Of a stretch of 64,000 nucleotides of DNA, positions 1 to 64,000 are shown one piece after another; position 1 is the first letter of the stretch, and the number at the start of each line of letters is the position of its first letter. The position numbers were made by a program, and so were the translations under genes. The notes beneath the pieces are model-generated. The model saw nothing but the letters and a program-made list of their open reading frames with translations. It did no database searches and was not told where the DNA came from. Origin of the DNA: an uncultured Chloroflexia bacterium (GTDB taxonomy: Bacteria > Chloroflexota > Limnocylindria > QHBO01). Location of the stretch: the NCBI GenBank assembly GCA_963811145.1, contig CAWEQC010000004.1:79752-143751 (forward strand). Reading direction: 5' to 3'.

Positions 1-91
1 CCTCGGTCCGCCGGCCCCTGAGGCCCTCCTCCCGCCAAACCCTCGTCTCCCACTTCCTGACTTCCTGCCCGCCAATCCTCGGAGCATCGCA

Positions 92-808
92 ATGACCGCT
101 CGCACTCGCACCGCCCATCCGTACCGCGACCTCGACGTCATCGACACACGGGCGCCGCGCTTCAACCAGGCGACCGTCGGCGTCGTGTCGCTGATCGCCG
201 TCGTCACCGGCTGGTGGCCGCTGCTCGGGCTGCTCGCCGCCCAGCTGGGGATCGGCCTTCGCTTCGGCCGTCGTTACTGTCTTCCCTGCGTCGCGTACTT
301 CGAGCTCGTTCAGCCACGCTTCGGTGAGGGCGAGATCGAGGATTCGCGACCGCCGCGCTTCGCGAACCAGGTCGGCCTGGTCGTTCTTGGCTCAGCCACC
401 GTAGCGCACGCCGTCGGGCTGACCATCATCGGCAACAGCCTTGGCCTGATCGTTGCCGGACTCGCGCTGCTTGCCGCCACCACCGGCTTCTGCGTGGGCT
501 GCGAGATGTACCGCATCGGCGCGCAGCTGCGTGGCGTTCGTCGTCGAGAGATCGATCGGGTCGAGCTCGCGGAGCTGGGCGAGCCGCGGGGCACCGGTGC
601 CGGCGACGAGCTGGTGGTGGCCTTCAGCCATCCACTCTGCACCGAGTGCCGAACCGTCCTCGGTGAGCTGGAGGCGGGGTCGGAGCGGTGGGTCAGCGTC
701 GACGTGCGCGATCGGCCGGACCTTGCGCGCAAGTACGGTGTCGCGCTGGTGCCAACCCTGGTCCGCGTTACGGCCGACGGCCGCGTGCTGAACCAGTTCG
801 CCGGCTAG
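92..808 (+). CDS. Membrane protein: DUF4395-like polytopic domain fused to a C-terminal thioredoxin-fold domain
   Basis: 238-aa ORF. The N-terminal half has several hydrophobic helices plus CLPC and CVGC motifs. The C-terminal ~80 aa (VVAFSHPLCTECRTV...YGVALVPTLV) resembles a thioredoxin/glutaredoxin fold with a CTEC site. Confidence 0.7.
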   Translation: MTARTRTAHPYRDLDVIDTRAPRFNQATVGVVSLIAVVTGWWPLLGLLAAQLGIGLRFGRRYCLPCVAYFELVQPRFGEGEIEDSRPPRFANQVGLVVLGSATVAHAVGLTIIGNSLGLIVAGLALLAATTGFCVGCEMYRIGAQLRGVRRREIDRVELAELGEPRGTGAGDELVVAFSHPLCTECRTVLGELEAGSERWVSVDVRDRPDLARKYGVALVPTLVRVTADGRVLNQFAG

Positions 809-824
809 GACCGGTCGAAGATCG

Positions 825-1181
825 TCAGATGATGGGCGGGCGGTCCGGCTCGACCGTCGCCTGGTTCTTCATCACCGCGTCGACCTCGGAATCCGAATCG
901 AGGTTCAGCGGCGCACCCTCGGTGCGCGGGCCTTCGGTCGGCGCCTCCGACCAGTCGCCCTCGGTGACCTCCGCCGCCGTCAATGAGATGCCGATCTCCT
1001 TGAGCTCCGGGCGAACGTGCGCAAGCGTCGCCGCGGGAAGGTAGTGGTGGGTGGCGTTGATCAGGCCCGTCTTCACCAGGATGTAGCGATCCGTCGTCTC
1101 CTCGACGTGACCGACGCCCTGGTCATCGGCGGTTTTGACCGACCACCCGTTCTCGATGCCGTGGATGTCATTCGTCGTCAT
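825..1181 (-). CDS. Small conserved protein (DUF2171 / PRC-barrel-like)
   Basis: Only the last 118 aa of the 348-aa track ORF look protein-like (MTTNDIHGIENGWSVKTADDQGVGHVEETTDRYILVKTG...). The ATG is at 1181-1179. The upstream extension is R/P-rich antisense noise. Confidence 0.55.
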   Translation of the reverse strand: MTTNDIHGIENGWSVKTADDQGVGHVEETTDRYILVKTGLINATHHYLPAATLAHVRPELKEIGISLTAAEVTEGDWSEAPTEGPRTEGAPLNLDSDSEVDAVMKNQATVEPDRPPII

Positions 1182-1222
1182 ACCCGGCCAAGCCAGCACA
1201 TCGCGTGCCGCATCATGGGCCG

Positions 1223-1784
1223 ATGAGCAACGAGCTGACGATCCGCCTCGCCGACCCAGATCGGGACGCCGCGGCCATCGCCGCCATCTACGGCCCGGCC
1301 GTCGAGGAGACGATCGCCTCCTTCGAGGATCCCGCACCCCAGGCCGACGAGATGGCGGGTCGCATCCGCAGCACCCTGGCACGCATGCCCTGGCTGGTGG
1401 CCGAGAGCCACGGGCGCGTGATCGGCTACGCCTACGCCGGACCGCACCGGGAGCGGGCCGGGTATCGATGGTCCGTGGACGTGTCGGCGTACGTTGACCG
1501 CGAGTGGCATCGTCGTGGCGTCGGTCGAGCCCTGTACGACGCTCTGCTGCCGCGCCTGCCGGTCGCAGGGCTTTGTCAACGTGTACGCCGGGATCGCGCT
1601 GCCGAACCCAGCGAGCGTGGCGCTCCACGAGTCGATCGGCATGTGGCGCATCGGCGTCTACGAGCGCGTCGGCTACAAGTTCGGCGCATGGCACGACGTC
1701 GCTTGGTACGGCATCCGCATCGCGGATCCGCCCGGCCCTCCCGACGAACCGATCCCGCTGCCGGAGCAGCCGTCCGGGGCTTGA
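1223..1784 (+). pseudogene. GNAT N-acetyltransferase (phosphinothricin acetyltransferase-like) with one frameshift
   Basis: The N-terminal half (MSNELTIRLADPDRDAAAIAAIYGP...HRRGVGRALYDALLPRL) is in the frame of ORF 1205. The C-terminal half (RSQGFVNVYAGIALPNPASVALHESIGMWRIGVYERVGYKFGAWHDVAWY) is in the frame of ORF 1494. The junction is near 1555-1565. Confidence 0.7.
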
Positions 1785-1818
1785 CTCTCGACCTACCGGA
1801 GACCGCATCCTGCGCGCA

Positions 1819-2631
1819 ATGGATGAGCTGCTGACCATCGGGCGATTCGCGCGACTGAGCGGGCTCAGCATCGGCGCCCTGCGCCACTACCACGAGCTCG
1901 GCCTCCTTCAGCCGCACCGGATCGACCCCGGGACGGGTTATCGCTTCTATGTCGCCGGCCAGCTGGACGAGGCGCGGCTCATCGGCCGGTTACGAGAGCT
2001 CGAGCTCGCGTTGCCCGAGGTGCGGGCAATCCTCGACGCCGTTGCGAGCGAACGTCGCCTCTTGCTGGCAGCGCATCGGTCCCGACTGACCGCACTGTTG
2101 GCGAGGACCCAGCGACAGATCCATTGGCTCAACCAGGCAATCGACCACGAGGAACCGATCATGACCACCGCTTCAACAGTCACCGATGTCGGCGATCGCC
2201 GCCAGCTGGCCGTTGACCTGTTCAACCACGTCTGGACCCTGATCGAGAATCCGGACCGAACACCGATGCAGGACGACGAGATGCTTCATGCCGCCCACGC
2301 CAGCCGATACCACTGGGGCGAGGTCGGGGAACCGGTCAACCTGGCCCGCGGGGAGTGGCAGTGCTCCCGCGTCTACTCCGTGCTCGGCCGCCCCGAGCCT
2401 GCCCTGTGGCACGCCCGGCGCTGCGTCGCGCTGTGCGAGGAGCACGGGATCGGGGACTGGGACATCGCGTTCGCGCACGAGGCGGTCGCGCGCGCGTTGC
2501 GCGTCGCCGGCGACCATGACGGAGCCGATGCGGCCGTTGCCCACGCCCGCGAGCTCGCCGAGAGCATCGCCGAGGGCGAGGACCGCGAGCTTCTCGAGAG
2601 CGATCTGGCGACGATTGACCGCGCCGGCTGA
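1819..2631 (+). CDS. MerR-family transcriptional regulator with C-terminal helical domain
   Basis: Internal ATG at 1819. N-terminus is MDELLTIGRFARLSGLSIGALRHYHELGLLQP..GYRFY, a typical MerR HTH followed by a coiled-coil dimerisation helix. The upstream part of track ORF 1504 overlaps the GNAT gene and is not protein-like. Confidence 0.8.
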   Translation: MDELLTIGRFARLSGLSIGALRHYHELGLLQPHRIDPGTGYRFYVAGQLDEARLIGRLRELELALPEVRAILDAVASERRLLLAAHRSRLTALLARTQRQIHWLNQAIDHEEPIMTTASTVTDVGDRRQLAVDLFNHVWTLIENPDRTPMQDDEMLHAAHASRYHWGEVGEPVNLARGEWQCSRVYSVLGRPEPALWHARRCVALCEEHGIGDWDIAFAHEAVARALRVAGDHDGADAAVAHARELAESIAEGEDRELLESDLATIDRAG

Positions 2632-2754
2632 GCATTCCGCTGTACAACCGCAGTTCAGCCGCAGGTAAGGTTGGTAGCGTGGCCGGCAACCGCGGTCCAA
2701 ACCGGCGCAACCAGAGCGCAGGTACGTGGTTCGCCAGCAAGCGGGGTGAACGAC

Positions 2755-3690
2755 ATGCGTCGCAGTCCAGTCCTTCTCTCGGTGCTCCTGTCGCTCGTCA
2801 TGGCGGTGCCGTGGCTCGGGGTGGCGTCCGCTCCCGCCGCCGCGGGTAGCGCGTGCGATTTGAAGCTCAGCCTGGTCGACGGGGTGCAGACCGACGGCAC
2901 CCTCAGCGTGCGTGAGTGGGAGGACTTCGTCGTCTTTGGCTACGGATTCCCCGTCAGCAGCACGATCGACCTCGCGTTCGACTCGTCTGCCGGTGCCGCC
3001 GACTTCGAGGTCGCGACGGACGCGTCCGGCGAGTTCGCCGAGATCTTCTTCTTCGAGCGCGGCGCGGCCGGGAGCAACTGGACCGTGGTCGCGGACACGC
3101 GCCCGGTGGGTCAGTGCACCGCGGTCACGCAGGCCGACCTGACCGTCACCGCCGCGGATCCATACACCGACGTGATCGGCCACCCCTTCGACCGGGAGAT
3201 CGCCTGGATGTACCGCGAGGGCATCACGACGGGCTGCGCGTCCACGCTGTACTGCCCCGAGGCCGCGGTGACTCGACAGCAGATGGCGTCCTTCCTCACT
3301 CGTGCGTTCGATCTGCCCGCCACGGTGACCGACTACTTCACCGATGACGCCGGCAGCGTCCACCAGGCGGACATCAACAGCCTTGCCGAAGCCAACATCA
3401 CCCAGGGCTGCGGCCCGATGCTGTTCTGCCCGACCACCTCGGTCAGCCGCGAGCAGATGGCCTCCTTCCTGACGCGCGCGTTCGATCTGCCGGCAACGGC
3501 GACCGACTACTTCGTCGACGACGAGGCGAGCGACCACGAGGCCGACATCAACAGCCTGGCAGCGGCGGGGCTGACGACCGGCTGCGGGGACGGGACGACC
3601 TATTGCCCCACGGCGGCGATCACGCGGGGCCAGATGGCGGCCTTCCTGTTCCGCGCCATCTACATCGCAGGCTACGCGTACGTGCCGTAG
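2755..3690 (+). CDS. Secreted protein with three C-terminal SLH (S-layer homology) repeats
   Basis: Signal peptide MRRSPVLLSVLLSLVMAVPWLGVASAPAAAG. Three ~55-aa repeats of the form F.D....H..DI..L...GIT.GC....YCP...VTR.QMA.FL.RAFDLP, also visible as DNA-level repeats (cagatggc.tccttcct...gcgttcgatctgcc). Confidence 0.8.
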   Translation: MRRSPVLLSVLLSLVMAVPWLGVASAPAAAGSACDLKLSLVDGVQTDGTLSVREWEDFVVFGYGFPVSSTIDLAFDSSAGAADFEVATDASGEFAEIFFFERGAAGSNWTVVADTRPVGQCTAVTQADLTVTAADPYTDVIGHPFDREIAWMYREGITTGCASTLYCPEAAVTRQQMASFLTRAFDLPATVTDYFTDDAGSVHQADINSLAEANITQGCGPMLFCPTTSVSREQMASFLTRAFDLPATATDYFVDDEASDHEADINSLAAAGLTTGCGDGTTYCPTAAITRGQMAAFLFRAIYIAGYAYVP

Positions 3691-3769
3691 GCGCCCACGG
3701 ACCAACGGCGGCTGAGCAGCGGAGGGCTCGTGGACGGCAGGCCGACATCGGCCTAGGCTGAGCCGCACC

Positions 3770-5803
3770 ATGAGCACCTTCCGCTACTCGCGATGGGATG
3801 GCAGCCAGCAGCTGCCGGCCTTCGATGCGGACGACGTGCTCGACGCACTCTCGGACGACATCCTGGCGGAAGGCGACGTCCGCAGAGCCCTCCAGCGGCT
3901 CATGCAGCGCGGGCTGCGCGGTACCCGCGGCGGCGACATTCCGGGGCTTCGCAAGATCATGGAACGCCTCCGGGCCAGGCGGCAGGCTGAGCTCGAGCGC
4001 GCCAACCTCGACGGGGTGCTCGACGACGTCAATCGGCGCCTCGACGAGATCCTGGAGACCGAGCGCCAGGGGATCGCCGAGCGCGTGAAGGCGGCCGAGC
4101 AGCGCGCGCTGGACGCGCCGCCGGGATCGGACCAGGACGCCGCCCGCATGGCGGAGCAGGTCATGCGCCGCACGGCTCGCCAGCGTGAGAACCGCCTCGA
4201 CGCGCTGCCGCCGAACCTGGCCGGCCGCCTCAACGGCCTGCGTGACTACGAGTTCATGGACGACGCGGCCCGTGACGCGTTCAGCGAGCTGACCGACGAG
4301 CTGCGCCAGCAGATGCTGCAGACCTACTTCCAGGGGCTCAAGGAGGGCGTCGAGCGCGTGACGCCAGAGGACCTTGCCGGCATCCGCGAGATGGTGCGCG
4401 ACCTCAACGCGCTGCTCGAGAAGCACGCCACCGGGGCCGATACGACCGACGACTTCGCCAGCTTCATGGCCCAGCACGGGCAATACTTCCCGCCCGGGAT
4501 CTCGAACGTCGACGAGCTGATCGAGCACCTGCACCGCCAGGCATCGCAGATGGCCTCGCTGCTCAACAGCATGTCGCCGGAGATGCGGGACGAGCTGCGC
4601 TCGATGATGGACGAGCTGCTGCGGGACGATCGGCTGCAGATCGACATGGCGCGCCTGGCCGGCAACCTCCAGATGGCACGGCCCGATCTGCCATTCGGCG
4701 AGCCCTATCCGTTCGAGGGTGATGAGCCGATGGGCCTGGCCGATGCGATGGCCGCCATCGATCGCCAGCAGCAGTACGACGCCATGGAGGAGGCGCTCGG
4801 CGCCGCCCGGGATCCGGACGCGCTCGAGCGGGTCGACCCCGACTCGCTGCGCGACCTTGCCGGCGACGACGCGATCGACGACCTGCAGCAGCTCCAGGAG
4901 CTCACGCGTGCGCTGACCGATGCCGGCTACCTCGATCGCGACGGCGGCCGGCTCGAGCTGACGCCGCGCGCCGCGCGCAAGCTCGGCATGCGGGCGCTGA
5001 CCGACATCTTCAGCCGACTGCGCCGCGAGGGGTTCGGCGGCCACGCCATTCCGCGCGGCGGCCGCGGCGGCGAGCCGACCGAGGAGACGAAGCGCTACGA
5101 GTTCGGCGACCCGTTCGCGGTCGACATCAACCGCACCCTGTTCAACGCCATGGCCCGCGGCGGCGCCGGCACGCCGGTCATCATCGGCCCGGACGACTTC
5201 GAGGTCAGCCGGTCGGAGGAGACGACGGTCTCCTCGACGGTGCTGCTGCTCGACATGAGCCGATCGATGCTGCTGCGCGGCTGCTCATCGGCGGCCAAGA
5301 AGGTGGCGATGGCGCTCCACACGCTCATCCACACCAAGTACCCGCGCGACCGGCTGTTCGTGGTCGGGTTCGCCTATTACGCGCGGCAGCTGAAGCCGGA
5401 GTCGATCCCGACCCTGTCGCCCTACGAGTTCGAGTACGGCACGAACCTCCAGCACGCGCTGATCATCGCCCGGCAGCTGCTTGGCCGATCCCACGGCGGC
5501 AACAAGGAGATCGTGGTCATCACCGATGGTGAGCCGACGGCGCACATCGACAACGGCCAGGTCGAGTTCGCCTATCCGCCGACCCTGCGGACCGTCCAAT
5601 CCACGCTCCGCGAAGTGGGCCGATGCACCCGCGAGGGGATCGTCATCAACACGTTCATGCTCGAGCGGTCGCGGTACCTCTCCGAGTTCGTCGACCTGAT
5701 GTCGCGCATCAATCGCGGGCGGGCGTTCTACGTCGAGCCCGAGCATCTCGGCGAGTACGTCCTGGTCGACTACGTCAACAAGAAGACGAAGCGAGTGGCG
5801 TGA
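3770..5803 (+). CDS. VWA (von Willebrand factor A) domain protein with long helical N-terminal region
   Basis: 677-aa clean ORF. C-terminal VWA/MIDAS region VLLLDMSRSM...GTNLQHAL...VVITDGEPTAH. The N-terminal 450 aa are E/R/L/D-rich and predicted helical. Confidence 0.85.
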   Translation: MSTFRYSRWDGSQQLPAFDADDVLDALSDDILAEGDVRRALQRLMQRGLRGTRGGDIPGLRKIMERLRARRQAELERANLDGVLDDVNRRLDEILETERQGIAERVKAAEQRALDAPPGSDQDAARMAEQVMRRTARQRENRLDALPPNLAGRLNGLRDYEFMDDAARDAFSELTDELRQQMLQTYFQGLKEGVERVTPEDLAGIREMVRDLNALLEKHATGADTTDDFASFMAQHGQYFPPGISNVDELIEHLHRQASQMASLLNSMSPEMRDELRSMMDELLRDDRLQIDMARLAGNLQMARPDLPFGEPYPFEGDEPMGLADAMAAIDRQQQYDAMEEALGAARDPDALERVDPDSLRDLAGDDAIDDLQQLQELTRALTDAGYLDRDGGRLELTPRAARKLGMRALTDIFSRLRREGFGGHAIPRGGRGGEPTEETKRYEFGDPFAVDINRTLFNAMARGGAGTPVIIGPDDFEVSRSEETTVSSTVLLLDMSRSMLLRGCSSAAKKVAMALHTLIHTKYPRDRLFVVGFAYYARQLKPESIPTLSPYEFEYGTNLQHALIIARQLLGRSHGGNKEIVVITDGEPTAHIDNGQVEFAYPPTLRTVQSTLREVGRCTREGIVINTFMLERSRYLSEFVDLMSRINRGRAFYVEPEHLGEYVLVDYVNKKTKRVA

Positions 5804-5810
5804 CGCCGGG

Positions 5811-6057
5811 TGACCCGTACCCACGGGTCATAGGTGGGCTGAGCCTGAGCTTCAGACGCGTTTCGCTCGTGGCACGGGTCAAATCGCGACACAGCCCTGG
5901 TCCTTCACCCGCTCCTTCGCGCTAAGACCCGCCCCACGGGTCAACCGTTGGCTGAGCCCGAGCTCCTCCGCGATCGACCCGCAAGTACGGGTCAAATCGC
6001 GCCCGAGCCCGGGTCGCGCATCCGCTCCTCCGCCCGTTGACCCGCCCCACGGGTCAA
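5811..6057. repeat. Intergenic tandem repeat (113-bp period, about 2.1 copies) carrying TGACCCG-N5/6-CGGGTCA palindromes
   Basis: ccacgggtca recurs at 5821, 5934 and 6047. acgggtcaaatcgcg recurs at 5874 and 5987, also 113 bp apart. Palindromes lie at 5811-5830 (7+6+7, perfect), 5926-5942, 5976-5993 and 6037-6057 (8+5+8, perfect). Confidence 0.75.
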
Positions 6058-6063
6058 ACGCGA

Positions 6064-6300
6064 TTAGCGTGCCTGCTGCGTGCCTTTCCGCTCGTTTCCA
6101 CGCTTGAAGTTGCCGGTCGCGCGGGCCATCAGCTGCTGGGCGGCGGGCCCATCGGCGCCGCTGACGCGGGAGGCGAACTTCGCCGCGGCCTTGCCGCGCA
6201 GGAGCGTCACGGGCGCGTCGTGATAGCGAATCACGATGGCGCCGTCGGCTCGGCTGAGCCAGCTGAACGGCTCGTGGGCGAGGGGATCGGGTACCGGCAC
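6064..6300 (-). CDS. Small conserved hypothetical protein (C-terminal ...QQLMARATGNFKRGNERK motif)
   Basis: The C-terminal ~78 aa of track ORF 6064..6411 look protein-like (PVPDPLAHEPFSWLSRADGAIVIRYHDAPVTLLRGKAAAKFASRV...). The start is uncertain: GTG at 6300 is preferred, ATG at 6411 is possible. Confidence 0.5.
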   Translation of the reverse strand: MPVPDPLAHEPFSWLSRADGAIVIRYHDAPVTLLRGKAAAKFASRVSGADGPAAQQLMARATGNFKRGNERKGTQQAR

Positions 6301-6337
6301 CTCGCAACGATAGCGCCGGGTGGCAGAATCGAGAACG

Positions 6338-7237
6338 ATGAAGATCGGAGTCCAGCTTCCCGAGGTCGAGCGCGTCGTGCCGTGGGCGGAGCTGCGCGAG
6401 ATGGCGGTCACGGCGGAGCGTATCGGCCTCGACTCGCTGTGGGTGGGCGACCACCTGCTCTACCGCGGCGACGGCGAGCCGGCCCGCGGCCCCTGGGAGG
6501 CGTGGTCGACGCTGGCGGCGCTCGCGGCGGTGACCGAGCGGATCGAGATCGGTCCGCTGGTGGCGGCGACCAGCTTCCACAATCCGGCCATGCTGGCCAA
6601 GAAGGCGGCCACGGTCGACGAGATCAGCGCCGGCCGCCTCATCCTGGGACTTGGCGCCGGCTGGAACGAGGTGGAGTACGCCGCGTACGGCTACCCATTC
6701 GACCACCGCGTCAGCCGCTTCGAGGAGGCGTTCACCATCGTCCGGCTGCTCCTCTCCACCGGCCGCTGCGACTTCCACGGCACCTACTTCCAGCTCCACG
6801 ACTGCGAGCTGCTGCCGCGCGGCCCGCGCCCCGAAGGCCCGCCGCTGATGATCGGATCGATCGGCGAGCGGATGCTGCGCATCACCCTGCCGCATGTCGC
6901 CGCCTGGAACGCGTGGTACCAGTGGTTCGGGAACAGCGTCGAGGGATACCTGCCCCTGCGTGACAAGGTCGACGCCGCGTGCCGCGACGTCGGCCGCGAC
7001 CCGTCAACGGTCGAGCGCACGGTGGCAGTCCTGGTCGGATTCGCCGGCGCGGCCGGGCGCAGCTCTGCCGTGGCCGAGGAGAACTTCGAGCCGATCGAGG
7101 GCGATCCCGCGGTGCTCATCCCGGCATTGCGAGGCTTCGCCGATGCCGGCATCGGGCACGTGCAGCTCGTCCTGGACCCGATCACCGTCGAGAGCATCGC
7201 GGCCCTCGAGCCGACCGTCTCCGCGCTGGGCGGCTGA
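6338..7237 (+). CDS. Luciferase-like monooxygenase (LLM) class, probably F420-dependent oxidoreductase
   Basis: MKIGVQLPE...GLDSLWVGDHLL...FHNPAMLAKKAATVDEISAGRLILGLGAGW is typical of the LLM family. The ATG at 6338 is preferred over the GTG at 6320. Confidence 0.85.
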   Translation: MKIGVQLPEVERVVPWAELREMAVTAERIGLDSLWVGDHLLYRGDGEPARGPWEAWSTLAALAAVTERIEIGPLVAATSFHNPAMLAKKAATVDEISAGRLILGLGAGWNEVEYAAYGYPFDHRVSRFEEAFTIVRLLLSTGRCDFHGTYFQLHDCELLPRGPRPEGPPLMIGSIGERMLRITLPHVAAWNAWYQWFGNSVEGYLPLRDKVDAACRDVGRDPSTVERTVAVLVGFAGAAGRSSAVAEENFEPIEGDPAVLIPALRGFADAGIGHVQLVLDPITVESIAALEPTVSALGG

Positions 7238-7250
7238 TACCATCGGCCGC

Positions 7251-7661
7251 ATGGACGAGAGCGCAGACGCGACCCCTCCACCGATGGCGGTCGGTCGCTC
7301 TGGGCGCCTCGAGGCGGCCGCCCTCGAGGCGGGCGGCGATCACGCAGTGCTCGTCCGGGAGACCGGCAGCCATGCCCGCAACCGCGCGCTGCTGACCACC
7401 GACAAGCTGCCGAGCGGCGAGCGACTTGTCGTCATGCCGCTCGACCAGGAGGTCGAGATCAGGGTCGATGGCGACGCGCTCGCGGTCTGGCTGGGCAGCG
7501 GAGTGCTGGGTGACGTTCCGCGCCAGCACCACGCCCTCCCACAGGCCGATGTTCCGCCCTGGGCAAGCATCATCGGCGGCGCGCTGCTCATCACGGTGCT
7601 CGCCTTCGCCGTCATCGGCTCGGCGGTCGTGTTCAGCTGGCTGACGAGGGCGCTCACGTGA
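7251..7661 (+). CDS. Hypothetical protein with C-terminal transmembrane anchor
   Basis: ATG at 7251 within track ORF 6894. 136 aa ending in the hydrophobic helix WASIIGGALLITVLAFAVIGSAVVFSWL. The stop overlaps the next start (GTGA at 7658). Confidence 0.5.
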   Translation: MDESADATPPPMAVGRSGRLEAAALEAGGDHAVLVRETGSHARNRALLTTDKLPSGERLVVMPLDQEVEIRVDGDALAVWLGSGVLGDVPRQHHALPQADVPPWASIIGGALLITVLAFAVIGSAVVFSWLTRALT

Positions 7662-7963
7662 GCGAGAAGGCGCAGATCGAGGTCCCGGCGACGGGCCTGG
7701 CTGCCATGCGGATCGACCTCGAGTTCGGCGGCACGGCCGACTTCGTCGACTCGTTCGAGCGTGCCCTGGCTCGCGGTGGCGAGCAGGGCGCCACGCTGGT
7801 GGCGGTGCTCGATCGGGGTGACCTGGGGATCCACCTGCCGCGTGTCGACGGCCCGTGCTGGAACTCGGTGCCGCTCTTCCACCTGCATCGAGGTGAGCAG
7901 CCGACGCCGGGCGACTGGGCGACCACCAGCGGCATCCTCGAGAAGCTGGAGCGGTACCGCTAG
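7658..7963 (+). CDS. Hypothetical protein
   Basis: 101-aa ORF translationally coupled to the upstream gene. Acidic, with globular-looking composition. No family recognised. Confidence 0.45.
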   Translation: MSEKAQIEVPATGLAAMRIDLEFGGTADFVDSFERALARGGEQGATLVAVLDRGDLGIHLPRVDGPCWNSVPLFHLHRGEQPTPGDWATTSGILEKLERYR

Positions 7964-7966
7964 CCG

Positions 7967-8815
7967 ATGCGCATCTACCTGTCGGTCGACATGGAGGGGC
8001 TTGCCGGGGTCGCGCATCCGCACCAGGTCGTGTTCGGGCTCAACGGCCTCGATCGCACCGACTACGACCGCAGCCGTGGGCTGATGGCCGGCGAGACGAA
8101 CGCGGCGATCGATGCCGCGTTCGAGCACGGTGCGAGCGAGGTGGTCGTCAACGACTGCCACTGGCAGATGCGCAACCTGCGCGCGGAGGATCTGCACGAC
8201 GGCGCGCGGCTCATCGTGGGCGACAAGCCGTACAGCATGACGCAGGGGATCGGCGGGCCGGGCGACGGCGCGTTCGACGCGGCGGCCTTCATCGGCTACC
8301 ACGCCGGCGCTGGCCATCCGACCGGCGTGATCGCTCACACCTACTCGTCGGTCACCGTGCTCGAGATCCGTGCCAACGGCGTGCCGCACAACGAGGCGGG
8401 GCTCAACGCCATCCGGCTGGGTCACCACGGCGTGCCGGTCATGCTGGTGGCCGGCGACGACGCCCTCGCCACCGAGATCGAGGCGCTGCTCCCGTGGGCG
8501 GAGCGCGTGATCGTCAAGCGCGCGCTCGGTTCGAACGTGGCCGAGTCGCTGGCGCCGGCCGACGCCCACCGAGCCATCCGCGACGGAATGGAGCGCGCCA
8601 TCGGCCGCCTGAGCGAGATGCGACTCTACGAGCCCGCACGGCCGATCGCCGGCGAGATCGACTTCCGGCTGCCGGCGATGGCCGACTACGCCTGCGTCCT
8701 TCCCGGCGTCGAGCGGATCGGGCCGCGCACGGTCGGCTTCAGCGCGGCCGACGGCGATACCTGGTACCGCACCTGCCTGGTGCTGACCCGGCTGGCAGCC
8801 ATCCCGGCCGCCTAG
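7967..8815 (+). CDS. Peptidase M55, D-aminopeptidase (DppA type)
   Basis: MRIYLSVDMEGLAGV...NDCHW...GYHAGAG...TYS matches the M55 family signature regions. Confidence 0.85.
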   Translation: MRIYLSVDMEGLAGVAHPHQVVFGLNGLDRTDYDRSRGLMAGETNAAIDAAFEHGASEVVVNDCHWQMRNLRAEDLHDGARLIVGDKPYSMTQGIGGPGDGAFDAAAFIGYHAGAGHPTGVIAHTYSSVTVLEIRANGVPHNEAGLNAIRLGHHGVPVMLVAGDDALATEIEALLPWAERVIVKRALGSNVAESLAPADAHRAIRDGMERAIGRLSEMRLYEPARPIAGEIDFRLPAMADYACVLPGVERIGPRTVGFSAADGDTWYRTCLVLTRLAAIPAA

Positions 8816-8826
8816 CCAGCGCGCCG

Positions 8827-9324
8827 ATGGAGGACGAGGAGCGTCGCCGGCTGCGGGAGCTCATGGGCCGGTTCGCGACCGGGGTCAGCGTTGTCGCCGC
8901 CCGCCATGGTCCGCTGCTGGCCGGCATGACCGCCAACGCGATCGCGTCGATCAGCATCGACCCACCGATCCTGATGGCGAGCATCGCGGTCAAGGCGGAG
9001 ACGCATGGCGCCATCATCGGCAGCCACTCCTTCAGCGTGAGCGTCCTTGCCGACGACCAGCAGGCGCTGGCCGAGTGCTTTGCGCAGCCCACGACCGCGA
9101 ACAAGCTCAAGCGCTTCTGCGACGCGGCGTGGCACGAGGCGGAGACGGGCTCGCCGATCCTGGAGGGCGCGCTGGCCTATTTCGACTGCCGCCTGACCGA
9201 GCGGCAGCCCGGCGGCGATCACACCATCTTCCTCGGGGAGATCGTGGCGGCCGGCTATCGCGAGGACGCGGCTCCGTTGCTGTGGTACGCATCTGGCTAC
9301 CACCGCCTCTCCGACCCAAGCTGA
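8827..9324 (+). CDS. Flavin reductase-like (FMN-binding split-barrel) protein
   Basis: ATG at 8827. ...FATGVSVVAA...GMTANAIASISIDPPILMASI...HTIFLGEIV is typical of the flavin reductase domain. Confidence 0.8.
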   Translation: MEDEERRRLRELMGRFATGVSVVAARHGPLLAGMTANAIASISIDPPILMASIAVKAETHGAIIGSHSFSVSVLADDQQALAECFAQPTTANKLKRFCDAAWHEAETGSPILEGALAYFDCRLTERQPGGDHTIFLGEIVAAGYREDAAPLLWYASGYHRLSDPS

Positions 9325-9369
9325 CGGGTCGGGCCGACATCCGCGCGAGTAACGGCATGCTCTCACGGG

Positions 9370-9403
9370 ATATATCACTACTGAGATAACGGATGACAGC
9401 GCC
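9370..9403. repeat. AT-rich conserved 34-nt motif, copy 1 (TATATC-N5-TGAGATAACG-GATGACAGCG)
   Basis: tatatcactactgagataacggatgacagcgccg. 26 of 34 positions are identical, with identical spacing, to 12337-12370. It stands out as an AT island in GC-rich DNA. Confidence 0.55.
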
Positions 9404-9450
9404 GTGCTCTCATCGGGACTCCCCCTCGGCCCGATCAGAGTCGAGCTTCG

Positions 9451-11049
9451 TCAGTCGCCGCGGGCGCGACTCCGATCCCCGATGATCTGGCTGGCCGCCA
9501 GGCGGCCCGGCGCCCCCATCACGCAGCCGCCCGGGTGGGTGCCCGAGCCGCACTGGTAGTAGCCGGCAATCGGGGTCCGATACTGGGACCAGCCGGGGGC
9601 CGGGCGGAAGAAGAACATCTGCGGCGCCAGGAACTCGCCGGCGAAGATGTTCCCCTCCGACAGGCCGACGGTGCGCTCGATATCGAGCGGGGTCTGCACC
9701 TCGCGGTGGACGACGAGGTCCCCGAAGCCCGGGAAGAAGCGCTCGAGCGCAGCCTGCGCCTTATCGGCCATGCCCTCGCGTTCCGCGTCCCAGTCGCTCT
9801 CGCGCAGCTGGTACGGCGTGTACTGCACGAAGCAGGACATGATGTGCTTGCCGGGCGGGGCCATGTCCGGGTCGATGGTCGACTGGATCGCGCAGTCGAT
9901 GTACGGATGCTCGCTGTACCAGCCGTACTTGGCGTCATCGAAGGCGCGCTCCAGGTAGTCGATCGACGGACCGATGTTCATGAAGCCGCGGTACAGGTCG
10001 GGGCTCGAGCCGAGCACCGGGTGCGACGGCAGCGCATCCAGCGCGAAGTTCACCTTGGAGCTGACGCCCTGGAACTTCATGCGGCGGATGTCCTCGACCA
10101 GGTCGTCGGGCATCTCACGTGGGTCGACGAGCTCGAGGAACGTGCGCCGCGGATCGAGCGCGCTGACCACCACGTCCGCGCCGATCTCGGTGCCGTCGGC
10201 GAGCGCCACGCCGGTCGCCTCGCCGTCGCGGGTCAGCACGCGCTCGACGGGCGCCTCGGTCCGGATCTCGGCGCCGAACGACTCCGCCGCACGGGCCAGG
10301 ACCTGGGTGAAGCCGCCGTTGCCGCCCTTGTGGAAGGCCCACGTGCCGAACTCGCCGTCGTGCTCGCCGAGGGAGTGAAAGAGCAGGACCAGGCCACTGC
10401 CCTGTGAACGCGGGCCGACCTTGGAGCCGATGATCGACGACGAGGCCAGGTACCCCTTCAGCAGGGTGGACTCGAAGTAGTCGTCGAGGAAGTCGGCGGC
10501 GCTGCCGGTCAGCAGCCGCACTGCGTTGTGCAGGGTCCGCTTGTCGAGGCTGCGCAGCCGAGAGCCGACGGCCGCGAGCGCCAGCAGCTCCTCCGGATCG
10601 TCGCTGAACAGATCCGGCGGAACGGTGTCGAGCAGCGGCTTGATTGCCTGGCAGACACGGTCGAGGTCGTGGCTGTACTGCTCGTAGGCGTCGGCGTCGT
10701 GTGGCGAGATGCGGGCGATCTCGCGCAGCGTCTCGTCGTGGTCGCGGTTGAAGCGCAGGTACTCGCCGTCTTCGCCCGGGGCGAAGCGGGTCGACATCAG
10801 GAGCGGCATGAAGCCGTGCTTGGGCAGCTCGAGCTCCTGGATGATCTGCGGCCGCAGCAGCGAGAGTGCATAGCTGAACGTGGTGAACCAATAGCCCGGA
10901 TGCAGCTCTTCGGTGATGGCCGCGCCGCCGACCAGGTGCCTGCGCTCGAGGATCAGCGTCTTCAGTCCGGCCCGCGCCAGGTAGGCGCCGTTGACCAGGC
11001 CGTTGTGGCCGCCGCCGACCACGATCGCGTCGTATCGGTCCGTGCTCAT
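9451..11049 (-). CDS. NAD(P)/FAD-dependent oxidoreductase, phytoene-desaturase (CrtI-like) family
   Basis: 532-aa clean ORF with the N-terminal dinucleotide fold YDAIVVGGGHNGLVNGAYLARAGLKTLILERRHLVGGAA. Confidence 0.85.
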   Translation of the reverse strand: MSTDRYDAIVVGGGHNGLVNGAYLARAGLKTLILERRHLVGGAAITEELHPGYWFTTFSYALSLLRPQIIQELELPKHGFMPLLMSTRFAPGEDGEYLRFNRDHDETLREIARISPHDADAYEQYSHDLDRVCQAIKPLLDTVPPDLFSDDPEELLALAAVGSRLRSLDKRTLHNAVRLLTGSAADFLDDYFESTLLKGYLASSSIIGSKVGPRSQGSGLVLLFHSLGEHDGEFGTWAFHKGGNGGFTQVLARAAESFGAEIRTEAPVERVLTRDGEATGVALADGTEIGADVVVSALDPRRTFLELVDPREMPDDLVEDIRRMKFQGVSSKVNFALDALPSHPVLGSSPDLYRGFMNIGPSIDYLERAFDDAKYGWYSEHPYIDCAIQSTIDPDMAPPGKHIMSCFVQYTPYQLRESDWDAEREGMADKAQAALERFFPGFGDLVVHREVQTPLDIERTVGLSEGNIFAGEFLAPQMFFFRPAPGWSQYRTPIAGYYQCGSGTHPGGCVMGAPGRLAASQIIGDRSRARGD

Positions 11050-11070
11050 CGGTCTGGGCTCATAGGTCCA

Positions 11071-12312
11071 TCAGGCGGTCTTGCGCTCCGGGTTGTACAG
11101 GGGCGTTCGCGCGACATGCGCCGCCACCTGCTCGTAGTGGTGGTCCACGGTGAACTCCAGGAAGACCCTGCTGCCCGGCTTGGCGAGGTCGGGCCGCACC
11201 CGCGCCAGCGCGATGTGCTGCTGCAGCATGGGCGAGTACATGATGCTGGTTGCATAGCCGACCCGCGTCCGATCGGCGTCGTAGACCATCCAGTCCTCGT
11301 GAATCGGTCGGTGGTCCTTCGGGGGAATGAGTCCCGCCTCGCTGTAGGCCCGCTCGTAATCCGCCCAGTCGACCACCAGCCCCACCATCCGCCAGCGTGA
11401 CGATTTCTCGGCCCGCTCGCGCTCCAGCGCTCGGCGTCCGATGAAGGGGCGGTCGTCCTCTTCCAGCCCCTTGAACATCCAGGCCCAGCCCAGCTCGAGC
11501 GGCGTTGACCGATGCGCGTCGTTGAACGCGAACCGGCTGGAGTCGAAGTCCGCGCCGAGGAGCAGCAAGCCGGCCTCGATGCGCAGCATGTACAGGGCGC
11601 CCATGCCGTAGGGCAGCACCCCGTAGCCGTCAGCCGCATCCCAGACCGTATCCCAGACCGTGGTCGCGTCAGGCGTGTCGACCCAGATCTCATAGCCGAG
11701 GTCACCGGTGTAGCCGGTCCGGCTGACGGTCACCGGCCGCCCGCCGATGATGCCGGTCGTGATCCCGAAGAAGGGCAGCTCGCTCGCCGATGGGACCAGG
11801 CGCGTCACCAGGTCGCGCGAGCGAGGCCCCTGCACCGCCAGCGCGCCGATATCCAGGCTGACCTCCTCGATGGTGACCGCCAGGCGTCCGATGCGGTCGG
11901 CGAACCAGGCGAAGTTCGGCTCGGCCGCGGTCAGCAGGTACTCGTCGGGCGCGCGGTGCTGGATCACGCCGTCCTCGAGGACGAAGCCACGCTCATCGAG
12001 CCAGGTCGTGTACTGGGCGTTCCAGGGCGGGCAGCGCCGAATGTCGCGCGCCAGCATGCCGGACAGGAAGCGCTCGGCGTCAGGGCCGGCGATGCGGTAC
12101 TTGTAGAGCGGCGAGGTGTCGAAGATGCCCGCGCTGTTGCGGACGGCGAAATACTCGAACTTGTCCGATGCCTGGTAGCGGGTCACCACCACGTGTCCCG
12201 ACCAGTGCTGCCACAGGCCGGTCTCGTTGAGCGCGCTGGTTCGTTCGTGGAAGGGCGTGGTGCGGATCATCCGTGCGAGAGGATACCGGCTGGGCCCTGG
12301 CGCGTGCTTCAA
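11071..12312 (-). CDS. Aminomethyltransferase (GcvT/DmdA-like folate-binding) family protein
   Basis: ...TPFHERT...AVRNSAGIFDTSPLYKYRIAGPDAERFL...GALAVQGPRSRD...SRTGYTGDLGYEIW. TTG start at 12312 preceded by gaagaggg (SD). An alternative ATG lies at 12270. Confidence 0.85.
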   Translation of the reverse strand: MKHAPGPSRYPLARMIRTTPFHERTSALNETGLWQHWSGHVVVTRYQASDKFEYFAVRNSAGIFDTSPLYKYRIAGPDAERFLSGMLARDIRRCPPWNAQYTTWLDERGFVLEDGVIQHRAPDEYLLTAAEPNFAWFADRIGRLAVTIEEVSLDIGALAVQGPRSRDLVTRLVPSASELPFFGITTGIIGGRPVTVSRTGYTGDLGYEIWVDTPDATTVWDTVWDAADGYGVLPYGMGALYMLRIEAGLLLLGADFDSSRFAFNDAHRSTPLELGWAWMFKGLEEDDRPFIGRRALERERAEKSSRWRMVGLVVDWADYERAYSEAGLIPPKDHRPIHEDWMVYDADRTRVGYATSIMYSPMLQQHIALARVRPDLAKPGSRVFLEFTVDHHYEQVAAHVARTPLYNPERKTA

Positions 12313-12336
12313 CGCGACCCTCTTCGGCGTCAGCGT

Positions 12337-12370
12337 CTATATCGTTGGTGATATATCCGATGACAGCGGC
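12337..12370. repeat. AT-rich conserved 34-nt motif, copy 2 (promoter/operator region of the GcvT-like operon)
   Basis: tatatcgttggtgatatatccgatgacagcggcg. It lies 25 nt upstream (minus strand) of the TTG start at 12312. Read on the minus strand it contains GATATATCACCAACGATATAG, with -10-like boxes. Confidence 0.5.
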
Positions 12371-12397
12371 GGGCCGCACGAGGAGTGCGGTTCGTCT

Positions 12398-12775
12398 TCA
12401 GCCGGAGGGCGCGGTTGCCAGCTGGCTCTCGACGGCCGAAACAAAGTCGGCGAAGTCGAACGGCTTGCGGACGACCGGTGCCAGAGCCGAGAGCCGATCC
12501 GCCTCCTCGTCGTCGATGGCCGTGACGAACAGCACCGGGATGTCGCGGTACTGCGGTCGCTCGCGGAGCGAGTGGAGGATCGTCGAGCCGAACTCGTCGG
12601 GAAGTCGCTGGTCGAGCACGAGGAGGTCGGGACTTGCGCCGCCCTCCACGAGGGCGACGTAGAGCTCCTCGGCATTGCCGTAGCCGCGCGTCTCGTATCC
12701 GAGCTCGCCGAGCACGGCCATCATGGCCGTGCGGATCAGGGGCTCGTCATCAACGACCCAGACGGTTTGCGCCAT
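12398..12775 (-). CDS. Stand-alone response-regulator receiver domain (CheY-like)
   Basis: 125 aa. VVDDEP, the phospho-acceptor context LLVLDQRLPD, VLFVTA and RKPF are all present. There is no output domain. Confidence 0.85.
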   Translation of the reverse strand: MAQTVWVVDDEPLIRTAMMAVLGELGYETRGYGNAEELYVALVEGGASPDLLVLDQRLPDEFGSTILHSLRERPQYRDIPVLFVTAIDDEEADRLSALAPVVRKPFDFADFVSAVESQLATAPSG

Positions 12776-12790
12776 GCCTCACTCCCTCTC

Positions 12791-14101
12791 TCACGCCCCG
12801 ATTGCTGCCAGCGACTCGGCGATCGCGGCAACTGCCAGCTCGACCTCATCATCCGTCGTGACGAGCGGCGGAATGACGCGGACGGCCTGGGCGTGGGTGC
12901 CGCAGCTGAGCAGCAGCACGTTCCTTGCCATGGCCTCGGTCAGCAGCCCCTTCGCGAGGTCCGGGCGCGGCTGCAGGCCGTCGGGATCGGCGAACTCGAT
13001 GGCAAGCATCAGCCCTCGCCCGCGCACCTCAGCAACGCTCTCGTGGCCTGCGGCAGTCTCGCGCAGGGAGCTGAGCATGCGTTCGCCGACGCGCTCGGCG
13101 CGCTCGGCCAGCCGTTCGTCGTCGATGACGTCGAGCGTCGCCAGCGCCGCTGCGCAGGCCACCGCGTTGCCGCCGTAGGTGCCGCCGTGCGACCCGGGCG
13201 CCAGCTGGTCGAGCAGCGAGCGCGGCGCCAGGATCCCCGAGAGCGGCAGTCCGGACGCGATCCCCTTGGCCATGATCACGATGTCCGGCGTGGCCTCCGT
13301 CCACTCGGTGGCGAAGAACCGGCCGGTGCGCGCGTAGCCTGACTGCACCTCGTCGACGGCGAGCAGGATTCCGTGCTTATCGGCAACCTGGCGAAGCGCC
13401 GGCAGGAATCCGTCGGGCGGCACGACGTACCCGCCCTCGCCGAGCACCGGCTCGACCACGAAGGCGGCTACGTCGTCCGGCGCCACGACGGTTGCGAAGA
13501 GCTCGTCGATGGCCGCCATGGTCCTCGCCAGCGCCGCTTCCTCGCCGCCCATGCGCAGCGGATACGGATACGGTGCGAAGTGGATGCCGCCGACCAGCGG
13601 ATCGAAGTGAGCGCGGTACTTGACGCTCGAGCTGGTCAACGAGAGCGCGCCGTGTGTCCTGCCGTGGAAGCCGCCCCGGAACGCGATGAACGAGGGCCGA
13701 TGCGTCGCCACCTTGGCGAGCTTCATGGCCGCCTCGACCGCCTCGGCCCCCGAGTTGGACAGGAAGAGGCCGTAGTCGACGCCGGCCCGCGCGTTCGGGA
13801 AGCGCTGCGGCAGGCGCCGGTGGAGCTCGAGCCCGGGCTGGTGGTAGACGATGTTCTGCTGGAGGTGAATGCCGCGGGCCGCCTGCTCGCTGATGGCCGC
13901 CACCACTCGCGGGTGCGCGTGGCCGGTGTTGGTGACGCCGATGCCGCAGGTGTAGTCGAGGTATCGGCGTCCGTCGGTGGTCTCGATCCACGAGCCCGAG
14001 GCGCGCTCGACCACGAGATCGGTGTAGCGGGCCCAGACCGGCGGAATCCCGGCGCGCAGCGCGGACCAGTCGGTCAGAAGGTCGGTGGCGTGTTGATCCA
14101 T
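12791..14101 (-). CDS. Class-III PLP-dependent aminotransferase (4-aminobutyrate/putrescine aminotransferase-like)
   Basis: 436 aa. ...NSGAEAVEAAMKLA..., DEVQSGYARTG, and IMAKGIASGLPLS (PLP lysine). Confidence 0.9.
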   Translation of the reverse strand: MDQHATDLLTDWSALRAGIPPVWARYTDLVVERASGSWIETTDGRRYLDYTCGIGVTNTGHAHPRVVAAISEQAARGIHLQQNIVYHQPGLELHRRLPQRFPNARAGVDYGLFLSNSGAEAVEAAMKLAKVATHRPSFIAFRGGFHGRTHGALSLTSSSVKYRAHFDPLVGGIHFAPYPYPLRMGGEEAALARTMAAIDELFATVVAPDDVAAFVVEPVLGEGGYVVPPDGFLPALRQVADKHGILLAVDEVQSGYARTGRFFATEWTEATPDIVIMAKGIASGLPLSGILAPRSLLDQLAPGSHGGTYGGNAVACAAALATLDVIDDERLAERAERVGERMLSSLRETAAGHESVAEVRGRGLMLAIEFADPDGLQPRPDLAKGLLTEAMARNVLLLSCGTHAQAVRVIPPLVTTDDEVELAVAAIAESLAAIGA

Positions 14102-14862
14102 AGCAATCGGGTCTCCCCGCCGGCGTCGTTACGCCAGCGATGCGGCATGGTGGAGGGGAAGCTGAGCGCATCTCCGGGACGGGTGAGCTGGTAGGTCTCG
14201 TCGTCGCCGACCCACACGGTCAGGGCGCCCGACAGCAGGTAGAGGAACTCCTCGCCGGCATGGGCGTAGGCGCCATCGCTGGTGGCGCCGGCCGCGAGGA
14301 TGAAGAGCTGCGGCTCGAGCTGGCTCGTTCCGCGGGCGAGCTGCTCGATCCTGACCGAGTCACCACCGACACGGAGCACCGGGCGCTCTCCCGCCGGCAT
14401 GAGCCGATCCCGCGAAGCGGCCTTCGGCCCGGCCAGCAGCCCGGCGAGCGTCGTCCCGTAGGTTGCCGTCAGGCGCTGAAGCGTGGCGACGCTGGCGCCG
14501 GAGACGCCACGCTCGAGCGACGAAATGAAGCTGACGGACAGGTGCGACGCTTCCGCCGCGTCGCGCAGGCTGAGCCCTCGGCCCTGGCGCAGGCGACGGA
14601 GGAGCCGTCCATCCACCCGTCGGTCGGCGTCATGAGCGTGCGCGACGCCGCCGCGCAGGACTCGGCGGATGCCTGGCGCGTTGAGACGGTCGACCTGGCG
14701 CAGGCGCCGCACGCTGCGCAGCTGCTCGAGGTCGGCTTCGGTGTACAGCCGATACCGTCCGCCGCTGCGCCCCGGACGGACGAGCCCCTGCCGCTCCCAC
14801 AGGCGAAGCGCCGAGGGAGAGACGCCGACGCGGCGAGCCGCCTCGCCGATCAGGTAGCTCAC
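14074..14862 (-). CDS. Transcriptional regulator with MerR-type HTH, XRE-type HTH and C-terminal cupin domain (PuuR-like core)
   Basis: GTG start at 14862 preceded by GGAGGTGG and overlapping the potC stop (GTGA). SYLIGEAARRVGVSPSALRLWERQGLV (MerR HTH), LSLRDAAEASHLSVSFISSLERG (XRE HTH), and a cupin ...AHAGEEFLYLLSGAL...GDALSFPSTMPHRWRN. Confidence 0.8.
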   Translation of the reverse strand: MSYLIGEAARRVGVSPSALRLWERQGLVRPGRSGGRYRLYTEADLEQLRSVRRLRQVDRLNAPGIRRVLRGGVAHAHDADRRVDGRLLRRLRQGRGLSLRDAAEASHLSVSFISSLERGVSGASVATLQRLTATYGTTLAGLLAGPKAASRDRLMPAGERPVLRVGGDSVRIEQLARGTSQLEPQLFILAAGATSDGAYAHAGEEFLYLLSGALTVWVGDDETYQLTRPGDALSFPSTMPHRWRNDAGGETRLLWINTPPTF

Positions 14863-15704
14863 TCGACCACCTCCGCCGGCTTGGCGACCAGGGCGCGCCG
14901 CTGGCTCCAGACCTGGACGGCGATGAACGCGAGGGCGATCAGCAGAATGAGCGTGCCGAGAACGTTGACTTCCGGCGGGATGCCGAGCCGGCTCACCCCG
15001 AATACCCACAGGGGAAACGTCTGTGTGTGCCCGGCGGAGAAGAGGGTGATGACGTAGTCGTCGATCGAGAGGGCGAAGGCGAGCAGCGCCGCCGACAGAA
15101 TGCCCGGGAAGATGAGCGGGAACGTGATCTTCCAGAACGTCGTCCGTCCATCGGCGTATAGATCCATTCCCGCCTCCTCGAGAGACCGGTCGAAGCCGGC
15201 GAGACGAGCCCGAATGGTCACCACCACAAAGCTGATGTTGAACATGATGTGGGCGGCCAGGATGGTGAGGAAGCCACGCTCCACCCCGAGGCTCACCCAC
15301 AGGGTGAGCAGCGACGCGCCCAGGATGATCTCCGGAGCGGTGATCGGGATGAAGATGAGCAGGTTCATGATCGAGCGCCCGCGGAAGTGATAGCGGGTCA
15401 GCGCCAGCCCGATCATGGTGCCGAAGGTCGTGGCCACGATGGTCGAGACGGTGGCCACCGCAATGCTGACGATCATCGGGTCGGTGACCTGCGAGCGTCC
15501 CCACAGGTCGACGTAGTTGCGCAGCGTGAAGCCCTGCCAGGTGATGTTCTGCCGACCGGCCGGATCGTTGAAGCTGAACGCGATCATCACCGCGATGGGT
15601 GCGAACAGGAAGAGCACGACCAGGGCGGTGAAGGCCGGCAGCATCCCGGGCAGCCGCGCCCGCAGCCGAGAGCCGCGTTGAACTGTGCCAGCTGAAGCCG
15701 TCAC
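14859..15704 (-). CDS. potC: Spermidine/putrescine ABC transporter permease (PotC-like)
   Basis: Six-TM permease with an EAA-type loop (SLEEAGMDLYADGRTTFWKITFPL). The start is uncertain: GTG 15704 is preferred, with ATG 15644 or 15758 as alternatives. Confidence 0.85.
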   Translation of the reverse strand: MTASAGTVQRGSRLRARLPGMLPAFTALVVLFLFAPIAVMIAFSFNDPAGRQNITWQGFTLRNYVDLWGRSQVTDPMIVSIAVATVSTIVATTFGTMIGLALTRYHFRGRSIMNLLIFIPITAPEIILGASLLTLWVSLGVERGFLTILAAHIMFNISFVVVTIRARLAGFDRSLEEAGMDLYADGRTTFWKITFPLIFPGILSAALLAFALSIDDYVITLFSAGHTQTFPLWVFGVSRLGIPPEVNVLGTLILLIALAFIAVQVWSQRRALVAKPAEVVE

Positions 15705-15711
15705 TGCCCGC

Positions 15712-16569
15712 TCATCCGGTGAGCCGCTCGCTGCCGATGAGCCGGGTGTAGACGGCAACCAGGGTCATCACGACCGCCACGAGCACGAATCCCAACGCGG
15801 CCGCGGCCGGGTAGTCGAGGCTGTCGAGGAACTTGCGCTGGATGATGTTGCCGACCATGAAGACCTGCGGGTTCCCGGCACCGATCACCTCGGCGGTGAT
15901 GAAGTCGCCGACGGCGGGGATGAAGGTCAGCAGCGAACCCGCCACGACGCCCGGCAGCGAGAGGACGAACGTCACCCGCCAGAACGCCTGTGAGCGGCTT
16001 GCGTACAGGTCGGTGGCTGCCTCGATCAGCCGCCGGTCGATCTTCTCGATCGCCACGTACAGCGGCAGGATCATGAAGGGGAGGAAGTTGTACGTCAGTC
16101 CGAAGATGACCGATGCGGGCGTGGCGAGGAAATGGAAGTCCGGCCCCAGGATGCCGATGTCCTTGAGCGTCCCGAAGACCATGCCGTTGTCGGACAGGAT
16201 CATCCGCCAGTTCAGCGTGCGGATGACGAAGCTGACGAAGAACGGGAGCACCACCACCAGCAGCAGCGCGTTCTTCAGCCGGCCGCCGCGGAACGCGATG
16301 GTGTAGGCGACCGGATAGCCGATCACGAGCGTGATCAGGGTCGTCGCCAACGCAAAGACGGCCGACCGGACGTAGAGCTCCCAGTACTGGCCGATGACCT
16401 CGGGATAGATCCCGAAGTTCCAGGTGAGCTGATAGCCGGTGTCGAAGGTCCCCTGCTGGAGTGAGATCAGCAGCATGACGGCCATCGGCACCGCGAAGAA
16501 GACGACCAGCCAGGCGCCGCCCGGCAGGAGCAGCAGGAACGGGGTCAGGCCTTTGCTCAGTGAGCGCAC
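15712..16569 (-). CDS. potB: Spermidine/putrescine ABC transporter permease (PotB-like)
   Basis: 285 aa with EAA loop LIEAATDLYASRSQAFWRVTFVLSLPG. Located between the potD-like and potC-like genes. Confidence 0.9.
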   Translation of the reverse strand: MRSLSKGLTPFLLLLPGGAWLVVFFAVPMAVMLLISLQQGTFDTGYQLTWNFGIYPEVIGQYWELYVRSAVFALATTLITLVIGYPVAYTIAFRGGRLKNALLLVVVLPFFVSFVIRTLNWRMILSDNGMVFGTLKDIGILGPDFHFLATPASVIFGLTYNFLPFMILPLYVAIEKIDRRLIEAATDLYASRSQAFWRVTFVLSLPGVVAGSLLTFIPAVGDFITAEVIGAGNPQVFMVGNIIQRKFLDSLDYPAAAALGFVLVAVVMTLVAVYTRLIGSERLTG

Positions 16570-16608
16570 GGGATCGCCGGTTGGGCTGGGTTCGTGGTCA
16601 GCCGAGGC

Positions 16609-17853
16609 TCAGGCTCCGAGCACGGGTTCGAAGAGGTCGTTCCATTGCGCCTCCTCTTCCTCGCTCAGCTGCTTGTCGGTGTAGGTGTTCGCCGTCTGGT
16701 CCTCGGTCGGCACCACGGTCGGCGCGAGCGCGTCGTAGAGGTCGGCCGTCTCGGTATCGCCGTCGCCGCGCGCGGTCTCGGCATCGGCCGCGATCAGCCC
16801 GTCGACGCCCTTGACCGGGGTGAAGTAGCCGACGTACTCGGACAGCATCGTTGCGGCGGCCGGGTCGTACCAGTAGTTGAGCAGCTTGTGGGCGTTCTCC
16901 AGGTTTGCCCCGCCCTTCGGGATGACGAGGTTGTCGTTCCAGCGCATGCCGCCCGACTCGGGGACGATGAACTTCACCTTGTCGTTGTCGTACAGGTTCA
17001 TCTGGCTGACGTCGCCGGACCAGGCCACCGCGATCGCGAGGTCGCCGGCAGCGAGGGCGTCGTAGTACTCGTTGCCGTAGAAGCCGCGGAAGTGCCCTTC
17101 AGGCACGGAGAGCAGCTTGTCCTGCGCCCGCTGCACGTCGTCCACCGTCGCGTTCTCCGGCTCGACGCCGAGGGACAGCAGGGTCAGCCCGAACATGTCG
17201 CGCATGTCGCTGAAGCCGCCGGCCCGCCCCGAGAACTCGGGATCCAGCAGGTCGTCGAAGGTGGTGACCTCGCGGCCGGTCATCTCCGGGTCATACGCGA
17301 TGCCGGTGATGCCGCCCTGCCACCAGACGCTGTACTTGTTGTCCGGGTCGAACCACAGGCCCTTGGCATAGTCGGCCGCATTCGCGGTCCAATTGGGGAG
17401 CTTCGAGTGGTCGAGCTCCTCCAGCCAGCCGAGGCGAGCCATGCGCTCGACGACCCAGCCGCCGGGGCTCATGACGTCCCATCCCGTGTTGTTGCCGGCC
17501 CGCAGGTCCGGTGCGTACTGCGCGAGGAAGTCGGCGTTGTCGAGCAGTCCCTCGTCGTATTCGACCTCGATCCCGGTCTGCTCGGTGAACGCCTCGATGC
17601 TCGGATAGCTGGTCTCGTCCTCGGAGATGTCGATGTAGGCCGGCCAGTTGAGCCAGCGGAGACTGCCCGTGGCTCCCGACCCACCTGGACCCGGCGAGCA
17701 CGCAGCCAACAGTCCGGGAAGGGTGAACAGGGCGCCGACCGCCAGGCCGCCCCGCCCGGCCCGGCCCATGAAGGTCCGACGACTGATCAGGTCACGCCGC
17801 ATGATCCGGTCAATGCTGAGCTCGATCTGACTGCGACGCTCCAGGTCACTCAT
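16609..17853 (-). CDS. potD: Polyamine ABC transporter substrate-binding lipoprotein (PotD/PotF-like) with Tat-type signal
   Basis: ATG at 17853 preceded by AAGGAG. SRRTFMGRAG twin-arginine motif followed by the LLAAC lipobox. PotD-family body (WNDNLVIPKGG...). Confidence 0.85.
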   Translation of the reverse strand: MSDLERRSQIELSIDRIMRRDLISRRTFMGRAGRGGLAVGALFTLPGLLAACSPGPGGSGATGSLRWLNWPAYIDISEDETSYPSIEAFTEQTGIEVEYDEGLLDNADFLAQYAPDLRAGNNTGWDVMSPGGWVVERMARLGWLEELDHSKLPNWTANAADYAKGLWFDPDNKYSVWWQGGITGIAYDPEMTGREVTTFDDLLDPEFSGRAGGFSDMRDMFGLTLLSLGVEPENATVDDVQRAQDKLLSVPEGHFRGFYGNEYYDALAAGDLAIAVAWSGDVSQMNLYDNDKVKFIVPESGGMRWNDNLVIPKGGANLENAHKLLNYWYDPAAATMLSEYVGYFTPVKGVDGLIAADAETARGDGDTETADLYDALAPTVVPTEDQTANTYTDKQLSEEEEAQWNDLFEPVLGA

Positions 17854-19018
17854 CGGTCGCTCCTTCTTTCGATGCATGCTGATCGGCGGCTGCATGCTGA
17901 GCCGGGTCACGGATGACGAACGTGTGCTGCGGCTTCCAGGTGAGCCTCACCCGCTGGCCATCTCCGAGGACCTCGCCGGCGCCGCTCGTCTCGATGTTCT
18001 GGGCGTAGACGGTCAACTTGTGGCCGTCCTTCGTCTCGATGATGTACTGGGTGCTCACGCCGATGTAGGACGCGTCGAACACGACGCCCTCGATCGCGTT
18101 GGTGTCGGCCGATGCGGCCTCGGTGTGGCCGTCGGCCATCGGCAGGACCCGAAGCTTCTCGGGACGTACGCCGATCCGCACGTGGGCCCCACCATTCACT
18201 CCCGCCGATGGGGCCCGCAGCATCGTGCCGTCCGCCAGGCGCAGGTCGGCGAATGGTTCGCTCCGGCCGGTGACCTCCGCGTCGAGCAGGTTGCTGACGC
18301 CCAGGAACCCGGCCACGAACTCGGTCTGTGGGCGCTCGTAGAGCTCTTCCGGGGCCCCCAGCTGCTCGATCTTCCCCTGCCGCATGACGGCGATGCGATC
18401 GGACATCGTCATCGCCTCCTCCTGATCGTGCGTCACGAAGATGAAGGTGATGCCGATCTCGCTCTGGATTCCCTTGAGCTCGACCTGCATCTGCTTGCGC
18501 AGCTTGAGGTCGAGCGCACCGAGGGGCTCGTCGAGCAGGAGCACACGTGGATGGTTGATCAGGGCCCGCGCCAGTGCCACCCGCTGCTGCTGGCCACCGG
18601 AGAGCTGCGTCGGCTTGCGCTCCTCGTAGCCGGGCAGCTCGACCAGCTTGAGCAGTGCGGCAACCTGGCCGCGGATCTCTCCGTTCGGCACCTTTCGGCG
18701 CCGAAGGCCGAACGCGACGTTCTCGAAGACCGACAGGTGGGGGAACAGGGCGTAGTTCTGGAAGACGGTGTTCGTGTCGCGCTTGAAGGGCGGCAGGTTC
18801 GTCACGTCCTGGTCGCCGAGGTAGACCGTGCCAGAGGTCACCTCCTCGAAGCCACCGATCATGCGGAGCGTCGTGGTCTTGCCACAGCCGGATGGGCCGA
18901 GGAGGGAGAAGAACTCGCCCTGCTCGATCTCGAGGGACAGGTCGTCGACGGCCGTGAAGTCGGCGAAGCGCTTCGTGACGTGATCGAGTCGAACGTCGGT
19001 GACGGGACTGTCGGGCAC
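17846..19018 (-). CDS. potA: Spermidine/putrescine ABC transporter ATP-binding protein (PotA-like)
   Basis: Walker [10 protein letters not shown], signature [15 protein letters not shown], Walker B LLLDEP, and a C-terminal TOBE-like domain. The start is probably GTG 19018 or TTG 19024. ATG 19081 would swallow the predicted promoter. Confidence 0.85.
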
Positions 19019-19050
19019 GCGCAACCTTGTCGCATTGCAGTAAGGAGCGG

Positions 19051-19081
19051 AGTATAGATTTCGCCGCCTCGCGCCTGTCAA
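19051..19081 (-). promoter_or_regulatory. Candidate promoter of the pot operon (TTGACA - 19 nt - TATACT)
   Basis: The minus strand reads cTTGACAggcgcgaggcggcgaaatcTATACTccgc, about 30 nt upstream of the GTG at 19018. Both hexamers are near-consensus but the spacer is 19 nt. Confidence 0.35.
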
Positions 19082-19320
19082 GAAAGTCCGCGGCGATGTG
19101 CAACGTCATGGGTCGGTCGCGCGTCATACCGGCATTGCAACGCTCTCCTGCCGTGTGGGGGTACCCGAACCGATGGCCAAGCTCAATCATCAGAAGCGGC
19201 ATCGACCGCGCCCCGTCACCACGCGCATCCGGCGCGTGAACCTGCAACGGGCGGACGAGCGGCGCAGCCGGCGCGAAGTCGAGCGGTGGCGCCGCAGCTG
19301 ATCTTGTCCGATCTCCAATC

Positions 19321-19354
19321 AACGACCCGACCCGAACCATTCGGTCGGGTCGTT
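19321..19354. other. Strong hairpin/inverted repeat in the divergent potA-acd intergenic region
   Basis: aacgacccgacccgaa-cca-ttcggtcgggtcgtt: 15 bp of stem with one bulged C and a 3-nt loop. Confidence 0.6.
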
Positions 19355-19416
19355 CGCTTGTACACTCGCCCACGTCCCGAGCTCACCGAATCACACGCAG
19401 TGGAGCGCACGCCCCA

Positions 19417-20568
19417 ATGGACTTCGCCCTCTCGTCGCAGCACGAGGAGATCCGCCGCACCGTTCGTGAGTTCGCCGAGAGGCGGATCGCTCCGGAGGCC
19501 GATGAGATGGAGCGGAAGGGCGAGTTCCCGATGGAGATCGTTCGCGAGGCCGCGGCACTCGGGCTGCTCGGGGTTCCGTACCCCGAGGAGATCGGCGGCA
19601 CCGGCCTCGACTCGCTGGCCTACGCGATCACGGTCGAGGAGCTGTCGCGCGTGTCCGGCAGCGTCGGGATCATCGTCAGCGCTCACACCAGCCTTGGCTG
19701 CAACCCGATCTGGATGGACGGCACCGATGAGCAGAAGGAGCGGTACCTGAGGCCGATGGCCTCGGGGGAGGTGATCGGCGCGTACGGCCTCACCGAGCCG
19801 GGAGCGGGGAGCGACTCGCGCGGCACGCGCACGCGCGCGCATCGCGATGGCGACGAATGGGTGATCAACGGCGGAAAGCGCTTCATCACCAACGCCGGGG
19901 TGGCCGGCACGTACATCGTTACGGCGGTCACGGACCGGGAGGAGGGCTCCGGCAAGATCAGCGCCTTCATCGTGGAGGCGGAGACGCCGGGCTTCAGCAT
20001 CGGGCGCATGGAGGAGAAGATGGGCCTCCACGCCAGCAACACCGGCGAGCTCATCTTCGAGGATTGTCGGATCCCGGCTGCCAACCTGCTCGGCGTCGAG
20101 GGCGAGGGCGACAAGCTCTTCCTGAGGACGCTCGATGGGGGACGGATCGGCATCGGCGCCATGGCGCTCGGGCTGGCGCAGGCGGCCTACGAGGCCGCAT
20201 CGGCCTACGCGAAGGAGCGTCGCCAGTTCGACCGGCCCATCGGCTCGTTCCAGGGAGTGGCCTTCAAGATCGCCGACATGGCGACCGAGATCGACGCCGC
20301 CCGCTTGATGGTCTACCGCGCGGCCTGGTTGAAGGACAGCCACAGGCCCTACTCCACTGAGTCGGCCATGGCCAAGCTCTTCGCGTCCGAAGTCGCATTC
20401 CGAGCGACCAACGCCGCCGTCCAGGTTCACGGGGGTTACGGCTACATCACCGAGTACCGCGTCGAGCGCTACCTGCGCGACGCCAAGCTGACCGAGATCG
20501 GCGAGGGCACCAGCGAGATCCAGCGCATGGTGATCGCGCGGAACCTTCTCGGCCTGCGCGCGATGTAG
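19417..20568 (+). CDS. Acyl-CoA dehydrogenase (short/branched-chain type)
   Basis: 383 aa. ...GAYGLTEPGAGSD..., ...RIGIGAMALG..., and C-terminal RDAKLTEIGEGTSEIQRMVIAR. Confidence 0.9.
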   Translation: MDFALSSQHEEIRRTVREFAERRIAPEADEMERKGEFPMEIVREAAALGLLGVPYPEEIGGTGLDSLAYAITVEELSRVSGSVGIIVSAHTSLGCNPIWMDGTDEQKERYLRPMASGEVIGAYGLTEPGAGSDSRGTRTRAHRDGDEWVINGGKRFITNAGVAGTYIVTAVTDREEGSGKISAFIVEAETPGFSIGRMEEKMGLHASNTGELIFEDCRIPAANLLGVEGEGDKLFLRTLDGGRIGIGAMALGLAQAAYEAASAYAKERRQFDRPIGSFQGVAFKIADMATEIDAARLMVYRAAWLKDSHRPYSTESAMAKLFASEVAFRATNAAVQVHGGYGYITEYRVERYLRDAKLTEIGEGTSEIQRMVIARNLLGLRAM

Positions 20569-20576
20569 GACGATCA

Positions 20577-22746
20577 GTGGCTGCGAGCGGAGGGCAACGC
20601 GGCCGCGAGGCGATCCTCGCCGCCTTCGTGCTCGTCGGCATGGCAGCCAGCCCCTTGCCCGTTGCCGCGGCCGACGACCCGACCGTGGCGCTGCCCGGCA
20701 CGACGGTGATGGCGATGACCGTCGACCTGGATGGGGACGGGGACCGGGAGATCGTTCGGGTCCTCCAGGAGGACAACCGCATCGACCACTCGATCGACGC
20801 CTGGCAGTTCGACGGTGCCACCTGGACGACGATCGGGTCCGAAGCGATGCCCAGGATCACCGAGAGTGAGGATGGTTCGGCCGTCGAGGCGCTCAATATC
20901 GCGGCTCTGCTGTCCTGGCGGGTCGCAGGTCGCGAACGGGTGCTGGTCATTGCCGCGGCAGCGCTGCGTGGTGATCTGAGCGGGACGACATGCTGCCTGG
21001 CGATCTCGGAGCTGGCGTCGTCATCGAATGGCGGCATCGACCTTCGGCCTCTGCAGTCGGTCAGCGGTGGTCCTCAGCTCGTGCAGGCCGTGGATGTCGA
21101 TGGGGACGGAGCCGATGACCTCGTGCTTCACGAAGGACACTACGGCGATCAGGAGGGCGAGGAGTCGGCGACGGTGAGGGTCCTGCGCTGGGCCGGGTCT
21201 CGATTCGAGCCCGCCTTCGAGATGACGGACCGCGAGCTCCTGTATGGCTTTTCGGCCGCGAATACCGACGGTGTCATCGGCGCCGACCTGCTGTTCGGCC
21301 CCGGCGGCGATGGGATAGTCCGGCGCCTGGCGTGGACCGACGGCACGATGCGCATGGACGAGGGCCACCTCGACCTCGGGGAGAATCCCGAAGGCTGGAT
21401 CGTGGGCGTGGCCGACGGCAAGATGGTCCTCTCCGTGCTCGAGGAGGTTCGCGTCGTGCGGTGGCCCCGCGATGGGGCGCCGACGACGGATGGCCGGCTC
21501 ACGACCCTGGAGTATCCGGGCATCTGGGTCATCGGTGACGGGTCGGACGCGCTCATCGCCGTCCAGAGCAACTACTCCTTCGCGGGAGGTCGACCCCCCA
21601 CGATGACACTCCACGACCTCGAGCTGCGGCCGCTCGGCGAGGTCGGCGTGAACCCCGCAACGGAGGCCTTCTGGGAGCTCGCGAACGGACAGATCCCGCG
21701 TTCGGGGACGGGCATCGAGCGCAACGTCTACCCGTACAACGGGCCAATCCCGGGCGGGCTGGGCGACGGCCTCCCGGCCTGGGTGGCGAGCGGCGTCCTG
21801 ATCAGGCCGGGGGGACCGGATGGCTACGAGTCCCGGCCGGTGGCCTCGCTGCTCGGCGTTCAGCCGATCGGCCTCGCCGGACCGAGCGATGGCTGGGTGG
21901 CGATGACCGATGGCTACAGCGGTTCACCTGGCGTCGCCTACCTGTATGCGGGAGAGATCCCGTTCGGTTGGGGCCGCATGGAAGTGACGCCGCTCGACGA
22001 GCTCCTGAAGCCGGACGATGAGGCGCCGGCTGCGTCACTCGAGCTGCTCGGTGCGGTCGAGATGGATGGCGAGGGTGGGTCGGCGACGCTCCTTGCCGAT
22101 GGAGACGGATTCCAGGTCGCGATCACCGCTCCTCCCGGCTCGACGGTGATCATCGTGAACGGCCGCCGTGTTGAAGAGCAAGTCGTGGACGATCAGCCGC
22201 TGCTCGTCGAGGTCCCGCAGCCGCAGAATCGGCTGGAGGACGTCGACCAGGAGCTCGAGGTGATGATCCTCATCATCTCGCCAGGCGGCCGAGGCACGGT
22301 CGCCGAGTGGACCGGCACGTTCGTACGCGAGCCGCCCGAGATCAGCGTCACCGCGACCACCGACCCGATGGCCCTCAGCGCGACCATCAGCGGCCAGCGC
22401 CAGCCCCTACAGCGTGGTGACTGCCAACGACCGGCCGATCGAAACCGATGCGGACGGTCGCTTCACCGCGACCATCGATGCGCCGATCTGGCCGAGCCAG
22501 GTGCTGGTCACGGCGCGCGACCCGCTCGGCAACCAGACGACGGAGCAGATCGAGGTGCTGGGGGTGATCGACTACCGGGGATTCCCATGGGCCGCGATCC
22601 TGATCGCCGCCACGCTGCTCGTCGGTGGGGTGCTGTTCGTCCGCACCCCGATGCGCCGAACGGTCGCACCGCCTGCCGACGGCGACGGGCGCCTCGAGGA
22701 GCTCGAGCTCGACGCGCTGGAAGGCTTCGAGCCTCGCGGGCGCTGA
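20577..22746 (+). pseudogene. Secreted, C-terminally membrane-anchored protein with DxDGDG (FG-GAP/VCBS-like) motifs; one frameshift
   Basis: GTG start, signal-like AILAAFVLVGMAASPLPVAAADD, and motifs VDLDGDGDREIV and VDVDGDGADDLV. The frame changes near 22392-22402. The tail (SVVTANDRPIETDADGRFTATIDAPIWPSQVLVTARDPLGNQ...WAAILIAATLLVGGVLFVR...ELEELE) is in the frame of ORF 22414. Confidence 0.7.
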
Positions 22747-22819
22747 TCGGCTACGCTTGTCATCTCGATCGCCAGCCTTGCGATCGAGATTCGATTCGCA
22801 GACGAGGTACATCGATCCA

Positions 22820-23410
22820 ATGAGCAGCCGTATCGACGAACTCGACGCCATCGTGCGGCAGTTCGACCTCAACGAGCATCCGTTCTACCAGGACTGGCGC
22901 GCGGGCACCTTGCCGATCGAGCGACTGGCCGAATACGCGGATGAGTGGGCCCCCTTCATCTCGGTCCTCGACAAGGGCTGGGAGCGGATCGGCTTCCCCG
23001 CCTACGCCGCCGAGGAGCGCGAGCATGATGAGCTCTGGTCACGCTTCCGCGCCGCGCTCTACGCGACCGGGGAAATGGATCGGCCCCAGAGCCGGACCCT
23101 GCTGGCGGTTGGCGAGAACGCGTTCGCCTCGATCCCGGAGTCGCTCGGGGCGCTGTACAGCTTCGAGGTCCAGCAGCCGACGACAGCGTCGAGCAAGCTT
23201 GCCGGGCTCCGCGAGCATTACGCCGGTACCGTCGGCGCCGAAGCACAGCAGTACTTCGTGGAGCACGCGGTCGAGACCGACGAGCCCGCGATGATCGCCG
23301 AGCTGGTCGAGGGCCTTTCGGATGCCGATTTCGCGCGCGCGAAGACGGCCTGCGCGGTCTTCAGCTCAGCGGCGTGGGGCGCCCTCGACGGGGTGTACTA
23401 CACCGACTAG
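22820..23410 (+). CDS. Heme-oxygenase-like fold protein (TenA/PqqC-like iron-containing redox enzyme family)
   Basis: ATG at 22820. ...LNEHPFYQDWRAGTLPIERLAEYADEWAPFI... and an all-helical composition. The family call is tentative. Confidence 0.65.
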   Translation: MSSRIDELDAIVRQFDLNEHPFYQDWRAGTLPIERLAEYADEWAPFISVLDKGWERIGFPAYAAEEREHDELWSRFRAALYATGEMDRPQSRTLLAVGENAFASIPESLGALYSFEVQQPTTASSKLAGLREHYAGTVGAEAQQYFVEHAVETDEPAMIAELVEGLSDADFARAKTACAVFSSAAWGALDGVYYTD

Positions 23411-23798
23411 CCGCGGCGGTTGCTGAACTCGACCGACCAGCGCCAGGCGGAGCCGTCCTCAGCGTTCCACCACGCCGTGAGGACGCCCGCCTCGCCGCCG
23501 GGCAGGATGACGATCGCGCCCGAGGTCGTCCGGCGCTGGCCAGCGGTCCTCGCGCGTCACCGACTCGCCATCGAGGGCGAATCGCGTCATCGGCAGGTAG
23601 GGGCCCGATCGTTCGAGCCCTTCGCCACGAGCCACCACGCGGTCGTCGCCCTGCCGCACCGTGACCGAGACCCTGCGCGGCACCGCGTGCGCCCAGGCGA
23701 CCTCGATCGGGTCGATCCGCGCCCGAGCGACGTAGAGCCCGGTGGCCGCCGCATCGGGATACCACAGCTCCCAGGTGTGAAGGTGCGTCCATGCTCAT
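23407..23798 (-). pseudogene. Small hypothetical protein, frameshifted (at least 2 shifts)
   Basis: The ATG at 23798 overlaps the upstream stop (ATGA). The protein-like frame is HLHTWELWYPDAAATGLYVARARIDPIEVAWAHAVPRRVSVTVRQGDDRVVARGEGL...WPAPDDLG, then it shifts to AIVILPGGEAGVLTAWWNAEDGSAWRWSVEFSNRRG-stop. No family recognised. Confidence 0.4.
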
Positions 23799-25766
23799 CG
23801 GTTGGCCTCCCGGCTGGCTGCGTGGGCGATGAATGCGTCGAGCGAGCTCGGGTCGGCGAGCGATTCGCGCGAGGCGGCGACCTCGGGCGGCGTGCCGCCG
23901 AGGATACGCTTGACCGGCACCTCCAGCTTCTTGCCGGACAGCGTGCGCGGGAATGCTCGGCACGGCCACGATCTCGTCGGGGACGTGGCGCGGCGACAGC
24001 GCCGTCCGCAGCTCGCTCGACGATCCGCGAACGCAGCGCGTCGTCGAGTGGCGCCTCGGGCGCCAGGGCAACGAACAGGAGCAGCCGGTCGTCCGCGTCG
24101 AGATGGACGACGAGGGAGTCCACGATCTCGGGATCGCCTTCCACGACCGCGTAGAACTCGGCGGTCCCGATCCGCACGCCGCCTCGATTCAGGGTGGCAT
24201 CCGAGCGGCCGCTGATGACGCACGACCCTCGCTCGGTGAAGGTGACCCAGTCGCCGTGGCGCCAGACGCCCGGAAAGTCCTCGAAGTACGCCGCCCGGTA
24301 GCGCTCGCCGCCGGGGTCGTTCCAGAACGAGACCGGCATCGACGGCATCGGCGCGGTGATCACCAGCTCGCCCTCCTCGCCCACCAATGGCTCGCCGGAC
24401 GGCGAGTACGCCTCGACGGCGCAGCCGAGGTGGCGGCACGACAGCTCGCCCTCCCAGACCGGCACGAGCGGCGACGCACCCAGGAAGGCGGTGCATACGT
24501 CGGTGCCGCCCGAGACGCTCTGGAGCTGCGCGGCCGGCGCAATGGCCTCGTAGACGTAGCGGAAGCCGGCGGCCGGCAGCGGGGCGCCGGTGGACCCGAT
24601 CGCCCGGATGCGCGAGAGGTCGGCCTCGGCTGACGGTCGGATGCCCGCCTTGCGGCAGGCCATCAGGTAGGGAGCGCTGGTGCCGAAGTAGCTGACCTCC
24701 TCCTCGTCCGCGAGCCGCCACAGCGCACCGAGGTCGGGATGCGCCGGAGAGCCGTCGTACAGGACGATGGTCGAGTCCACCAGCAGCCCGGACACCAGGT
24801 AGTTCCACATCATCCAGCCGGTGGTGCTGAACCAGAAGAACCGATCGGCCGGCCCGAGGTCGTGGTGCAGCGCGTGGATCTTGAGATGCTCGAGCAGGAT
24901 CCCGCCGTGGCCGTGGACGATCGGCTTCGGCAGGCCCGGTGGTGCCCGAGCTGTAGAGCACGAAGAGGGGATGGTCGAACGGGACCTGCTCGAATGCCAG
25001 CTCTCCCGGCTCGGCGACCAGCTCCGCCCAGGTCAGCGCGTCGGCCACCGCTTCGGCCGACGGGCGGAGATAGGGCAGCACGACGGTCGCCGCCAGGCTC
25101 GGGAGCGCGGCGCGGATGGCCGCCACCTCGTCGGCTCGGTCGACCGCCCGGTCGCCGTACCGGTAGCCGTCGATCGTCAGAAGCACCTTCGGCTCGATCT
25201 GGCTGAACCGATCGACCACGCTCCGCGTGCCGAACTCGGGCGCGCAGCTCGACCAGATCGCACCCAGCGAGGCGGTGGCGAGCAGCGCGACCACCGCCTC
25301 GGGCACGTTCGGCAGGTAGGCCGCGACCCGATCGCCGGGACCCACGCCCAGCCGGACGAGGCCGGCCCTGCGCCCGCGCGACCGCCTCACGCAGCTCGTC
25401 CGCCGTCAGCGTCACCCGATCGCGCGTCTGCGACCGCGCAATCACGACCGTGTCGTCGCCTTCGCGCTGCGCGAGTCGCAGGCAGTGCTCCGCCCAGTTC
25501 AGCCGCGCGTCGGGGAACCAGCGAGCACCGGGCATCCGGGCATCCGCCAGCGCGGCGCCCGGATCGGTCGACGAAGCGAACGTCGAAGTGATCCCAGACC
25601 GATGACCAGAACCCGGACAAGGTCATCGATCGACCAGCGCAGGAGGTCGTCATAGCCCGTCGAATGACAGGCCGCGCTCCTGCTCGAGCCAGGAGAGGTA
25701 CGCGCCGATGCGGCTCCGCTCGCGCACGTCGGGCGGTGGCGTCCACAACACGCTCCCCATGGCCAT
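23795..25766 (-). pseudogene. Acetoacetyl-CoA synthetase (AMP-forming acyl-CoA synthetase) broken by at least 7 frameshifts
   Basis: Consecutive family segments fall in alternating frames: MAMGSVLWTPPPDVRERSRIGAYLSWLEQ / YDDLLRWSIDDL / FWSSVWDHFDVRF / MPGARWFPDARLNWAEHCL / AAYLPNVPEAVVALLATASLGAIWSSCAPEFG...LYSSGTTG / LPKPIVHGHGG...SGRSDATLNRGGVRIGTAE / LSPRHVPDEIVAVPSIP / RTLSGKKLEVPVKRIL. One example: accgggCctgccgaag carries one extra nt inside the SSGTTGLPK motif. Confidence 0.8.
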
Positions 25767-25793
25767 CTGCCGATGATGCCAGAGCGAGCAGGT

Positions 25794-27912
25794 ATGCTCA
25801 CTCGACCGATGCTCCTGCCTGCCGCCCTCCTGGCCCTCCTCCTGGTGGCGCCGGTCGCGGGGCCCGCGCAGGCGACCGCCATCGCCGCGGTCCCCGACGA
25901 GCCGGGCGTGGTGATCCTGCCCGACGCCGCGATCCTGCAGACCGTGGTGGCCGACGTCGACGCGGACGGACGGCGCGAGGTGGTCCGCCTGGTGCTCGGG
26001 GCGGGCGATGCCGTCCTGGCCGAGGTCTGGGGACTGGATGCAGACGGCTGGCGGCTCCGCGGCGAGCCGGTCGAGGTCGTGCCGCCATCGCGCGTCGGGA
26101 CTGCGCATCGACCGTGTCTACCAGTCGACCCCGGTGCGGCTCCTCGTCCGCCGCGTCGACGGCGTCGAGCGCGTCACCGTCGCCAGCCAGCCACACTTCG
26201 AGGAGATCGACGTCGGGCGAGCCGTGCTGCCTCATCCTCCACGACCTCGCGATCGCGGATGGATCGGCGCTTCGGCGCCCGGTGTCCGGCCCGAGCGACT
26301 TCGCGGACGTCGATCATCGTCATCGACCTCGACGGCGATGGCACCGACGAGCTCCTCTCGACCCAGTCGCTGCCGCCGGCGGGCGACATCGGCTTCCCGA
26401 TCCAGGCGCGCGTCCACCGATGGGAGGACGGCGCGTTCGGTCGCGCCCGCCGAGACGCGGCTGCCGGTCGGATCGGGCGACTCGCCATTCCGGCTCGGTG
26501 ACAGCGACGGTGTCCCGGGCGACGAGGCGGCGATCATCTCCACGCTGGGACCGTCGGGGATCTTCCGAATCCGCCTCGCGCAGGGCGATGCGCTCGAGCT
26601 TGACGCCGGTGGCGTCGTGGCCGACCAGGCCGTCGCCGTGCCGCTCGATGACCGGACGCGGCCTGGCGCTCGTCGGTCCGGTGACCGGACTGATGGTTGC
26701 CACGCTGGCCGGCGGGCGGGGCGGTGTCGGAGCCCATGGCAGCGTCGGTCGTGACGGCGGCCAGGATCGTGGGGACGGTGGCGGTCGAGGAGCCGGACCT
26801 GGCTCGTCGTCCATCAACCGTCGACCGATGCGGTCCACCTGCTCGGCATGCCCGGGCTCTGAGCCGCAGGACGTCTCCATCAGGCGCAGCCCGGCCTCGG
26901 CCGCACTTTCCGGCACGCCCGCTGAGGCCGTACAGCGGCCTGCTGCCGGGGGGTGGGGTCGACGGCGAGCCGGTGGTCGTCCACGCCGGACGGCTCATCC
27001 CGTCGCTCCCAGGTCTCGACGATGGGACGGGCACCTCGCTGATGGCCACCCTCGGCGGCGCCGAGGCGGTCGGCCTGGTCGGCGACGAGCTGATCGTGCT
27101 CCAGCACGGGCCATTCGGGCGGCCGCAGCCCGGCCGTGACGGCGGAGCACTCGTGGTGCCGCCGGTGCTGGACCGGGCGTGGACGAGCGTCGCGCCGCTC
27201 GAGACGACCCTGCAGGCCGAACGATGGTGCCTCGAGCCGCCACTGCGCGGGCTGCTCCGCCTCGACGAACCGGGCAGAATCGCCGTCGGTCCCGGCGGGT
27301 TCGTGGCGGAGGTGGCCGCGCCTCCGGGCTCGCGGGTCGCGATCACCGACTTCGACCCTCGGCGGTTCGGCCGCCCATCGTCGTGCCGGCCGGCGGCCGG
27401 ATCGACGTGCCGTTCGTTCCTCCGACGGACGCGGCCCCGAACCCGCCATACGAGGTCGGCCTGGTGGTCATGACGCCGGCCGGCCATGCCCAGCCTGCCA
27501 GCTGGGAGGTGGAGGTCATGACCGAGCCGCCGCGCGGTCGAGCTGACGGTGCGGACGCCGTTCGGCTCGAGCGCGGTCGAGATCGGCGGGCGGACCGCTC
27601 CGTTCGCCACCGTGCGCGTCGGCGGTTCGCCGGTCGAGGTGACGCCTGCGGGCCGGTTCGTCACGGCGCTCGACATGCCGCCGTGGCCGACCGAGGTGTC
27701 GGTCGAGGTGAGCGACGGGCTCGGCAACGTGGCTCGCCAGACCGTCGAGCGGAATCGGCCTGTTCGACTATCGCGCCCTGCCGTGGGTGCTGATCACGGT
27801 CGCGCTGGTGGCGATGGCCGGCGTCGCCCTCCTGCTCCGCGTGCCGAGGTCGGTCCCGCTTCCGCGCCGCGCCGACGACGACGCCGAGCTCGAGGAGCTC
27901 GAACCGGACTGA
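25794..27912 (+). pseudogene. Paralog of the 20577-22746 DxDGDG membrane-anchored protein, broken by at least 10 frameshifts
   Basis: Signal peptide MLTRPMLLPAALLALLLVAPVAGPAQA, then VADVDADGRREVV and VIDLDGDGTDELL. Later segments (YSGLLPGGGVDGEPVVV..., IVVPAGGRIDVPFVPP..., TVRTPFGSSAVEIGGRTAPFATVRVGGSPVEVTPAGRFVTALDMPPWPTEVSVEVSDGLGN, GLFDYRALPWVLITVALVAMAGVALLLR...ELEELEPD-stop) hop among all three frames. Confidence 0.65.
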
Positions 27913-30842
27913 TCAGCCCTCGCGGCGCCGGCGGGCAAGCCGCTCCGCGAGCGTCTCCGTGGGCGGCGGGACCTCCGGTTCCACGGCCGGTGCACGTGGG
28001 GCGGGCGGAGGCGACGGGCGCGACAGGCGCCGGTGTGGCCGGCCGGGTCCCTGCATCGGACGTGACGGTCGGTGGCGTCGGCGACACTCGCTCCGCGCGA
28101 CGCACGCGTGCGCTCTCGAGCGGCGCGGAGCTCGGCGAGGCCCGGAACGGCCTCCGGTTCCGCGCGGCCCAGCCCGACGCGGCGTGCGGCCCACGCACGC
28201 GCTCGTCGGAGGTCGGCGCGGCTGAGCGCGACGCGACGAACGCCGACGTCGAGCGGCACGAGCAGCGATCGCCAGGAGGAGGAGCCACGGCCAGATCGGT
28301 GTCGGGAAGGCGCTCGCCTCGATGTCGTGAGTCCAGACCGCGGTCGGGGCATCCTCGTCGACCAGCGCGAGCTCGCGGCCACCACCCGCGGCCGCGTAGG
28401 CAGCGAGCGCATCGGCGTCGATGCCGAGCCGTCGGTACTCCTCGGCAGCCGGCGAGACGATCCCGAGCGTGCGGCTTGCCGCATCGGTCCCGCTCTCGTC
28501 CTCGAAGGTCTGGGCCACCCGCACCAGGTAGGCGCCCTGCTGGTCGGCCTTGACCGTCCCGGCGTAGCGGCCGGGCCCCACCTGGTCGAGGAGCGTCTGC
28601 GTCGGTTCGAGGTCTGGCGAGACGAGGCGCAGGACCGTCCGATAGAAGTTCCGCGGCCCGGCCTCGTCGTCGAACGAGGTCACCTCGACGTTGAGCTCGC
28701 CATCCTCGCCGGGACTGAATCGCACGTCGATGCCCTCGGCGTCCTGCGGCGGCAGGGTCCACGCCACGAGCTGGGCGGTCAGGGTGCCGAACTCGGGCGT
28801 CCCGATCCACGGCGCCGCCCATTGCTGCCGCGCGTCGGAGGTCCACGCCACCGCGCGCCCCAATCCGTACTGCCACTGCGCCAGGAGCGGGTCCTCGCGC
28901 GCGGTCAGCAGCGCGACGGTGGCGCTCCCCTTGGCAGTGGTGGCGTTGTAGCCGAGCAGCTGCGGCAGCCGGCCGGCGTCGAGGCCGTCGAGGATCTCGG
29001 ACGACGCCGATGGGATCGGCTGGAAGGTCTCCTCCACGACCTGCTCGCCGGCGGTCCGGATCGTCTCCCGCAGGAAGATGTCGGGGATGGTGGTGGCGTC
29101 CGCCGCTTCGTAATAGCGGCCGCCGGACTCCTCCGCCAGCCTGCGCAGGATCTGCGCCGAGCCGCCGCCGGTGCCGATGGTGGAGAGGGTGATGCCCGCT
29201 GCCTGCATGTCGGCCAGCAGGTCGTCATACGCGCCATGGGTCGACCAGCCGTCGGTGATCAGGATGATGTGTCGCAGCGTTGCCGGGTTGTCGATGAGGT
29301 CGTCGTACGCGGCCTTGAGCCCGGCGTAGATGTTCGTGTTGCCGTCGGCCGGGAAGCCGAGGCCAGCCTGCAGGGCGCCGAAGTCGATCGGCGCCGTGCG
29401 CACCGCCCAGTGGGCGTTCTGGTCGAATGCCACGACGCCGAGCTGATCGGTCGGGGCGAGCGCCTCCGCGGCGCGCAGGATCGCCTCGCGCGCGACGTCG
29501 ACCTTCTCGAATCCCCGCGATCCCGATGGGTTGGCGTTGTCGCGCGAGTCGCCCGTGCAGTGGCAGTCGGCCATGCTTCCCGACTTGTCGACCACCGCGA
29601 CCATCGCCACGTCGGGCGAGCGCTCACGGTCGCGCACCGTCATGTAGACCGGGAGCGTCTCCTCCAGCGGCGTGTCGAGGTAGCCGCCCGCGCCATAGCT
29701 GTCGCGGCCCCCGAGCATGACGAGCCCCTTGCCGAGATCGCGGACGTACACCTGCAGCGATGCCATGGTCGCGTCGCCGAGCGGCGGAGGCACCAACGTT
29801 GTCGAGCACGACCGCGTCGTAGCCGGCGAGGCTGGCGAGCGAGGACGGCACGCCGGTCGACGGCACCACGGTCACCTCCAGGCTCCCCTCCCCGAGCGAG
29901 GTGACGAGGTCGGCGGCGCGCTCCGGGTCATCGGTCGCGACCAGCACCTGCGGCTCGCCGGTGACGAGGACGTAGGCATCGGCGGCGTTGTTCTGGGCGA
30001 AGCGGTCGTCGGTGGGTTCGATCACGGCGCGGAACACGTGGAACCCGGGCTCATCGGCGGTGACCGCGAAGGGGATGGTGGTCACGCCGGGCTCGAGCTC
30101 CAGCTCACGCGTCGCGATCGTTGCCCCATCCGCCAACAGTCGCAGGCTGGCAGTGGTGGTGATGGTTGAGCGCAGGCGCACGACGAGGTCGATCGTCTCG
30201 CCGACCCGAGCGCCCGGCGGCGCATCGATCGCGTCGACCAGCACCTCGGCGGCCGACTCGTCGGCCGGGGTCACGACGTCGAGCCGGATCCCGCGCGCGG
30301 AGGCGGCTGCGATGGCGTCCTCGGCCTCGCCGGAGGTGTCGTTGCCGTCCGACAGCAGCACGATCCGCTGCTGGGTGCCGTTCGGGAAGATCGCCGCCGC
30401 CAACCGCACGGCGGCCGCGACATTCGGTGGCGCCGACCACAGGCTCCGATGCCGGATCCGAGAGCTCGTCGAGCTCGGAGGGGAGGCGGTCGACCAGCGC
30501 GTTGCCCCCGAACACGACGACTCCCGCCGTGTCGCCGTCGGGCATCTCGCGGACGCTGTCACGCGCCCAGGCCACGAGGTCCTCGCGGGTCGCGTCGAGC
30601 ATCGATGCGGACGCGTCCAGCAGGAAGACGACGCTGAGCCGATCGGACGGGAGCGCCAGCCGCGTCCCTGCCAGCGCGAGGACCAGGCACGCGACCAGCG
30701 TCAGCCGGATGACGAGCGACGCGATGCGGCGGCCAGCGGGCAGCGTGCGCGAGGCAGCCAGCCAGCCCGCGACGACGATGGCAACCGCGGGCAGCGCCAG
30801 CCACAGCCAGACCGGGTCGGAGAAGGCGACCGGCACGTTCAT
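27913..30842 (-). pseudogene. BatB-like membrane protein with N-terminal double-TM anchor, two VWA domains and a GATase1-like module; at least 4 frameshifts
   Basis: The ATG at 30842 overlaps the upstream stop (ATGA). MNVPVAFSDPVWLWLALPAVAIVVAG...VVFLLDASASM (VWA 1), ...YDAVVLDNV / MASLQVYVRDLGKGLVMLGG..., VAVVDKSGSM...ILITDGWS (VWA 2), and a C-terminal TM WPWLLLL + PLDVGVRRV. Segments lie in the frames of ORFs 30105, 29624, 27913 and 27768. Confidence 0.75.
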
Positions 30843-32805
30843 CGGGCCTTGCCGCCGAGCGGCTGCGGCCGGCGTCCGAAGGCGCGACCCAGGCTGCGTC
30901 GCGTCGGTCGGTGGAAGAGCAGCCACTCGACGGCCAGCAGCGCCAGCGCGGCCAGCGCCAGCGGCCACCACCACTCGGCGCGGCTCGGCTGCGAGGCTGG
31001 ATCGTCGGCGGCCGTGACGCGCCCCATCTCGATGATCCGCTGGGGGTCGCCCGGCGCGACGTCCGACTCGTCGGGGCTGAACAGGTTGATCGCCGTTTGT
31101 CCGAGCACGGTGCCGTCGAGCTCCGGGATGTCGCTCAGTGCGCGCACCTCGCGCAGGCCGACGAAATCGGCGCCGGGGATGGTCAGGCGCCCGCCGACGA
31201 CCGATACCTCGAGGCCGGTGCTGCGTGGAACCGGGCAGCTCCGGCGCGCCGGTGTTGTCGACGACGACACGCTCGATGCGTGGGTCGACCACCACGCTGA
31301 CCGACTCGCCCAGCCGCATCGAGGAGGGCAGGACGCCCTCCACCGCCGGCAGCAGCATCTCGGTCAGGTTGCTCATCAGGAGCGGGAAGGCGACCTGGAG
31401 CGGCAGGTCCGACTCGCCGAGGTCGAAGCCGATGAGTGCCAGGCGCCGCCCATCGACCTCGCCGACCGCCACCAGCGGGTTGCCGCCCGTCGTCTCGACC
31501 ACGGCGCGCACGCCATCGACCAGCGTCAGCTCCCGCGCGCGACCGATGTGCACCGTCGACAGGTCGACGAAGCGCAGGAGCGGCTCGTCCGGGTTGGTGC
31601 GCTCGATGGCCGGGCTCTCGATCCGATCGCCGACCGTGCCGAACGGCCCGTCCTCGTCGGGGTCGAGGTACAGGGCGGGGACCGTGCGGCGCCTCGTCGG
31701 GCACCACGCCGTCGAACACGAGGAGGCCGTAGGGCGTGCCCGCCTCAGCCGCCTCGGCCAGTGCATCCTCGTAGCCATCGGCGTCGACCGCGTACAGCTC
31801 GAGGCGGGGGAGCAGCGCAAGCGCGTTCTCGAGGTAGGTGTTGCCGGCGCCGACCAGCAGGGTGCGCGTGACCTCGTCGACGGGAACCACGGCGAAGGCG
31901 CGGTCGTCGGTGATCAGAGCGTCGGATCCGGCGAGACGGGCCTCCACCACGCGGGCGGCGCCTGGCACCGTGCTGACGAGCGCCTCGGAGCGCTGGCCCG
32001 GCGGGATCGTCAGCTCGCGCGCATCCACCAGCTCGCCATCGGCGTAGACCTCCAGCCGTCGCGTCGCCTCGATCGATGACGGGTTCGACACGGCGACGAA
32101 CAGGTCGAGCTGCGCGCCGCCGGAGCGGCGCAATGCGGAGAGTGCCGCGATGGCCTGGTTCGCATCGGTCGAGCCGATGCGCTCGACCACGACCGGCGCT
32201 CCGACGCCGACGTCCGGCAGCTCATCGCCGGCCGCATCGGTCACGACCACCACGGTCGAGTCGGCGTCCCGCTGGGCGAGCGCCGACGAGAGGGCGAAGG
32301 CATCGGTCAGGTCGCCCGGCAGCTGGGTGGCCGTGATCCCGTCGATCGCCTCGAGCGCCGCATCGGTGTCGTCCGTCTCGCTGACCAGCACATCGGCGGT
32401 GTCCGCGGCGGCCACCACCGTGATCCGACCGCCGACCGGCAGCCGTTCCACCACGTCGCGCGCCCGCTCCCGGGCGAGCGCCATGCGGTCCTCCTCCTCG
32501 GTGCGGGTCGCCATCGAGGCGCTGGTGTCGACGATGAGGACGACGTTGGCAGCCAGGTCGGACTCGACCGCGGTGAAGGGGCGGGCGGCCGCGGCGACCA
32601 CGATGGCGGCGATCAGCAGCTGCACCAGCAGCAGCCAGCTGAAGCGCAGCCGCTGCCAGGGGGCGTTGGCCTCGACGTCCCGGATGAGCTGCTGCCACAG
32701 GAACGTCGAGCCGACCGGGAGGTCGCGGCGCCGCAGGCGCAGCATGTAGAAGGCCACGATGATCGGCAGCGCGATCAGCCCGATGAGGGCAAGCGGCGCG
32801 ATCAT
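30839..32805 (-). pseudogene. BatA-like protein (N-terminal double-TM aerotolerance domain + VWA); 2 frameshifts
   Basis: The ATG at 32805 overlaps the DUF58 stop (ATGA). MIAPLALIGLIALPIIVAFYMLRLRRRDLPVGSTFLW..., VLIVDTSASM...VVVVTDA. The frame changes near 31685 and near 31235. The C-terminal TM is WWWPLALAALALLAVEWLLF. Confidence 0.75.
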
Positions 32806-33692
32806 TCGACCACTCGGCGACGGCGGAGGACGTCGAAGAGGAGGTCGGACAGGTCGAGGTCCGACGGCACCTGGACGTACGCGCCGCCGCGCCGGCTGAC
32901 GAATGCGGCGATCTCCGCCTGCCACTCGGCGAGGCGCGTTCGGTATCGTTCGACCAGGTCGTCGTCTCCGGAGACCTCGACGGCGTGCCCGGTCTCGCTG
33001 TCGACCAGGCGCGCGTCCGGCGGCACCTCGGGCTCGAGCTCGTCGGGTGCCAGGAGATGGAGGACCGAGAGCTGGCAGCGCGTGCCGGCCAGGTCGCGGA
33101 GCGCGTCGAGATAGCCCGGATCCATGAGGTCGCTGATCAGGACCATCGGTCCGCGCCCACGGATGCGACCCGCATAGGCGCGCGCTGCCGCGGCAAGCCC
33201 GGTCAGGCGCTCGGTGCGCGGTTCCGACAGGAACCGGAACAGCTCCAGCGCTCGCTGCTTGCCGCGCATCGGTCGCAGCCCGCTCGACGCCCCATCCCCG
33301 AGGAACGCGACGCTGACGCGGTCCATGCTCGCCAGTCCGAGGTAGCCGAGCGCCGCGGCCGCCCGGCGCGCGGCGTCGAGCTTGTTCGGCTCGCCGTAGT
33401 CCATCGAACGCGAGGCGTCGACGAGCAGGTGGACGGTGACGTCCTCCTCTTCGACGAACAGCTTGACGAAGAGCTTCTCGAGCCGCGCGTAGGCATTCCA
33501 ATCGAGCTGCCGCAGGTCGTCACCGACGGTGTAGTTGCGGTAGTCGGCGAACTCGACGCTCTGTCCTCGACGCAGGCTGCGGCGCTCGCCCTTCATCCTG
33601 CCGGCGGTCATGCGGCGCGATGCAAGCTCGAGCTGCTCGAGGCGGCGAAGGAACGTCTCGTCGAACAGGACGGCTCGCTCGCCGGTGGTCAC
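32802..33692 (-). CDS. DUF58 domain protein (MoxR-associated, VWA-like fold)
   Basis: GTG start 6 nt after the MoxR stop. FADYRNYTVGDDLRQLDWNAYARLEKLFVKLFVEEED is the DUF58 hallmark. Confidence 0.85.
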   Translation of the reverse strand: MTTGERAVLFDETFLRRLEQLELASRRMTAGRMKGERRSLRRGQSVEFADYRNYTVGDDLRQLDWNAYARLEKLFVKLFVEEEDVTVHLLVDASRSMDYGEPNKLDAARRAAAALGYLGLASMDRVSVAFLGDGASSGLRPMRGKQRALELFRFLSEPRTERLTGLAAAARAYAGRIRGRGPMVLISDLMDPGYLDALRDLAGTRCQLSVLHLLAPDELEPEVPPDARLVDSETGHAVEVSGDDDLVERYRTRLAEWQAEIAAFVSRRGGAYVQVPSDLDLSDLLFDVLRRRRVVE

Positions 33693-33698
33693 GCGGAG

Positions 33699-34679
<981 letters not shown>

Positions 34680-34733
34680 CTCGGTGCTCGGCGGCGGTGG
34701 TGGACGGGATCGGTTCAGTCATGGCGTGGTCGC

Positions 34734-36559
34734 TCACTCCGTGGGTTCGAGGCGGGAGAAGTAGTCGCGGACGAAGTCCTTCAGCGTGATCGGCACCTGC
34801 TGGCGGTCGAGTGCCGACTGTGCGTAGTCGTTGAAGAGGTCGAAGACCGATGCGTACGGCACCACGCTCTCATTGTCGAAACCGACGCCCGACCCGCTGC
34901 CGGTCTGGTCGGTCCCACCGTTGCCGCCGCTGCCGGCGATGAAGTCGGGGTCGCCGGGCCGTCCAAATCGTTCGAAGTCGGACAGCACATTGCCCTCATC
35001 GTCGGTTTCAGAGCCCTGGTTGCCGGATGTCGGCCCGTTGAAGCCGCCCGTGCGCAGGCCGCCGCCCGGGATGCGGCGCACGGTCGTGCCGCCACCGCCG
35101 CCCGGCTGCCCGCCTCCCCGGCTGGCTCCCGGGCTGGCTCCCCGGTTGGCTCCCGGGTTGGCTCCCCGGCTGCCCGCCGGGCTGCCCTCCCGGTTGACCG
35201 GAGGAACCTGGCTGACCGGAAGAGCCGGGCTGACCGGAAGAGCCGGGCTGGCCCGAGAGCGCCGGGCTGGCCCGAGGCGCCCGGCTGGCCAGATGACCCT
35301 GCGCCGGGGTTGCCGGACGAACCCGGCTGACCCGACGCACCGGGCTGCCCGGTCGATGCGCCAGTCGGCTGGCCGGCGCGGGCCACCTGGCGGGCGCCCT
35401 CCTGCAGGGCGGACTGTGCCTGTGACAGGTCGCGCTGCAGCTGCCGATCGCGGGCTGCCTCTCGGAATGCGTCGGCGGCGCGCTCGAGCGCCTCGGCAGC
35501 GGCCTGGCGGTCCGCCTCGCTCCCGGAGCGCGCTGCCGCGTCGAGTGCATCGGCGGCTTCGGCCAGCGCCCGTGCCGCGGCTGGCTGCGATGCCGCCCCG
35601 GCCTGCGCCGCCTGGCGCAGATCGTCCGCGCGCGCCGCGGCTTCCTCGGCAGCCAGCTCATCGGTCCGGTCCGCGAGCTCCTCGAGGTCCCGGGCCGCCT
35701 GCTCAGGCTCGCCGTCGGGGTTGGCCTCCTCGTCGCCGGTCGCCGCCTGGGACGCCGCCCGCGCGAGCTGGGAGAGCGCGGCGTCGCGCTCGGACGCCTG
35801 GGGATCGGTCATGCGCGAGAGCTGCTCCTGGACCGATCCGATCCGAGCCAGCGTTGCCTCACGATCATCTCCCTGCTCGCGCAGCTGGCGCGCGAGCTCG
35901 CGCAGCTGGCGCTCGAGCTCCTCACGGCGGGGATCCGGATTCTCGACGTTCTCCTCGCCGACCTCCTCGGCCACGTCCTCGACCCGTTCGGCAACCCGCT
36001 CGGCCGCCTCGCGGGCCGCGCGACGCTGCTGAAGCAGGTCGTCCTGCGGGTTCGGCCACGCCACCAGCAGCAGCGTCAGGGCGATTCCCACCCCGGCCAC
36101 GATGAGCGGCCGCCGAGCAAGCCGCGGCCGGAATGCCAGCCGCAGGTCCGCCTCGTTGAGATGAGCGCGGGCGTCGGCCAGCTGCCGCGCCTCCAGGACA
36201 TCCCCGGCCTCGTGGCCGGCCAGCTCGAGAGCCGTTCCGAGACGCTGCCGCATGCCGAGCTCCTCGTCTGCGCGGCGCGCGGCTTCGACGAGCGACGGAC
36301 GACGGCGAGCGACGTCGATGAGCCACCCGGCCAGCGCCAGCGCGCCGATCGCGATCTGGATCCAGGGTGCCGCCTCGATCGGGAGGGCGCGGGCGAGCAG
36401 CTGGACGGCCGCGATCGCCAGCACCGCACCTGCTGCAACCAGCAGTCCGGATCGCACGGCGCGGCGCCACCAGAGGCGCCGTCGAAGCCTGCGCAGGCGT
36501 CGCAGTGCGTCGCGGCCGAGGCCTGCCTCGACCGCATCGGCAACCAGCCGGTCCGTCAC
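34734..36559 (-). pseudogene. Membrane-anchored coiled-coil protein (DUF4175-like) with Gly/Gln/Pro/Ser low-complexity linker; 2 frameshifts inside the repeat
   Basis: The GTG start overlaps the permease stop (GTGA). There are three N-terminal TM helices and ~300 aa of E/A/R-rich coiled coil. The linker is GQPGASGQPGSS...(GSQP)n, and the conserved tail VPYASVFDLFNDYAQSALDRQQVPITLKDFVRDYFSRLEP is in the frame of ORF 34734. Shifts lie near 35262 and near 35116. Confidence 0.65.
35100..35300. repeat. Coding micro/minisatellite (12- and 18-nt units) encoding GSQP / GQPGSS repeats
   Basis: ggctgaccggaagagccg occurs twice, with degenerate neighbouring copies (GQPGSS, GQPGAS). gggagccaaccc / gggagccagccg-type 12-mers (read on the minus strand) occur 4 times. 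Confidence 0.6.
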
Positions 36560-37746
36560 GAGTCCGCTTCCCGCAGCTCATCGATCGCGGGCGCGCCCTC
36601 GAGGGCCGCGACATCGCGTGCGCCGGTGCTGTTGGAGTCGCGCCGCGCCCGGCGGCGGCGGAACGCGCCACGCATGCCGGCCGGCACCACAAGGCGCATC
36701 GACGCGACCGTCAGCAGTGCCGCAAGGACGAGGAAGCTGATCGTCACGCGCGGCCACCAGTAGCCGGAGGTGCCGCTCACCTCCACGATTGGCTGGCCGT
36801 CGGGACCGAACCCGCCAAGGTCACCGCAGTTGGGACCGTCGCAGGCGGGTACCAGCACGTTCAGATCCTGTCCGCTGCTGGCGAGGTCCTGGCCGAACAG
36901 CTCGTACAACGCGCGCGTGAACCGGGTCGGCCCGCCGGCCTCGACCGACGACACGATGTCGAGCATTCCGACCATCGGGTTCAGGTAGCGAAGCTGTTCG
37001 GGCGCGCGCTGTCGATCGCCGATCGGGAACCCCGTCTCGTCGGTGCTCGCGACCTGGTCCCAGAAGGCGAACACCATGGCCGTTCCGAGGGTCAGCGCGA
37101 GGACGGTCCCGTAGGCGACCACGGTGGCGGCTTGAGTGCGGCGCATCAGGGCGGAGGCGAAGATGCCGATGGCGCCGAAGCCGATCGCCACGGCCAGCAG
37201 AAGGATCTGCTGGCGAACGATGTCATCCACCGACGCCCCGCCGTACATGAGCACGATCGCGCAGATCGGGATGGCCGCCACGATCATGAGGATCACGAAG
37301 GCGAGCGCGGTCACCAGCTTGCCGATGATGATGGCTCCGGGGCGCAGCGGGGTGGTGATCAGGAGGTCGAGCGTCTGCTTCTCGCGTTCCAGGCTGATCT
37401 GGCCTGCTGTGAACGCCGGAGCGATCATCGAGACCAGGACCACCTGGAACACCGAGAGCACCGAGAAGATCGACTGGCCGATGAGGGCCGATGCGTTGGC
37501 CTGGCCGACGCCGAACCCGAAGCCGCCCTGCTGGCCGGCCGTTGCGCGAGCGACCGGCGCCACCACGACGTATGCCCCGTAGGTGATCAGCGCCAGGACC
37601 GCCAGGTACAGCGTGAGCACCATGAACGCACGCCGGCCGCGCATCCTGGAGCGAAGCTCCTTGACCATGATGGTGGAGACCGACGAGGCAAACTCGCGCA
37701 CGGCCGATTGTCGCGTACCACTGACGCTCGTGGTCGAAGCGGTCAT
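36556..37746 (-). CDS. ABC-2 type transporter permease
   Basis: The ATG at 37746 overlaps the ATPase stop (ATGA). MVKELRSRMRGRRAFMVLTLYLAVLAL... with 6 predicted TM helices and a large extracytoplasmic insert before the last helix. Confidence 0.8.
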   Translation of the reverse strand: MTASTTSVSGTRQSAVREFASSVSTIMVKELRSRMRGRRAFMVLTLYLAVLALITYGAYVVVAPVARATAGQQGGFGFGVGQANASALIGQSIFSVLSVFQVVLVSMIAPAFTAGQISLEREKQTLDLLITTPLRPGAIIIGKLVTALAFVILMIVAAIPICAIVLMYGGASVDDIVRQQILLLAVAIGFGAIGIFASALMRRTQAATVVAYGTVLALTLGTAMVFAFWDQVASTDETGFPIGDRQRAPEQLRYLNPMVGMLDIVSSVEAGGPTRFTRALYELFGQDLASSGQDLNVLVPACDGPNCGDLGGFGPDGQPIVEVSGTSGYWWPRVTISFLVLAALLTVASMRLVVPAGMRGAFRRRRARRDSNSTGARDVAALEGAPAIDELREADS

Positions 37747-38726
37747 GTCGTTGGCTCCTCGTCGGCCTGTCCGGTGACCCGGAGGAAGATCTCCTCGAGG
37801 TCGCTCGTCGCCTGGCTGAACCCGACCACGCGATGGCCGGCCTCCACCATTGCTCGGAGGAGGTCCGCCTGCGCGTCCGGCGGTCCGTCGAAGGTCGCCT
37901 CGATGCGCACAGCCCCGTCGGCGTTGCTCGTTCCCCCGAGGACGTCGGCAACGCGCGAGTCGGTTTCGAGCCACTCGCGCGCCGCTGCCGCCGAGGACTC
38001 GTCGCCGATGAGGTCGATCCGCAGCACGGCGCTGGCGCGGAGCGAGCGCTCGATGTCGCCGATCGTTCCCGCGCGGAGGAGCCGCCCGTGATCGATGATC
38101 GCGACGCCGGTGCACATCTCGGCGAGCTCGGGGAGGATGTGGCTGCTCACCAGGATCGTCTTGCCCATGGTCCGCAGCTCACGCAGGATCTCGCGCATCT
38201 CGACCCGCGCCCGGGGGTCGAGGCCTGAGGCGGGCTCGTCGAGGATGAGCAGTGCCGGATCGTGGACGAGCGTGTGCGCCAGGCAGAGACGCTGCCGCAT
38301 CCCGCGCGACATGCTCTCGACGTAGCTGTCGCGCCGATCGGTCAGCGCCACGATCTCCAGCAGCTCACCGATCATCGTCGCGCGACGATTGGCGGGCACG
38401 CCGTAGCAGCGCGCAAAAAAGTCGAGATACTCCCAGACCTTCAGGTCGTCGTAGACGCCGTAGAAGTCGGGCATGTAGCCGATGCGACGTCGGACCTCGA
38501 TCGGGTCGGCGTCGACCGGGATGCCGGTCACATACGCCTCGCCGGCCGTTGGCGCCAGCAGCGTGGCGAGGATCTTCATCGTGGTCGTCTTCCCGGCGCC
38601 GTTCGGCCCGACCAGCCCGAAGATCTCGCCGGGACCGACCAGGAGATCGATTCCGGCGACGGCAAGCTCGTCGCCGTATCGCTTGACCAGGCCGCGTGTC
38701 TCGAGGACCGGCGTCGAGGTCATCAT
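37743..38726 (-). CDS. ABC transporter ATP-binding protein (ABC-2 / exporter type)
   Basis: Walker A GPNGAGKTT, signature MSRGMRQRL, Walker B LLILDEPASGLD. The C-terminal ~90-aa extra domain is common in ABC-2 ATPases. Confidence 0.9.
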   Translation of the reverse strand: MMTSTPVLETRGLVKRYGDELAVAGIDLLVGPGEIFGLVGPNGAGKTTTMKILATLLAPTAGEAYVTGIPVDADPIEVRRRIGYMPDFYGVYDDLKVWEYLDFFARCYGVPANRRATMIGELLEIVALTDRRDSYVESMSRGMRQRLCLAHTLVHDPALLILDEPASGLDPRARVEMREILRELRTMGKTILVSSHILPELAEMCTGVAIIDHGRLLRAGTIGDIERSLRASAVLRIDLIGDESSAAAAREWLETDSRVADVLGGTSNADGAVRIEATFDGPPDAQADLLRAMVEAGHRVVGFSQATSDLEEIFLRVTGQADEEPTT

Positions 38727-41155
38727 CCGCCGATCACCCCGGACGCCCGCGCGCTGACGAAGACGGTCTGCTGGCCGAAGTTCGGATCCTGCGCGACGCC
38801 GGTCAGGCGCACCTCGATTCGTCCCGTGCCGCTGATTGCCGTGCTCGGATCAGCGATCTCGAACGTGGTCTGGCGGCTGATGTCGCCGAGGAGGCTCCAC
38901 TCACCGGTCGACGGGTCGCGCACCTCGAGCGTGAAGCCGAGCGGCCACATCCCTGGCATCTGGCCCTGATTGCCGAGCACCATCGACGGATCGGGGCCGA
39001 CCAGGATCTCCAGCTCGGAGACCGCCATGTCGGTCGCATCGAGCGGAAGGGCGATGCTATAGGTCGCCGACCCGTCACCGAGCAGCACGGTGCCCGGCCC
39101 CATCGAGCTCGCGTCACCCTCCGTCGACAGCACGGTCGCTCCCATCTGTGCCGGACCGATCTCCGCCTCGCCCGGCCCGAGGCTCGGCCTGACGCTGACG
39201 ACCTCGACCGTGTGTTCGTAGCGGCGCGCGACGAGGCCATCGACCGTGATCGGGGTGGGGCCTGGTTCGTCGCTCCAGCCGATCACGTACGGGCCGCGCG
39301 CGGTCACCGAGCTCAGCTCGACGCCCGGCATGAAGCCGCCGAATCCGACCAGCGCGTCGATCACACCACGCCTGATGAGGATGCGGCGCTGCGCCTCGTC
39401 GACGGTGTCGAATCCGCCGAATCCGTACACCTGGTCGGAGGCGGACGATCCGTTGAAGTTGGTCGTCCCGAGCGTGAACTCGGCGCTCTCGCCGGGGCCC
39501 AGCTCCGGGATGATCATGTCGCCGCCGCCGCCGCTGACGTACGCGACGTCCTCGATGGGCAGCGTGCCCTGGTTCGTCACGGTGCCGGTCAGCACGCCAT
39601 CCTCGCTGCGCCACGCGACGCTGAGGGTGGGTTCGCGGTCCACGATCGCATCGGCCCGAACGGCCTCGAAGCCGAAGACGCCGATCGACAGCCCGCGCAG
39701 GTGAGCGGGATCGCCCTGCTCGATCACGACGTCCGCGGCGCTGGTCTGCGTGCCGTCGAAGCCGATCGGTCGCAGCTTCGCCATGAGCGCGTCGTCCTCC
39801 ACGGTCATGTCGTAGGTGGCGCGATCGGGCGAGAAGATGCCCGCATAGCTCTCGATCGTCGCTGAACTGCCCGCGCCGCTCGACCGGATGAGCGAGATCT
39901 GGTTGACGATCACCTCGGTGCCCTTCATCGAGTTGCCGATGCCGAATGAGCACGCCGTGAACACCGCCACCAGCAGGGGGGCGGTGACCCAGGCCAGCTC
40001 GCGGCGATCCAGTCGCCGCAGAACCAGGTAGCTGATCGGACCGATGAGGAGGATGTAGGCAACGATGACGACCAGCAGCAGCTCGGCCGGCGGAACCTCC
40101 AGCGAGGGCAGGTTGCTGAGGGCGGTGCCCATGGCGTTCTGCGACTCCTCAATGGGGAATCGGCCGAAGAACTGCTCGAACACGCCGTTGGTCGGCAGGA
40201 GGCGAGCCCAGAGCCGGGGTGAGCCCTCCCAGCCCCGATAGGGTTCGGTCGCCAGATCGGTTCCGACCAGGATGACCCGACCGGCTCCCATCGGGCGCAT
40301 CGATGCCAGGATCGTGCCGTCAGCGGCCCGAACCAACGCGCGGGAATCGTTCCGCAGCGTGCCCGTCGACGTGGTCGCCAGCTCCTCGGCCGCGGCGCCG
40401 GCGCCGGACCATGACGCGAGCGATGCCTGTGGCACGGCGTCCACCGCGGCAAGGTCCTCGAGCGGCAGCAGCTCGCTGAATGCGGCGGTCCGCGCCTGCC
40501 AGTCGGGCCCGCCCACGATGATCAGCTGGCCGCCGTCGGCGACCCATCGCTCGATGCTGCGGCGCTGCGCCTCGGTGAGCCCCGAGCTGTCGTCCGCCCA
40601 CACGATGGCCGACAGCCCGTCGAGCGGCTCGGAGCGCTCGGGCAGGTCGGCGACGGTGAGGGAGAGTGGCGCCGGGAGCCCCACGTCGGCGCCCGAGCTC
40701 AGCTGTGGTCGCAGCGCGCCCGCTCCGTCACCCACGATGGCGAACTGGCTGGACGCCTGCTCGAGGACGCGGGTCTCGACGACGGCCTGGACCGTTCCGT
40801 TCGGCTCCTGGAAGCGAACGGTCACCTGCCGCTGGAACGCTTCCGGCTGGAGGTAGAGCATGACGACCTTGTGCGCGCCGGCGGGCATCTCGACGAAGCG
40901 CTGGACCGCGCCCGCCTCGGTGGTCGCGGCGAGGGTCCCCTCGGTCGGCTCGCCCTCGTTGACCAGCGTGACCGAGATGCCCATCCAGCCACCGACCGCA
41001 TAGCGCCCGCCCACCAGCCCACGCGCCTCGATCTTGATCGAGCTGGCTGCATTGACCGGGAGGGCTGGCAGGAGCAGCGCGACCAGGAGAAGCGCAACGC
41101 CGGCGATGGGCATGGCGAGCCGGCTGGCTCCTGAACGGGCGGTCCGGTTGATCAT
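38723..41155 (-). CDS. Large (810 aa) membrane protein with beta-sandwich, GATase1-like and C-terminal beta-rich domains
   Basis: ATG at 41155 preceded by gagagga. Signal/anchor MPIAGVALLLVALLLPALPVNA. LSAIVWADDSSGLTEAQRRSIERWVADGGQLIIVGG (DUF4159/ThuA-like amidotransferase-fold motif). Central TM pair ELLLVVIVAYILLIGPISYLVL / WVTAPLLVAVFTACSFGIG. Confidence 0.8.
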   Translation of the reverse strand: MINRTARSGASRLAMPIAGVALLLVALLLPALPVNAASSIKIEARGLVGGRYAVGGWMGISVTLVNEGEPTEGTLAATTEAGAVQRFVEMPAGAHKVVMLYLQPEAFQRQVTVRFQEPNGTVQAVVETRVLEQASSQFAIVGDGAGALRPQLSSGADVGLPAPLSLTVADLPERSEPLDGLSAIVWADDSSGLTEAQRRSIERWVADGGQLIIVGGPDWQARTAAFSELLPLEDLAAVDAVPQASLASWSGAGAAAEELATTSTGTLRNDSRALVRAADGTILASMRPMGAGRVILVGTDLATEPYRGWEGSPRLWARLLPTNGVFEQFFGRFPIEESQNAMGTALSNLPSLEVPPAELLLVVIVAYILLIGPISYLVLRRLDRRELAWVTAPLLVAVFTACSFGIGNSMKGTEVIVNQISLIRSSGAGSSATIESYAGIFSPDRATYDMTVEDDALMAKLRPIGFDGTQTSAADVVIEQGDPAHLRGLSIGVFGFEAVRADAIVDREPTLSVAWRSEDGVLTGTVTNQGTLPIEDVAYVSGGGGDMIIPELGPGESAEFTLGTTNFNGSSASDQVYGFGGFDTVDEAQRRILIRRGVIDALVGFGGFMPGVELSSVTARGPYVIGWSDEPGPTPITVDGLVARRYEHTVEVVSVRPSLGPGEAEIGPAQMGATVLSTEGDASSMGPGTVLLGDGSATYSIALPLDATDMAVSELEILVGPDPSMVLGNQGQMPGMWPLGFTLEVRDPSTGEWSLLGDISRQTTFEIADPSTAISGTGRIEVRLTGVAQDPNFGQQTVFVSARASGVIGG

Positions 41156-41284
41156 GATCCTCTCGGTGCGGTCGGGTCGCCGTGGCGCCGGCCACCGGTA
41201 GACGCGCCGTCCGCCGCCCGAGTTGCATGCCCTCCGTGGGTGCGCCCGAGTGTACGGGAGGCAGAGCGGCCGATGTAGAGTCGG

Positions 41285-43195
41285 ATGCTGCGCATGGAAG
41301 CCTCCGACTCCGACGGCCGCAACGAGCTCAAGAGCCACCTTGAGAACCAGATGCGCGCCCAGGAGCGTCAGCTCGTCTGGGTGCGCCTCGGGATGGTGCT
41401 GGTCGCTGCCCTCTTCCTGCTCATCTTCGAGCCGAGCCTGGCATCACGTCCGATCCTGTTCGCGCTGCTCGGGGTGGTGGCGCTCTCCATCCTCGCCATC
41501 CCGTGGCTGCTGACCAGGTTCCCGGCCCGGGAGGTCGGCATCGTCAGCACGGCGCTCGACATGGCTGCCGTCACGGTGGCCGTCTACTTCGCCGGCGACA
41601 CGATCGACGCGCACCTCTTCTACGGCCTCGTCATCCTTGGCACCGCGCTCCGCTTCGGGCTCGGCGCATCGGTTTGGTCCTCGCTGGTGATGAGCGGCCT
41701 GTACGTGGCGGTCGTGCTGATCGGTCCTCCCGACGAGGCCGTGCGCTCGCAGCTGCCGGTGCGCGTCGCCTACCTCGTCGGCATCGGCGTGGTTGCCGGC
41801 CTCTTCAGCCGCGTGGTCATCCAGCGAGCCATGGACAACGCGCGCCTCCAGCAGCGGCTGGCGGAGGACGAGCGCGATCGCGAGCGGGTCGTGGAGCGGG
41901 AGCTGCTCAGCCGGCTCGGGCGCGACTTCGCCGCCTCGCTCGACCGCGAGGCAACCAGTCGGGCAATCGCCGACGGCGCCGCGACGGTGCTCGGCGACGC
42001 GACGCTGGTCCTGATGATCGAGGACGCCGAGCGGCGCATGCTGCCCGTCGCCGCCGGCGGGACGGACGGGGACCTGGCCGCGCGCTGGGAGGCACACGTC
42101 GCCGAACGGAGGCCACGCGTGGGGGAGGGGATCATCGGTGGGGTGGCCGCCACGGTGGCTTCCGTCGACGGAAATCGCGAGCTGGCCGCCGCAGGCGACC
42201 CGGACGGGCTGGCTGCGCTCGACCTCGGATGGATCCTGGCGGTGCCGATTCTGGCCGGCGGGCGCCTGCTCGGCGTGCTGGCCAGCGCCGGTCGCGACGG
42301 GACCGCACCGAGCGAGCAGATCCGGCGAATGGCCGAAGCGGTCGCGGAGCGGGCCGGGCCGGCGCTTCAGAACGCGCAGCTCTGGTCGGACCTGCAGGAG
42401 CGGATGAGCCGCGAGCAGGCGGCGCAACGGATCAAGGACGACTTCCTGTCGATCGTGAGCCACGAGCTGCGAACCCCGCTCACCAGCATCCAGGGCTACT
42501 CGCAGCTGCTCGAGGGCCGGCTTCGGACGGACCGCGACGGCGAGAGCAAGGAGATGGCCCACCTTCGCGTCATCCGCTCGCAGGTCGGACGCATGCGGCG
42601 CCTGGTTGACGACCTCCTCGACGTGAGCCGCATCGACCGGCGCGGCGGAGTGAGCATCGAGACGGTTGACTTCGACCTTGCCGCGCAGGTGCGCGAGGCG
42701 GTGGCGCGCGTGCGGCGCGAGAACCGCGATCGCGAGATCGAGGTCACCGCTCCCGAGGCGCTCGGCGTGCACGCCGACCAGGATCGGATCGACCAGGTCC
42801 TGAGCAACCTGCTCGAGAACGCGGTCAAGTACTCGCCTGACGGCGGACCGATCGCCGTCACCGTCGAGCGCCGAGGCGGTGAGGTCGAGGTGCGGGTTGC
42901 CGACGCCGGCGTCGGGATCCCGGCGGAGCATCGCGAGAACGTCTTCGAACGCTTCTACCAGGCTGATGACGACGCGGGCCGGCGCAGGTTCGGCGGGCTG
43001 GGACTGGGGCTCTACATCAGCCGCGCCATCATCGACGCCCACGGTGGTCGCATCTGGGCCGCCGCCAACGCGGATGCCGGACACGGGTCGATCTTCGGCT
43101 TCCGGATCCCGCGGGTGGCCATGCCGCTCACCCCGGTCAGCGTCGCACCGACCGGCGAGCCACCACCGTTCGTGGTCCGCAACCGCGACGGCTGA
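41285..43195 (+). CDS. Sensor histidine kinase (polytopic N-terminus + GAF-like + HisKA + HATPase_c)
   Basis: 636 aa. Five to six N-terminal TM helices, H-box FLSIVSHELRTPL, N-box NLLENAVKYSP, G-boxes DAGVGIP and GGLGLGLYISRAI. Confidence 0.9.
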   Translation: MLRMEASDSDGRNELKSHLENQMRAQERQLVWVRLGMVLVAALFLLIFEPSLASRPILFALLGVVALSILAIPWLLTRFPAREVGIVSTALDMAAVTVAVYFAGDTIDAHLFYGLVILGTALRFGLGASVWSSLVMSGLYVAVVLIGPPDEAVRSQLPVRVAYLVGIGVVAGLFSRVVIQRAMDNARLQQRLAEDERDRERVVERELLSRLGRDFAASLDREATSRAIADGAATVLGDATLVLMIEDAERRMLPVAAGGTDGDLAARWEAHVAERRPRVGEGIIGGVAATVASVDGNRELAAAGDPDGLAALDLGWILAVPILAGGRLLGVLASAGRDGTAPSEQIRRMAEAVAERAGPALQNAQLWSDLQERMSREQAAQRIKDDFLSIVSHELRTPLTSIQGYSQLLEGRLRTDRDGESKEMAHLRVIRSQVGRMRRLVDDLLDVSRIDRRGGVSIETVDFDLAAQVREAVARVRRENRDREIEVTAPEALGVHADQDRIDQVLSNLLENAVKYSPDGGPIAVTVERRGGEVEVRVADAGVGIPAEHRENVFERFYQADDDAGRRRFGGLGLGLYISRAIIDAHGGRIWAAANADAGHGSIFGFRIPRVAMPLTPVSVAPTGEPPPFVVRNRDG

Positions 43196-44262
43196 TGCGC
43201 CAACGCCTCGCCGAGCTCGCGGCGGCTCATGGGCTCGAGCTGGTCGGCGTCACCGACGCGGGGCCGCTGCCCGACGCGCGGGAACGAATGGAGGAGAGCG
43301 TCGCCGCAGGGCGGATGGCACGCATGGACTGGATGGGTGGTGACCGGCCTCGGCAGGCGACCGATCCCGCGTCGGTCGATCCGACGGCGCGTTCGGTCAT
43401 CGTGGTCGCCGCTCCCTACGTCGGGGCCGGACGAGCCGCCTGGGACCCGCGACCCGACGCGCTGCGCGAGGCGCTGGCACCGGTCCTGGCGGGCACGCCG
43501 GCCGAGCCGGCCGGACGCATCGCGCGCTACGCATTGGGCACTGACTATCACGTCGCCCTGCGGGAGCGGCTCGAGTCGCTGGCCGCGGACCTTCGTCGCG
43601 AGGGGATGGCCGCCGGCGACGTGGCCTACGTCGATGACCGCCCGCTCGCGGAACGAGCGTTGGCCGCCCGCGCCGGGATGGGCTGGATCGGCAAGAACGC
43701 GAACCTGCTCACACACGCGCGCGAAGGGTCATGGGTGTTCCTCGGTGCGCTCCTGACCTCGGCCGACCTGCCGGCGGACGAGCCGATCCGCACGACGTGC
43801 GGCTCCTGCACGCGCTGCCTCGACGGCTGCCCGACGGGTGCCATCGTGGCGCCCCACACCATCGACGCGCGGCGCTGCATCAGCTATCTGACGATCGAGC
43901 ATCCCGGCGTGCTCGACGCATGGGAGGCCAACGCGATCGGCGGCTGGGTCTTCGGTTGCGATGTCTGCCAGGAGGTCTGCCCGGTCAACGCCGATGCCGA
44001 TGACAGCGGCCCGCTGCTGGTGCCGCTCCTGCCGCTGATCGAGTGGCTCCTGCCGCTCGGCGGTCGGGCGTTCGCCAGGGCGGTGGGCGCATCGGCGCTG
44101 ACCCGGGCGGGTCGCCATCGCCTGCTGCGGAATGCCATTGCGGCGCTCGGAAACGCAGGCGAGGTGTCACGTGAGGGCATCGAGCTGCTCGAGCGCGCGC
44201 GTGCGGACGCGCGGCCCGAGGTCCGCGATCAGGCCGCGCGCGTCCTCGCATCGGTTCGCTGA
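43195..44262 (+). CDS. queG: Epoxyqueuosine reductase
   Basis: ARYA.G.DYH, GWIGKN, 4Fe-4S motifs CGSCTRCLDGCPTGA and CDVCQEVCP, and C-terminal HEAT-like repeats. The ATG overlaps the kinase stop (TGATG). Confidence 0.9.
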   Translation: MRQRLAELAAAHGLELVGVTDAGPLPDARERMEESVAAGRMARMDWMGGDRPRQATDPASVDPTARSVIVVAAPYVGAGRAAWDPRPDALREALAPVLAGTPAEPAGRIARYALGTDYHVALRERLESLAADLRREGMAAGDVAYVDDRPLAERALAARAGMGWIGKNANLLTHAREGSWVFLGALLTSADLPADEPIRTTCGSCTRCLDGCPTGAIVAPHTIDARRCISYLTIEHPGVLDAWEANAIGGWVFGCDVCQEVCPVNADADDSGPLLVPLLPLIEWLLPLGGRAFARAVGASALTRAGRHRLLRNAIAALGNAGEVSREGIELLERARADARPEVRDQAARVLASVR

Positions 44263-44284
44263 CTGCCGTCTATCCTTTCGCACG

Positions 44285-45624
44285 ATGCCCCGGGTCACGC
44301 CGTTCGCCGGCCTCCACTACTCCCTCGCGCGCTTCGGGGCGCCGGACGTCCCGGACCGCGTCCATCTCGCGGCCGACGACGAGGCGCCTCCGGCTCGCGT
44401 CGCGGACCTGACCGACATCGCCTGCCCTCCCTACGACGTCATCGACGAGGGGAAGCGCCGTCAGCTGCTCGATCGCCACGACCGCAACGCGGTGCGACTC
44501 GAGTACAGCGCCGAGCCCGATCCGTACGCCGCCGCGGCGGAAACGCTGGCCGCGTGGCTCGCGGATGGCACCCTCGAGCGGCGAGCCGCGCCGGCGACGT
44601 ACGTGTACCGGCATGCGACGGCATCGGCCCCCGACGAGCCGGCCGTGGAGGGGATCGTGGCGCGCGTGCTCCTGGAGCCGTGGGGCGGCGGCATCCGGCC
44701 TCACGAGCACACGATGCCGGGTCCCAAGGCTGACCGCCTGGCGCTCCTCCAGGCGACGCGCACCCAGCTGAGCCCGATCCTGGCCGTCTACTTCGACCGG
44801 TCCGTCAGCCTGGACCCTGGTGGCCGCACCGGCGATGAGTGGCGCGCGCGCGACGACGATGGCCTCATCCACCAGCTGGTGGCCATCGAGCCCGACGGCC
44901 GCCTGCTCGAAGCGCTCGGCCGCCAGATCACTCTTCGTCGCCGATGGGCACCATCGGTACGAGACCGCCCTGGCCTACCAGGCCGAGGTCCGTGCCGACC
45001 CGGCCAACGCCGGGGCGCTGCCGGGTGAGCTCGCGGCCGACTGGATCATGATGATGATCGTGAACGCCGAGCTCACCGAGCTCGAGATCCGGCCGACCCA
45101 CCGCCTGCTGCTCGACGCCGACGCCGATGCGCTCCGCGGGTTGGCCGACGGAGACGACGCGCTCTTCACTTCGATTCCGCTGGCTGCCGATGCGCTGGCA
45201 TCGGCCCTCGATGAGAACCGATTCGCCGACGCGCCGGCGTTCGGCATGGTGCTGCCCGGTGAGCGAGGGCTACCTCCTGGTCGGCGATCCCGAGGGACTG
45301 GCCGATCGGCTGCGCCGCGAACGCATGAGCGACCCGGTCCGCGCGCTCGATCTCTCGGCACTTCACGTGGCCATCCTGGAGGATCGGCTCGGCATCTCCG
45401 CCGGCGACGTCGCCGCCGGGAAGCGCCTCGCCTACACTAGGGACGAGGCCGAGGCGCGGCAGCGCGTCGCGAGCGGAGAGGCAACGGCCGCCATCCTCGT
45501 CCGACCGACCCGGCTCGACCAGCTCGCCGACGTCGCGTCCGCTGGGGACGTGATGCCGCAGAAGTCGACCTATTTCTATCCGAAGCTGTTGACCGGCATG
45601 GTCTTCAACCCCCTGGAGGACTGA
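44285..45624 (+). pseudogene. DUF1015 family protein with 2 frameshifts
   Basis: MPRVTPFAGLHY...HEHTMPGPKADRLALLQATRTQLSPI (frame of ORF 44132), then SLFVADGHHRYETALAY (frame of ORF 44820), then ...MPQKSTYFYPKLLTGMVFNPLED (frame of ORF 45127). Shifts lie near 44920 and near 45262. Confidence 0.8.
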
Positions 45625-45634
45625 CGAGCCACCG

Positions 45635-46507
45635 ATGGTGCAGGCGATCAAGCGCGACGAGGTCTTCATCGAGCCCGAGGGAATCCACGTCGAGACCCAT
45701 CAGCCCGAGCGAAGGTCGCGCAAGCCGCCCCTGCTCCTGATCCACGGCGCCCTGACGGGCTCGTGGCTGTGGACCGAGATTGCCGCATACCTGGCCGAGC
45801 GCGGCTGGGAGGCGCACGCGATCAACCTGCGCGGCCATTTCACGAGCGACGTCGCCGATCTCGACGAGACCACGATGCGCGACTACGCCGACGACATCGG
45901 CGTGGCGCTGCGCCAGATCGGCCGGCCGGCCGTGCTGATCGGGTGGGGGATCGGCGCACTGGCCGCGATGCTGCATGCCGAGCGACATCCGGTGCTCGGC
46001 CTCGTGCTGCTGGCGCCATCGCCACCCGCCGCGGCGCTGCCGCGGCGACCGGACGAGTACGAGCTGCGCGCCGTCCCGGCCATCTACGACGCCGCGTGGT
46101 GGGGATGGACCGGCTCGCGCGAGGAGCTGCGCGAGCGGATGCCCGACATGGAGGACGACGAGCTCGAGAAGATGAGCGAGCTGCTGGCGGGCGCGCAGGA
46201 GTCCGGGCGGGCGCGACGGGAGCGGATGCAGGGCGTGCCGATCGACGCCGCGCGCCTGTCGGAGCTGCCGAGCCTGGTCATCGGCGCCGGGCTCGACGAG
46301 GTGATCCACCCGACCGAGGCGCGGCGCACGGCGGACCTGCTCGGCGCCAGCTACGAGTACTTCCCGTCCGCCAGCCACTTCGGGCTGGTGATGGGGGCGC
46401 GAACCTGGCCCGAGGTCGCGCAGAGCGTGCTCGGCTGGCTCGAGGAGCATCGTCATGCGATGACCGCGGCCTCTGCGGCACTCACCCCGGTCGGCGCCCG
46501 ACGCTAG
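45635..46507 (+). CDS. Alpha/beta-hydrolase fold protein lacking the nucleophile serine (GWGIG elbow)
   Basis: 290 aa. PLLLIHGALTGSWLW ... AVLIGWGIGALAAM ... LLAPSPP. The usual G-x-S-x-G reads G-W-G-I-G (ggg tgg ggg atc ggc). Confidence 0.75.
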   Translation: MVQAIKRDEVFIEPEGIHVETHQPERRSRKPPLLLIHGALTGSWLWTEIAAYLAERGWEAHAINLRGHFTSDVADLDETTMRDYADDIGVALRQIGRPAVLIGWGIGALAAMLHAERHPVLGLVLLAPSPPAAALPRRPDEYELRAVPAIYDAAWWGWTGSREELRERMPDMEDDELEKMSELLAGAQESGRARRERMQGVPIDAARLSELPSLVIGAGLDEVIHPTEARRTADLLGASYEYFPSASHFGLVMGARTWPEVAQSVLGWLEEHRHAMTAASAALTPVGARR

Positions 46508-46519
46508 CCCTCCTCCGGT

Positions 46520-46548
46520 TTGCCCGAGTCTGGGCCGCTTGGTAGACT
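46520..46548 (+). promoter_or_regulatory. Candidate promoter for tRNA-Glu (TTGCCC - 17 nt - TAGACT)
   Basis: ttgccc(46520-25), a 17-nt spacer, then tagact(46543-48), 23 nt upstream of the tRNA 5' end. The same stretch can fold as ccgagtct/agactcgg, a possible terminator of the upstream gene. Confidence 0.35.
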
Positions 46549-46571
46549 CGGCCGCGTCCTCAGCGACCCGT

Positions 46572-46648
46572 GCCGCATTCGTCTAGAGGCCTAGGACACC
46601 GCCCTCTCAAGGCGGAGATCACCGGTTCGAATCCGGTATGCGGTACCA
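46572..46648 (+). tRNA. tRNA-Glu (anticodon CUC), CCA encoded
   Basis: Manual cloverleaf: GCCGCAT-TC-GTCT AGAGGCCTAGGAC-A-CCGCC CTCTCAA GGCGG-AGATC-ACCGG TTCGAAT CCGGT-ATGCGGT-A-CCA. It parallels E. coli tRNA-Glu arm by arm. G1-U72 is a wobble pair. Confidence 0.9.
46629..46648 (+). repeat. Direct repeat, left copy (3' end of tRNA-Glu; att-like)
   Basis: gaatccggtatgcggtacca is repeated exactly at 48831-48850. Confidence 0.8.
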
Positions 46649-46720
46649 AGTCTCAATTCGGCCTTCTGGACTACCGTCAGGCCAGCGTGGGAATATCCGA
46701 GGCACCGTTCTGGGTCGCCA

Positions 46721-48700
46721 CTAGCGTGGGGTTCGGTATCGGGCCGGAGCTCGTTGCAGGCGGGGGCTGGAGCCACCAGCCAACAGCGCGAGGCAACTGA
46801 TGAGCACGGCTCCCACGATCCAGGGCACCACACCTGCGTTGAGCTGTGCCGGCATGGCGGTGTTGGGGATCGTCCCGGCTCCTGCCGCCGGGGCGGGCGC
46901 CGGAATCGTCGGCGCAACGTTCGTGACTGTCACGGTTACCGGCTCGCAGTCCGAGAGCGACCCGTCGCTGACGCAGACGTCAAAGGTGTAGATGCCGTCG
47001 GCCGCCGCGAGCCAGCTGAATACGCCGCCGTGGGGGTCGATTGTGGATCCGCTCGGCCCCCCGACCAGGCTGAAGGTCAGTGTGTCAGGAGGCAGGTCTC
47101 TGTCCGACGCGGTGGCAGTGAAACTCACCGTCGACCCCTCGGTGGCCACCTTCTGCCCGATCGCATCCAGAACCGGCGCGTCGTTTGCCATGCCCACGCT
47201 GACGGTGTAGGTCGCCACGTTGGAGTCGGTGGTGCCGTCGTTGGCGCTGAAGGTGAAACTGTCGGTGCCGTTGAAGTCGGGGTCGGGATCGTACGTGAAG
47301 GACCCGTCCGGGTTGAGCAGCAGGCTGCCGTTCGACGGGCCGGCCACCTCGGCGTAGGTCAGGCTGTCGCCGTCGGCATCGGTGCAGGCCAGGCTGTCGG
47401 CGAGCTGGACGTCCTCGGCGGTTGAGCCCGCGTCATCGGCGCAGACCGGCGCAGCGGGCTGCACGAGCTGGGTGACCGAACCGCTGCTCGGCTGGAATCC
47501 CGCCGCACCGCTATAAGTGGCGGTGATGGTGTGGGAGCCCGCGGCGAGCGCGGATGTCGAAAGGGTTCCCAGGCCGGAGGAGTCGAGGGCGACCGTCGCC
47601 AAGGGAGTCGCCCCTTCAGAGAAGGCGACGGTCCCCGTGGTCACGGGGCTGCCGCCACTGATCACCGTGGCCGTAAAGGTGACCACCTGGCCGGCCGTCG
47701 AGGGATTGGGCGAGGAGGTCAGCGCCGTCGTCGTTGCCGCCCGCTGCACGACCTGAGTGACCGAACCGCTGCTCGTCTGGAATGCCGCTGTGCCGTTGTA
47801 CGTGGCGGTGATGGTGTGGGAGCCTGCAGTGAGGGTCGACGTCGTGAAGGTCGTCTGTCCGGAGGCGTTGACTGCCACGTTCGCCACCAGGGTGGTCGGT
47901 CCTTCGGTGAAGGTGACGGTGCCGGTCGTTACCGGGACGGCGCCGCTGGTCACGGTGGCCGTAAAGGTGACCGCCTGGCCGACCGTCGAGGGGTTGACCG
48001 ATGAGGTCAGTGCCGTCGACGTCGGTTCCGCCACCGCCGAGGTGGTGATCGTCACGCTCCACCCGCCGTCGATCGATCCGGCGTCACCTATTTCGTCGTC
48101 GACGACGTACAGGCTCCACGTGCCGTTCGGGTTGGTGCCGGTGAACGTGCCGAGAGTCGTCGCTGACGATGGCGCCGGGGCCGGGCTCGGGAATGAGTCG
48201 GCCGCGGCGCCAGGATCGTTGTCAGTTGGCCGGTAGCTCACCGTCCCGCTGATAGGGCCCGACTGGGGGACGCCGGTCGGGGCGGAGTCATCGAACGTGA
48301 CGGTGGCGTTGCTGGCGAATACAAGGTTGGCGCTAAGGTCGCCAGGGTCAGAGAGCAGGACGAGGTTGGCGCCGCTCGGCCCGACGAGCAACAGGTCGAC
48401 GTCGTTGGCGGTGCTGTGGGTGAAGCCATTGAGCCGCACATCGACGTCGCTGACGGGCCCGGTCATGCCCGACACCGTGATCGTCGACGGATATGGCGTG
48501 GCCGGGGTCGGCGGCGGCGGCGTGTTCGTGGTGATGGTGATGGGCGCGCTGTTGGTGAAGGTCGCCGGGCCATCGGCGGCCACCGGTGTGGCGAACAGCA
48601 GGCCGGTCGCCCCGATTGCGAACGCTGCGAGCGCAGCGCCCGTCATCCCGCGCCCCACGCGAGACGGACGAGACCTCGGGGACAACCCAGTCAGCACCAT
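46721..48700 (-). CDS. Secreted multi-domain adhesin-like protein (P-domain, 2 bacterial Ig-like repeats, VCBS/cadherin-like domains, C-terminal TM anchor)
   Basis: ATG at 48700 preceded by AAGAGAGG. Signal peptide ...AALAAFAIGATGLLFATPVAADG. The proprotein-convertase P-like domain is VDVRLNGFTHSTANDVDLLLVGPSGA...NGTWSLYVVDDEIGDAGSIDGGWSVTI. Two 95-aa Ig repeats contain ...TFTATV.SG..PVTTGTV.F.EG...AGSHTITATY. Then DADGDSLTY...NPDGSFTYDPDPDFNGTDSFTF and the C-terminal helix VVPWIVGAVLISCLALLAGG. Confidence 0.85.
   Translation of the reverse strand: MVLTGLSPRSRPSRVGRGMTGAALAAFAIGATGLLFATPVAADGPATFTNSAPITITTNTPPPPTPATPYPSTITVSGMTGPVSDVDVRLNGFTHSTANDVDLLLVGPSGANLVLLSDPGDLSANLVFASNATVTFDDSAPTGVPQSGPISGTVSYRPTDNDPGAAADSFPSPAPAPSSATTLGTFTGTNPNGTWSLYVVDDEIGDAGSIDGGWSVTITTSAVAEPTSTALTSSVNPSTVGQAVTFTATVTSGAVPVTTGTVTFTEGPTTLVANVAVNASGQTTFTTSTLTAGSHTITATYNGTAAFQTSSGSVTQVVQRAATTTALTSSPNPSTAGQVVTFTATVISGGSPVTTGTVAFSEGATPLATVALDSSGLGTLSTSALAAGSHTITATYSGAAGFQPSSGSVTQLVQPAAPVCADDAGSTAEDVQLADSLACTDADGDSLTYAEVAGPSNGSLLLNPDGSFTYDPDPDFNGTDSFTFSANDGTTDSNVATYTVSVGMANDAPVLDAIGQKVATEGSTVSFTATASDRDLPPDTLTFSLVGGPSGSTIDPHGGVFSWLAAADGIYTFDVCVSDGSLSDCEPVTVTVTNVAPTIPAPAPAAGAGTIPNTAMPAQLNAGVVPWIVGAVLISCLALLAGGSSPRLQRAPARYRTPR
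47472..48041. repeat. 285-nt tandem duplication inside the adhesin gene (two Ig-like repeats)
   Basis: gtgaccgaaccgctgctcg occurs at 47472 and again at 47757. The flanking DNA remains alignable across the 285-nt period. Confidence 0.7.
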
Positions 48701-48830
48701 CCGACCTCTCTTACTCGCGGGCAGCCTGGGTATGTCAGCGCGACTTCGCACAATACTGGCGATCCATCATCGTGTCCAAGCCCCACGTTCACCTGAGATC
48801 GCGGCTGAGCCACGTCAGACGCTTCGCCCG

Positions 48831-48850
48831 GAATCCGGTATGCGGTACCA
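48831..48850 (+). repeat. Direct repeat, right copy (partial tRNA-Glu 3' end; attR-like)
   Basis: Exact 20-nt copy of 46629-46648, including the CCA. The preceding bases (cccg) differ from the tRNA (gttc), so it is not a second tRNA. Confidence 0.8.
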
Positions 48851-48863
48851 CTGCGCGCCTGGC

Positions 48864-49064
48864 TCAGACCTCAGCCTGATCCTGGAAGATCTCCTCGATC
48901 GATAGTCCGAACAGCCGCGCCAGCCTGAACGCCAACGGCAGGCTCGGGTCGTACTTGCCGGTCTCGATGGCGTTGACGGTCTGCCGCGAGACCTCCAGCG
49001 CCTCCGCCAGATCGGCCTGGGTCCAGTCGCGCTCGGCGCGCAGCACCTTGAGCCGGTTCTTCAT
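48864..49064 (-). CDS. XRE-family HTH transcriptional regulator (66 aa)
   Basis: MKNRLKVLRAERDWTQADLAEALEVSRQTVNAIETGKYDPSLPLAFRLARLFGLSIEEIF. The ATG overlaps the upstream stop (ATGA). Confidence 0.85.
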   Translation of the reverse strand: MKNRLKVLRAERDWTQADLAEALEVSRQTVNAIETGKYDPSLPLAFRLARLFGLSIEEIFQDQAEV

Positions 49065-49482
49065 CGGTACCGCAGCACGCCGGCGATGCTTCCGGCCAGG
49101 TAGACCAACCCCATGAACGCCACCAGGTGGGCGATCTCGGCCTCGAAGCCGACCAGGTCGTGCCGGGCGAACAGCGTCCAGGCCACGCCGCCGACAAGTC
49201 CGGCCCCGAGCGACCATGCCATCGCCTGGAGCTGGATCGTGCGCTGCAGCTCGTCCAGCGCCTGAAGGTTGCGCTTGTTGGCGAACAGCATGCCGACACC
49301 GACCAGCACGGTGAGGGCGATCGCCAACAGCGTCGGCGCGGGCTGGTGGTTCCACAGGATCCCGGCCCGAAGGCGGCGAGGGCCACGCTCGCGACCCAGG
49401 CCGCGGTCCAGGCGGCCAGGCCCAGGGTGTTGCGGGTCATCCGCGTCGCCCAGGCGCCCGTGTCGTGAGGGTGTGTGGACAT
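49061..49482 (-). pseudogene. Small 4-TM membrane protein partnered with the XRE regulator; one frameshift
   Basis: ATG at 49482 preceded by AAGGAG. MSTHPHDTGAWATRMTRNTLGLAAWTAAWVASVALAAFGPG, then a frame change near 49350 into ...LAIALTVLVGVGMLFANKRNLQALDELQ...VAFMGLVYLAGSIAGVLRYR. Confidence 0.6.
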
Positions 49483-49548
49483 GTGTCTATGCTCCTTGTC
49501 ATTGTGTAAAGGTAACGCGACACCATCCTGCCACCTTGCGCCACCACG

Positions 49549-49568
49549 GTGTCAAGGTTCATTGACAC
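49549..49568. promoter_or_regulatory. Inverted repeat GTGTCAA-N6-TTGACAC overlapping a TTGACA box upstream of the membrane-XRE operon
   Basis: gtgtcaaggttcattgacac, with perfect 7-bp arms, lies about 70 nt upstream (minus strand) of the ATG at 49482. Confidence 0.3.
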
Positions 49569-49589
49569 AGGAGCGGCTGACTTCAAACA

Positions 49590-50210
49590 GTTGCGGACCG
49601 GCGGGAACCGGTCGTCGAACTGGTATTCGACCTGGTCACCTGGCAGATGCGTACGCTCGGTCTGTAGACGGAACCTGGGCATGCGATCGGAAGCCCGCTC
49701 GCGGCAATGCGTGCGACCTGCAGCTCGTGGGGAGTCAGGTCATCCACTGACCTCGGGCTGCGGGGCGCGGCCCAGTTCTCCCGTAGGACCCAGCTCCTGG
49801 CGCGCGCGATCGGCCATCCAAGGGCCACCAGTGGCATCTCGCGACTCGGTGCCGGCAGAGCCAGGCACCATAGGCCAGGAGGAGGCGAGCCGTCGGGAGG
49901 GGCGGGCGTTCGAGGTCGTGCGCCAACGCCGCCGAGAGGCGCGGCTCGGCCGCCGCGTTGTCGCCGCCGTGGGCCGCCACAACGGCATGGGCGTAGGCCA
50001 AGCTGATCTGCTGCAAGGGGCCGGCGGCGAGTCCGGCGCCCTTGTCCACGTGATCCACGTAGCCAGCCGCCTCGCGGCCACGTCCGGCCTGTATTGCCGC
50101 GTCGATGTGCGTGCCACGGCCACGCCAGCGCCACAGCCCCGAGCTGCCTCGCGCGGGCGTGGCCGCGGTGACGTCCCCAGAGGAGACGTTCAAGATGGGT
50201 GAGCCGCCGG
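49590..50210 (-). pseudogene. C-terminal remnant of a large LuxR-family (LAL/MalT-like) regulator, N-terminally truncated and frameshifted
   Basis: Fragments lie in three frames: ...LAYAHAVVAAHGGDNAAAEPRLSAALAHDLERPPLPTARLLLAYGAWL / PWMADRARQELGPTGE / DDLTPHELQVARIAASGL (start of the GerE HTH), then degenerate. There is no room for the ATPase domain before the next gene at 50313. Confidence 0.55.
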
Positions 50211-50312
50211 GGGGAGAAGCGGCTCGGCCATCTCTGGGAGGGTGGCGTGTCTGAGGCGTGGTGACAAGCCATTTGGCCAACGAAACTCGCGTCGGCGAAC
50301 CAACCAATTGCC

Positions 50313-52718
50313 TCAATCGGTTGCACTGACCCCCAACGACGCCGGTCGCCCGAGGAGGTAGCCCTGCCCGAACGTCACGCCCAGGCGGCGAAGCGTGCGG
50401 AGCTCGGCCCTGGTCTCGATCCCCTCGGCGATGAGGACACACCCCGTTTCTGCGGCGAAATGCACCATTCCGGCGATGAGTCCCTGCCGCGCGGGATCGC
50501 GCGGCACGCCACGCACCAGACCGATGTCGAGCTTCACGTACTTCGGTCGGAGCTCCACGATGTGGCGAAGCGACGAGAAACCGGCCCCCGCGTCGTCGAC
50601 GGCGACCTCGATGTCACTGCCGAGGGCCTTCACTGAGCGACGAAGGGCCTCGTAGTCGTCGACGGCGGCGTGCTCTGTGATCTCGAGCAGGATCTTGCGT
50701 CCTCCCCGCCGTCGGAGCGCACGTCGCAGCCGCCGGCGGTCGAGAACGAGCTTTGGGCTGACATTGATGCTGAGCCAGGGAAGGTGCGGGAGGTGCTGCC
50801 CGGCCTCGATGGCCCGGACCACGGCGGCCTCTTCGAGATCCAATCCCATTCCGACCGACTCCGCCTCGGCAAAGCGGCGATCGGGCGGCGTCCCGTCGGC
50901 GAACCGGGTAAGCGCCTCATAGCCGACCACCAGCCCGGAAGCGATCTCGACGATCGGTTGGGCCACCGTTGCAAAGGCGCCTGCGTCCAGGATGGCGGAA
51001 ATCTTCGACGCCCTGTCGCTCACGTGCCGCCGCTCGACCAGGCCCGGAACGAGGAGCGGCCCCGCGACAGCCGCATACTCAGCGACCAGCGAGCCGATCG
51101 CGCCGATGGCCTCCAAACCATCGGGCCGCGAGGACGCCACGACGAGGGCGCCGACGGCCTGACCATCGGCGACGAGCGACTCGACACGCATCGCCTTCAC
51201 GCCGGCCGCATCCCAGGCGCACGTCAATTCGTCATGAGTGTCGCGATGTTCAACGCGGCTCTCGAGGAATCGCCGGCGCGCCTGAGTCTGGCGGCGGATG
51301 TGAAGGCCGTCGCCGTCGATGAGGTCGCCGACCTGCTCCTCGGCCATCGATCCGGCTGATGCGATGCGTTCGACGCCGGTGCCATTCACGAAGCCAAGTA
51401 CGAGCACATGGTCGACGCCGGAGATCCCAACCAACTCGTCGACGAGCGCCTTCGCCGCCTCCTGGACGCTGCGCCCCGGCCGGAGCCGGGCGACCGAGTC
51501 GCTGATAGCGGCCCGCTCGCTGACATGGCGGTCAAGGGCTGCAGTGAGCAATCGCTCATGGGTGACGTCGTGGAACACGGCCACGAGATTGGCAACTGTG
51601 CTGTCGATCATGAGTGGCCAGACGGAAACGTCGAAGTCGTAGCTGCGGTCTTGACGCCAGTGCGCCGTGACTGAGCCGCTCCAGCGTTCGCCGCCAAGCG
51701 CGGCGCGCATTGCCGCCTCGAAAGGTTCGGCGAGGTCCCCGGGTGCGAGCTTCGAAGCGGGCATGCCCACGAGCTCCGCCCGCGAAGTCCCGGCCATTTC
51801 TGCGAATGCGTTGTTCGCATAGGTGATCGTTCCCGACGGATCCGCCATGGCGATGCCGTCTGTCGTCTGATCCATCGCCGAGGCCAGCATGCGACGTTCC
51901 GCGGACACCTGGTGCTGTTCGGTGATGTCGGCCATGTAGCCCACGATCTCGCGGGGGGACCCGTCGTGGTCGCGGACCACGCGGCTTTCGTCGCGCAGCC
52001 AGCGATAGGTACCATCCCCGCGCAGGAATCGGTATTCCTGGACTGCCCCACCGGTTTCAAGGATCAGGTCGAGCTCAGCGCGGACCCGATCCTGGTCGTC
52101 GGGATGGACCCGCTCCAGGAAGTTCGTTCCGCCGAGTTCATCGCGGGAGATGCCCAGGATGCGGTCGGTGTTGCCGCTCATGAACGTGCTCGGATAGCCC
52201 GCCTTCGGCAGGTCGCTGTAGATCACGGCCGGACCCGAGGCCAGGAGCAGCTCGAGGCGTTCGCGCGTCGCTCGCAGCTCGCTTTCCATCTGCGTGCGCT
52301 CGGTGATGTCGGAAGCAACTCCGATCCAGCCGACGACGCGCCGCCTCTCGCCTCGCAAAGGTACGGCCGTACAGAGGATGCGGATGACCGACCCGTCGGG
52401 ACGCACGATGTCCATCTCGGCGCGGCTCGGGTTGCCGGCCGCGATCTCGGTGAGCCGATGGGCGCGCAGTTCCGTATCCGGCGTCGGTAGGACCATGTCG
52501 AGGGGTTTGCCGATCGCCTCCTTCGCCGTCCGGCCGTAGGTCGTCTCCGCGCCGCGGTTCCAGTAGGTGACGCGCCCGTCCAGATCCACGACGATCACGG
52601 CGTGCTCGAGGATCGATAGGAGCGAAGCATCGATCAGCGGCTGGATGGGAGCCCTGGCGGCAACGGCACGCCGGGGCCTTCCGGACCCGATTGGGCTGCT
52701 GGGGGATCTGGTCGCCAT
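50313..52718 (-). CDS. Multi-PAS / GAF-like / EAL-domain protein (putative c-di-GMP phosphodiesterase, no GGDEF)
   Basis: 801 aa with three PAS modules (…DLDGRVTYWNRGAE…, …GYMADITE…, …ITYANNAFAEMAG…). The EAL domain contains YEALTRF, LLEITEH, AVDDAGAGFSSL, KLD and LIAEGIET. Confidence 0.9.
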   Translation of the reverse strand: MATRSPSSPIGSGRPRRAVAARAPIQPLIDASLLSILEHAVIVVDLDGRVTYWNRGAETTYGRTAKEAIGKPLDMVLPTPDTELRAHRLTEIAAGNPSRAEMDIVRPDGSVIRILCTAVPLRGERRRVVGWIGVASDITERTQMESELRATRERLELLLASGPAVIYSDLPKAGYPSTFMSGNTDRILGISRDELGGTNFLERVHPDDQDRVRAELDLILETGGAVQEYRFLRGDGTYRWLRDESRVVRDHDGSPREIVGYMADITEQHQVSAERRMLASAMDQTTDGIAMADPSGTITYANNAFAEMAGTSRAELVGMPASKLAPGDLAEPFEAAMRAALGGERWSGSVTAHWRQDRSYDFDVSVWPLMIDSTVANLVAVFHDVTHERLLTAALDRHVSERAAISDSVARLRPGRSVQEAAKALVDELVGISGVDHVLVLGFVNGTGVERIASAGSMAEEQVGDLIDGDGLHIRRQTQARRRFLESRVEHRDTHDELTCAWDAAGVKAMRVESLVADGQAVGALVVASSRPDGLEAIGAIGSLVAEYAAVAGPLLVPGLVERRHVSDRASKISAILDAGAFATVAQPIVEIASGLVVGYEALTRFADGTPPDRRFAEAESVGMGLDLEEAAVVRAIEAGQHLPHLPWLSINVSPKLVLDRRRLRRALRRRGGRKILLEITEHAAVDDYEALRRSVKALGSDIEVAVDDAGAGFSSLRHIVELRPKYVKLDIGLVRGVPRDPARQGLIAGMVHFAAETGCVLIAEGIETRAELRTLRRLGVTFGQGYLLGRPASLGVSATD

Positions 52719-52900
52719 TCAACGGGCTTTCCGAGGTTCCGGGGTTGCGGGCCGCGGGTGAATGCCTGGTCGACGACGCCGACCTGCCGGGTGATCGTGC
52801 GATCAACGCGACCTCGGCGCAAGATGATGCTTCGCTCTATTGCTCAGAATCCTGCAACAGAGTGTTGCCAAGAGGTGACACTGCCTCCTATCCTCCGGGC

Positions 52901-53218
52901 ATGACTTTCACCTCGGCCAAGCCCGCATCCGACATGCTCCCGACCATGCGCCGCCTGATCCATGCGGCGGCAGAGGAGCGACTCAACGCGATCCGGGAGA
53001 ACCTCGAGCTCGTCATGACAAGCACCGGGCACGACCCCGTCGCCATCCAGGCACTCACCGGCATCAGTGCCGGGACCGTCAGAAACTTCCTGAAGGGGAC
53101 CGACTCATCGCTGCGCAATGTCCTGGTCATGGCTCAGGCGCTCGGCGTCTCGCTCGCCGATGTCGAGCGGCCGCCAGACGAGTTTCGGCGGCTTCTGGCA
53201 GATCGGGGCATCGTCTAG
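52901..53218 (+). CDS. Small XRE-like HTH protein
   Basis: ATG at 52901. ...ALTGISAGTVRNFLKGTDSSLRNVLVMAQALGVSLADV resembles an HTH_3-type domain. The start is uncertain (later ATGs are possible). Confidence 0.55.
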   Translation: MTFTSAKPASDMLPTMRRLIHAAAEERLNAIRENLELVMTSTGHDPVAIQALTGISAGTVRNFLKGTDSSLRNVLVMAQALGVSLADVERPPDEFRRLLADRGIV

Positions 53219-53249
53219 ACTGCGCGGAGGCTGCACTCCTGAGGGGCGG

Positions 53250-54077
53250 ATGGATCCCGAGCGACATCTCACCGCCGATGAGCTGGCTCTGGCGCGCCGG
53301 CTCCGTGAGAGCTTGGCGGGCTTCCTTGACCTGCCGGCAGCGACCGGGGTCGTTCTGCCCGACACGCGGATCATCCTGGTCAACCGCGCACTCGAGCGGC
53401 TCACCGGACGTTCTCGCGAGGATCTCCTGGGCCGGAAGGCAGTCACCCTTCTGGAGCGCGAGGACAGCCAGCGCGCCAGCGCAGAGGTCGCCAGCCTGGA
53501 CCAGGAGGCCTCTCAACCGTATTCCGGGACGTTCACGGTAGTCCGCCCCGATGGGGAGCGAGTGCGGATCAGGACTACGACCATCGCGGTGCGGGACGAA
53601 AACGGAGTGCTGAGCTACATCGTGTCTCGGCTGCTGCGAGAGGCATCCATCGGTCGGTCATCGGACGAGGCCACGCCGCCGACAGACTCGCACGGCCGCG
53701 CCCTCTTGGACGAGGCGCTTGCGGGGCTCCCGGACTTCTGGGGAACCTCGACGCCGATGGCCATCGTTCGACCGGATGGGCGGTTCCTGGCGGTGAACCG
53801 CGCGTATGGCGATCTCGTCGGCTACCGGCCGGACGAGCTTGCCGGCGAGCCGGTGACAGCCCTCGCCATGCTCGACGCCCCGCACGACATTCCCCGGCGC
53901 CTCGACCAGCTGCTCGCCACAGGCTCGGTGCCGGCCGAGCCGGTCGGTCTCCGCCACCGATCGGGGAGCATGGTGACCGTGCAGGGAGCGTCGTTGCTCA
54001 TTCGAGATGGTCTCGGTCGGGAACGCTTCATCGTGGCGACGGCCGCTCGCGTCGGCGGCGCGCCGCTCACCGGCTAG
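53250..54077 (+). CDS. Tandem PAS-domain protein without output domain
   Basis: ATG at 53250. Two PAS-like units (VVLPDTRIILVNRALERLTGRSREDLLG...; MAIVRPDGRFLAVNRAYGDLVGYRPDELAG...). Confidence 0.75.
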   Translation: MDPERHLTADELALARRLRESLAGFLDLPAATGVVLPDTRIILVNRALERLTGRSREDLLGRKAVTLLEREDSQRASAEVASLDQEASQPYSGTFTVVRPDGERVRIRTTTIAVRDENGVLSYIVSRLLREASIGRSSDEATPPTDSHGRALLDEALAGLPDFWGTSTPMAIVRPDGRFLAVNRAYGDLVGYRPDELAGEPVTALAMLDAPHDIPRRLDQLLATGSVPAEPVGLRHRSGSMVTVQGASLLIRDGLGRERFIVATAARVGGAPLTG

Positions 54078-54318
54078 AGACGGCGCCCCTCTGCGACACG
54101 CATGCGTAGTAGGTCGAAAGGCGGCATCGCCGGCCAATCGATCGTGATGCCGTCGAGTGCTGCTTCCTGCAATGTTGACGCGGCGAGCCGGTATCGACTA
54201 GCGTCACCGGATTCGATCAAGTGGACGTAATCGAGTCCGCGGACCGCTCCCTTGGCCCAGGCCGTCGACGCGCCGCGTGCCGTTCGTTCCACCACCAGTG
54301 GAAGAGGAGAGGACGAAG

Positions 54319-55287
54319 ATGGCACCCAATCGTGTCTCCCGGATCGCGGCCCTGGCATTCGCCGGTACCCTGGTTCTCGCGGCGTGTACGTCGCCCGGAG
54401 CGTCGGGATCAGCCGAAGTGTCGGCGGGCGCCGGCGGTGGTGGCGACCTCACCATCGGGGTGACATTCCCGATCCTTGACCAGTTCCTGCAGACCGTCGC
54501 CGACGGTATGGAGGCCAAGGCCGCGGAGATCGGCGGGGTCACGCTCAACATCGTCGCGGCGGAGGAGCAGACCGACACCCAGCTGGGCCAGGTCGAGAAC
54601 TTCATCAGCCAGGGCGTCGACGCGATCATCGTGATCCCGGTGGACACGGACGCCGCCGGCCCGATGACGGCCGCAGCCGAGGAAGCGGGCATCCCGCTCG
54701 TCTATGTCAACCGCCGCCCGTCCGACCTGCCTGCCGGCGTCCCGTACGTCGGCTCCGACTCGCTCTACGCGGGCACAGTCGAGATGCAGGCACTTGCCGA
54801 GCTGGCCGGTGGCGAGGGCAACGTCGTCATCCTCATCGGCGACCCGGCCAACGAGGCGGCCGTCCTGCGGACCCAGGGCTGCAAGGATGTCGTGGCCGAG
54901 AACCCGGGCATGACGGTCACCAAGGAGCAGTCCGGCAACTGGTACCGCGAGGAAGGCCTCGCGATCATGGAGAACTGGATCCAGTCCGGTGATCCGATCG
55001 ACGTCGTGTGCGCCAACAACGACGAGATGGCCCTCGGTGCGATCGAGGCGCTGAAGAACGCCGACATGCTCGAGGACGTTCTTGTTGGTGGTGTCGATGC
55101 GACGGCCGATGCGCTGGCCGCCATGGAGGCGGGCGAGCTCGAAGTCACGGTCTTCCAGGATGCCGATGGGCAGGGCGGCGGCGGCGTCGAGGCTGCGGTC
55201 GCGCTGGCGAACGGCGAGACCGTCGAGGATCTCATCGACATCCCGTACCAGCTCGTGACGCCGGACAACATGGCCGACTTCCAGTAG
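54319..55287 (+). CDS. Sugar ABC transporter substrate-binding lipoprotein (ribose/inositol-type, periplasmic binding protein family 2)
   Basis: ATG at 54319 preceded by gaggagagga. Lipobox LVLAAC. ...VDAIIVIPVD...IPLVYVNR...VVCANNDEMALGA. Confidence 0.9.
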   Translation: MAPNRVSRIAALAFAGTLVLAACTSPGASGSAEVSAGAGGGGDLTIGVTFPILDQFLQTVADGMEAKAAEIGGVTLNIVAAEEQTDTQLGQVENFISQGVDAIIVIPVDTDAAGPMTAAAEEAGIPLVYVNRRPSDLPAGVPYVGSDSLYAGTVEMQALAELAGGEGNVVILIGDPANEAAVLRTQGCKDVVAENPGMTVTKEQSGNWYREEGLAIMENWIQSGDPIDVVCANNDEMALGAIEALKNADMLEDVLVGGVDATADALAAMEAGELEVTVFQDADGQGGGGVEAAVALANGETVEDLIDIPYQLVTPDNMADFQ

Positions 55288-55350
55288 CCGGCGGATTGGG
55301 GAGGGCGCCGGCTCCATGCCGGGCCCGAAAGGCCGGAGGCCGCGTCTGAT

Positions 55351-55377
55351 CTGGGGGCCCGCACGACGGGCCCCCAG
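55351..55377 (+). terminator. Strong GC hairpin between the binding-protein and ATPase genes (intra-operon attenuator/terminator)
   Basis: ctgggggcccg-cacga-cgggcccccag, a perfect 11-bp stem, followed by ttcg. The U-tract is weak. Confidence 0.5.
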
Positions 55378-55437
55378 TTCGCGCAGGTCGCCGCGCGCCG
55401 CTTGCAGTTCGTTCGTCGGTGCGGCGAGGCGTAGTTG

Positions 55438-56940
55438 ATGGCCGACGATTACCTCCTCCGGATGGAGGGGATCTCCAAGTCGTTCCCGGGGGTGCAGGCA
55501 CTCGACGATGTCCACCTGGAGGTCCAGGCCGGTACGGTCCACGCGCTGATGGGCGAGAACGGGGCCGGCAAGTCCACCCTGATGAAGGTTCTCATCGGGA
55601 TGTACCAGCCTGACGAGGGGACCATCACCCTTGCGGGCGAGCCGATTCAGATAAGCGACACGGCAACTGCGCTGCGGCTCGGGATCTCGATGATCCACCA
55701 GGAGCTCTCCCCGGTCCCCGAGATGGCGGTTGCCGAGAACATCTACCTCGGCCGCGAGCCCGTCAACCGGTTCGGGCTCATCGACAAGCGGCGCATGACG
55801 GCCGACACCAGGGCACTACTCGGCCAGCTCGACCTTCACATCAACCCCCGATGGCCGATGAAACGGCTGAGCATCGCCCAGACCCAGATGGTCGAGATCG
55901 CCAAGGCGATCTCGTACGACTCCCGCCTCATCATCATGGACGAGCCGACGTCAGCGATCACCGAACGGGAGGTCGACCATCTCCATCGGATGATCAAGTC
56001 GCTCCGCGAGTCGGGTGTGGCGATCATCTACATCACCCACAAGCTCGACGAGGTCTTCGAGGTCTCGGACTTCGTCACGGTCTTCCGTGACGGCAAGCAC
56101 GTCAGCACCGTCCCGGCCGCCGAGCTGGATCGGGACAAGCTGGTCACGCTCATGGTCGGACGGGAGCTGACCCACATGTTCCCGAAGGCCGATGCACCCA
56201 TCGGCGAGGTGGCGCTTTCGGTGCGTGGCCTCAGCCGGCGTGGCGTGCTCGAGGACATCACGTTCGAGCTGCGCGGAGGCGAAATCGTGGGCCTCGCCGG
56301 TCTGATGGGCGCCGGTCGCACGGAGGTGCTCGAGGCGATCTTCGGCATCACCCCGATCGACGGCGGCACGATCGAGATCATGGGCAAGACCCGGCGAATC
56401 CGAAGCCCGGCCGACGCGATCGCCCACGGCCTCGCGCTGCTCACCGAGGATCGCAAGCGGACCGGGATCATGGGCGTGCTGTCGGTCCGCGACAACATGG
56501 CGATCGCCAGCCTCCCGCGGTTCAGCCCGGGCGGCGTGCTCCGCAAGCGTCAGATCGACGATGCGTGCCGGGCGCAGGCCAAGTCCCTGGCGATCAAGAC
56601 CCCGTCGCTTCGTCAGCTGATCAAGATGCTGTCGGGCGGTAATCAGCAGAAGGTCCTCGTCTCTCGCTGGCTGCTGACGACCCCGGAGATCCTGATGATC
56701 GACGAGCCAACGCGGGGGATCGACGTCGGCGCCAAGGCGGAGATTCATCGCCTCATCTCCCTGCTGGCCGGCCAGGGCAAGGCGATCCTGATGGTTTCCT
56801 CCGAGATGCCGGAGATCCTGGGCATGAGCGACCGGGTGCTTGTCATGTGCGAGGGCCGCCTGACCGGCGAGTTCTCGCGCGCGGAGGCGACCCAGGAGCG
56901 GATCATGCACGCGGCCACCGCGACCGCCGCGGTGGCGTAG
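55438..56940 (+). CDS. Sugar ABC transporter ATP-binding protein (duplicated ATPase, RbsA/MglA type)
   Basis: Two ABC halves: GENGAGKST / [15 protein letters not shown] / IIMDEPT and GLMGAGRTE / [15 protein letters not shown] / [10 protein letters not shown]. Confidence 0.9.
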
Positions 56941-56952
56941 GGGGCCGGGTCG

Positions 56953-57966
56953 ATGAGCAACTTCAGGCAGTCCGCGCGCGACTACGTCACCCGCGACCGC
57001 CTCGGAGAGTGGCTCCGCACCTACGCGATCGTGGTGATCCTCATCGGGATGATCGTGATCCTGGCGGTGCTCACCGGCGGCCGGTTCCTCGGTGCGCAGA
57101 ACCTCATCAACATCGTCCGGCAGGTGTCGGTGATCGCGATCCTTGCGATCGGCATGACCGTCGCCATCATCTCGACGGGCATTGACCTCTCGGTCGGATC
57201 GATCGTCGCGCTGTCGGCGGTGGTCGCTACCAGCCTCGCCCAGTCACCGGACGCGACGAACCTCATGTACCCCGGGCTGTCGCTGCCGATCTTCGTGGCG
57301 ATTGGGGCGGGCCTGCTCGTCGGCGCCGCAGCCGGCTTCACGAACGGCTTCCTGATCTCCAGGTTCCGCATCGCGCCGTTCATCGCGACGCTCGGGATGA
57401 TGACCGCCGCCCGAGGTCTGGCCCTGATCTACAGCGACGGCCGGCCGATCAGCAAGCTGAGCGACGAGTTCAACTTCATCGGACAGGGCTCGATCGTGGG
57501 GATCCCGGTACCGATCATCCTGCTGCTGGTCGTGGCGGTCGGGGCCCGTCTGCTCCTGAACAACACTCGATTCGGGCGGCACGTGTACGCGTTGGGCGGG
57601 AATGAGCAGGCGGCCCGCGTGTCCGGTATCAACGTCAGCCGGGTCAAGATCGGCATCTACACCTTCTCCGGGCTCCTGGCGGGCCTCGGCGGCATGATCG
57701 TCGCCGCCCGGATCGGTTCGGGAAACCCGCAGCTCGGGACCGGCGCGGAGCTCGACGCGATCACGGCCGCCGTCATCGGCGGCACCAGCTTCTCCGGCGG
57801 CATCGGGACGGTGTGGGGCACGATTGTCGGCGCCCTGATCATCGGTTCGCTCAACACCGGCCTGGACCTGCTGAACGTGTCACCGTTCACGCAGCAGGTC
57901 GTGAAGGGCGTGATCATCGTGCTCGCCATCATCATCGACGAGCGGAAGAACCGCGGGGCTTCGTGA
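56953..57966 (+). CDS. Sugar ABC transporter permease (RbsC type)
   Basis: 337 aa, about 10 TM helices. ...[10 protein letters not shown]...ARVSGINV...[14 protein letters not shown]. Confidence 0.9.
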
Positions 57967-58005
57967 GCGACGCATGGGTCTGGTAGCGACAGCCCGGATC
58001 TCGTC

Positions 58006-58917
58006 ATGACCGACGACGCCCTGCGCATCGGCACGGCCCCCGACTCATGGGGAGTGTGGTTTCCCGATGATCCCCGGCAGACTCCCTGGCGCCGCTTCCT
58101 GGACGAGGTCGTGACAGCCGGGTACGTGTGGATCGAGCTCGGGCCGTACGGATACCTTCCGACCGATCCGCACGAGCTCGAGGACGAGCTTGGATCGCGT
58201 GGCCTCAAGCTTGCGGCGGGCACGGTCTTCACGGGGTTCCACAAAGGGCCGGACCAGTGGGATCGCGCGTGGAAGCAGGCGCTCGAGGTCGCCGGCCTGG
58301 CGTCGAAGCTCGGCGCCCAGCACCTGGTTGTGCTTCCCGATCTCTGGCGCAGCGACGCAACCAGCGAGGTCCTCGAAGCGCGGACGCTCGATGACGAGCA
58401 GTGGAAGCGCCTGGCGACCGGTCACGACCGACTCGGGAAAGCGCTGCTCGAGGAGTTCGGCATGAGGCAGCAGTTCCACTCGCATGCCGATAGCCACGTC
58501 GGCACCGAGCGAGAGGTCGAGCGCTTCCTGGCCGAGACCGACGAGCGGTACACCAACCTGTGCCTGGACACGGGCCACTACGCCTACTACGGCGGCGACA
58601 ACCTCGCGCTCATCAGGCGACATCCGTCGCGCATCGGGTTCCTGCACCTGAAGCAGGTCGACCCGGTACTGCTCGTCGACGTCCTCAGGAACGACGTGCC
58701 CTTCGCAACGGCGGTTGGGCAGGGGATCATGACCGAGCCGCCGAAGGGGGTGCCCGAGCTGGGGCCGATCATCGAGGCGGTCGCCGATATCGACCCGCAG
58801 ATCCCGGCAATCGTCGAACAGGACCTCTATCCGACCCATCCCGATGTGCCGCTTCCCATAGCCACCCGCACGCGGGAGCACATCTTCGCGACGACGACGC
58901 GAGCTCGGGTCGACTGA
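58006..58917 (+). CDS. Xylose-isomerase-like TIM-barrel protein (inosose dehydratase IolE-like)
   Basis: LRIGTAPDSWGVWF...LGAQHLVV...FHSHADSHV...CLDTGHYAYYGGD...VEQD pattern of the AP_endonuc_2 / IolE family. The specific activity is not certain. Confidence 0.75.
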   Translation: MTDDALRIGTAPDSWGVWFPDDPRQTPWRRFLDEVVTAGYVWIELGPYGYLPTDPHELEDELGSRGLKLAAGTVFTGFHKGPDQWDRAWKQALEVAGLASKLGAQHLVVLPDLWRSDATSEVLEARTLDDEQWKRLATGHDRLGKALLEEFGMRQQFHSHADSHVGTEREVERFLAETDERYTNLCLDTGHYAYYGGDNLALIRRHPSRIGFLHLKQVDPVLLVDVLRNDVPFATAVGQGIMTEPPKGVPELGPIIEAVADIDPQIPAIVEQDLYPTHPDVPLPIATRTREHIFATTTRARVD

Positions 58918-58940
58918 CGCCACGAAGGAGGACGCGAACC

Positions 58941-60872
58941 ATGGCCAACGGGGATCTCCGCGTCGCCGTGGTGGGCGCTGGCATGATGGGCGGCGACCAC
59001 GTCGCACGAATCGCCGAGCGGATCAGTGGGGCGAACGTCGTCACCATCGTCGAGCCAGATGCGGCGCGCGCCAACGCGGCGGCCGCGATCGCCCCGGGTG
59101 CGGCCGTCCGAGCCGATATTCGGGATGCGCTTGACGGCGACGACCTCGACGCGGTCCTCATCGCCACCCCGGGACCCTTCCACGAGCCCGTGCTGCTGCC
59201 GTGCCTCGAGGCCGGTCTCGCGATCTTCTGCGAGAAGCCGCTCACCCCGGACAGCGAGTCGTCGCTCCGAGTCCTCGAGGCGGAACAGCGACTCGACCGG
59301 CCGCACATCCAGGTCGGCTTCATGCGCCGCTTCGACGCGGAGCACATCGTGCTCCGGCAGCTCATCGCGTCCGAGGAACTTGGCCGCCTGCTCCTCATGC
59401 ACTGCGCGCATCGCAACCCTTCGACACCTCCCACCTACACCGAGGCGATGCTGATCACCGACTCGGTGGTCCACGAATTCGACTCCGTCCCCTGGCTCGC
59501 CGGCGAACGGATCGTGTCGGTCGAGGTCAAGAGGCCGCGGCGCAACTCGCTTGCGCCGGCCGGCCTGGGCGATCCGCAGCTGGTGTTCATCGAGCTCGAA
59601 TCGGGGGCGATCGCGAGCGTCGAGATCAACGTCAACGCGCAATTTGGCTACCAGGTGACGGCCGAGGCCGTGATGGAGCGCGGCGTCGCAAAGATCGGCA
59701 GGACCGCCGCCCTGGAGTCATGGCGTGACGGACGCTGGGGAGGCGCGGAGCACATGACGTTCAAGACTCGGTTCGGCGCGGCTTTTGACGTCCAGGTCCA
59801 GCGCTGGGTCGACGCGACTCACCGGAAGGAGATCGACGGGGCAAGCGCCTGGGATGGTTATCTGGCTGCGGCCGCCTGCGAGGCCGGCGTGGCTGCGCAG
59901 CAGACGGGCAATCGAGTCGAGGTGACGACCGTCGCGAAGCCCGACTTCTACGCGCCGACGGCCGGCGGCGGTTGGATGATGAGAATCGCGTTCGATCCCA
60001 CGCCGCTGCACTCGACGCATTCGTTCCTCGAGTTCCCACGCGTCACCGCAGACCTCGGGTACGAATGGATCCAGCTCACGCCGCACGCGGACTTCCTGCC
60101 GTTCTTCCGCTACCCGCGCGTCGACCGCGAGCTGCTGCGGGCCACGAAGCAGGCGGTCGCAGAAGCCGGCATCGGGATCTCCTCGCTGCTGCCGCTCCAA
60201 CGCTGGTCGTCGCCCGACGAGCGGCAGCGCGAGGCCGCCGTCCGCAACTGGAAGCGGACCGTCGAGATCGCGGTCGAGCTCGGGGTCTCCGTGATCAACA
60301 CGGAGTTCAGTGGCCGCCCCGAGCGGTCCGAGGATTCCGAGGCGGCCTTCTTTCGATCGATGGAGGAGCTGCTGCCGATCTTCGAGCAGGAGGGGCTTCG
60401 GATCAACATCGACCCGCATCCAGACGACTTCGTGGAGAACGGGGTGGAGGCAGTTCGGATCATCCGCGCACTCGACAGCGACCACGTTGGATTCGCCTAC
60501 GTAGCCTCCCACACGTTTCACTACGGCAACGACGCACGCGGGATCATCGGCGCCGCCGGCGCACGGCTAGGTGCCGCGTACGCAGCCGACACGTTCGACC
60601 ACACTCGCTCCCACGGCCTGCGCTACATCACCAACCCGCCGGGCAATCCGGCGCGCGTGCATCAGCACCTGCGCATCGGGGACGGCGACGTCGACTGGCC
60701 CGAGCTCTTCGGCGCGCTCGCCGAGAGCGGCTTCCTCGATCGCGAGGACGCGCTGATCGTCTCGAACGTGTTCGCGGAGGATGAGCGCTGGGAGGAAGTC
60801 TCGAAATTCCAGCTGCAGGCGATCAAGGATGGCGTCGCGGCCGCTACCGCCTCGGCGCGGCGATCTGGCTAG
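58941..60872 (+). CDS. Apparent fusion: Gfo/Idh/MocA oxidoreductase (inositol 2-dehydrogenase-like) + sugar-phosphate isomerase/epimerase TIM barrel
   Basis: ATG at 58941 after GAAGGAGGA. LRVAVVGAGMMGGDH...CEKPL...GFMRRFD (IolG-like) to about 59975. From ATGATG at 59976, MMRIAFDPTPLHS...NTEFSGRP...NIDPHPDDF... (TIM barrel). There is no in-frame stop between the two. Confidence 0.8.
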   Translation: MANGDLRVAVVGAGMMGGDHVARIAERISGANVVTIVEPDAARANAAAAIAPGAAVRADIRDALDGDDLDAVLIATPGPFHEPVLLPCLEAGLAIFCEKPLTPDSESSLRVLEAEQRLDRPHIQVGFMRRFDAEHIVLRQLIASEELGRLLLMHCAHRNPSTPPTYTEAMLITDSVVHEFDSVPWLAGERIVSVEVKRPRRNSLAPAGLGDPQLVFIELESGAIASVEINVNAQFGYQVTAEAVMERGVAKIGRTAALESWRDGRWGGAEHMTFKTRFGAAFDVQVQRWVDATHRKEIDGASAWDGYLAAAACEAGVAAQQTGNRVEVTTVAKPDFYAPTAGGGWMMRIAFDPTPLHSTHSFLEFPRVTADLGYEWIQLTPHADFLPFFRYPRVDRELLRATKQAVAEAGIGISSLLPLQRWSSPDERQREAAVRNWKRTVEIAVELGVSVINTEFSGRPERSEDSEAAFFRSMEELLPIFEQEGLRINIDPHPDDFVENGVEAVRIIRALDSDHVGFAYVASHTFHYGNDARGIIGAAGARLGAAYAADTFDHTRSHGLRYITNPPGNPARVHQHLRIGDGDVDWPELFGALAESGFLDREDALIVSNVFAEDERWEEVSKFQLQAIKDGVAAATASARRSG

Positions 60873-60970
60873 ACCTGCTCGACGCGATCGGTATCGTTGA
60901 GCGCGGCGAGGGGATCAAGGTCACGATCGAGCCCTGAATCCGGGGCGAGCCACTACACGGAGGAAATGTC

Positions 60971-61243
60971 ATGGCGCTCCGCGAGGTCATCGTTGGCTCT
61001 CGGGTCGGTCTTCATGCCCGACCGGCGGCCCTGTTCGTGAAGGCGGTCGCCGAGCAGCCGGTGAAGATCACCATCCGCAAGGGCGACGGGCCCCCGGTCG
61101 ACGCACGCAGCATCCTCCGCGTCCTGGCGCTGGGGGCGAAGAACGGCGACACAGTCGTCCTCGAAGCCGATGGGGACGGCGCGGAGGAGGCGCTGGACGC
61201 AGTCGCGATCGTGGTCGCCGAGGACCACGACGATCCGGCCTGA
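60971..61243 (+). CDS. ptsH: Phosphocarrier protein HPr
   Basis: 90 aa. VGLHARPAALF (His-15 site) and ...ARSILRVLALGA (Ser-46 region). Confidence 0.9.
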   Translation: MALREVIVGSRVGLHARPAALFVKAVAEQPVKITIRKGDGPPVDARSILRVLALGAKNGDTVVLEADGDGAEEALDAVAIVVAEDHDDPA

Positions 61244-61250
61244 GGATGAC

Positions 61251-62912
61251 GTGACGACGGTGGATGGGGCGCCGCCAGCCTCTGCGACGCCGCAACCGCT
61301 CAAGGGGATCGGCGTGTGCGCCGGCGTCGCCGCCGGCCCGGTGGCACTGATGGGCGCGCCCCCACGACTGCCCGCACAGCGGCCCACGGTCACCGATGCC
61401 GAAGCCGAGGCCGATGCGGCCGTCGCCGCCCTCACCACGACCGCCGAGGACCTCGAGCACAGGGCGTCGACGACGGACATCCCGGGCGCCGCGGATGTGC
61501 TCGAGGCGACGGCGATGATCGCGCGTGACCCATCCCTCGAGGAGGCGATCCGATCGGCCATCGGCGAAGGTGAGCCGGCGGCGTGGGCGGTCGACCGTGC
61601 GATGGTCGAGTTCCGTGCAATGCTCCTCGACCTCGGCGGCTACATGGCCGAGCGGGTCGGAGACCTCGACGATGTCCGCGACCGTACCCTTGCCCGCCTG
61701 CTGGGGCAGCCGATGCCAGGCGTGCCCGAGCGGGACACGCCATTCATCCTCGTCGCCGACGACCTGGCGCCGGCCGACACGGTGACGCTGACGCCTGAGC
61801 GCGTGCTCGCCCTCGTAACCGTTCGAGGCGGCCCCACCAGCCACACGGCGATCCTTGCCCGCAGCCTCGGGATTCCGGCCGTGGTCGCCGCTCCCGAAGC
61901 GGCTTCACTGCATGAGGGCGAGCTCGTCGCGGTCGACGGGGGTGCGGGCGAGATCCTCGTCGGGATCACGGCGGAGGAAGCGGCGGAGGCGAACCGGAAC
62001 GAAGGCGAACGACGCGCGGCGCGCGCGGCCAGCCGGGGTCCGGGTCGCACCGCTGACGGGCATCACGTCGCACTGCTTCTCAACATCGGGGACGCGGCCG
62101 GAGCGGCATCGGTGGCGAGGGTCGATGCCGAGGGAGTCGGCCTGTTCCGTACCGAGTTCCTCTATCTCGACCGGCAGGACGCGCCATCGGTCGACGAGCA
62201 GGTCGCCCTCTACACGAGTGTCTTCGAGGCGATGGACGGCCGCAGGATCGTGGTCAGGACGCTCGACGCCGGTGCCGACAAGCCACTGCCCTTCCTCGAT
62301 CAGGAGGGGGAGCCGAACCCGGCGCTCGGCGTGCGCGGGCTCCGCATCGCGCGCCGCTCACCGGAGGTGCTCGCCGATCAGCTCAGTGCCCTGGCCCTCG
62401 CGCAGCGAGCGACCGGCGCGGTCGTGTGGGTCATGGCGCCGATGGTGGCCACGGCCGAGGAGACGAAGGGGTTCACCGATCTTGCCCATGAGCACGGCCT
62501 CCCGATCGCGGGTGCCATGGTCGAGATCCCATCGGCCGCCCTGCGCGCTGCGGATCTGCTCGAGCACGCCGACTTCCTGAGCATCGGTACCAACGACCTT
62601 GCCCAGTACACGCTGGCGGCGGACCGCATGGCGGGCGAGCTGGCCGATCTCCTCGACCCGTGGCAACCCGCGCTGCTCGATCTCATCCGGATGACCGCGG
62701 AGGCGGGTCTCGCGGCGGGCAAGCCCGTCGGCGTGTGTGGCGAGGCCGCCGCGTCGCCGCCGCTGGCCTGCGTCCTGGTCGGCCTCGGCATCACCAGCCT
62801 GTCGATGTCGGCCCCGGCCGTCGCCGACGTCCGCGATGCCCTGGCCGCCGTCACCCTCGCCGAGTGCCGCGAGATGGCCGCGGCGGCCCTGGCCGGGCGC
62901 CGCTCGGCCTGA
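61251..62912 (+). CDS. ptsI: Phosphoenolpyruvate-protein phosphotransferase (PTS enzyme I)
   Basis: GTG start 8 nt after the ptsH stop. GGPTSHTAILARSLGIPAV (phospho-His), GLFRTEFLY, SIGTNDLAQYTLAADR, CGEAA. Confidence 0.9.
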   Translation: MTTVDGAPPASATPQPLKGIGVCAGVAAGPVALMGAPPRLPAQRPTVTDAEAEADAAVAALTTTAEDLEHRASTTDIPGAADVLEATAMIARDPSLEEAIRSAIGEGEPAAWAVDRAMVEFRAMLLDLGGYMAERVGDLDDVRDRTLARLLGQPMPGVPERDTPFILVADDLAPADTVTLTPERVLALVTVRGGPTSHTAILARSLGIPAVVAAPEAASLHEGELVAVDGGAGEILVGITAEEAAEANRNEGERRAARAASRGPGRTADGHHVALLLNIGDAAGAASVARVDAEGVGLFRTEFLYLDRQDAPSVDEQVALYTSVFEAMDGRRIVVRTLDAGADKPLPFLDQEGEPNPALGVRGLRIARRSPEVLADQLSALALAQRATGAVVWVMAPMVATAEETKGFTDLAHEHGLPIAGAMVEIPSAALRAADLLEHADFLSIGTNDLAQYTLAADRMAGELADLLDPWQPALLDLIRMTAEAGLAAGKPVGVCGEAAASPPLACVLVGLGITSLSMSAPAVADVRDALAAVTLAECREMAAAALAGRRSA

Positions 62913-62918
62913 GGACCA

Positions 62919-63749
62919 TCAGCGCTCGTAGCCCGACTCGTACGATCGGACCCTGTCCCCGGCCGCCGATGGCACGCGTGCCCGCCAGATACCGACCGCC
63001 TCGAACTCCATCGGTACGTCGACCAGGATCAGCTCGCTGGTTTCGGACGCGCGGATGGTCAGCCCTGGCTGACCGGTGACCTTGGCGGCATCGCCGGTCG
63101 CGACCTCCTCGCCGTCGAAGGTGGCCGCCCCGTCGATCAGGTACGCGTAGGCGCCACGCCCCTCGCCGATGGCGTGGACGACCTCGATGCCCGGCTCGAG
63201 CCGGGCGACATGGACCGATGCGTCCTGGTGCACCTTGACGGCGTCGCCGCCGTCGGGAGAGATGACCTCGAGCAGCCGATTGGTGCGGTCCCCGGTGCTG
63301 AAGACCTTCTGCTCGACCTCGGGTTTCAGGTCGGCAGTGTCCGGCAGGATCCAGATCTGGATGAAGCGCATCGGCTCATCCGCGGAATCGTTCGCCTCCG
63401 AGTGGAGCGCGCCCGATCCGAGCGTCATGCGCTGGACCGATCCGGCGGGAAGCGGACCATACGCCCCGCCGACGTTGTCGTGGTGCCCGAAGCTCCCCTC
63501 GACGACATAGGTCAGGCCTTCGACGTCGCGGTGAGGGTGGAGGGGCCAGGTGGCGCCGGGGACGAGGCGGTCGTCATTGAAGACACGCATGGCGCCGAAG
63601 GCATCGTTGTGCGGGTCGCGGTACCGATCGAAGCTGAAGTGCCAGCGAGCGCGGAACCAGCCGCCCTCGGTGTCGAAGATCTCGCTATCGCGACGAATGG
63701 TGATCAAGTGCCGCTCCCTGGGCAGTCGGGCGGGCCGTAACCGCTCCAT
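62919..63749 (-). CDS. Pirin family protein
   Basis: 276 aa. ...HPHRDVEGLTYVVEG...MTLGSGALHSE...IQIWILP in a bicupin layout. Confidence 0.9.
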   Translation of the reverse strand: MERLRPARLPRERHLITIRRDSEIFDTEGGWFRARWHFSFDRYRDPHNDAFGAMRVFNDDRLVPGATWPLHPHRDVEGLTYVVEGSFGHHDNVGGAYGPLPAGSVQRMTLGSGALHSEANDSADEPMRFIQIWILPDTADLKPEVEQKVFSTGDRTNRLLEVISPDGGDAVKVHQDASVHVARLEPGIEVVHAIGEGRGAYAYLIDGAATFDGEEVATGDAAKVTGQPGLTIRASETSELILVDVPMEFEAVGIWRARVPSAAGDRVRSYESGYER

Positions 63750-63942
63750 GGTGCCACTCTCCAGAGGGGCGAGATCTCCACCTTTGCGAGCCGGCGCGCC
63801 GAAGTTGTGGAGAAGTTAGTGGACATACCCCTTTCGGTGCGAGGCCGCGCAGGCCTACGATCGCCGCCGGCCATCATTCTCATCGACAAGGCCGATCTTC
63901 GGGATTCATCCATCTCCGTCCCAACCCTGGAGGGTGTGCCAC

Positions 63943-64000
63943 ATGACGCAGCGACCGCCCCTGCCCGACGCTGTCACGCGGCCCGTACCGGCGGGAGAGC
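63943..64000 (+). CDS. 5' end of an unidentified gene (truncated by window edge)
   Basis: ATG at 63943 preceded by GGAGGG at an appropriate distance. Only 19 codons are visible. Confidence 0.3.
   Translation, partial: MTQRPPLPDAVTRPVPAGE

Follow-up and report, generated by a model that had tools for sequence, protein, structure and literature searches.

Why should genes for a MoxR ATPase, a DUF58 protein and VWA proteins lie in one cluster with an ABC-2 transporter and a very large membrane protein, and do such genes encode one machine or two? The question is raised by eight tightly packed genes (G1–G8, positions 27913..41155, minus strand) in the window, the 64,000-nt stretch of DNA analysed here. 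The initial annotation had read them as a single envelope-associated machine.

The cluster and its single-base insertions

The gene order, strand, coordinates and domain calls first given for the eight co-directional genes are correct, but G4, G5, G7 and G8 are broken as written in the window by about ten single-base insertions. The written lengths of G4, G7 and G8 (1826, 1967 and 2930 nt) are not divisible by 3, and each of these genes spans two or three frames. Judged by comparison with five relatives, the insertions lie near 35257 and 35115 in G4, 34693 in G5, 31685 and 31222 in G7, and 30424, 29784, 28266, 28108 and 28028 in G8. With the extra bases removed, the proteins measure 607 (G4), 340 (G5), 654 (G7; derived from 1967 − 2 nt) and 974 (G8) residues, compared with 614, 340, 654 and 977–981 in the intact orthologues. 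L124 comes from a different genome, 82–86% identical.

Ten frame-breaking insertions in four of the eight genes might suggest a cluster decaying into pseudogenes in this genome, but we regard this as extremely unlikely. All of the changes are +1 insertions, with no deletions or stop mutations, and the segments between the frameshifts in the four affected genes are 78–98% identical to their orthologues. The same type of insertion is found, far denser, in unrelated neighbours (an FG-GAP gene, an AMP-binding gene and DUF1015), and another long-read-style contig, from a relative, has the same broken gene calls. Because the neighbouring genes bear the same type of change and the orthologues are intact, the insertions in G4, G5, G7 and G8 are almost certainly assembly errors.

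The junctions were largely found where they had been annotated: ATGA overlaps at 38723-26, 37743-46, 32802-05 and 30839-42, a GTGA overlap at 36556-59 and a 6-nt gap between G5 and G6 (33693-98). A 54-nt gap between G4 and G5 (34680-34733) proved to be an artefact of the inserted base near 34693, and the MoxR start placed at 34679 an internal ATG. Once this base is removed, the true start is the ATG at 34722, the restored N-terminus of G5 (MTEPIPSTT...TEMITPERF) matches that of the orthologue in L001, and the corrected G4 stop lies 11 nt from this ATG, with the same spacing in L001. All of the G1–G8 junctions are then 4-nt overlaps or gaps of at most 11 nt, G4/G5 being the sole gap among the G1–G5 junctions, and orthologues have the same overlaps.

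The divergent intergenic region of 129 nt upstream of G1 (41156..41284) is the only spot roomy enough for the operon's promoter. No sigma-70-like or terminator-like sites were seen in a scan of 27400-41600, which is uninformative at 70% G+C, and an Rfam search gave a distant tRNA only. Beyond this region, the divergent histidine kinase noted initially was confirmed by Pfam as a membrane GAF-HisKA-HATPase_c protein (41285..43195, plus strand) with no adjoining response regulator. Many loci whose G1 is 47% identical or more have the kinase next to the cluster (in L001-L004 and L006-L049); no distant locus does, and its conservation at this place is confined to closer relatives. At the other end, GC3 frame plots gave no strand for 25.4–27.9 kb; in L092 the orthologous downstream gene, an FG-GAP gene, is convergent, leaving G8 as the last gene of the operon.

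G1 and the ABC-2 unit

G1 (38723..41155, minus strand, 810 residues) is intact in the window and starts at an ATG with an AGGA Shine–Dalgarno sequence. A signal/anchor helix (residues 13-31) is followed by a β-sandwich, a GATase1/GIFT-like domain (approximately 175-340), a transmembrane hairpin (357-410) with the conserved cytoplasmic loop RRLDRRELAW, and about 400 residues of β-sandwich domains. The Pfam match to DUF4350 is weak (29.5 bits for a gathering cut-off of 30.4) and DUF7408 is also matched; many G1 orthologues carry precomputed PF14258 or PF24157 matches. Using the AlphaFold model of G1 (pLDDT 81.9, pTM 0.81), Foldseek retrieved the GATase domain of ADC synthase, the trimerisation domain of GH42/GH164 and the N-terminal domain of IFT52 (5fmr), a GIFT domain with which G1 has the fold alone in common (probability 1.0, target TM-score 0.48). 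The amidotransferase fold initially proposed for this 810-residue protein is thereby borne out by the DUF4350 match and the model. A class-I glutamine amidotransferase enzyme was considered and rejected: the Cys-His-Glu triad is not conserved, no invariant Cys or His was found among 43 homologues, and GG (LIIVGG) stands where the nucleophile would be expected. G1 is predicted to face outwards, and combines a transmembrane hairpin with a GldG/IFT52-like (GIFT) domain that is non-catalytic.

G2 (37743..38726, minus strand, 327 residues; Pfam ABC_tran, 96.3 bits) is an ABC ATPase of the DrrA/NodI/GldA/NosF/ABCA type. Its best NCBIfam models, DrrA (247.2 bits) and GldA (215.2 bits), both score under their cut-offs, and among solved chains G2 comes nearest to the nucleotide-binding domains of ABCA and to NosF (1.8e-41 for NosF). 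The ABC-2 permease G3 (36556..37746, minus strand, 396 residues; ABC2_membrane_2, 75.8 bits for a cut-off of 27.2) has, according to hydropathy, six transmembrane helices and an outside loop of about 100 residues ahead of the last one. GldF is its sole meaningful NCBIfam match (34.8 bits, 1.6e-8), far below the cut-off, and sequence searches found no solved relative. With an ABC_tran gene beside that of a six-helix ABC-2 permease and an ATGA overlap between them, G2 and G3 classify as a type-V/ABC-2 unit. A reading of the cluster as a defence system was ranked low; among the PADLOC anti-phage models no specific match was found, and G2 gave generic ABC-ATPase similarity only.

The putative stalk protein G4

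According to the reading frames and their reconstruction, G4 (34734..36559, minus strand, about 607 residues corrected) has a basic cytoplasmic N-terminus and two or three transmembrane helices, of which the final one ends in WPNPQD. Next come an outside coiled coil of about 230 residues, a stretch of Gly/Gln/Pro/Ser repeats and, at the C-terminus, a conserved region of about 110 residues. Tandem Repeats Finder located 12-nt and 18-nt repeats (35114..35287, minus strand) encoding the GxQP/GSSGQP linker, and both G4 frameshifts fall inside them. The protein is conserved across Chloroflexota and had no match to a curated family in Pfam (E up to 10), NCBIfam or PADLOC; a suspected resemblance to DUF4175/TIGR02302 was dropped, as no match supported it. 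AlphaFold models the C-terminal region with low confidence (pLDDT 47) as mostly disordered with two terminal helices, and a profile search with the C-terminus returned short Chloroflexota fragments only.

The MoxR–DUF58–VWA genes and their topology

G5 (33699..34722, minus strand, 340 residues corrected) is an AAA+ MoxR protein with AAA_3 (212.4 bits, cut-off 27) and AAA_lid_2 (67 bits, cut-off 22.7) domains; together with the adjoining gene for a VWA-type cofactor (DUF58), these place it in the MRP subfamily. This cofactor, G6 (32802..33692, minus strand, 296 residues; Pfam DUF58, 115.9 bits), starts 6 nt downstream of G5, has no transmembrane segment and carries a MIDAS-like DASRS motif (DxSxS) at residue 92.

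The next two proteins are much larger. G7 (30839..32805, minus strand, 654 residues corrected) matches BatA (45.5 bits, cut-off 25.9) and VWA_2 (53.6 bits) in Pfam: two N-terminal transmembrane helices flank a basic loop and precede an outward VWA domain (DTSAS), some 400 further residues and, at the C-terminal end, another transmembrane helix with a basic tail. For G8 (27913..30842, minus strand, 974 residues corrected), Pfam searches with the joined sequence, and with the L092 orthologue, which is intact, identified two VWA domains and a GATase1_like domain. Two N-terminal transmembrane helices are followed by VWA1 and the GATase1-like domain, and a last transmembrane helix leads into a basic tail of about 115 residues, predicted to be cytoplasmic. 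The GATase1_like match, above its cut-off, agrees with the amidotransferase fold initially assigned to this double-VWA protein; it covers the C-terminal part of the domain (about 614-677), and on our own reading of the sequence VWA2 (413-589) would sit between the two halves of the domain. Comparison of G1 with G7 and G8 by hhalign gave weak, colinear matches only (P = 0.006-0.04); the basis for paralogy of the GATase-like domains in G1 and G7/G8 is the Pfam and fold results, not hhalign.

Hydropathy and the positive-inside rule predict no membrane segments in MoxR and DUF58, and place the VWA domains of G7 and G8 outside the membrane. The experimental topology of the BatA-like BB0173 agrees with this outward placement (PMC5700661). 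MoxR had been proposed to remodel the VWA/MIDAS proteins; because the predicted topology puts the two on opposite sides of the membrane, it cannot act directly on the MIDAS domains of G7 and G8. Its reach would be limited to short basic loops and tails of membrane proteins, and G6 is its predicted cytoplasmic VWA-type partner.

Conservation in Chloroflexota

Chloroflexota were surveyed using a profile from 14 aligned G1 sequences, taking the best 80 of 418 genome-scan matches, all of which are Chloroflexota-type. In all 80 of these species-representative loci (best 80 of 418) the cluster genes are colinear, including those in which G1 is only 30-36% identical, and the arrangement is therefore far beyond chance. 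Among the same best 80 of 418, and where the locus is long enough, the genes are present in 21/21 to 41/41 loci of the close group and in 28/29 to 35/35 of the group with G1 30-36% identical. The synteny on which the initial annotation depended is thus found: G1, the ABC genes and G4 adjoin MoxR–DUF58 in every long-enough Chloroflexota locus but one, a distant locus in which the MoxR match is missing (29/30). Outside the main set, G1–ABC–G4 also lies beside MoxR–DUF58 in three further loci. Two from Anaerolineae (L087 and L088, G1 about 25% identical) have all eight genes, and one from Anaerolineales (L086) has G1, ABC, ABC2, a G4-sized gene without a Pfam match, MoxR and DUF58, with no VWA genes (G7, G8) at the locus. 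Judged from sequence comparison, the cluster is one operon, conserved across Chloroflexota, both real and old.

Two modules are fused in this operon. Module A consists of G1, the ABC ATPase and the ABC-2 permease, with or without G4; module B consists of MoxR, DUF58 and BatA-like VWA proteins. When plasmid records were searched by tblastn, two examples were found outside the phylum, in Brevibacillus (L122) and on contig L123, where module A occurs without MoxR and the hairpin-loop motif of G1 is kept. The ABC part had been described as an extension of a Bat cluster, which does not hold when G1–ABC–ABC2 (with or without G4) can stand alone.

Comparison with known systems

We found no paper on the combination of ABC-2/G1 with MoxR–DUF58–VWA, in keeping with the initial statement that it had not been described; the linkage of DUF4350 with MoxR and vWA is already in the literature for archaea (PMC5898192) and mycobacteria (PMC8191103). 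The nearest descriptions found are this archaeal prediction, the Bat operons and GldAFG. In archaea, arCOG01314 (DUF4350)–MoxR–vWA was predicted to form a secretion or membrane-remodelling complex, most components of which are predicted to be membrane-bound or extracellular, and DUF4350 was tied to GldG by HHpred (Makarova, Galperin & Koonin, 2015; PMC5898192). The archaeal DUF4350 domain is flavodoxin/GldG-like and extracellular, and the anchored protein that bears it is encoded beside a COG0714 MoxR and a vWA protein. The Chloroflexota arrangement is alike, with G1, which matches DUF4350 just under the gathering cut-off but agrees in fold, as the anchored protein; here G5 is the COG0714 ATPase and G7/G8, predicted to face outwards, are the extracytoplasmic vWA proteins. 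However, the archaeal neighbourhood as described has no ABC transporter, G4-like stalk or BatA-N triple-spanning VWA proteins, and it includes Ig-like/S-layer proteins that are missing from the Chloroflexota cluster. Moreover, one transmembrane helix at the C-terminus anchors the archaeal DUF4350 proteins; G1 instead has an N-terminal helix and a hairpin in the middle of the chain, which continues for another 400 residues. The mycobacterial DUF4350, MoxR and DUF58 genes (Rv3691-Rv3693) are consecutively numbered and co-regulated (PMC8191103), but the Rv3691-Rv3695 set (DUF4350, MoxR2, DUF58 and membrane proteins) has other membrane proteins and neither an ABC transporter nor a BatA-like VWA protein.

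NosDFY resembles module A in that a large protein on the outside accompanies the ABC-2 unit, and NosF is one of the nearest bacterial relatives of G2 with a solved structure. Structures from 2022 (7o0y etc.) reportedly show an ABC-2 complex driving its periplasmic partner, and ABC2_membrane_2, the family matched by G3, is the Pfam family of NosY. G1 is nevertheless unrelated to the β-helix protein NosD and there is no nos context here; mechanotransmission is used as an analogy only.

One machine or two systems

On balance we favour, by a modest degree, a composite cell-envelope machine assembled from two older modules and encoded by one Chloroflexota-wide operon. The initial idea of a single envelope machine is retained to the extent that synteny and the amidotransferase folds favour it; the direct action of MoxR on VWA domains and the ABC part as an add-on are abandoned. 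The proximity of G2 to ABCA domains and NosF argues for the composite machine, and the archaeal prediction (PMC5898192) is in line with it, as is the effect on membrane integrity and cell morphology that PMC3893208 summarises for mutation of a MoxR/DUF58-type operon in Rhizobium. On the other hand, the modules work separately elsewhere, so that adjacency could reflect co-regulation rather than a physical complex, and one Anaerolineales genome has no G7 or G8 at the locus.

A rival reading is that of two unrelated systems sharing one transcript, an ABC-2 exporter and its accessory proteins (G1–G4) and an ordinary Bat-like unit (G5–G8), with no coupling between them, be it physical or functional. 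Module A without MoxR in Brevibacillus and L123 fits this reading, as does the widespread occurrence of MoxR–DUF58–VWA without ABC genes (PMC5700661, PMC3495828, PMC8191103), and the module boundary G4/G5 is the lone gap among the G1–G5 junctions. This gap is just 11 nt, however, and the modules are adjacent and colinear in 80/80 loci (best 80 of 418), with G1 down to 30% identity, and adjacent again in Anaerolineae. In L086, where the VWA genes are missing, MoxR–DUF58 remains with module A, and DUF4350-type proteins are tied to MoxR independently in archaea and mycobacteria (PMC5898192, PMC8191103). We consider two uncoupled systems rather unlikely. A gliding or surface-protein secretion apparatus of the GldAFG type, serving surface motility or adhesin export, is decidedly unlikely, even though GldA–GldF–GldG also combines an ABC ATPase, an ABC-2 permease and a large extracytoplasmic GIFT/class-I-GATase-like accessory. 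The GIFT domain of G1, the rank of GldA as second-best NCBIfam model for G2, the GldF match of G3 and the HHpred link between DUF4350 and GldG (PMC5898192) all point in that direction; yet the three Gld models are far under their cut-offs or missed altogether, with G2 at 215.2 bits for GldA (TIGR03522, cut-off 402.6), G3 at 34.8 bits for GldF (TIGR03518, cut-off 288.5) and G1 without an NCBIfam or ABC_transp_aux match for GldG (TIGR03521). G1 also differs by its extra β-sandwich domains and transmembrane hairpin; the cluster, a Chloroflexota one, contains no other gld or T9SS gene, and Brevibacillus also has the triad. T9SS is, moreover, an outer-membrane system, and Limnocylindria are not known to glide.

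The label ‘Bat-like’ suits MoxR, DUF58 and the BatA N-terminal/VWA part, all over Pfam cut-offs, and Bat-type operons (B. fragilis Bat, Borrelia bb0170-bb0176 and Rhizobium RL3499-RL3502) likewise combine an MRP-type MoxR, DUF58 and inner-membrane BatA-N double-transmembrane proteins with outward VWA/MIDAS domains. It does not extend to BatC, BatD and BatE, which are absent (no TPR or BatD families were found in the eight proteins or their neighbours), and the ABC-2 transporter, G1 and G4 are joined upstream. BatA and BatB have about 330 residues; G7 and G8 exceed this length two- to threefold and add a second VWA domain as well as a GATase1-like one. The function of Bat-type regions is itself given as undetermined (PMC5700661), and an oxidative-stress operon of the Bat (Bacteroides aerotolerance) type is highly unlikely here. 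The biological role is likely to be envelope integrity or surface attachment, not aerotolerance.

In the composite machine that we favour, two cytoplasmic ATPases would power events at the outer face of the membrane. Module A would consist of the ABC-2 unit G2/G3 with G1 as its outward GIFT-domain accessory and G4 as an anchored extracellular coiled-coil stalk. NosDFY passes conformational work to its partner, and the ABC unit might likewise hand such work to G1, or else export a substrate. MoxR–DUF58 may assemble, insert or recycle G7 and G8, and perhaps G1 and G4, in which case its grip would be on the conserved basic cytoplasmic loops and tails and not on the VWA domains. G7 and G8 would be large triple-spanning membrane proteins displaying three MIDAS-type VWA domains and one GATase1-like domain outside, and the outward MIDAS and GIFT-like domains could, with the G4 stalk, bind a wall, S-layer or matrix ligand. 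A more specific version, in which G1/ABC-2 performs mechanical work outside and MoxR–DUF58 acts on the VWA tails inside, jointly building or tensioning a G4-containing surface scaffold, is tentative, and we think it may well be wrong in this form.

Implications

MRP-type MoxR/DUF58/BatA-like VWA operons are widespread and have gone without explanation for decades, and so have the accessory proteins of the GldG/DUF4350 (GIFT-domain) type that go with ABC-2 transporters. In this cluster both gene sets are locked in one operon phylum-wide. Two uncurated families are defined by it, that of G1, of about 800 residues and with 6437 clusters, and that of the putative stalk protein G4. The finding shrinks to a lineage-specific gene arrangement if the modules are merely co-transcribed. 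The hypothesis is raised that these MoxR systems serve envelope complexes containing an ABC-driven GIFT-domain protein. The two-ATPase machine, if true, would provide the first gene-level tie of ABC-coupled GIFT-domain (GldG/IFT52-type) proteins to MoxR–VWA systems, and would help to explain why DUF4350 travels with MoxR in archaea and actinobacteria.

Gene layout and domain content

The window has a G+C content of about 70%, and the eight minus-strand genes of the cluster (G1 to G8) lie where the initial annotation had placed them. They encode, in 5′ to 3′ order, an 810-aa protein (G1), an ABC ATPase (G2), an ABC-2 permease (G3), a membrane-anchored coiled-coil protein with a Gly/Gln/Pro linker (G4), MoxR (G5), DUF58 (G6), a BatA-like VWA protein (G7) and a double-VWA protein (G8). 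The 4-nt junctions on the minus strand are also as first described (ATGA at 38723-26, 37743-46, 32802-05 and 30839-42; GTGA at 36556-59), as is the 6-nt spacing between G5 and G6. The domain assignments are borne out by Pfam: ABC_tran in G2, ABC2_membrane_2 in G3 (75.8 bits), AAA_3 (212 bits) and AAA_lid_2 in G5, DUF58 in G6 (116 bits), the BatA N-terminal domain and VWA_2 in G7, and two VWA domains with GATase1_like in G8, while G1 matches DUF4350 just below the cut-off (29.5 versus 30.4 bits). G8 is the final gene of the operon; at L092, one of the comparison loci, the next gene after it encodes a convergent FG-GAP protein. On the other side, the divergent histidine kinase occupies 41285-43195, with a GAF-HisKA-HATPase_c architecture. 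The end of its gene is the start of QueG (both at 43195), and QueG is followed by DUF1015 and an alpha/beta hydrolase gene (43195-45624), an order that relatives retain as far as 61% G1 identity. At 46572-46648 there is a tRNA-Glu(CTC) gene.

Single-base insertions in this copy

As written, the lengths of G4, G7 and G8 (1826, 1967 and 2930 nt) are not divisible by three, and each gene is spread over two or three reading frames. Alignment to five independent relatives shows that each frame break is one extra base in the window, with inserted bases near 35257, 35115, 34693, 31685, 31222, 30424, 29784, 28266, 28108 and 28028. Once these are deleted, G4, G5, G7 and G8 read continuously for 607, 340, 654 (derived from 1967 − 2 nt) and 974 aa and are orthologue-like along their whole length, the intact orthologues having 614, 340, 654 and 977-981 aa. 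The same comparison reveals dozens of single-base insertions spanning 24900-35260, densest at 24900-27750 (one per 50-300 bp), and others at 44928 and 45269. They break G4, G5, G7, G8 and the convergent FG-GAP gene and, among unrelated neighbours, the AMP-binding enzyme gene and DUF1015; G1, G2, G3 and G6 are free of them. No frame-breaking deletion or stop mutation was seen in the window against the five relatives, and the same broken gene calls occur on another long-read-style contig, from a relative. We conclude that the insertions are almost certainly assembly errors and not decay of the cluster; as a pattern they resemble the errors of an unpolished long-read assembly, with a local patch of low coverage.

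The inserted base near 34693 masks the real MoxR start (ATG 34722), which gives rise to the 54-nt gap between G4 and G5 reported in the initial annotation. This gap is an artefact: the true spacing is 11 nt, identical in L001 (the relative with 86% identity), which bears on the proposal that transcripts split at the gap would refute a single operon.

Conservation across Chloroflexota

Among MAGs labelled as Candidatus Limnocylindria or Chloroflexota, close homologues of G1 number in the hundreds. In a library-wide search its family comprises 6437 clusters at E up to 0.001, with 778 below 1e-30, and many of the family's clusters measure roughly 800 aa, at 25-35% identity. In two relatives (86% and 61% identity) the eight genes are all intact, in the order and with the overlaps of the window, and the divergent kinase, QueG and DUF1015 are shared too. 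Synteny of the G1-ABC genes with MoxR-DUF58-VWA in related genomes, the check on which the proposed cluster had been made to depend, was assessed by tblastn with the eight proteins, taking one genome per species: the eight genes are colinear in 80/80 loci examined, these being the best 80 of 418 matches. Where the locus is long enough, gene presence ranges from 21/21 to 41/41 in the close group and from 28/29 to 35/35 in the 36 loci with G1 at 30-36% identity. In Anaerolineae, G1 identity is about 25%; the full eight-gene set is carried there by L087, a Caldilineaceae MAG, and by a second MAG, L088, and a complete Anaerolineales genome (L086; CP070811.1) keeps G1-ABC-ABC2-526-aa gene-MoxR-DUF58; in this one locus no VWA gene lies beside MoxR-DUF58, and MFS and sugar ABC genes directly follow DUF58. 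The kinase is kept only in closer relatives.

In L088 (16798-17445), an additional 215-aa gene without a Pfam match separates the G4-like gene from MoxR. In L001 (17996-18296), and alike in the comparison locus L002, the DUF58 and BatA-like genes are separated by a 298-nt insertion. In L001 the near-palindrome CCGATnTATCGG occurs in it five or six times, with a spacing of 48 or 64 nt; the insertion is missing from the window and from a further locus, L004, and may be either a small repeat element or an array of operators.

A fusion of two modules

Full-length G1 homologues were also found beyond Chloroflexota by tblastn against plasmid records. In Brevibacillus laterosporus (L122; NZ_CP011076.1, 1219611-1245110), the G1 homologue, of 767 aa, is flanked by an ECF sigma factor and beta-propeller protein pair on one side and an ABC ATPase and ABC-2 permease pair on the other, with overlapping gene junctions and without MoxR in the locus; this arrangement points to ECF control of the G1-ABC triad in Bacillota. 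A 27 kb record labelled 'Klebsiella pneumoniae plasmid unnamed3' (L123; NZ_CP061968.1) carries, in order, G1-like (DUF4350), ABC, ABC2 and G4-like genes, likewise without MoxR. Its G4-like protein shares the RRP...LG...TA motif, and its helix ends in LLPNP and is followed by a coiled coil. This record is unannotated, has 52-62% G+C and also contains NuoF-like, GGDEF-HD and YjeF genes; it looks unlike the plasmid DNA of enterobacteria and could be a contaminating contig. Since G1-G2-G3, with or without G4, thus occurs as a MoxR-free module in both records, the Chloroflexota operon is a stable fusion of this module with a second one formed by MoxR, DUF58 and the BatA-like VWA proteins. Within G1, conservation is highest at RRLDRRELAW, the cytoplasmic loop of a transmembrane hairpin, and its retention in both MoxR-free versions makes it more likely that this loop serves the ABC module rather than MoxR.

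The nearest description to this operon is the archaeal DUF4350 (arCOG01314)-MoxR-vWA set, a 'predicted secretion or membrane remodelling complex', in the study of which HHpred tied DUF4350 to GldG (PMC5898192). The mycobacterial DUF4350, MoxR and DUF58 genes have consecutive numbers (Rv3691-Rv3693) and are co-regulated (PMC8191103). Bat-type operons have MoxR, DUF58 and BatA-like proteins in common with the cluster, but not the remainder. The view that the combination is not a described system still stands, as no description was found in the literature on MoxR/DUF58 with ABC, DUF4350, GldG with MoxR, or Chloroflexi with Bat.

Structure and topology of the proteins

The AlphaFold model of G1 is good (pLDDT 81.9, pTM 0.81) and shows, in order, an N-terminal helix, a beta-sandwich, an alpha/beta domain, the transmembrane hairpin (357-410) and a string of beta-sandwiches. 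According to Foldseek, the alpha/beta domain resembles class-I GATase-like domains (ADC synthase, GH42/GH164 trimerisation domains) and also matches the N-terminal GIFT domain of IFT52 (5fmr, probability 1.0). Across 43 homologues, no position holds an invariant Cys or His, which rules out G1 as an amidotransferase. The top NCBIfam models for G2 are DrrA (247 bits) and GldA (215 bits), both under their own cut-offs, and its nearest solved chains are ABCA nucleotide-binding domains and NosF; for G3, the sole meaningful NCBIfam match is GldF (1.6e-8, far under the cut-off).

Hydropathy and the positive-inside rule indicate no membrane segments in MoxR and DUF58, and two N-terminal helices and one C-terminal helix in each of G7 and G8. 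The strongly basic loops and tails of G7 and G8 are predicted to lie inside and their three VWA domains, each with DxSxS, outside, in agreement with the experimentally mapped topology of the BatA-like protein BB0173 (PMC5700661). Besides the G1 hairpin loop, the predicted cytoplasmic segments include residues 20-54 and the tail of G7, a 115-aa tail of G8, and residues 1-33 and 85-150 of G4. Remodelling of surface MIDAS domains by MoxR, as initially envisaged, is at odds with this predicted topology.

Proposed mechanism

The gene set is single, tightly packed and deeply conserved, and it encodes two cytoplasmic ATPases and many domains predicted to face outward (VWA/MIDAS, GIFT/GATase1-like, beta-sandwich and coiled coil). 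We lean slightly towards reading the operon as one composite machine. Its ABC unit would either export something or transmit conformational work to G1, as in NosDFY, whose ABC unit hands on conformational work. MoxR, with the soluble VWA adaptor DUF58, would act in the assembly or recycling of the membrane VWA proteins via their cytoplasmic segments, and the outside domains may bind a wall or matrix ligand.

The main rival to this composite machine is that two independent systems are merely co-transcribed, which we consider rather improbable. Below both we rank a role in gliding, against which stand the Gld equivalog tests that the cluster does not pass, and one in aerotolerance, given that BatC, BatD and BatE of Bat-type operons are missing here. 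A decayed, pseudogene-bearing cluster also ranks below them, the frame breaks being judged assembly errors, and a defence role is unsupported by PADLOC.

The G4 family

G4 has no curated family match in Pfam, NCBIfam or PADLOC and is kept throughout the phylum. After a basic N-terminus come two or three transmembrane helices, a coiled coil of about 230 aa, a linker of variable Gly/Gln/Pro repeats, encoded by 12- and 18-nt tandem repeats, and a conserved C-terminal tail of about 110 aa. This tail is mostly disordered by prediction, with two terminal helices, and may fold only upon partner binding. In public assemblies the C-terminal region is very often a separate call of 98-130 aa (e.g. the protein matches P0439, P0405 and P0386), even on contigs of several hundred kb; on the one contig checked (L124), the gene call breaks inside G4, probably because of the Gly/Gln repeat linker. 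Such split calling would conceal the G4 family from automated annotation.
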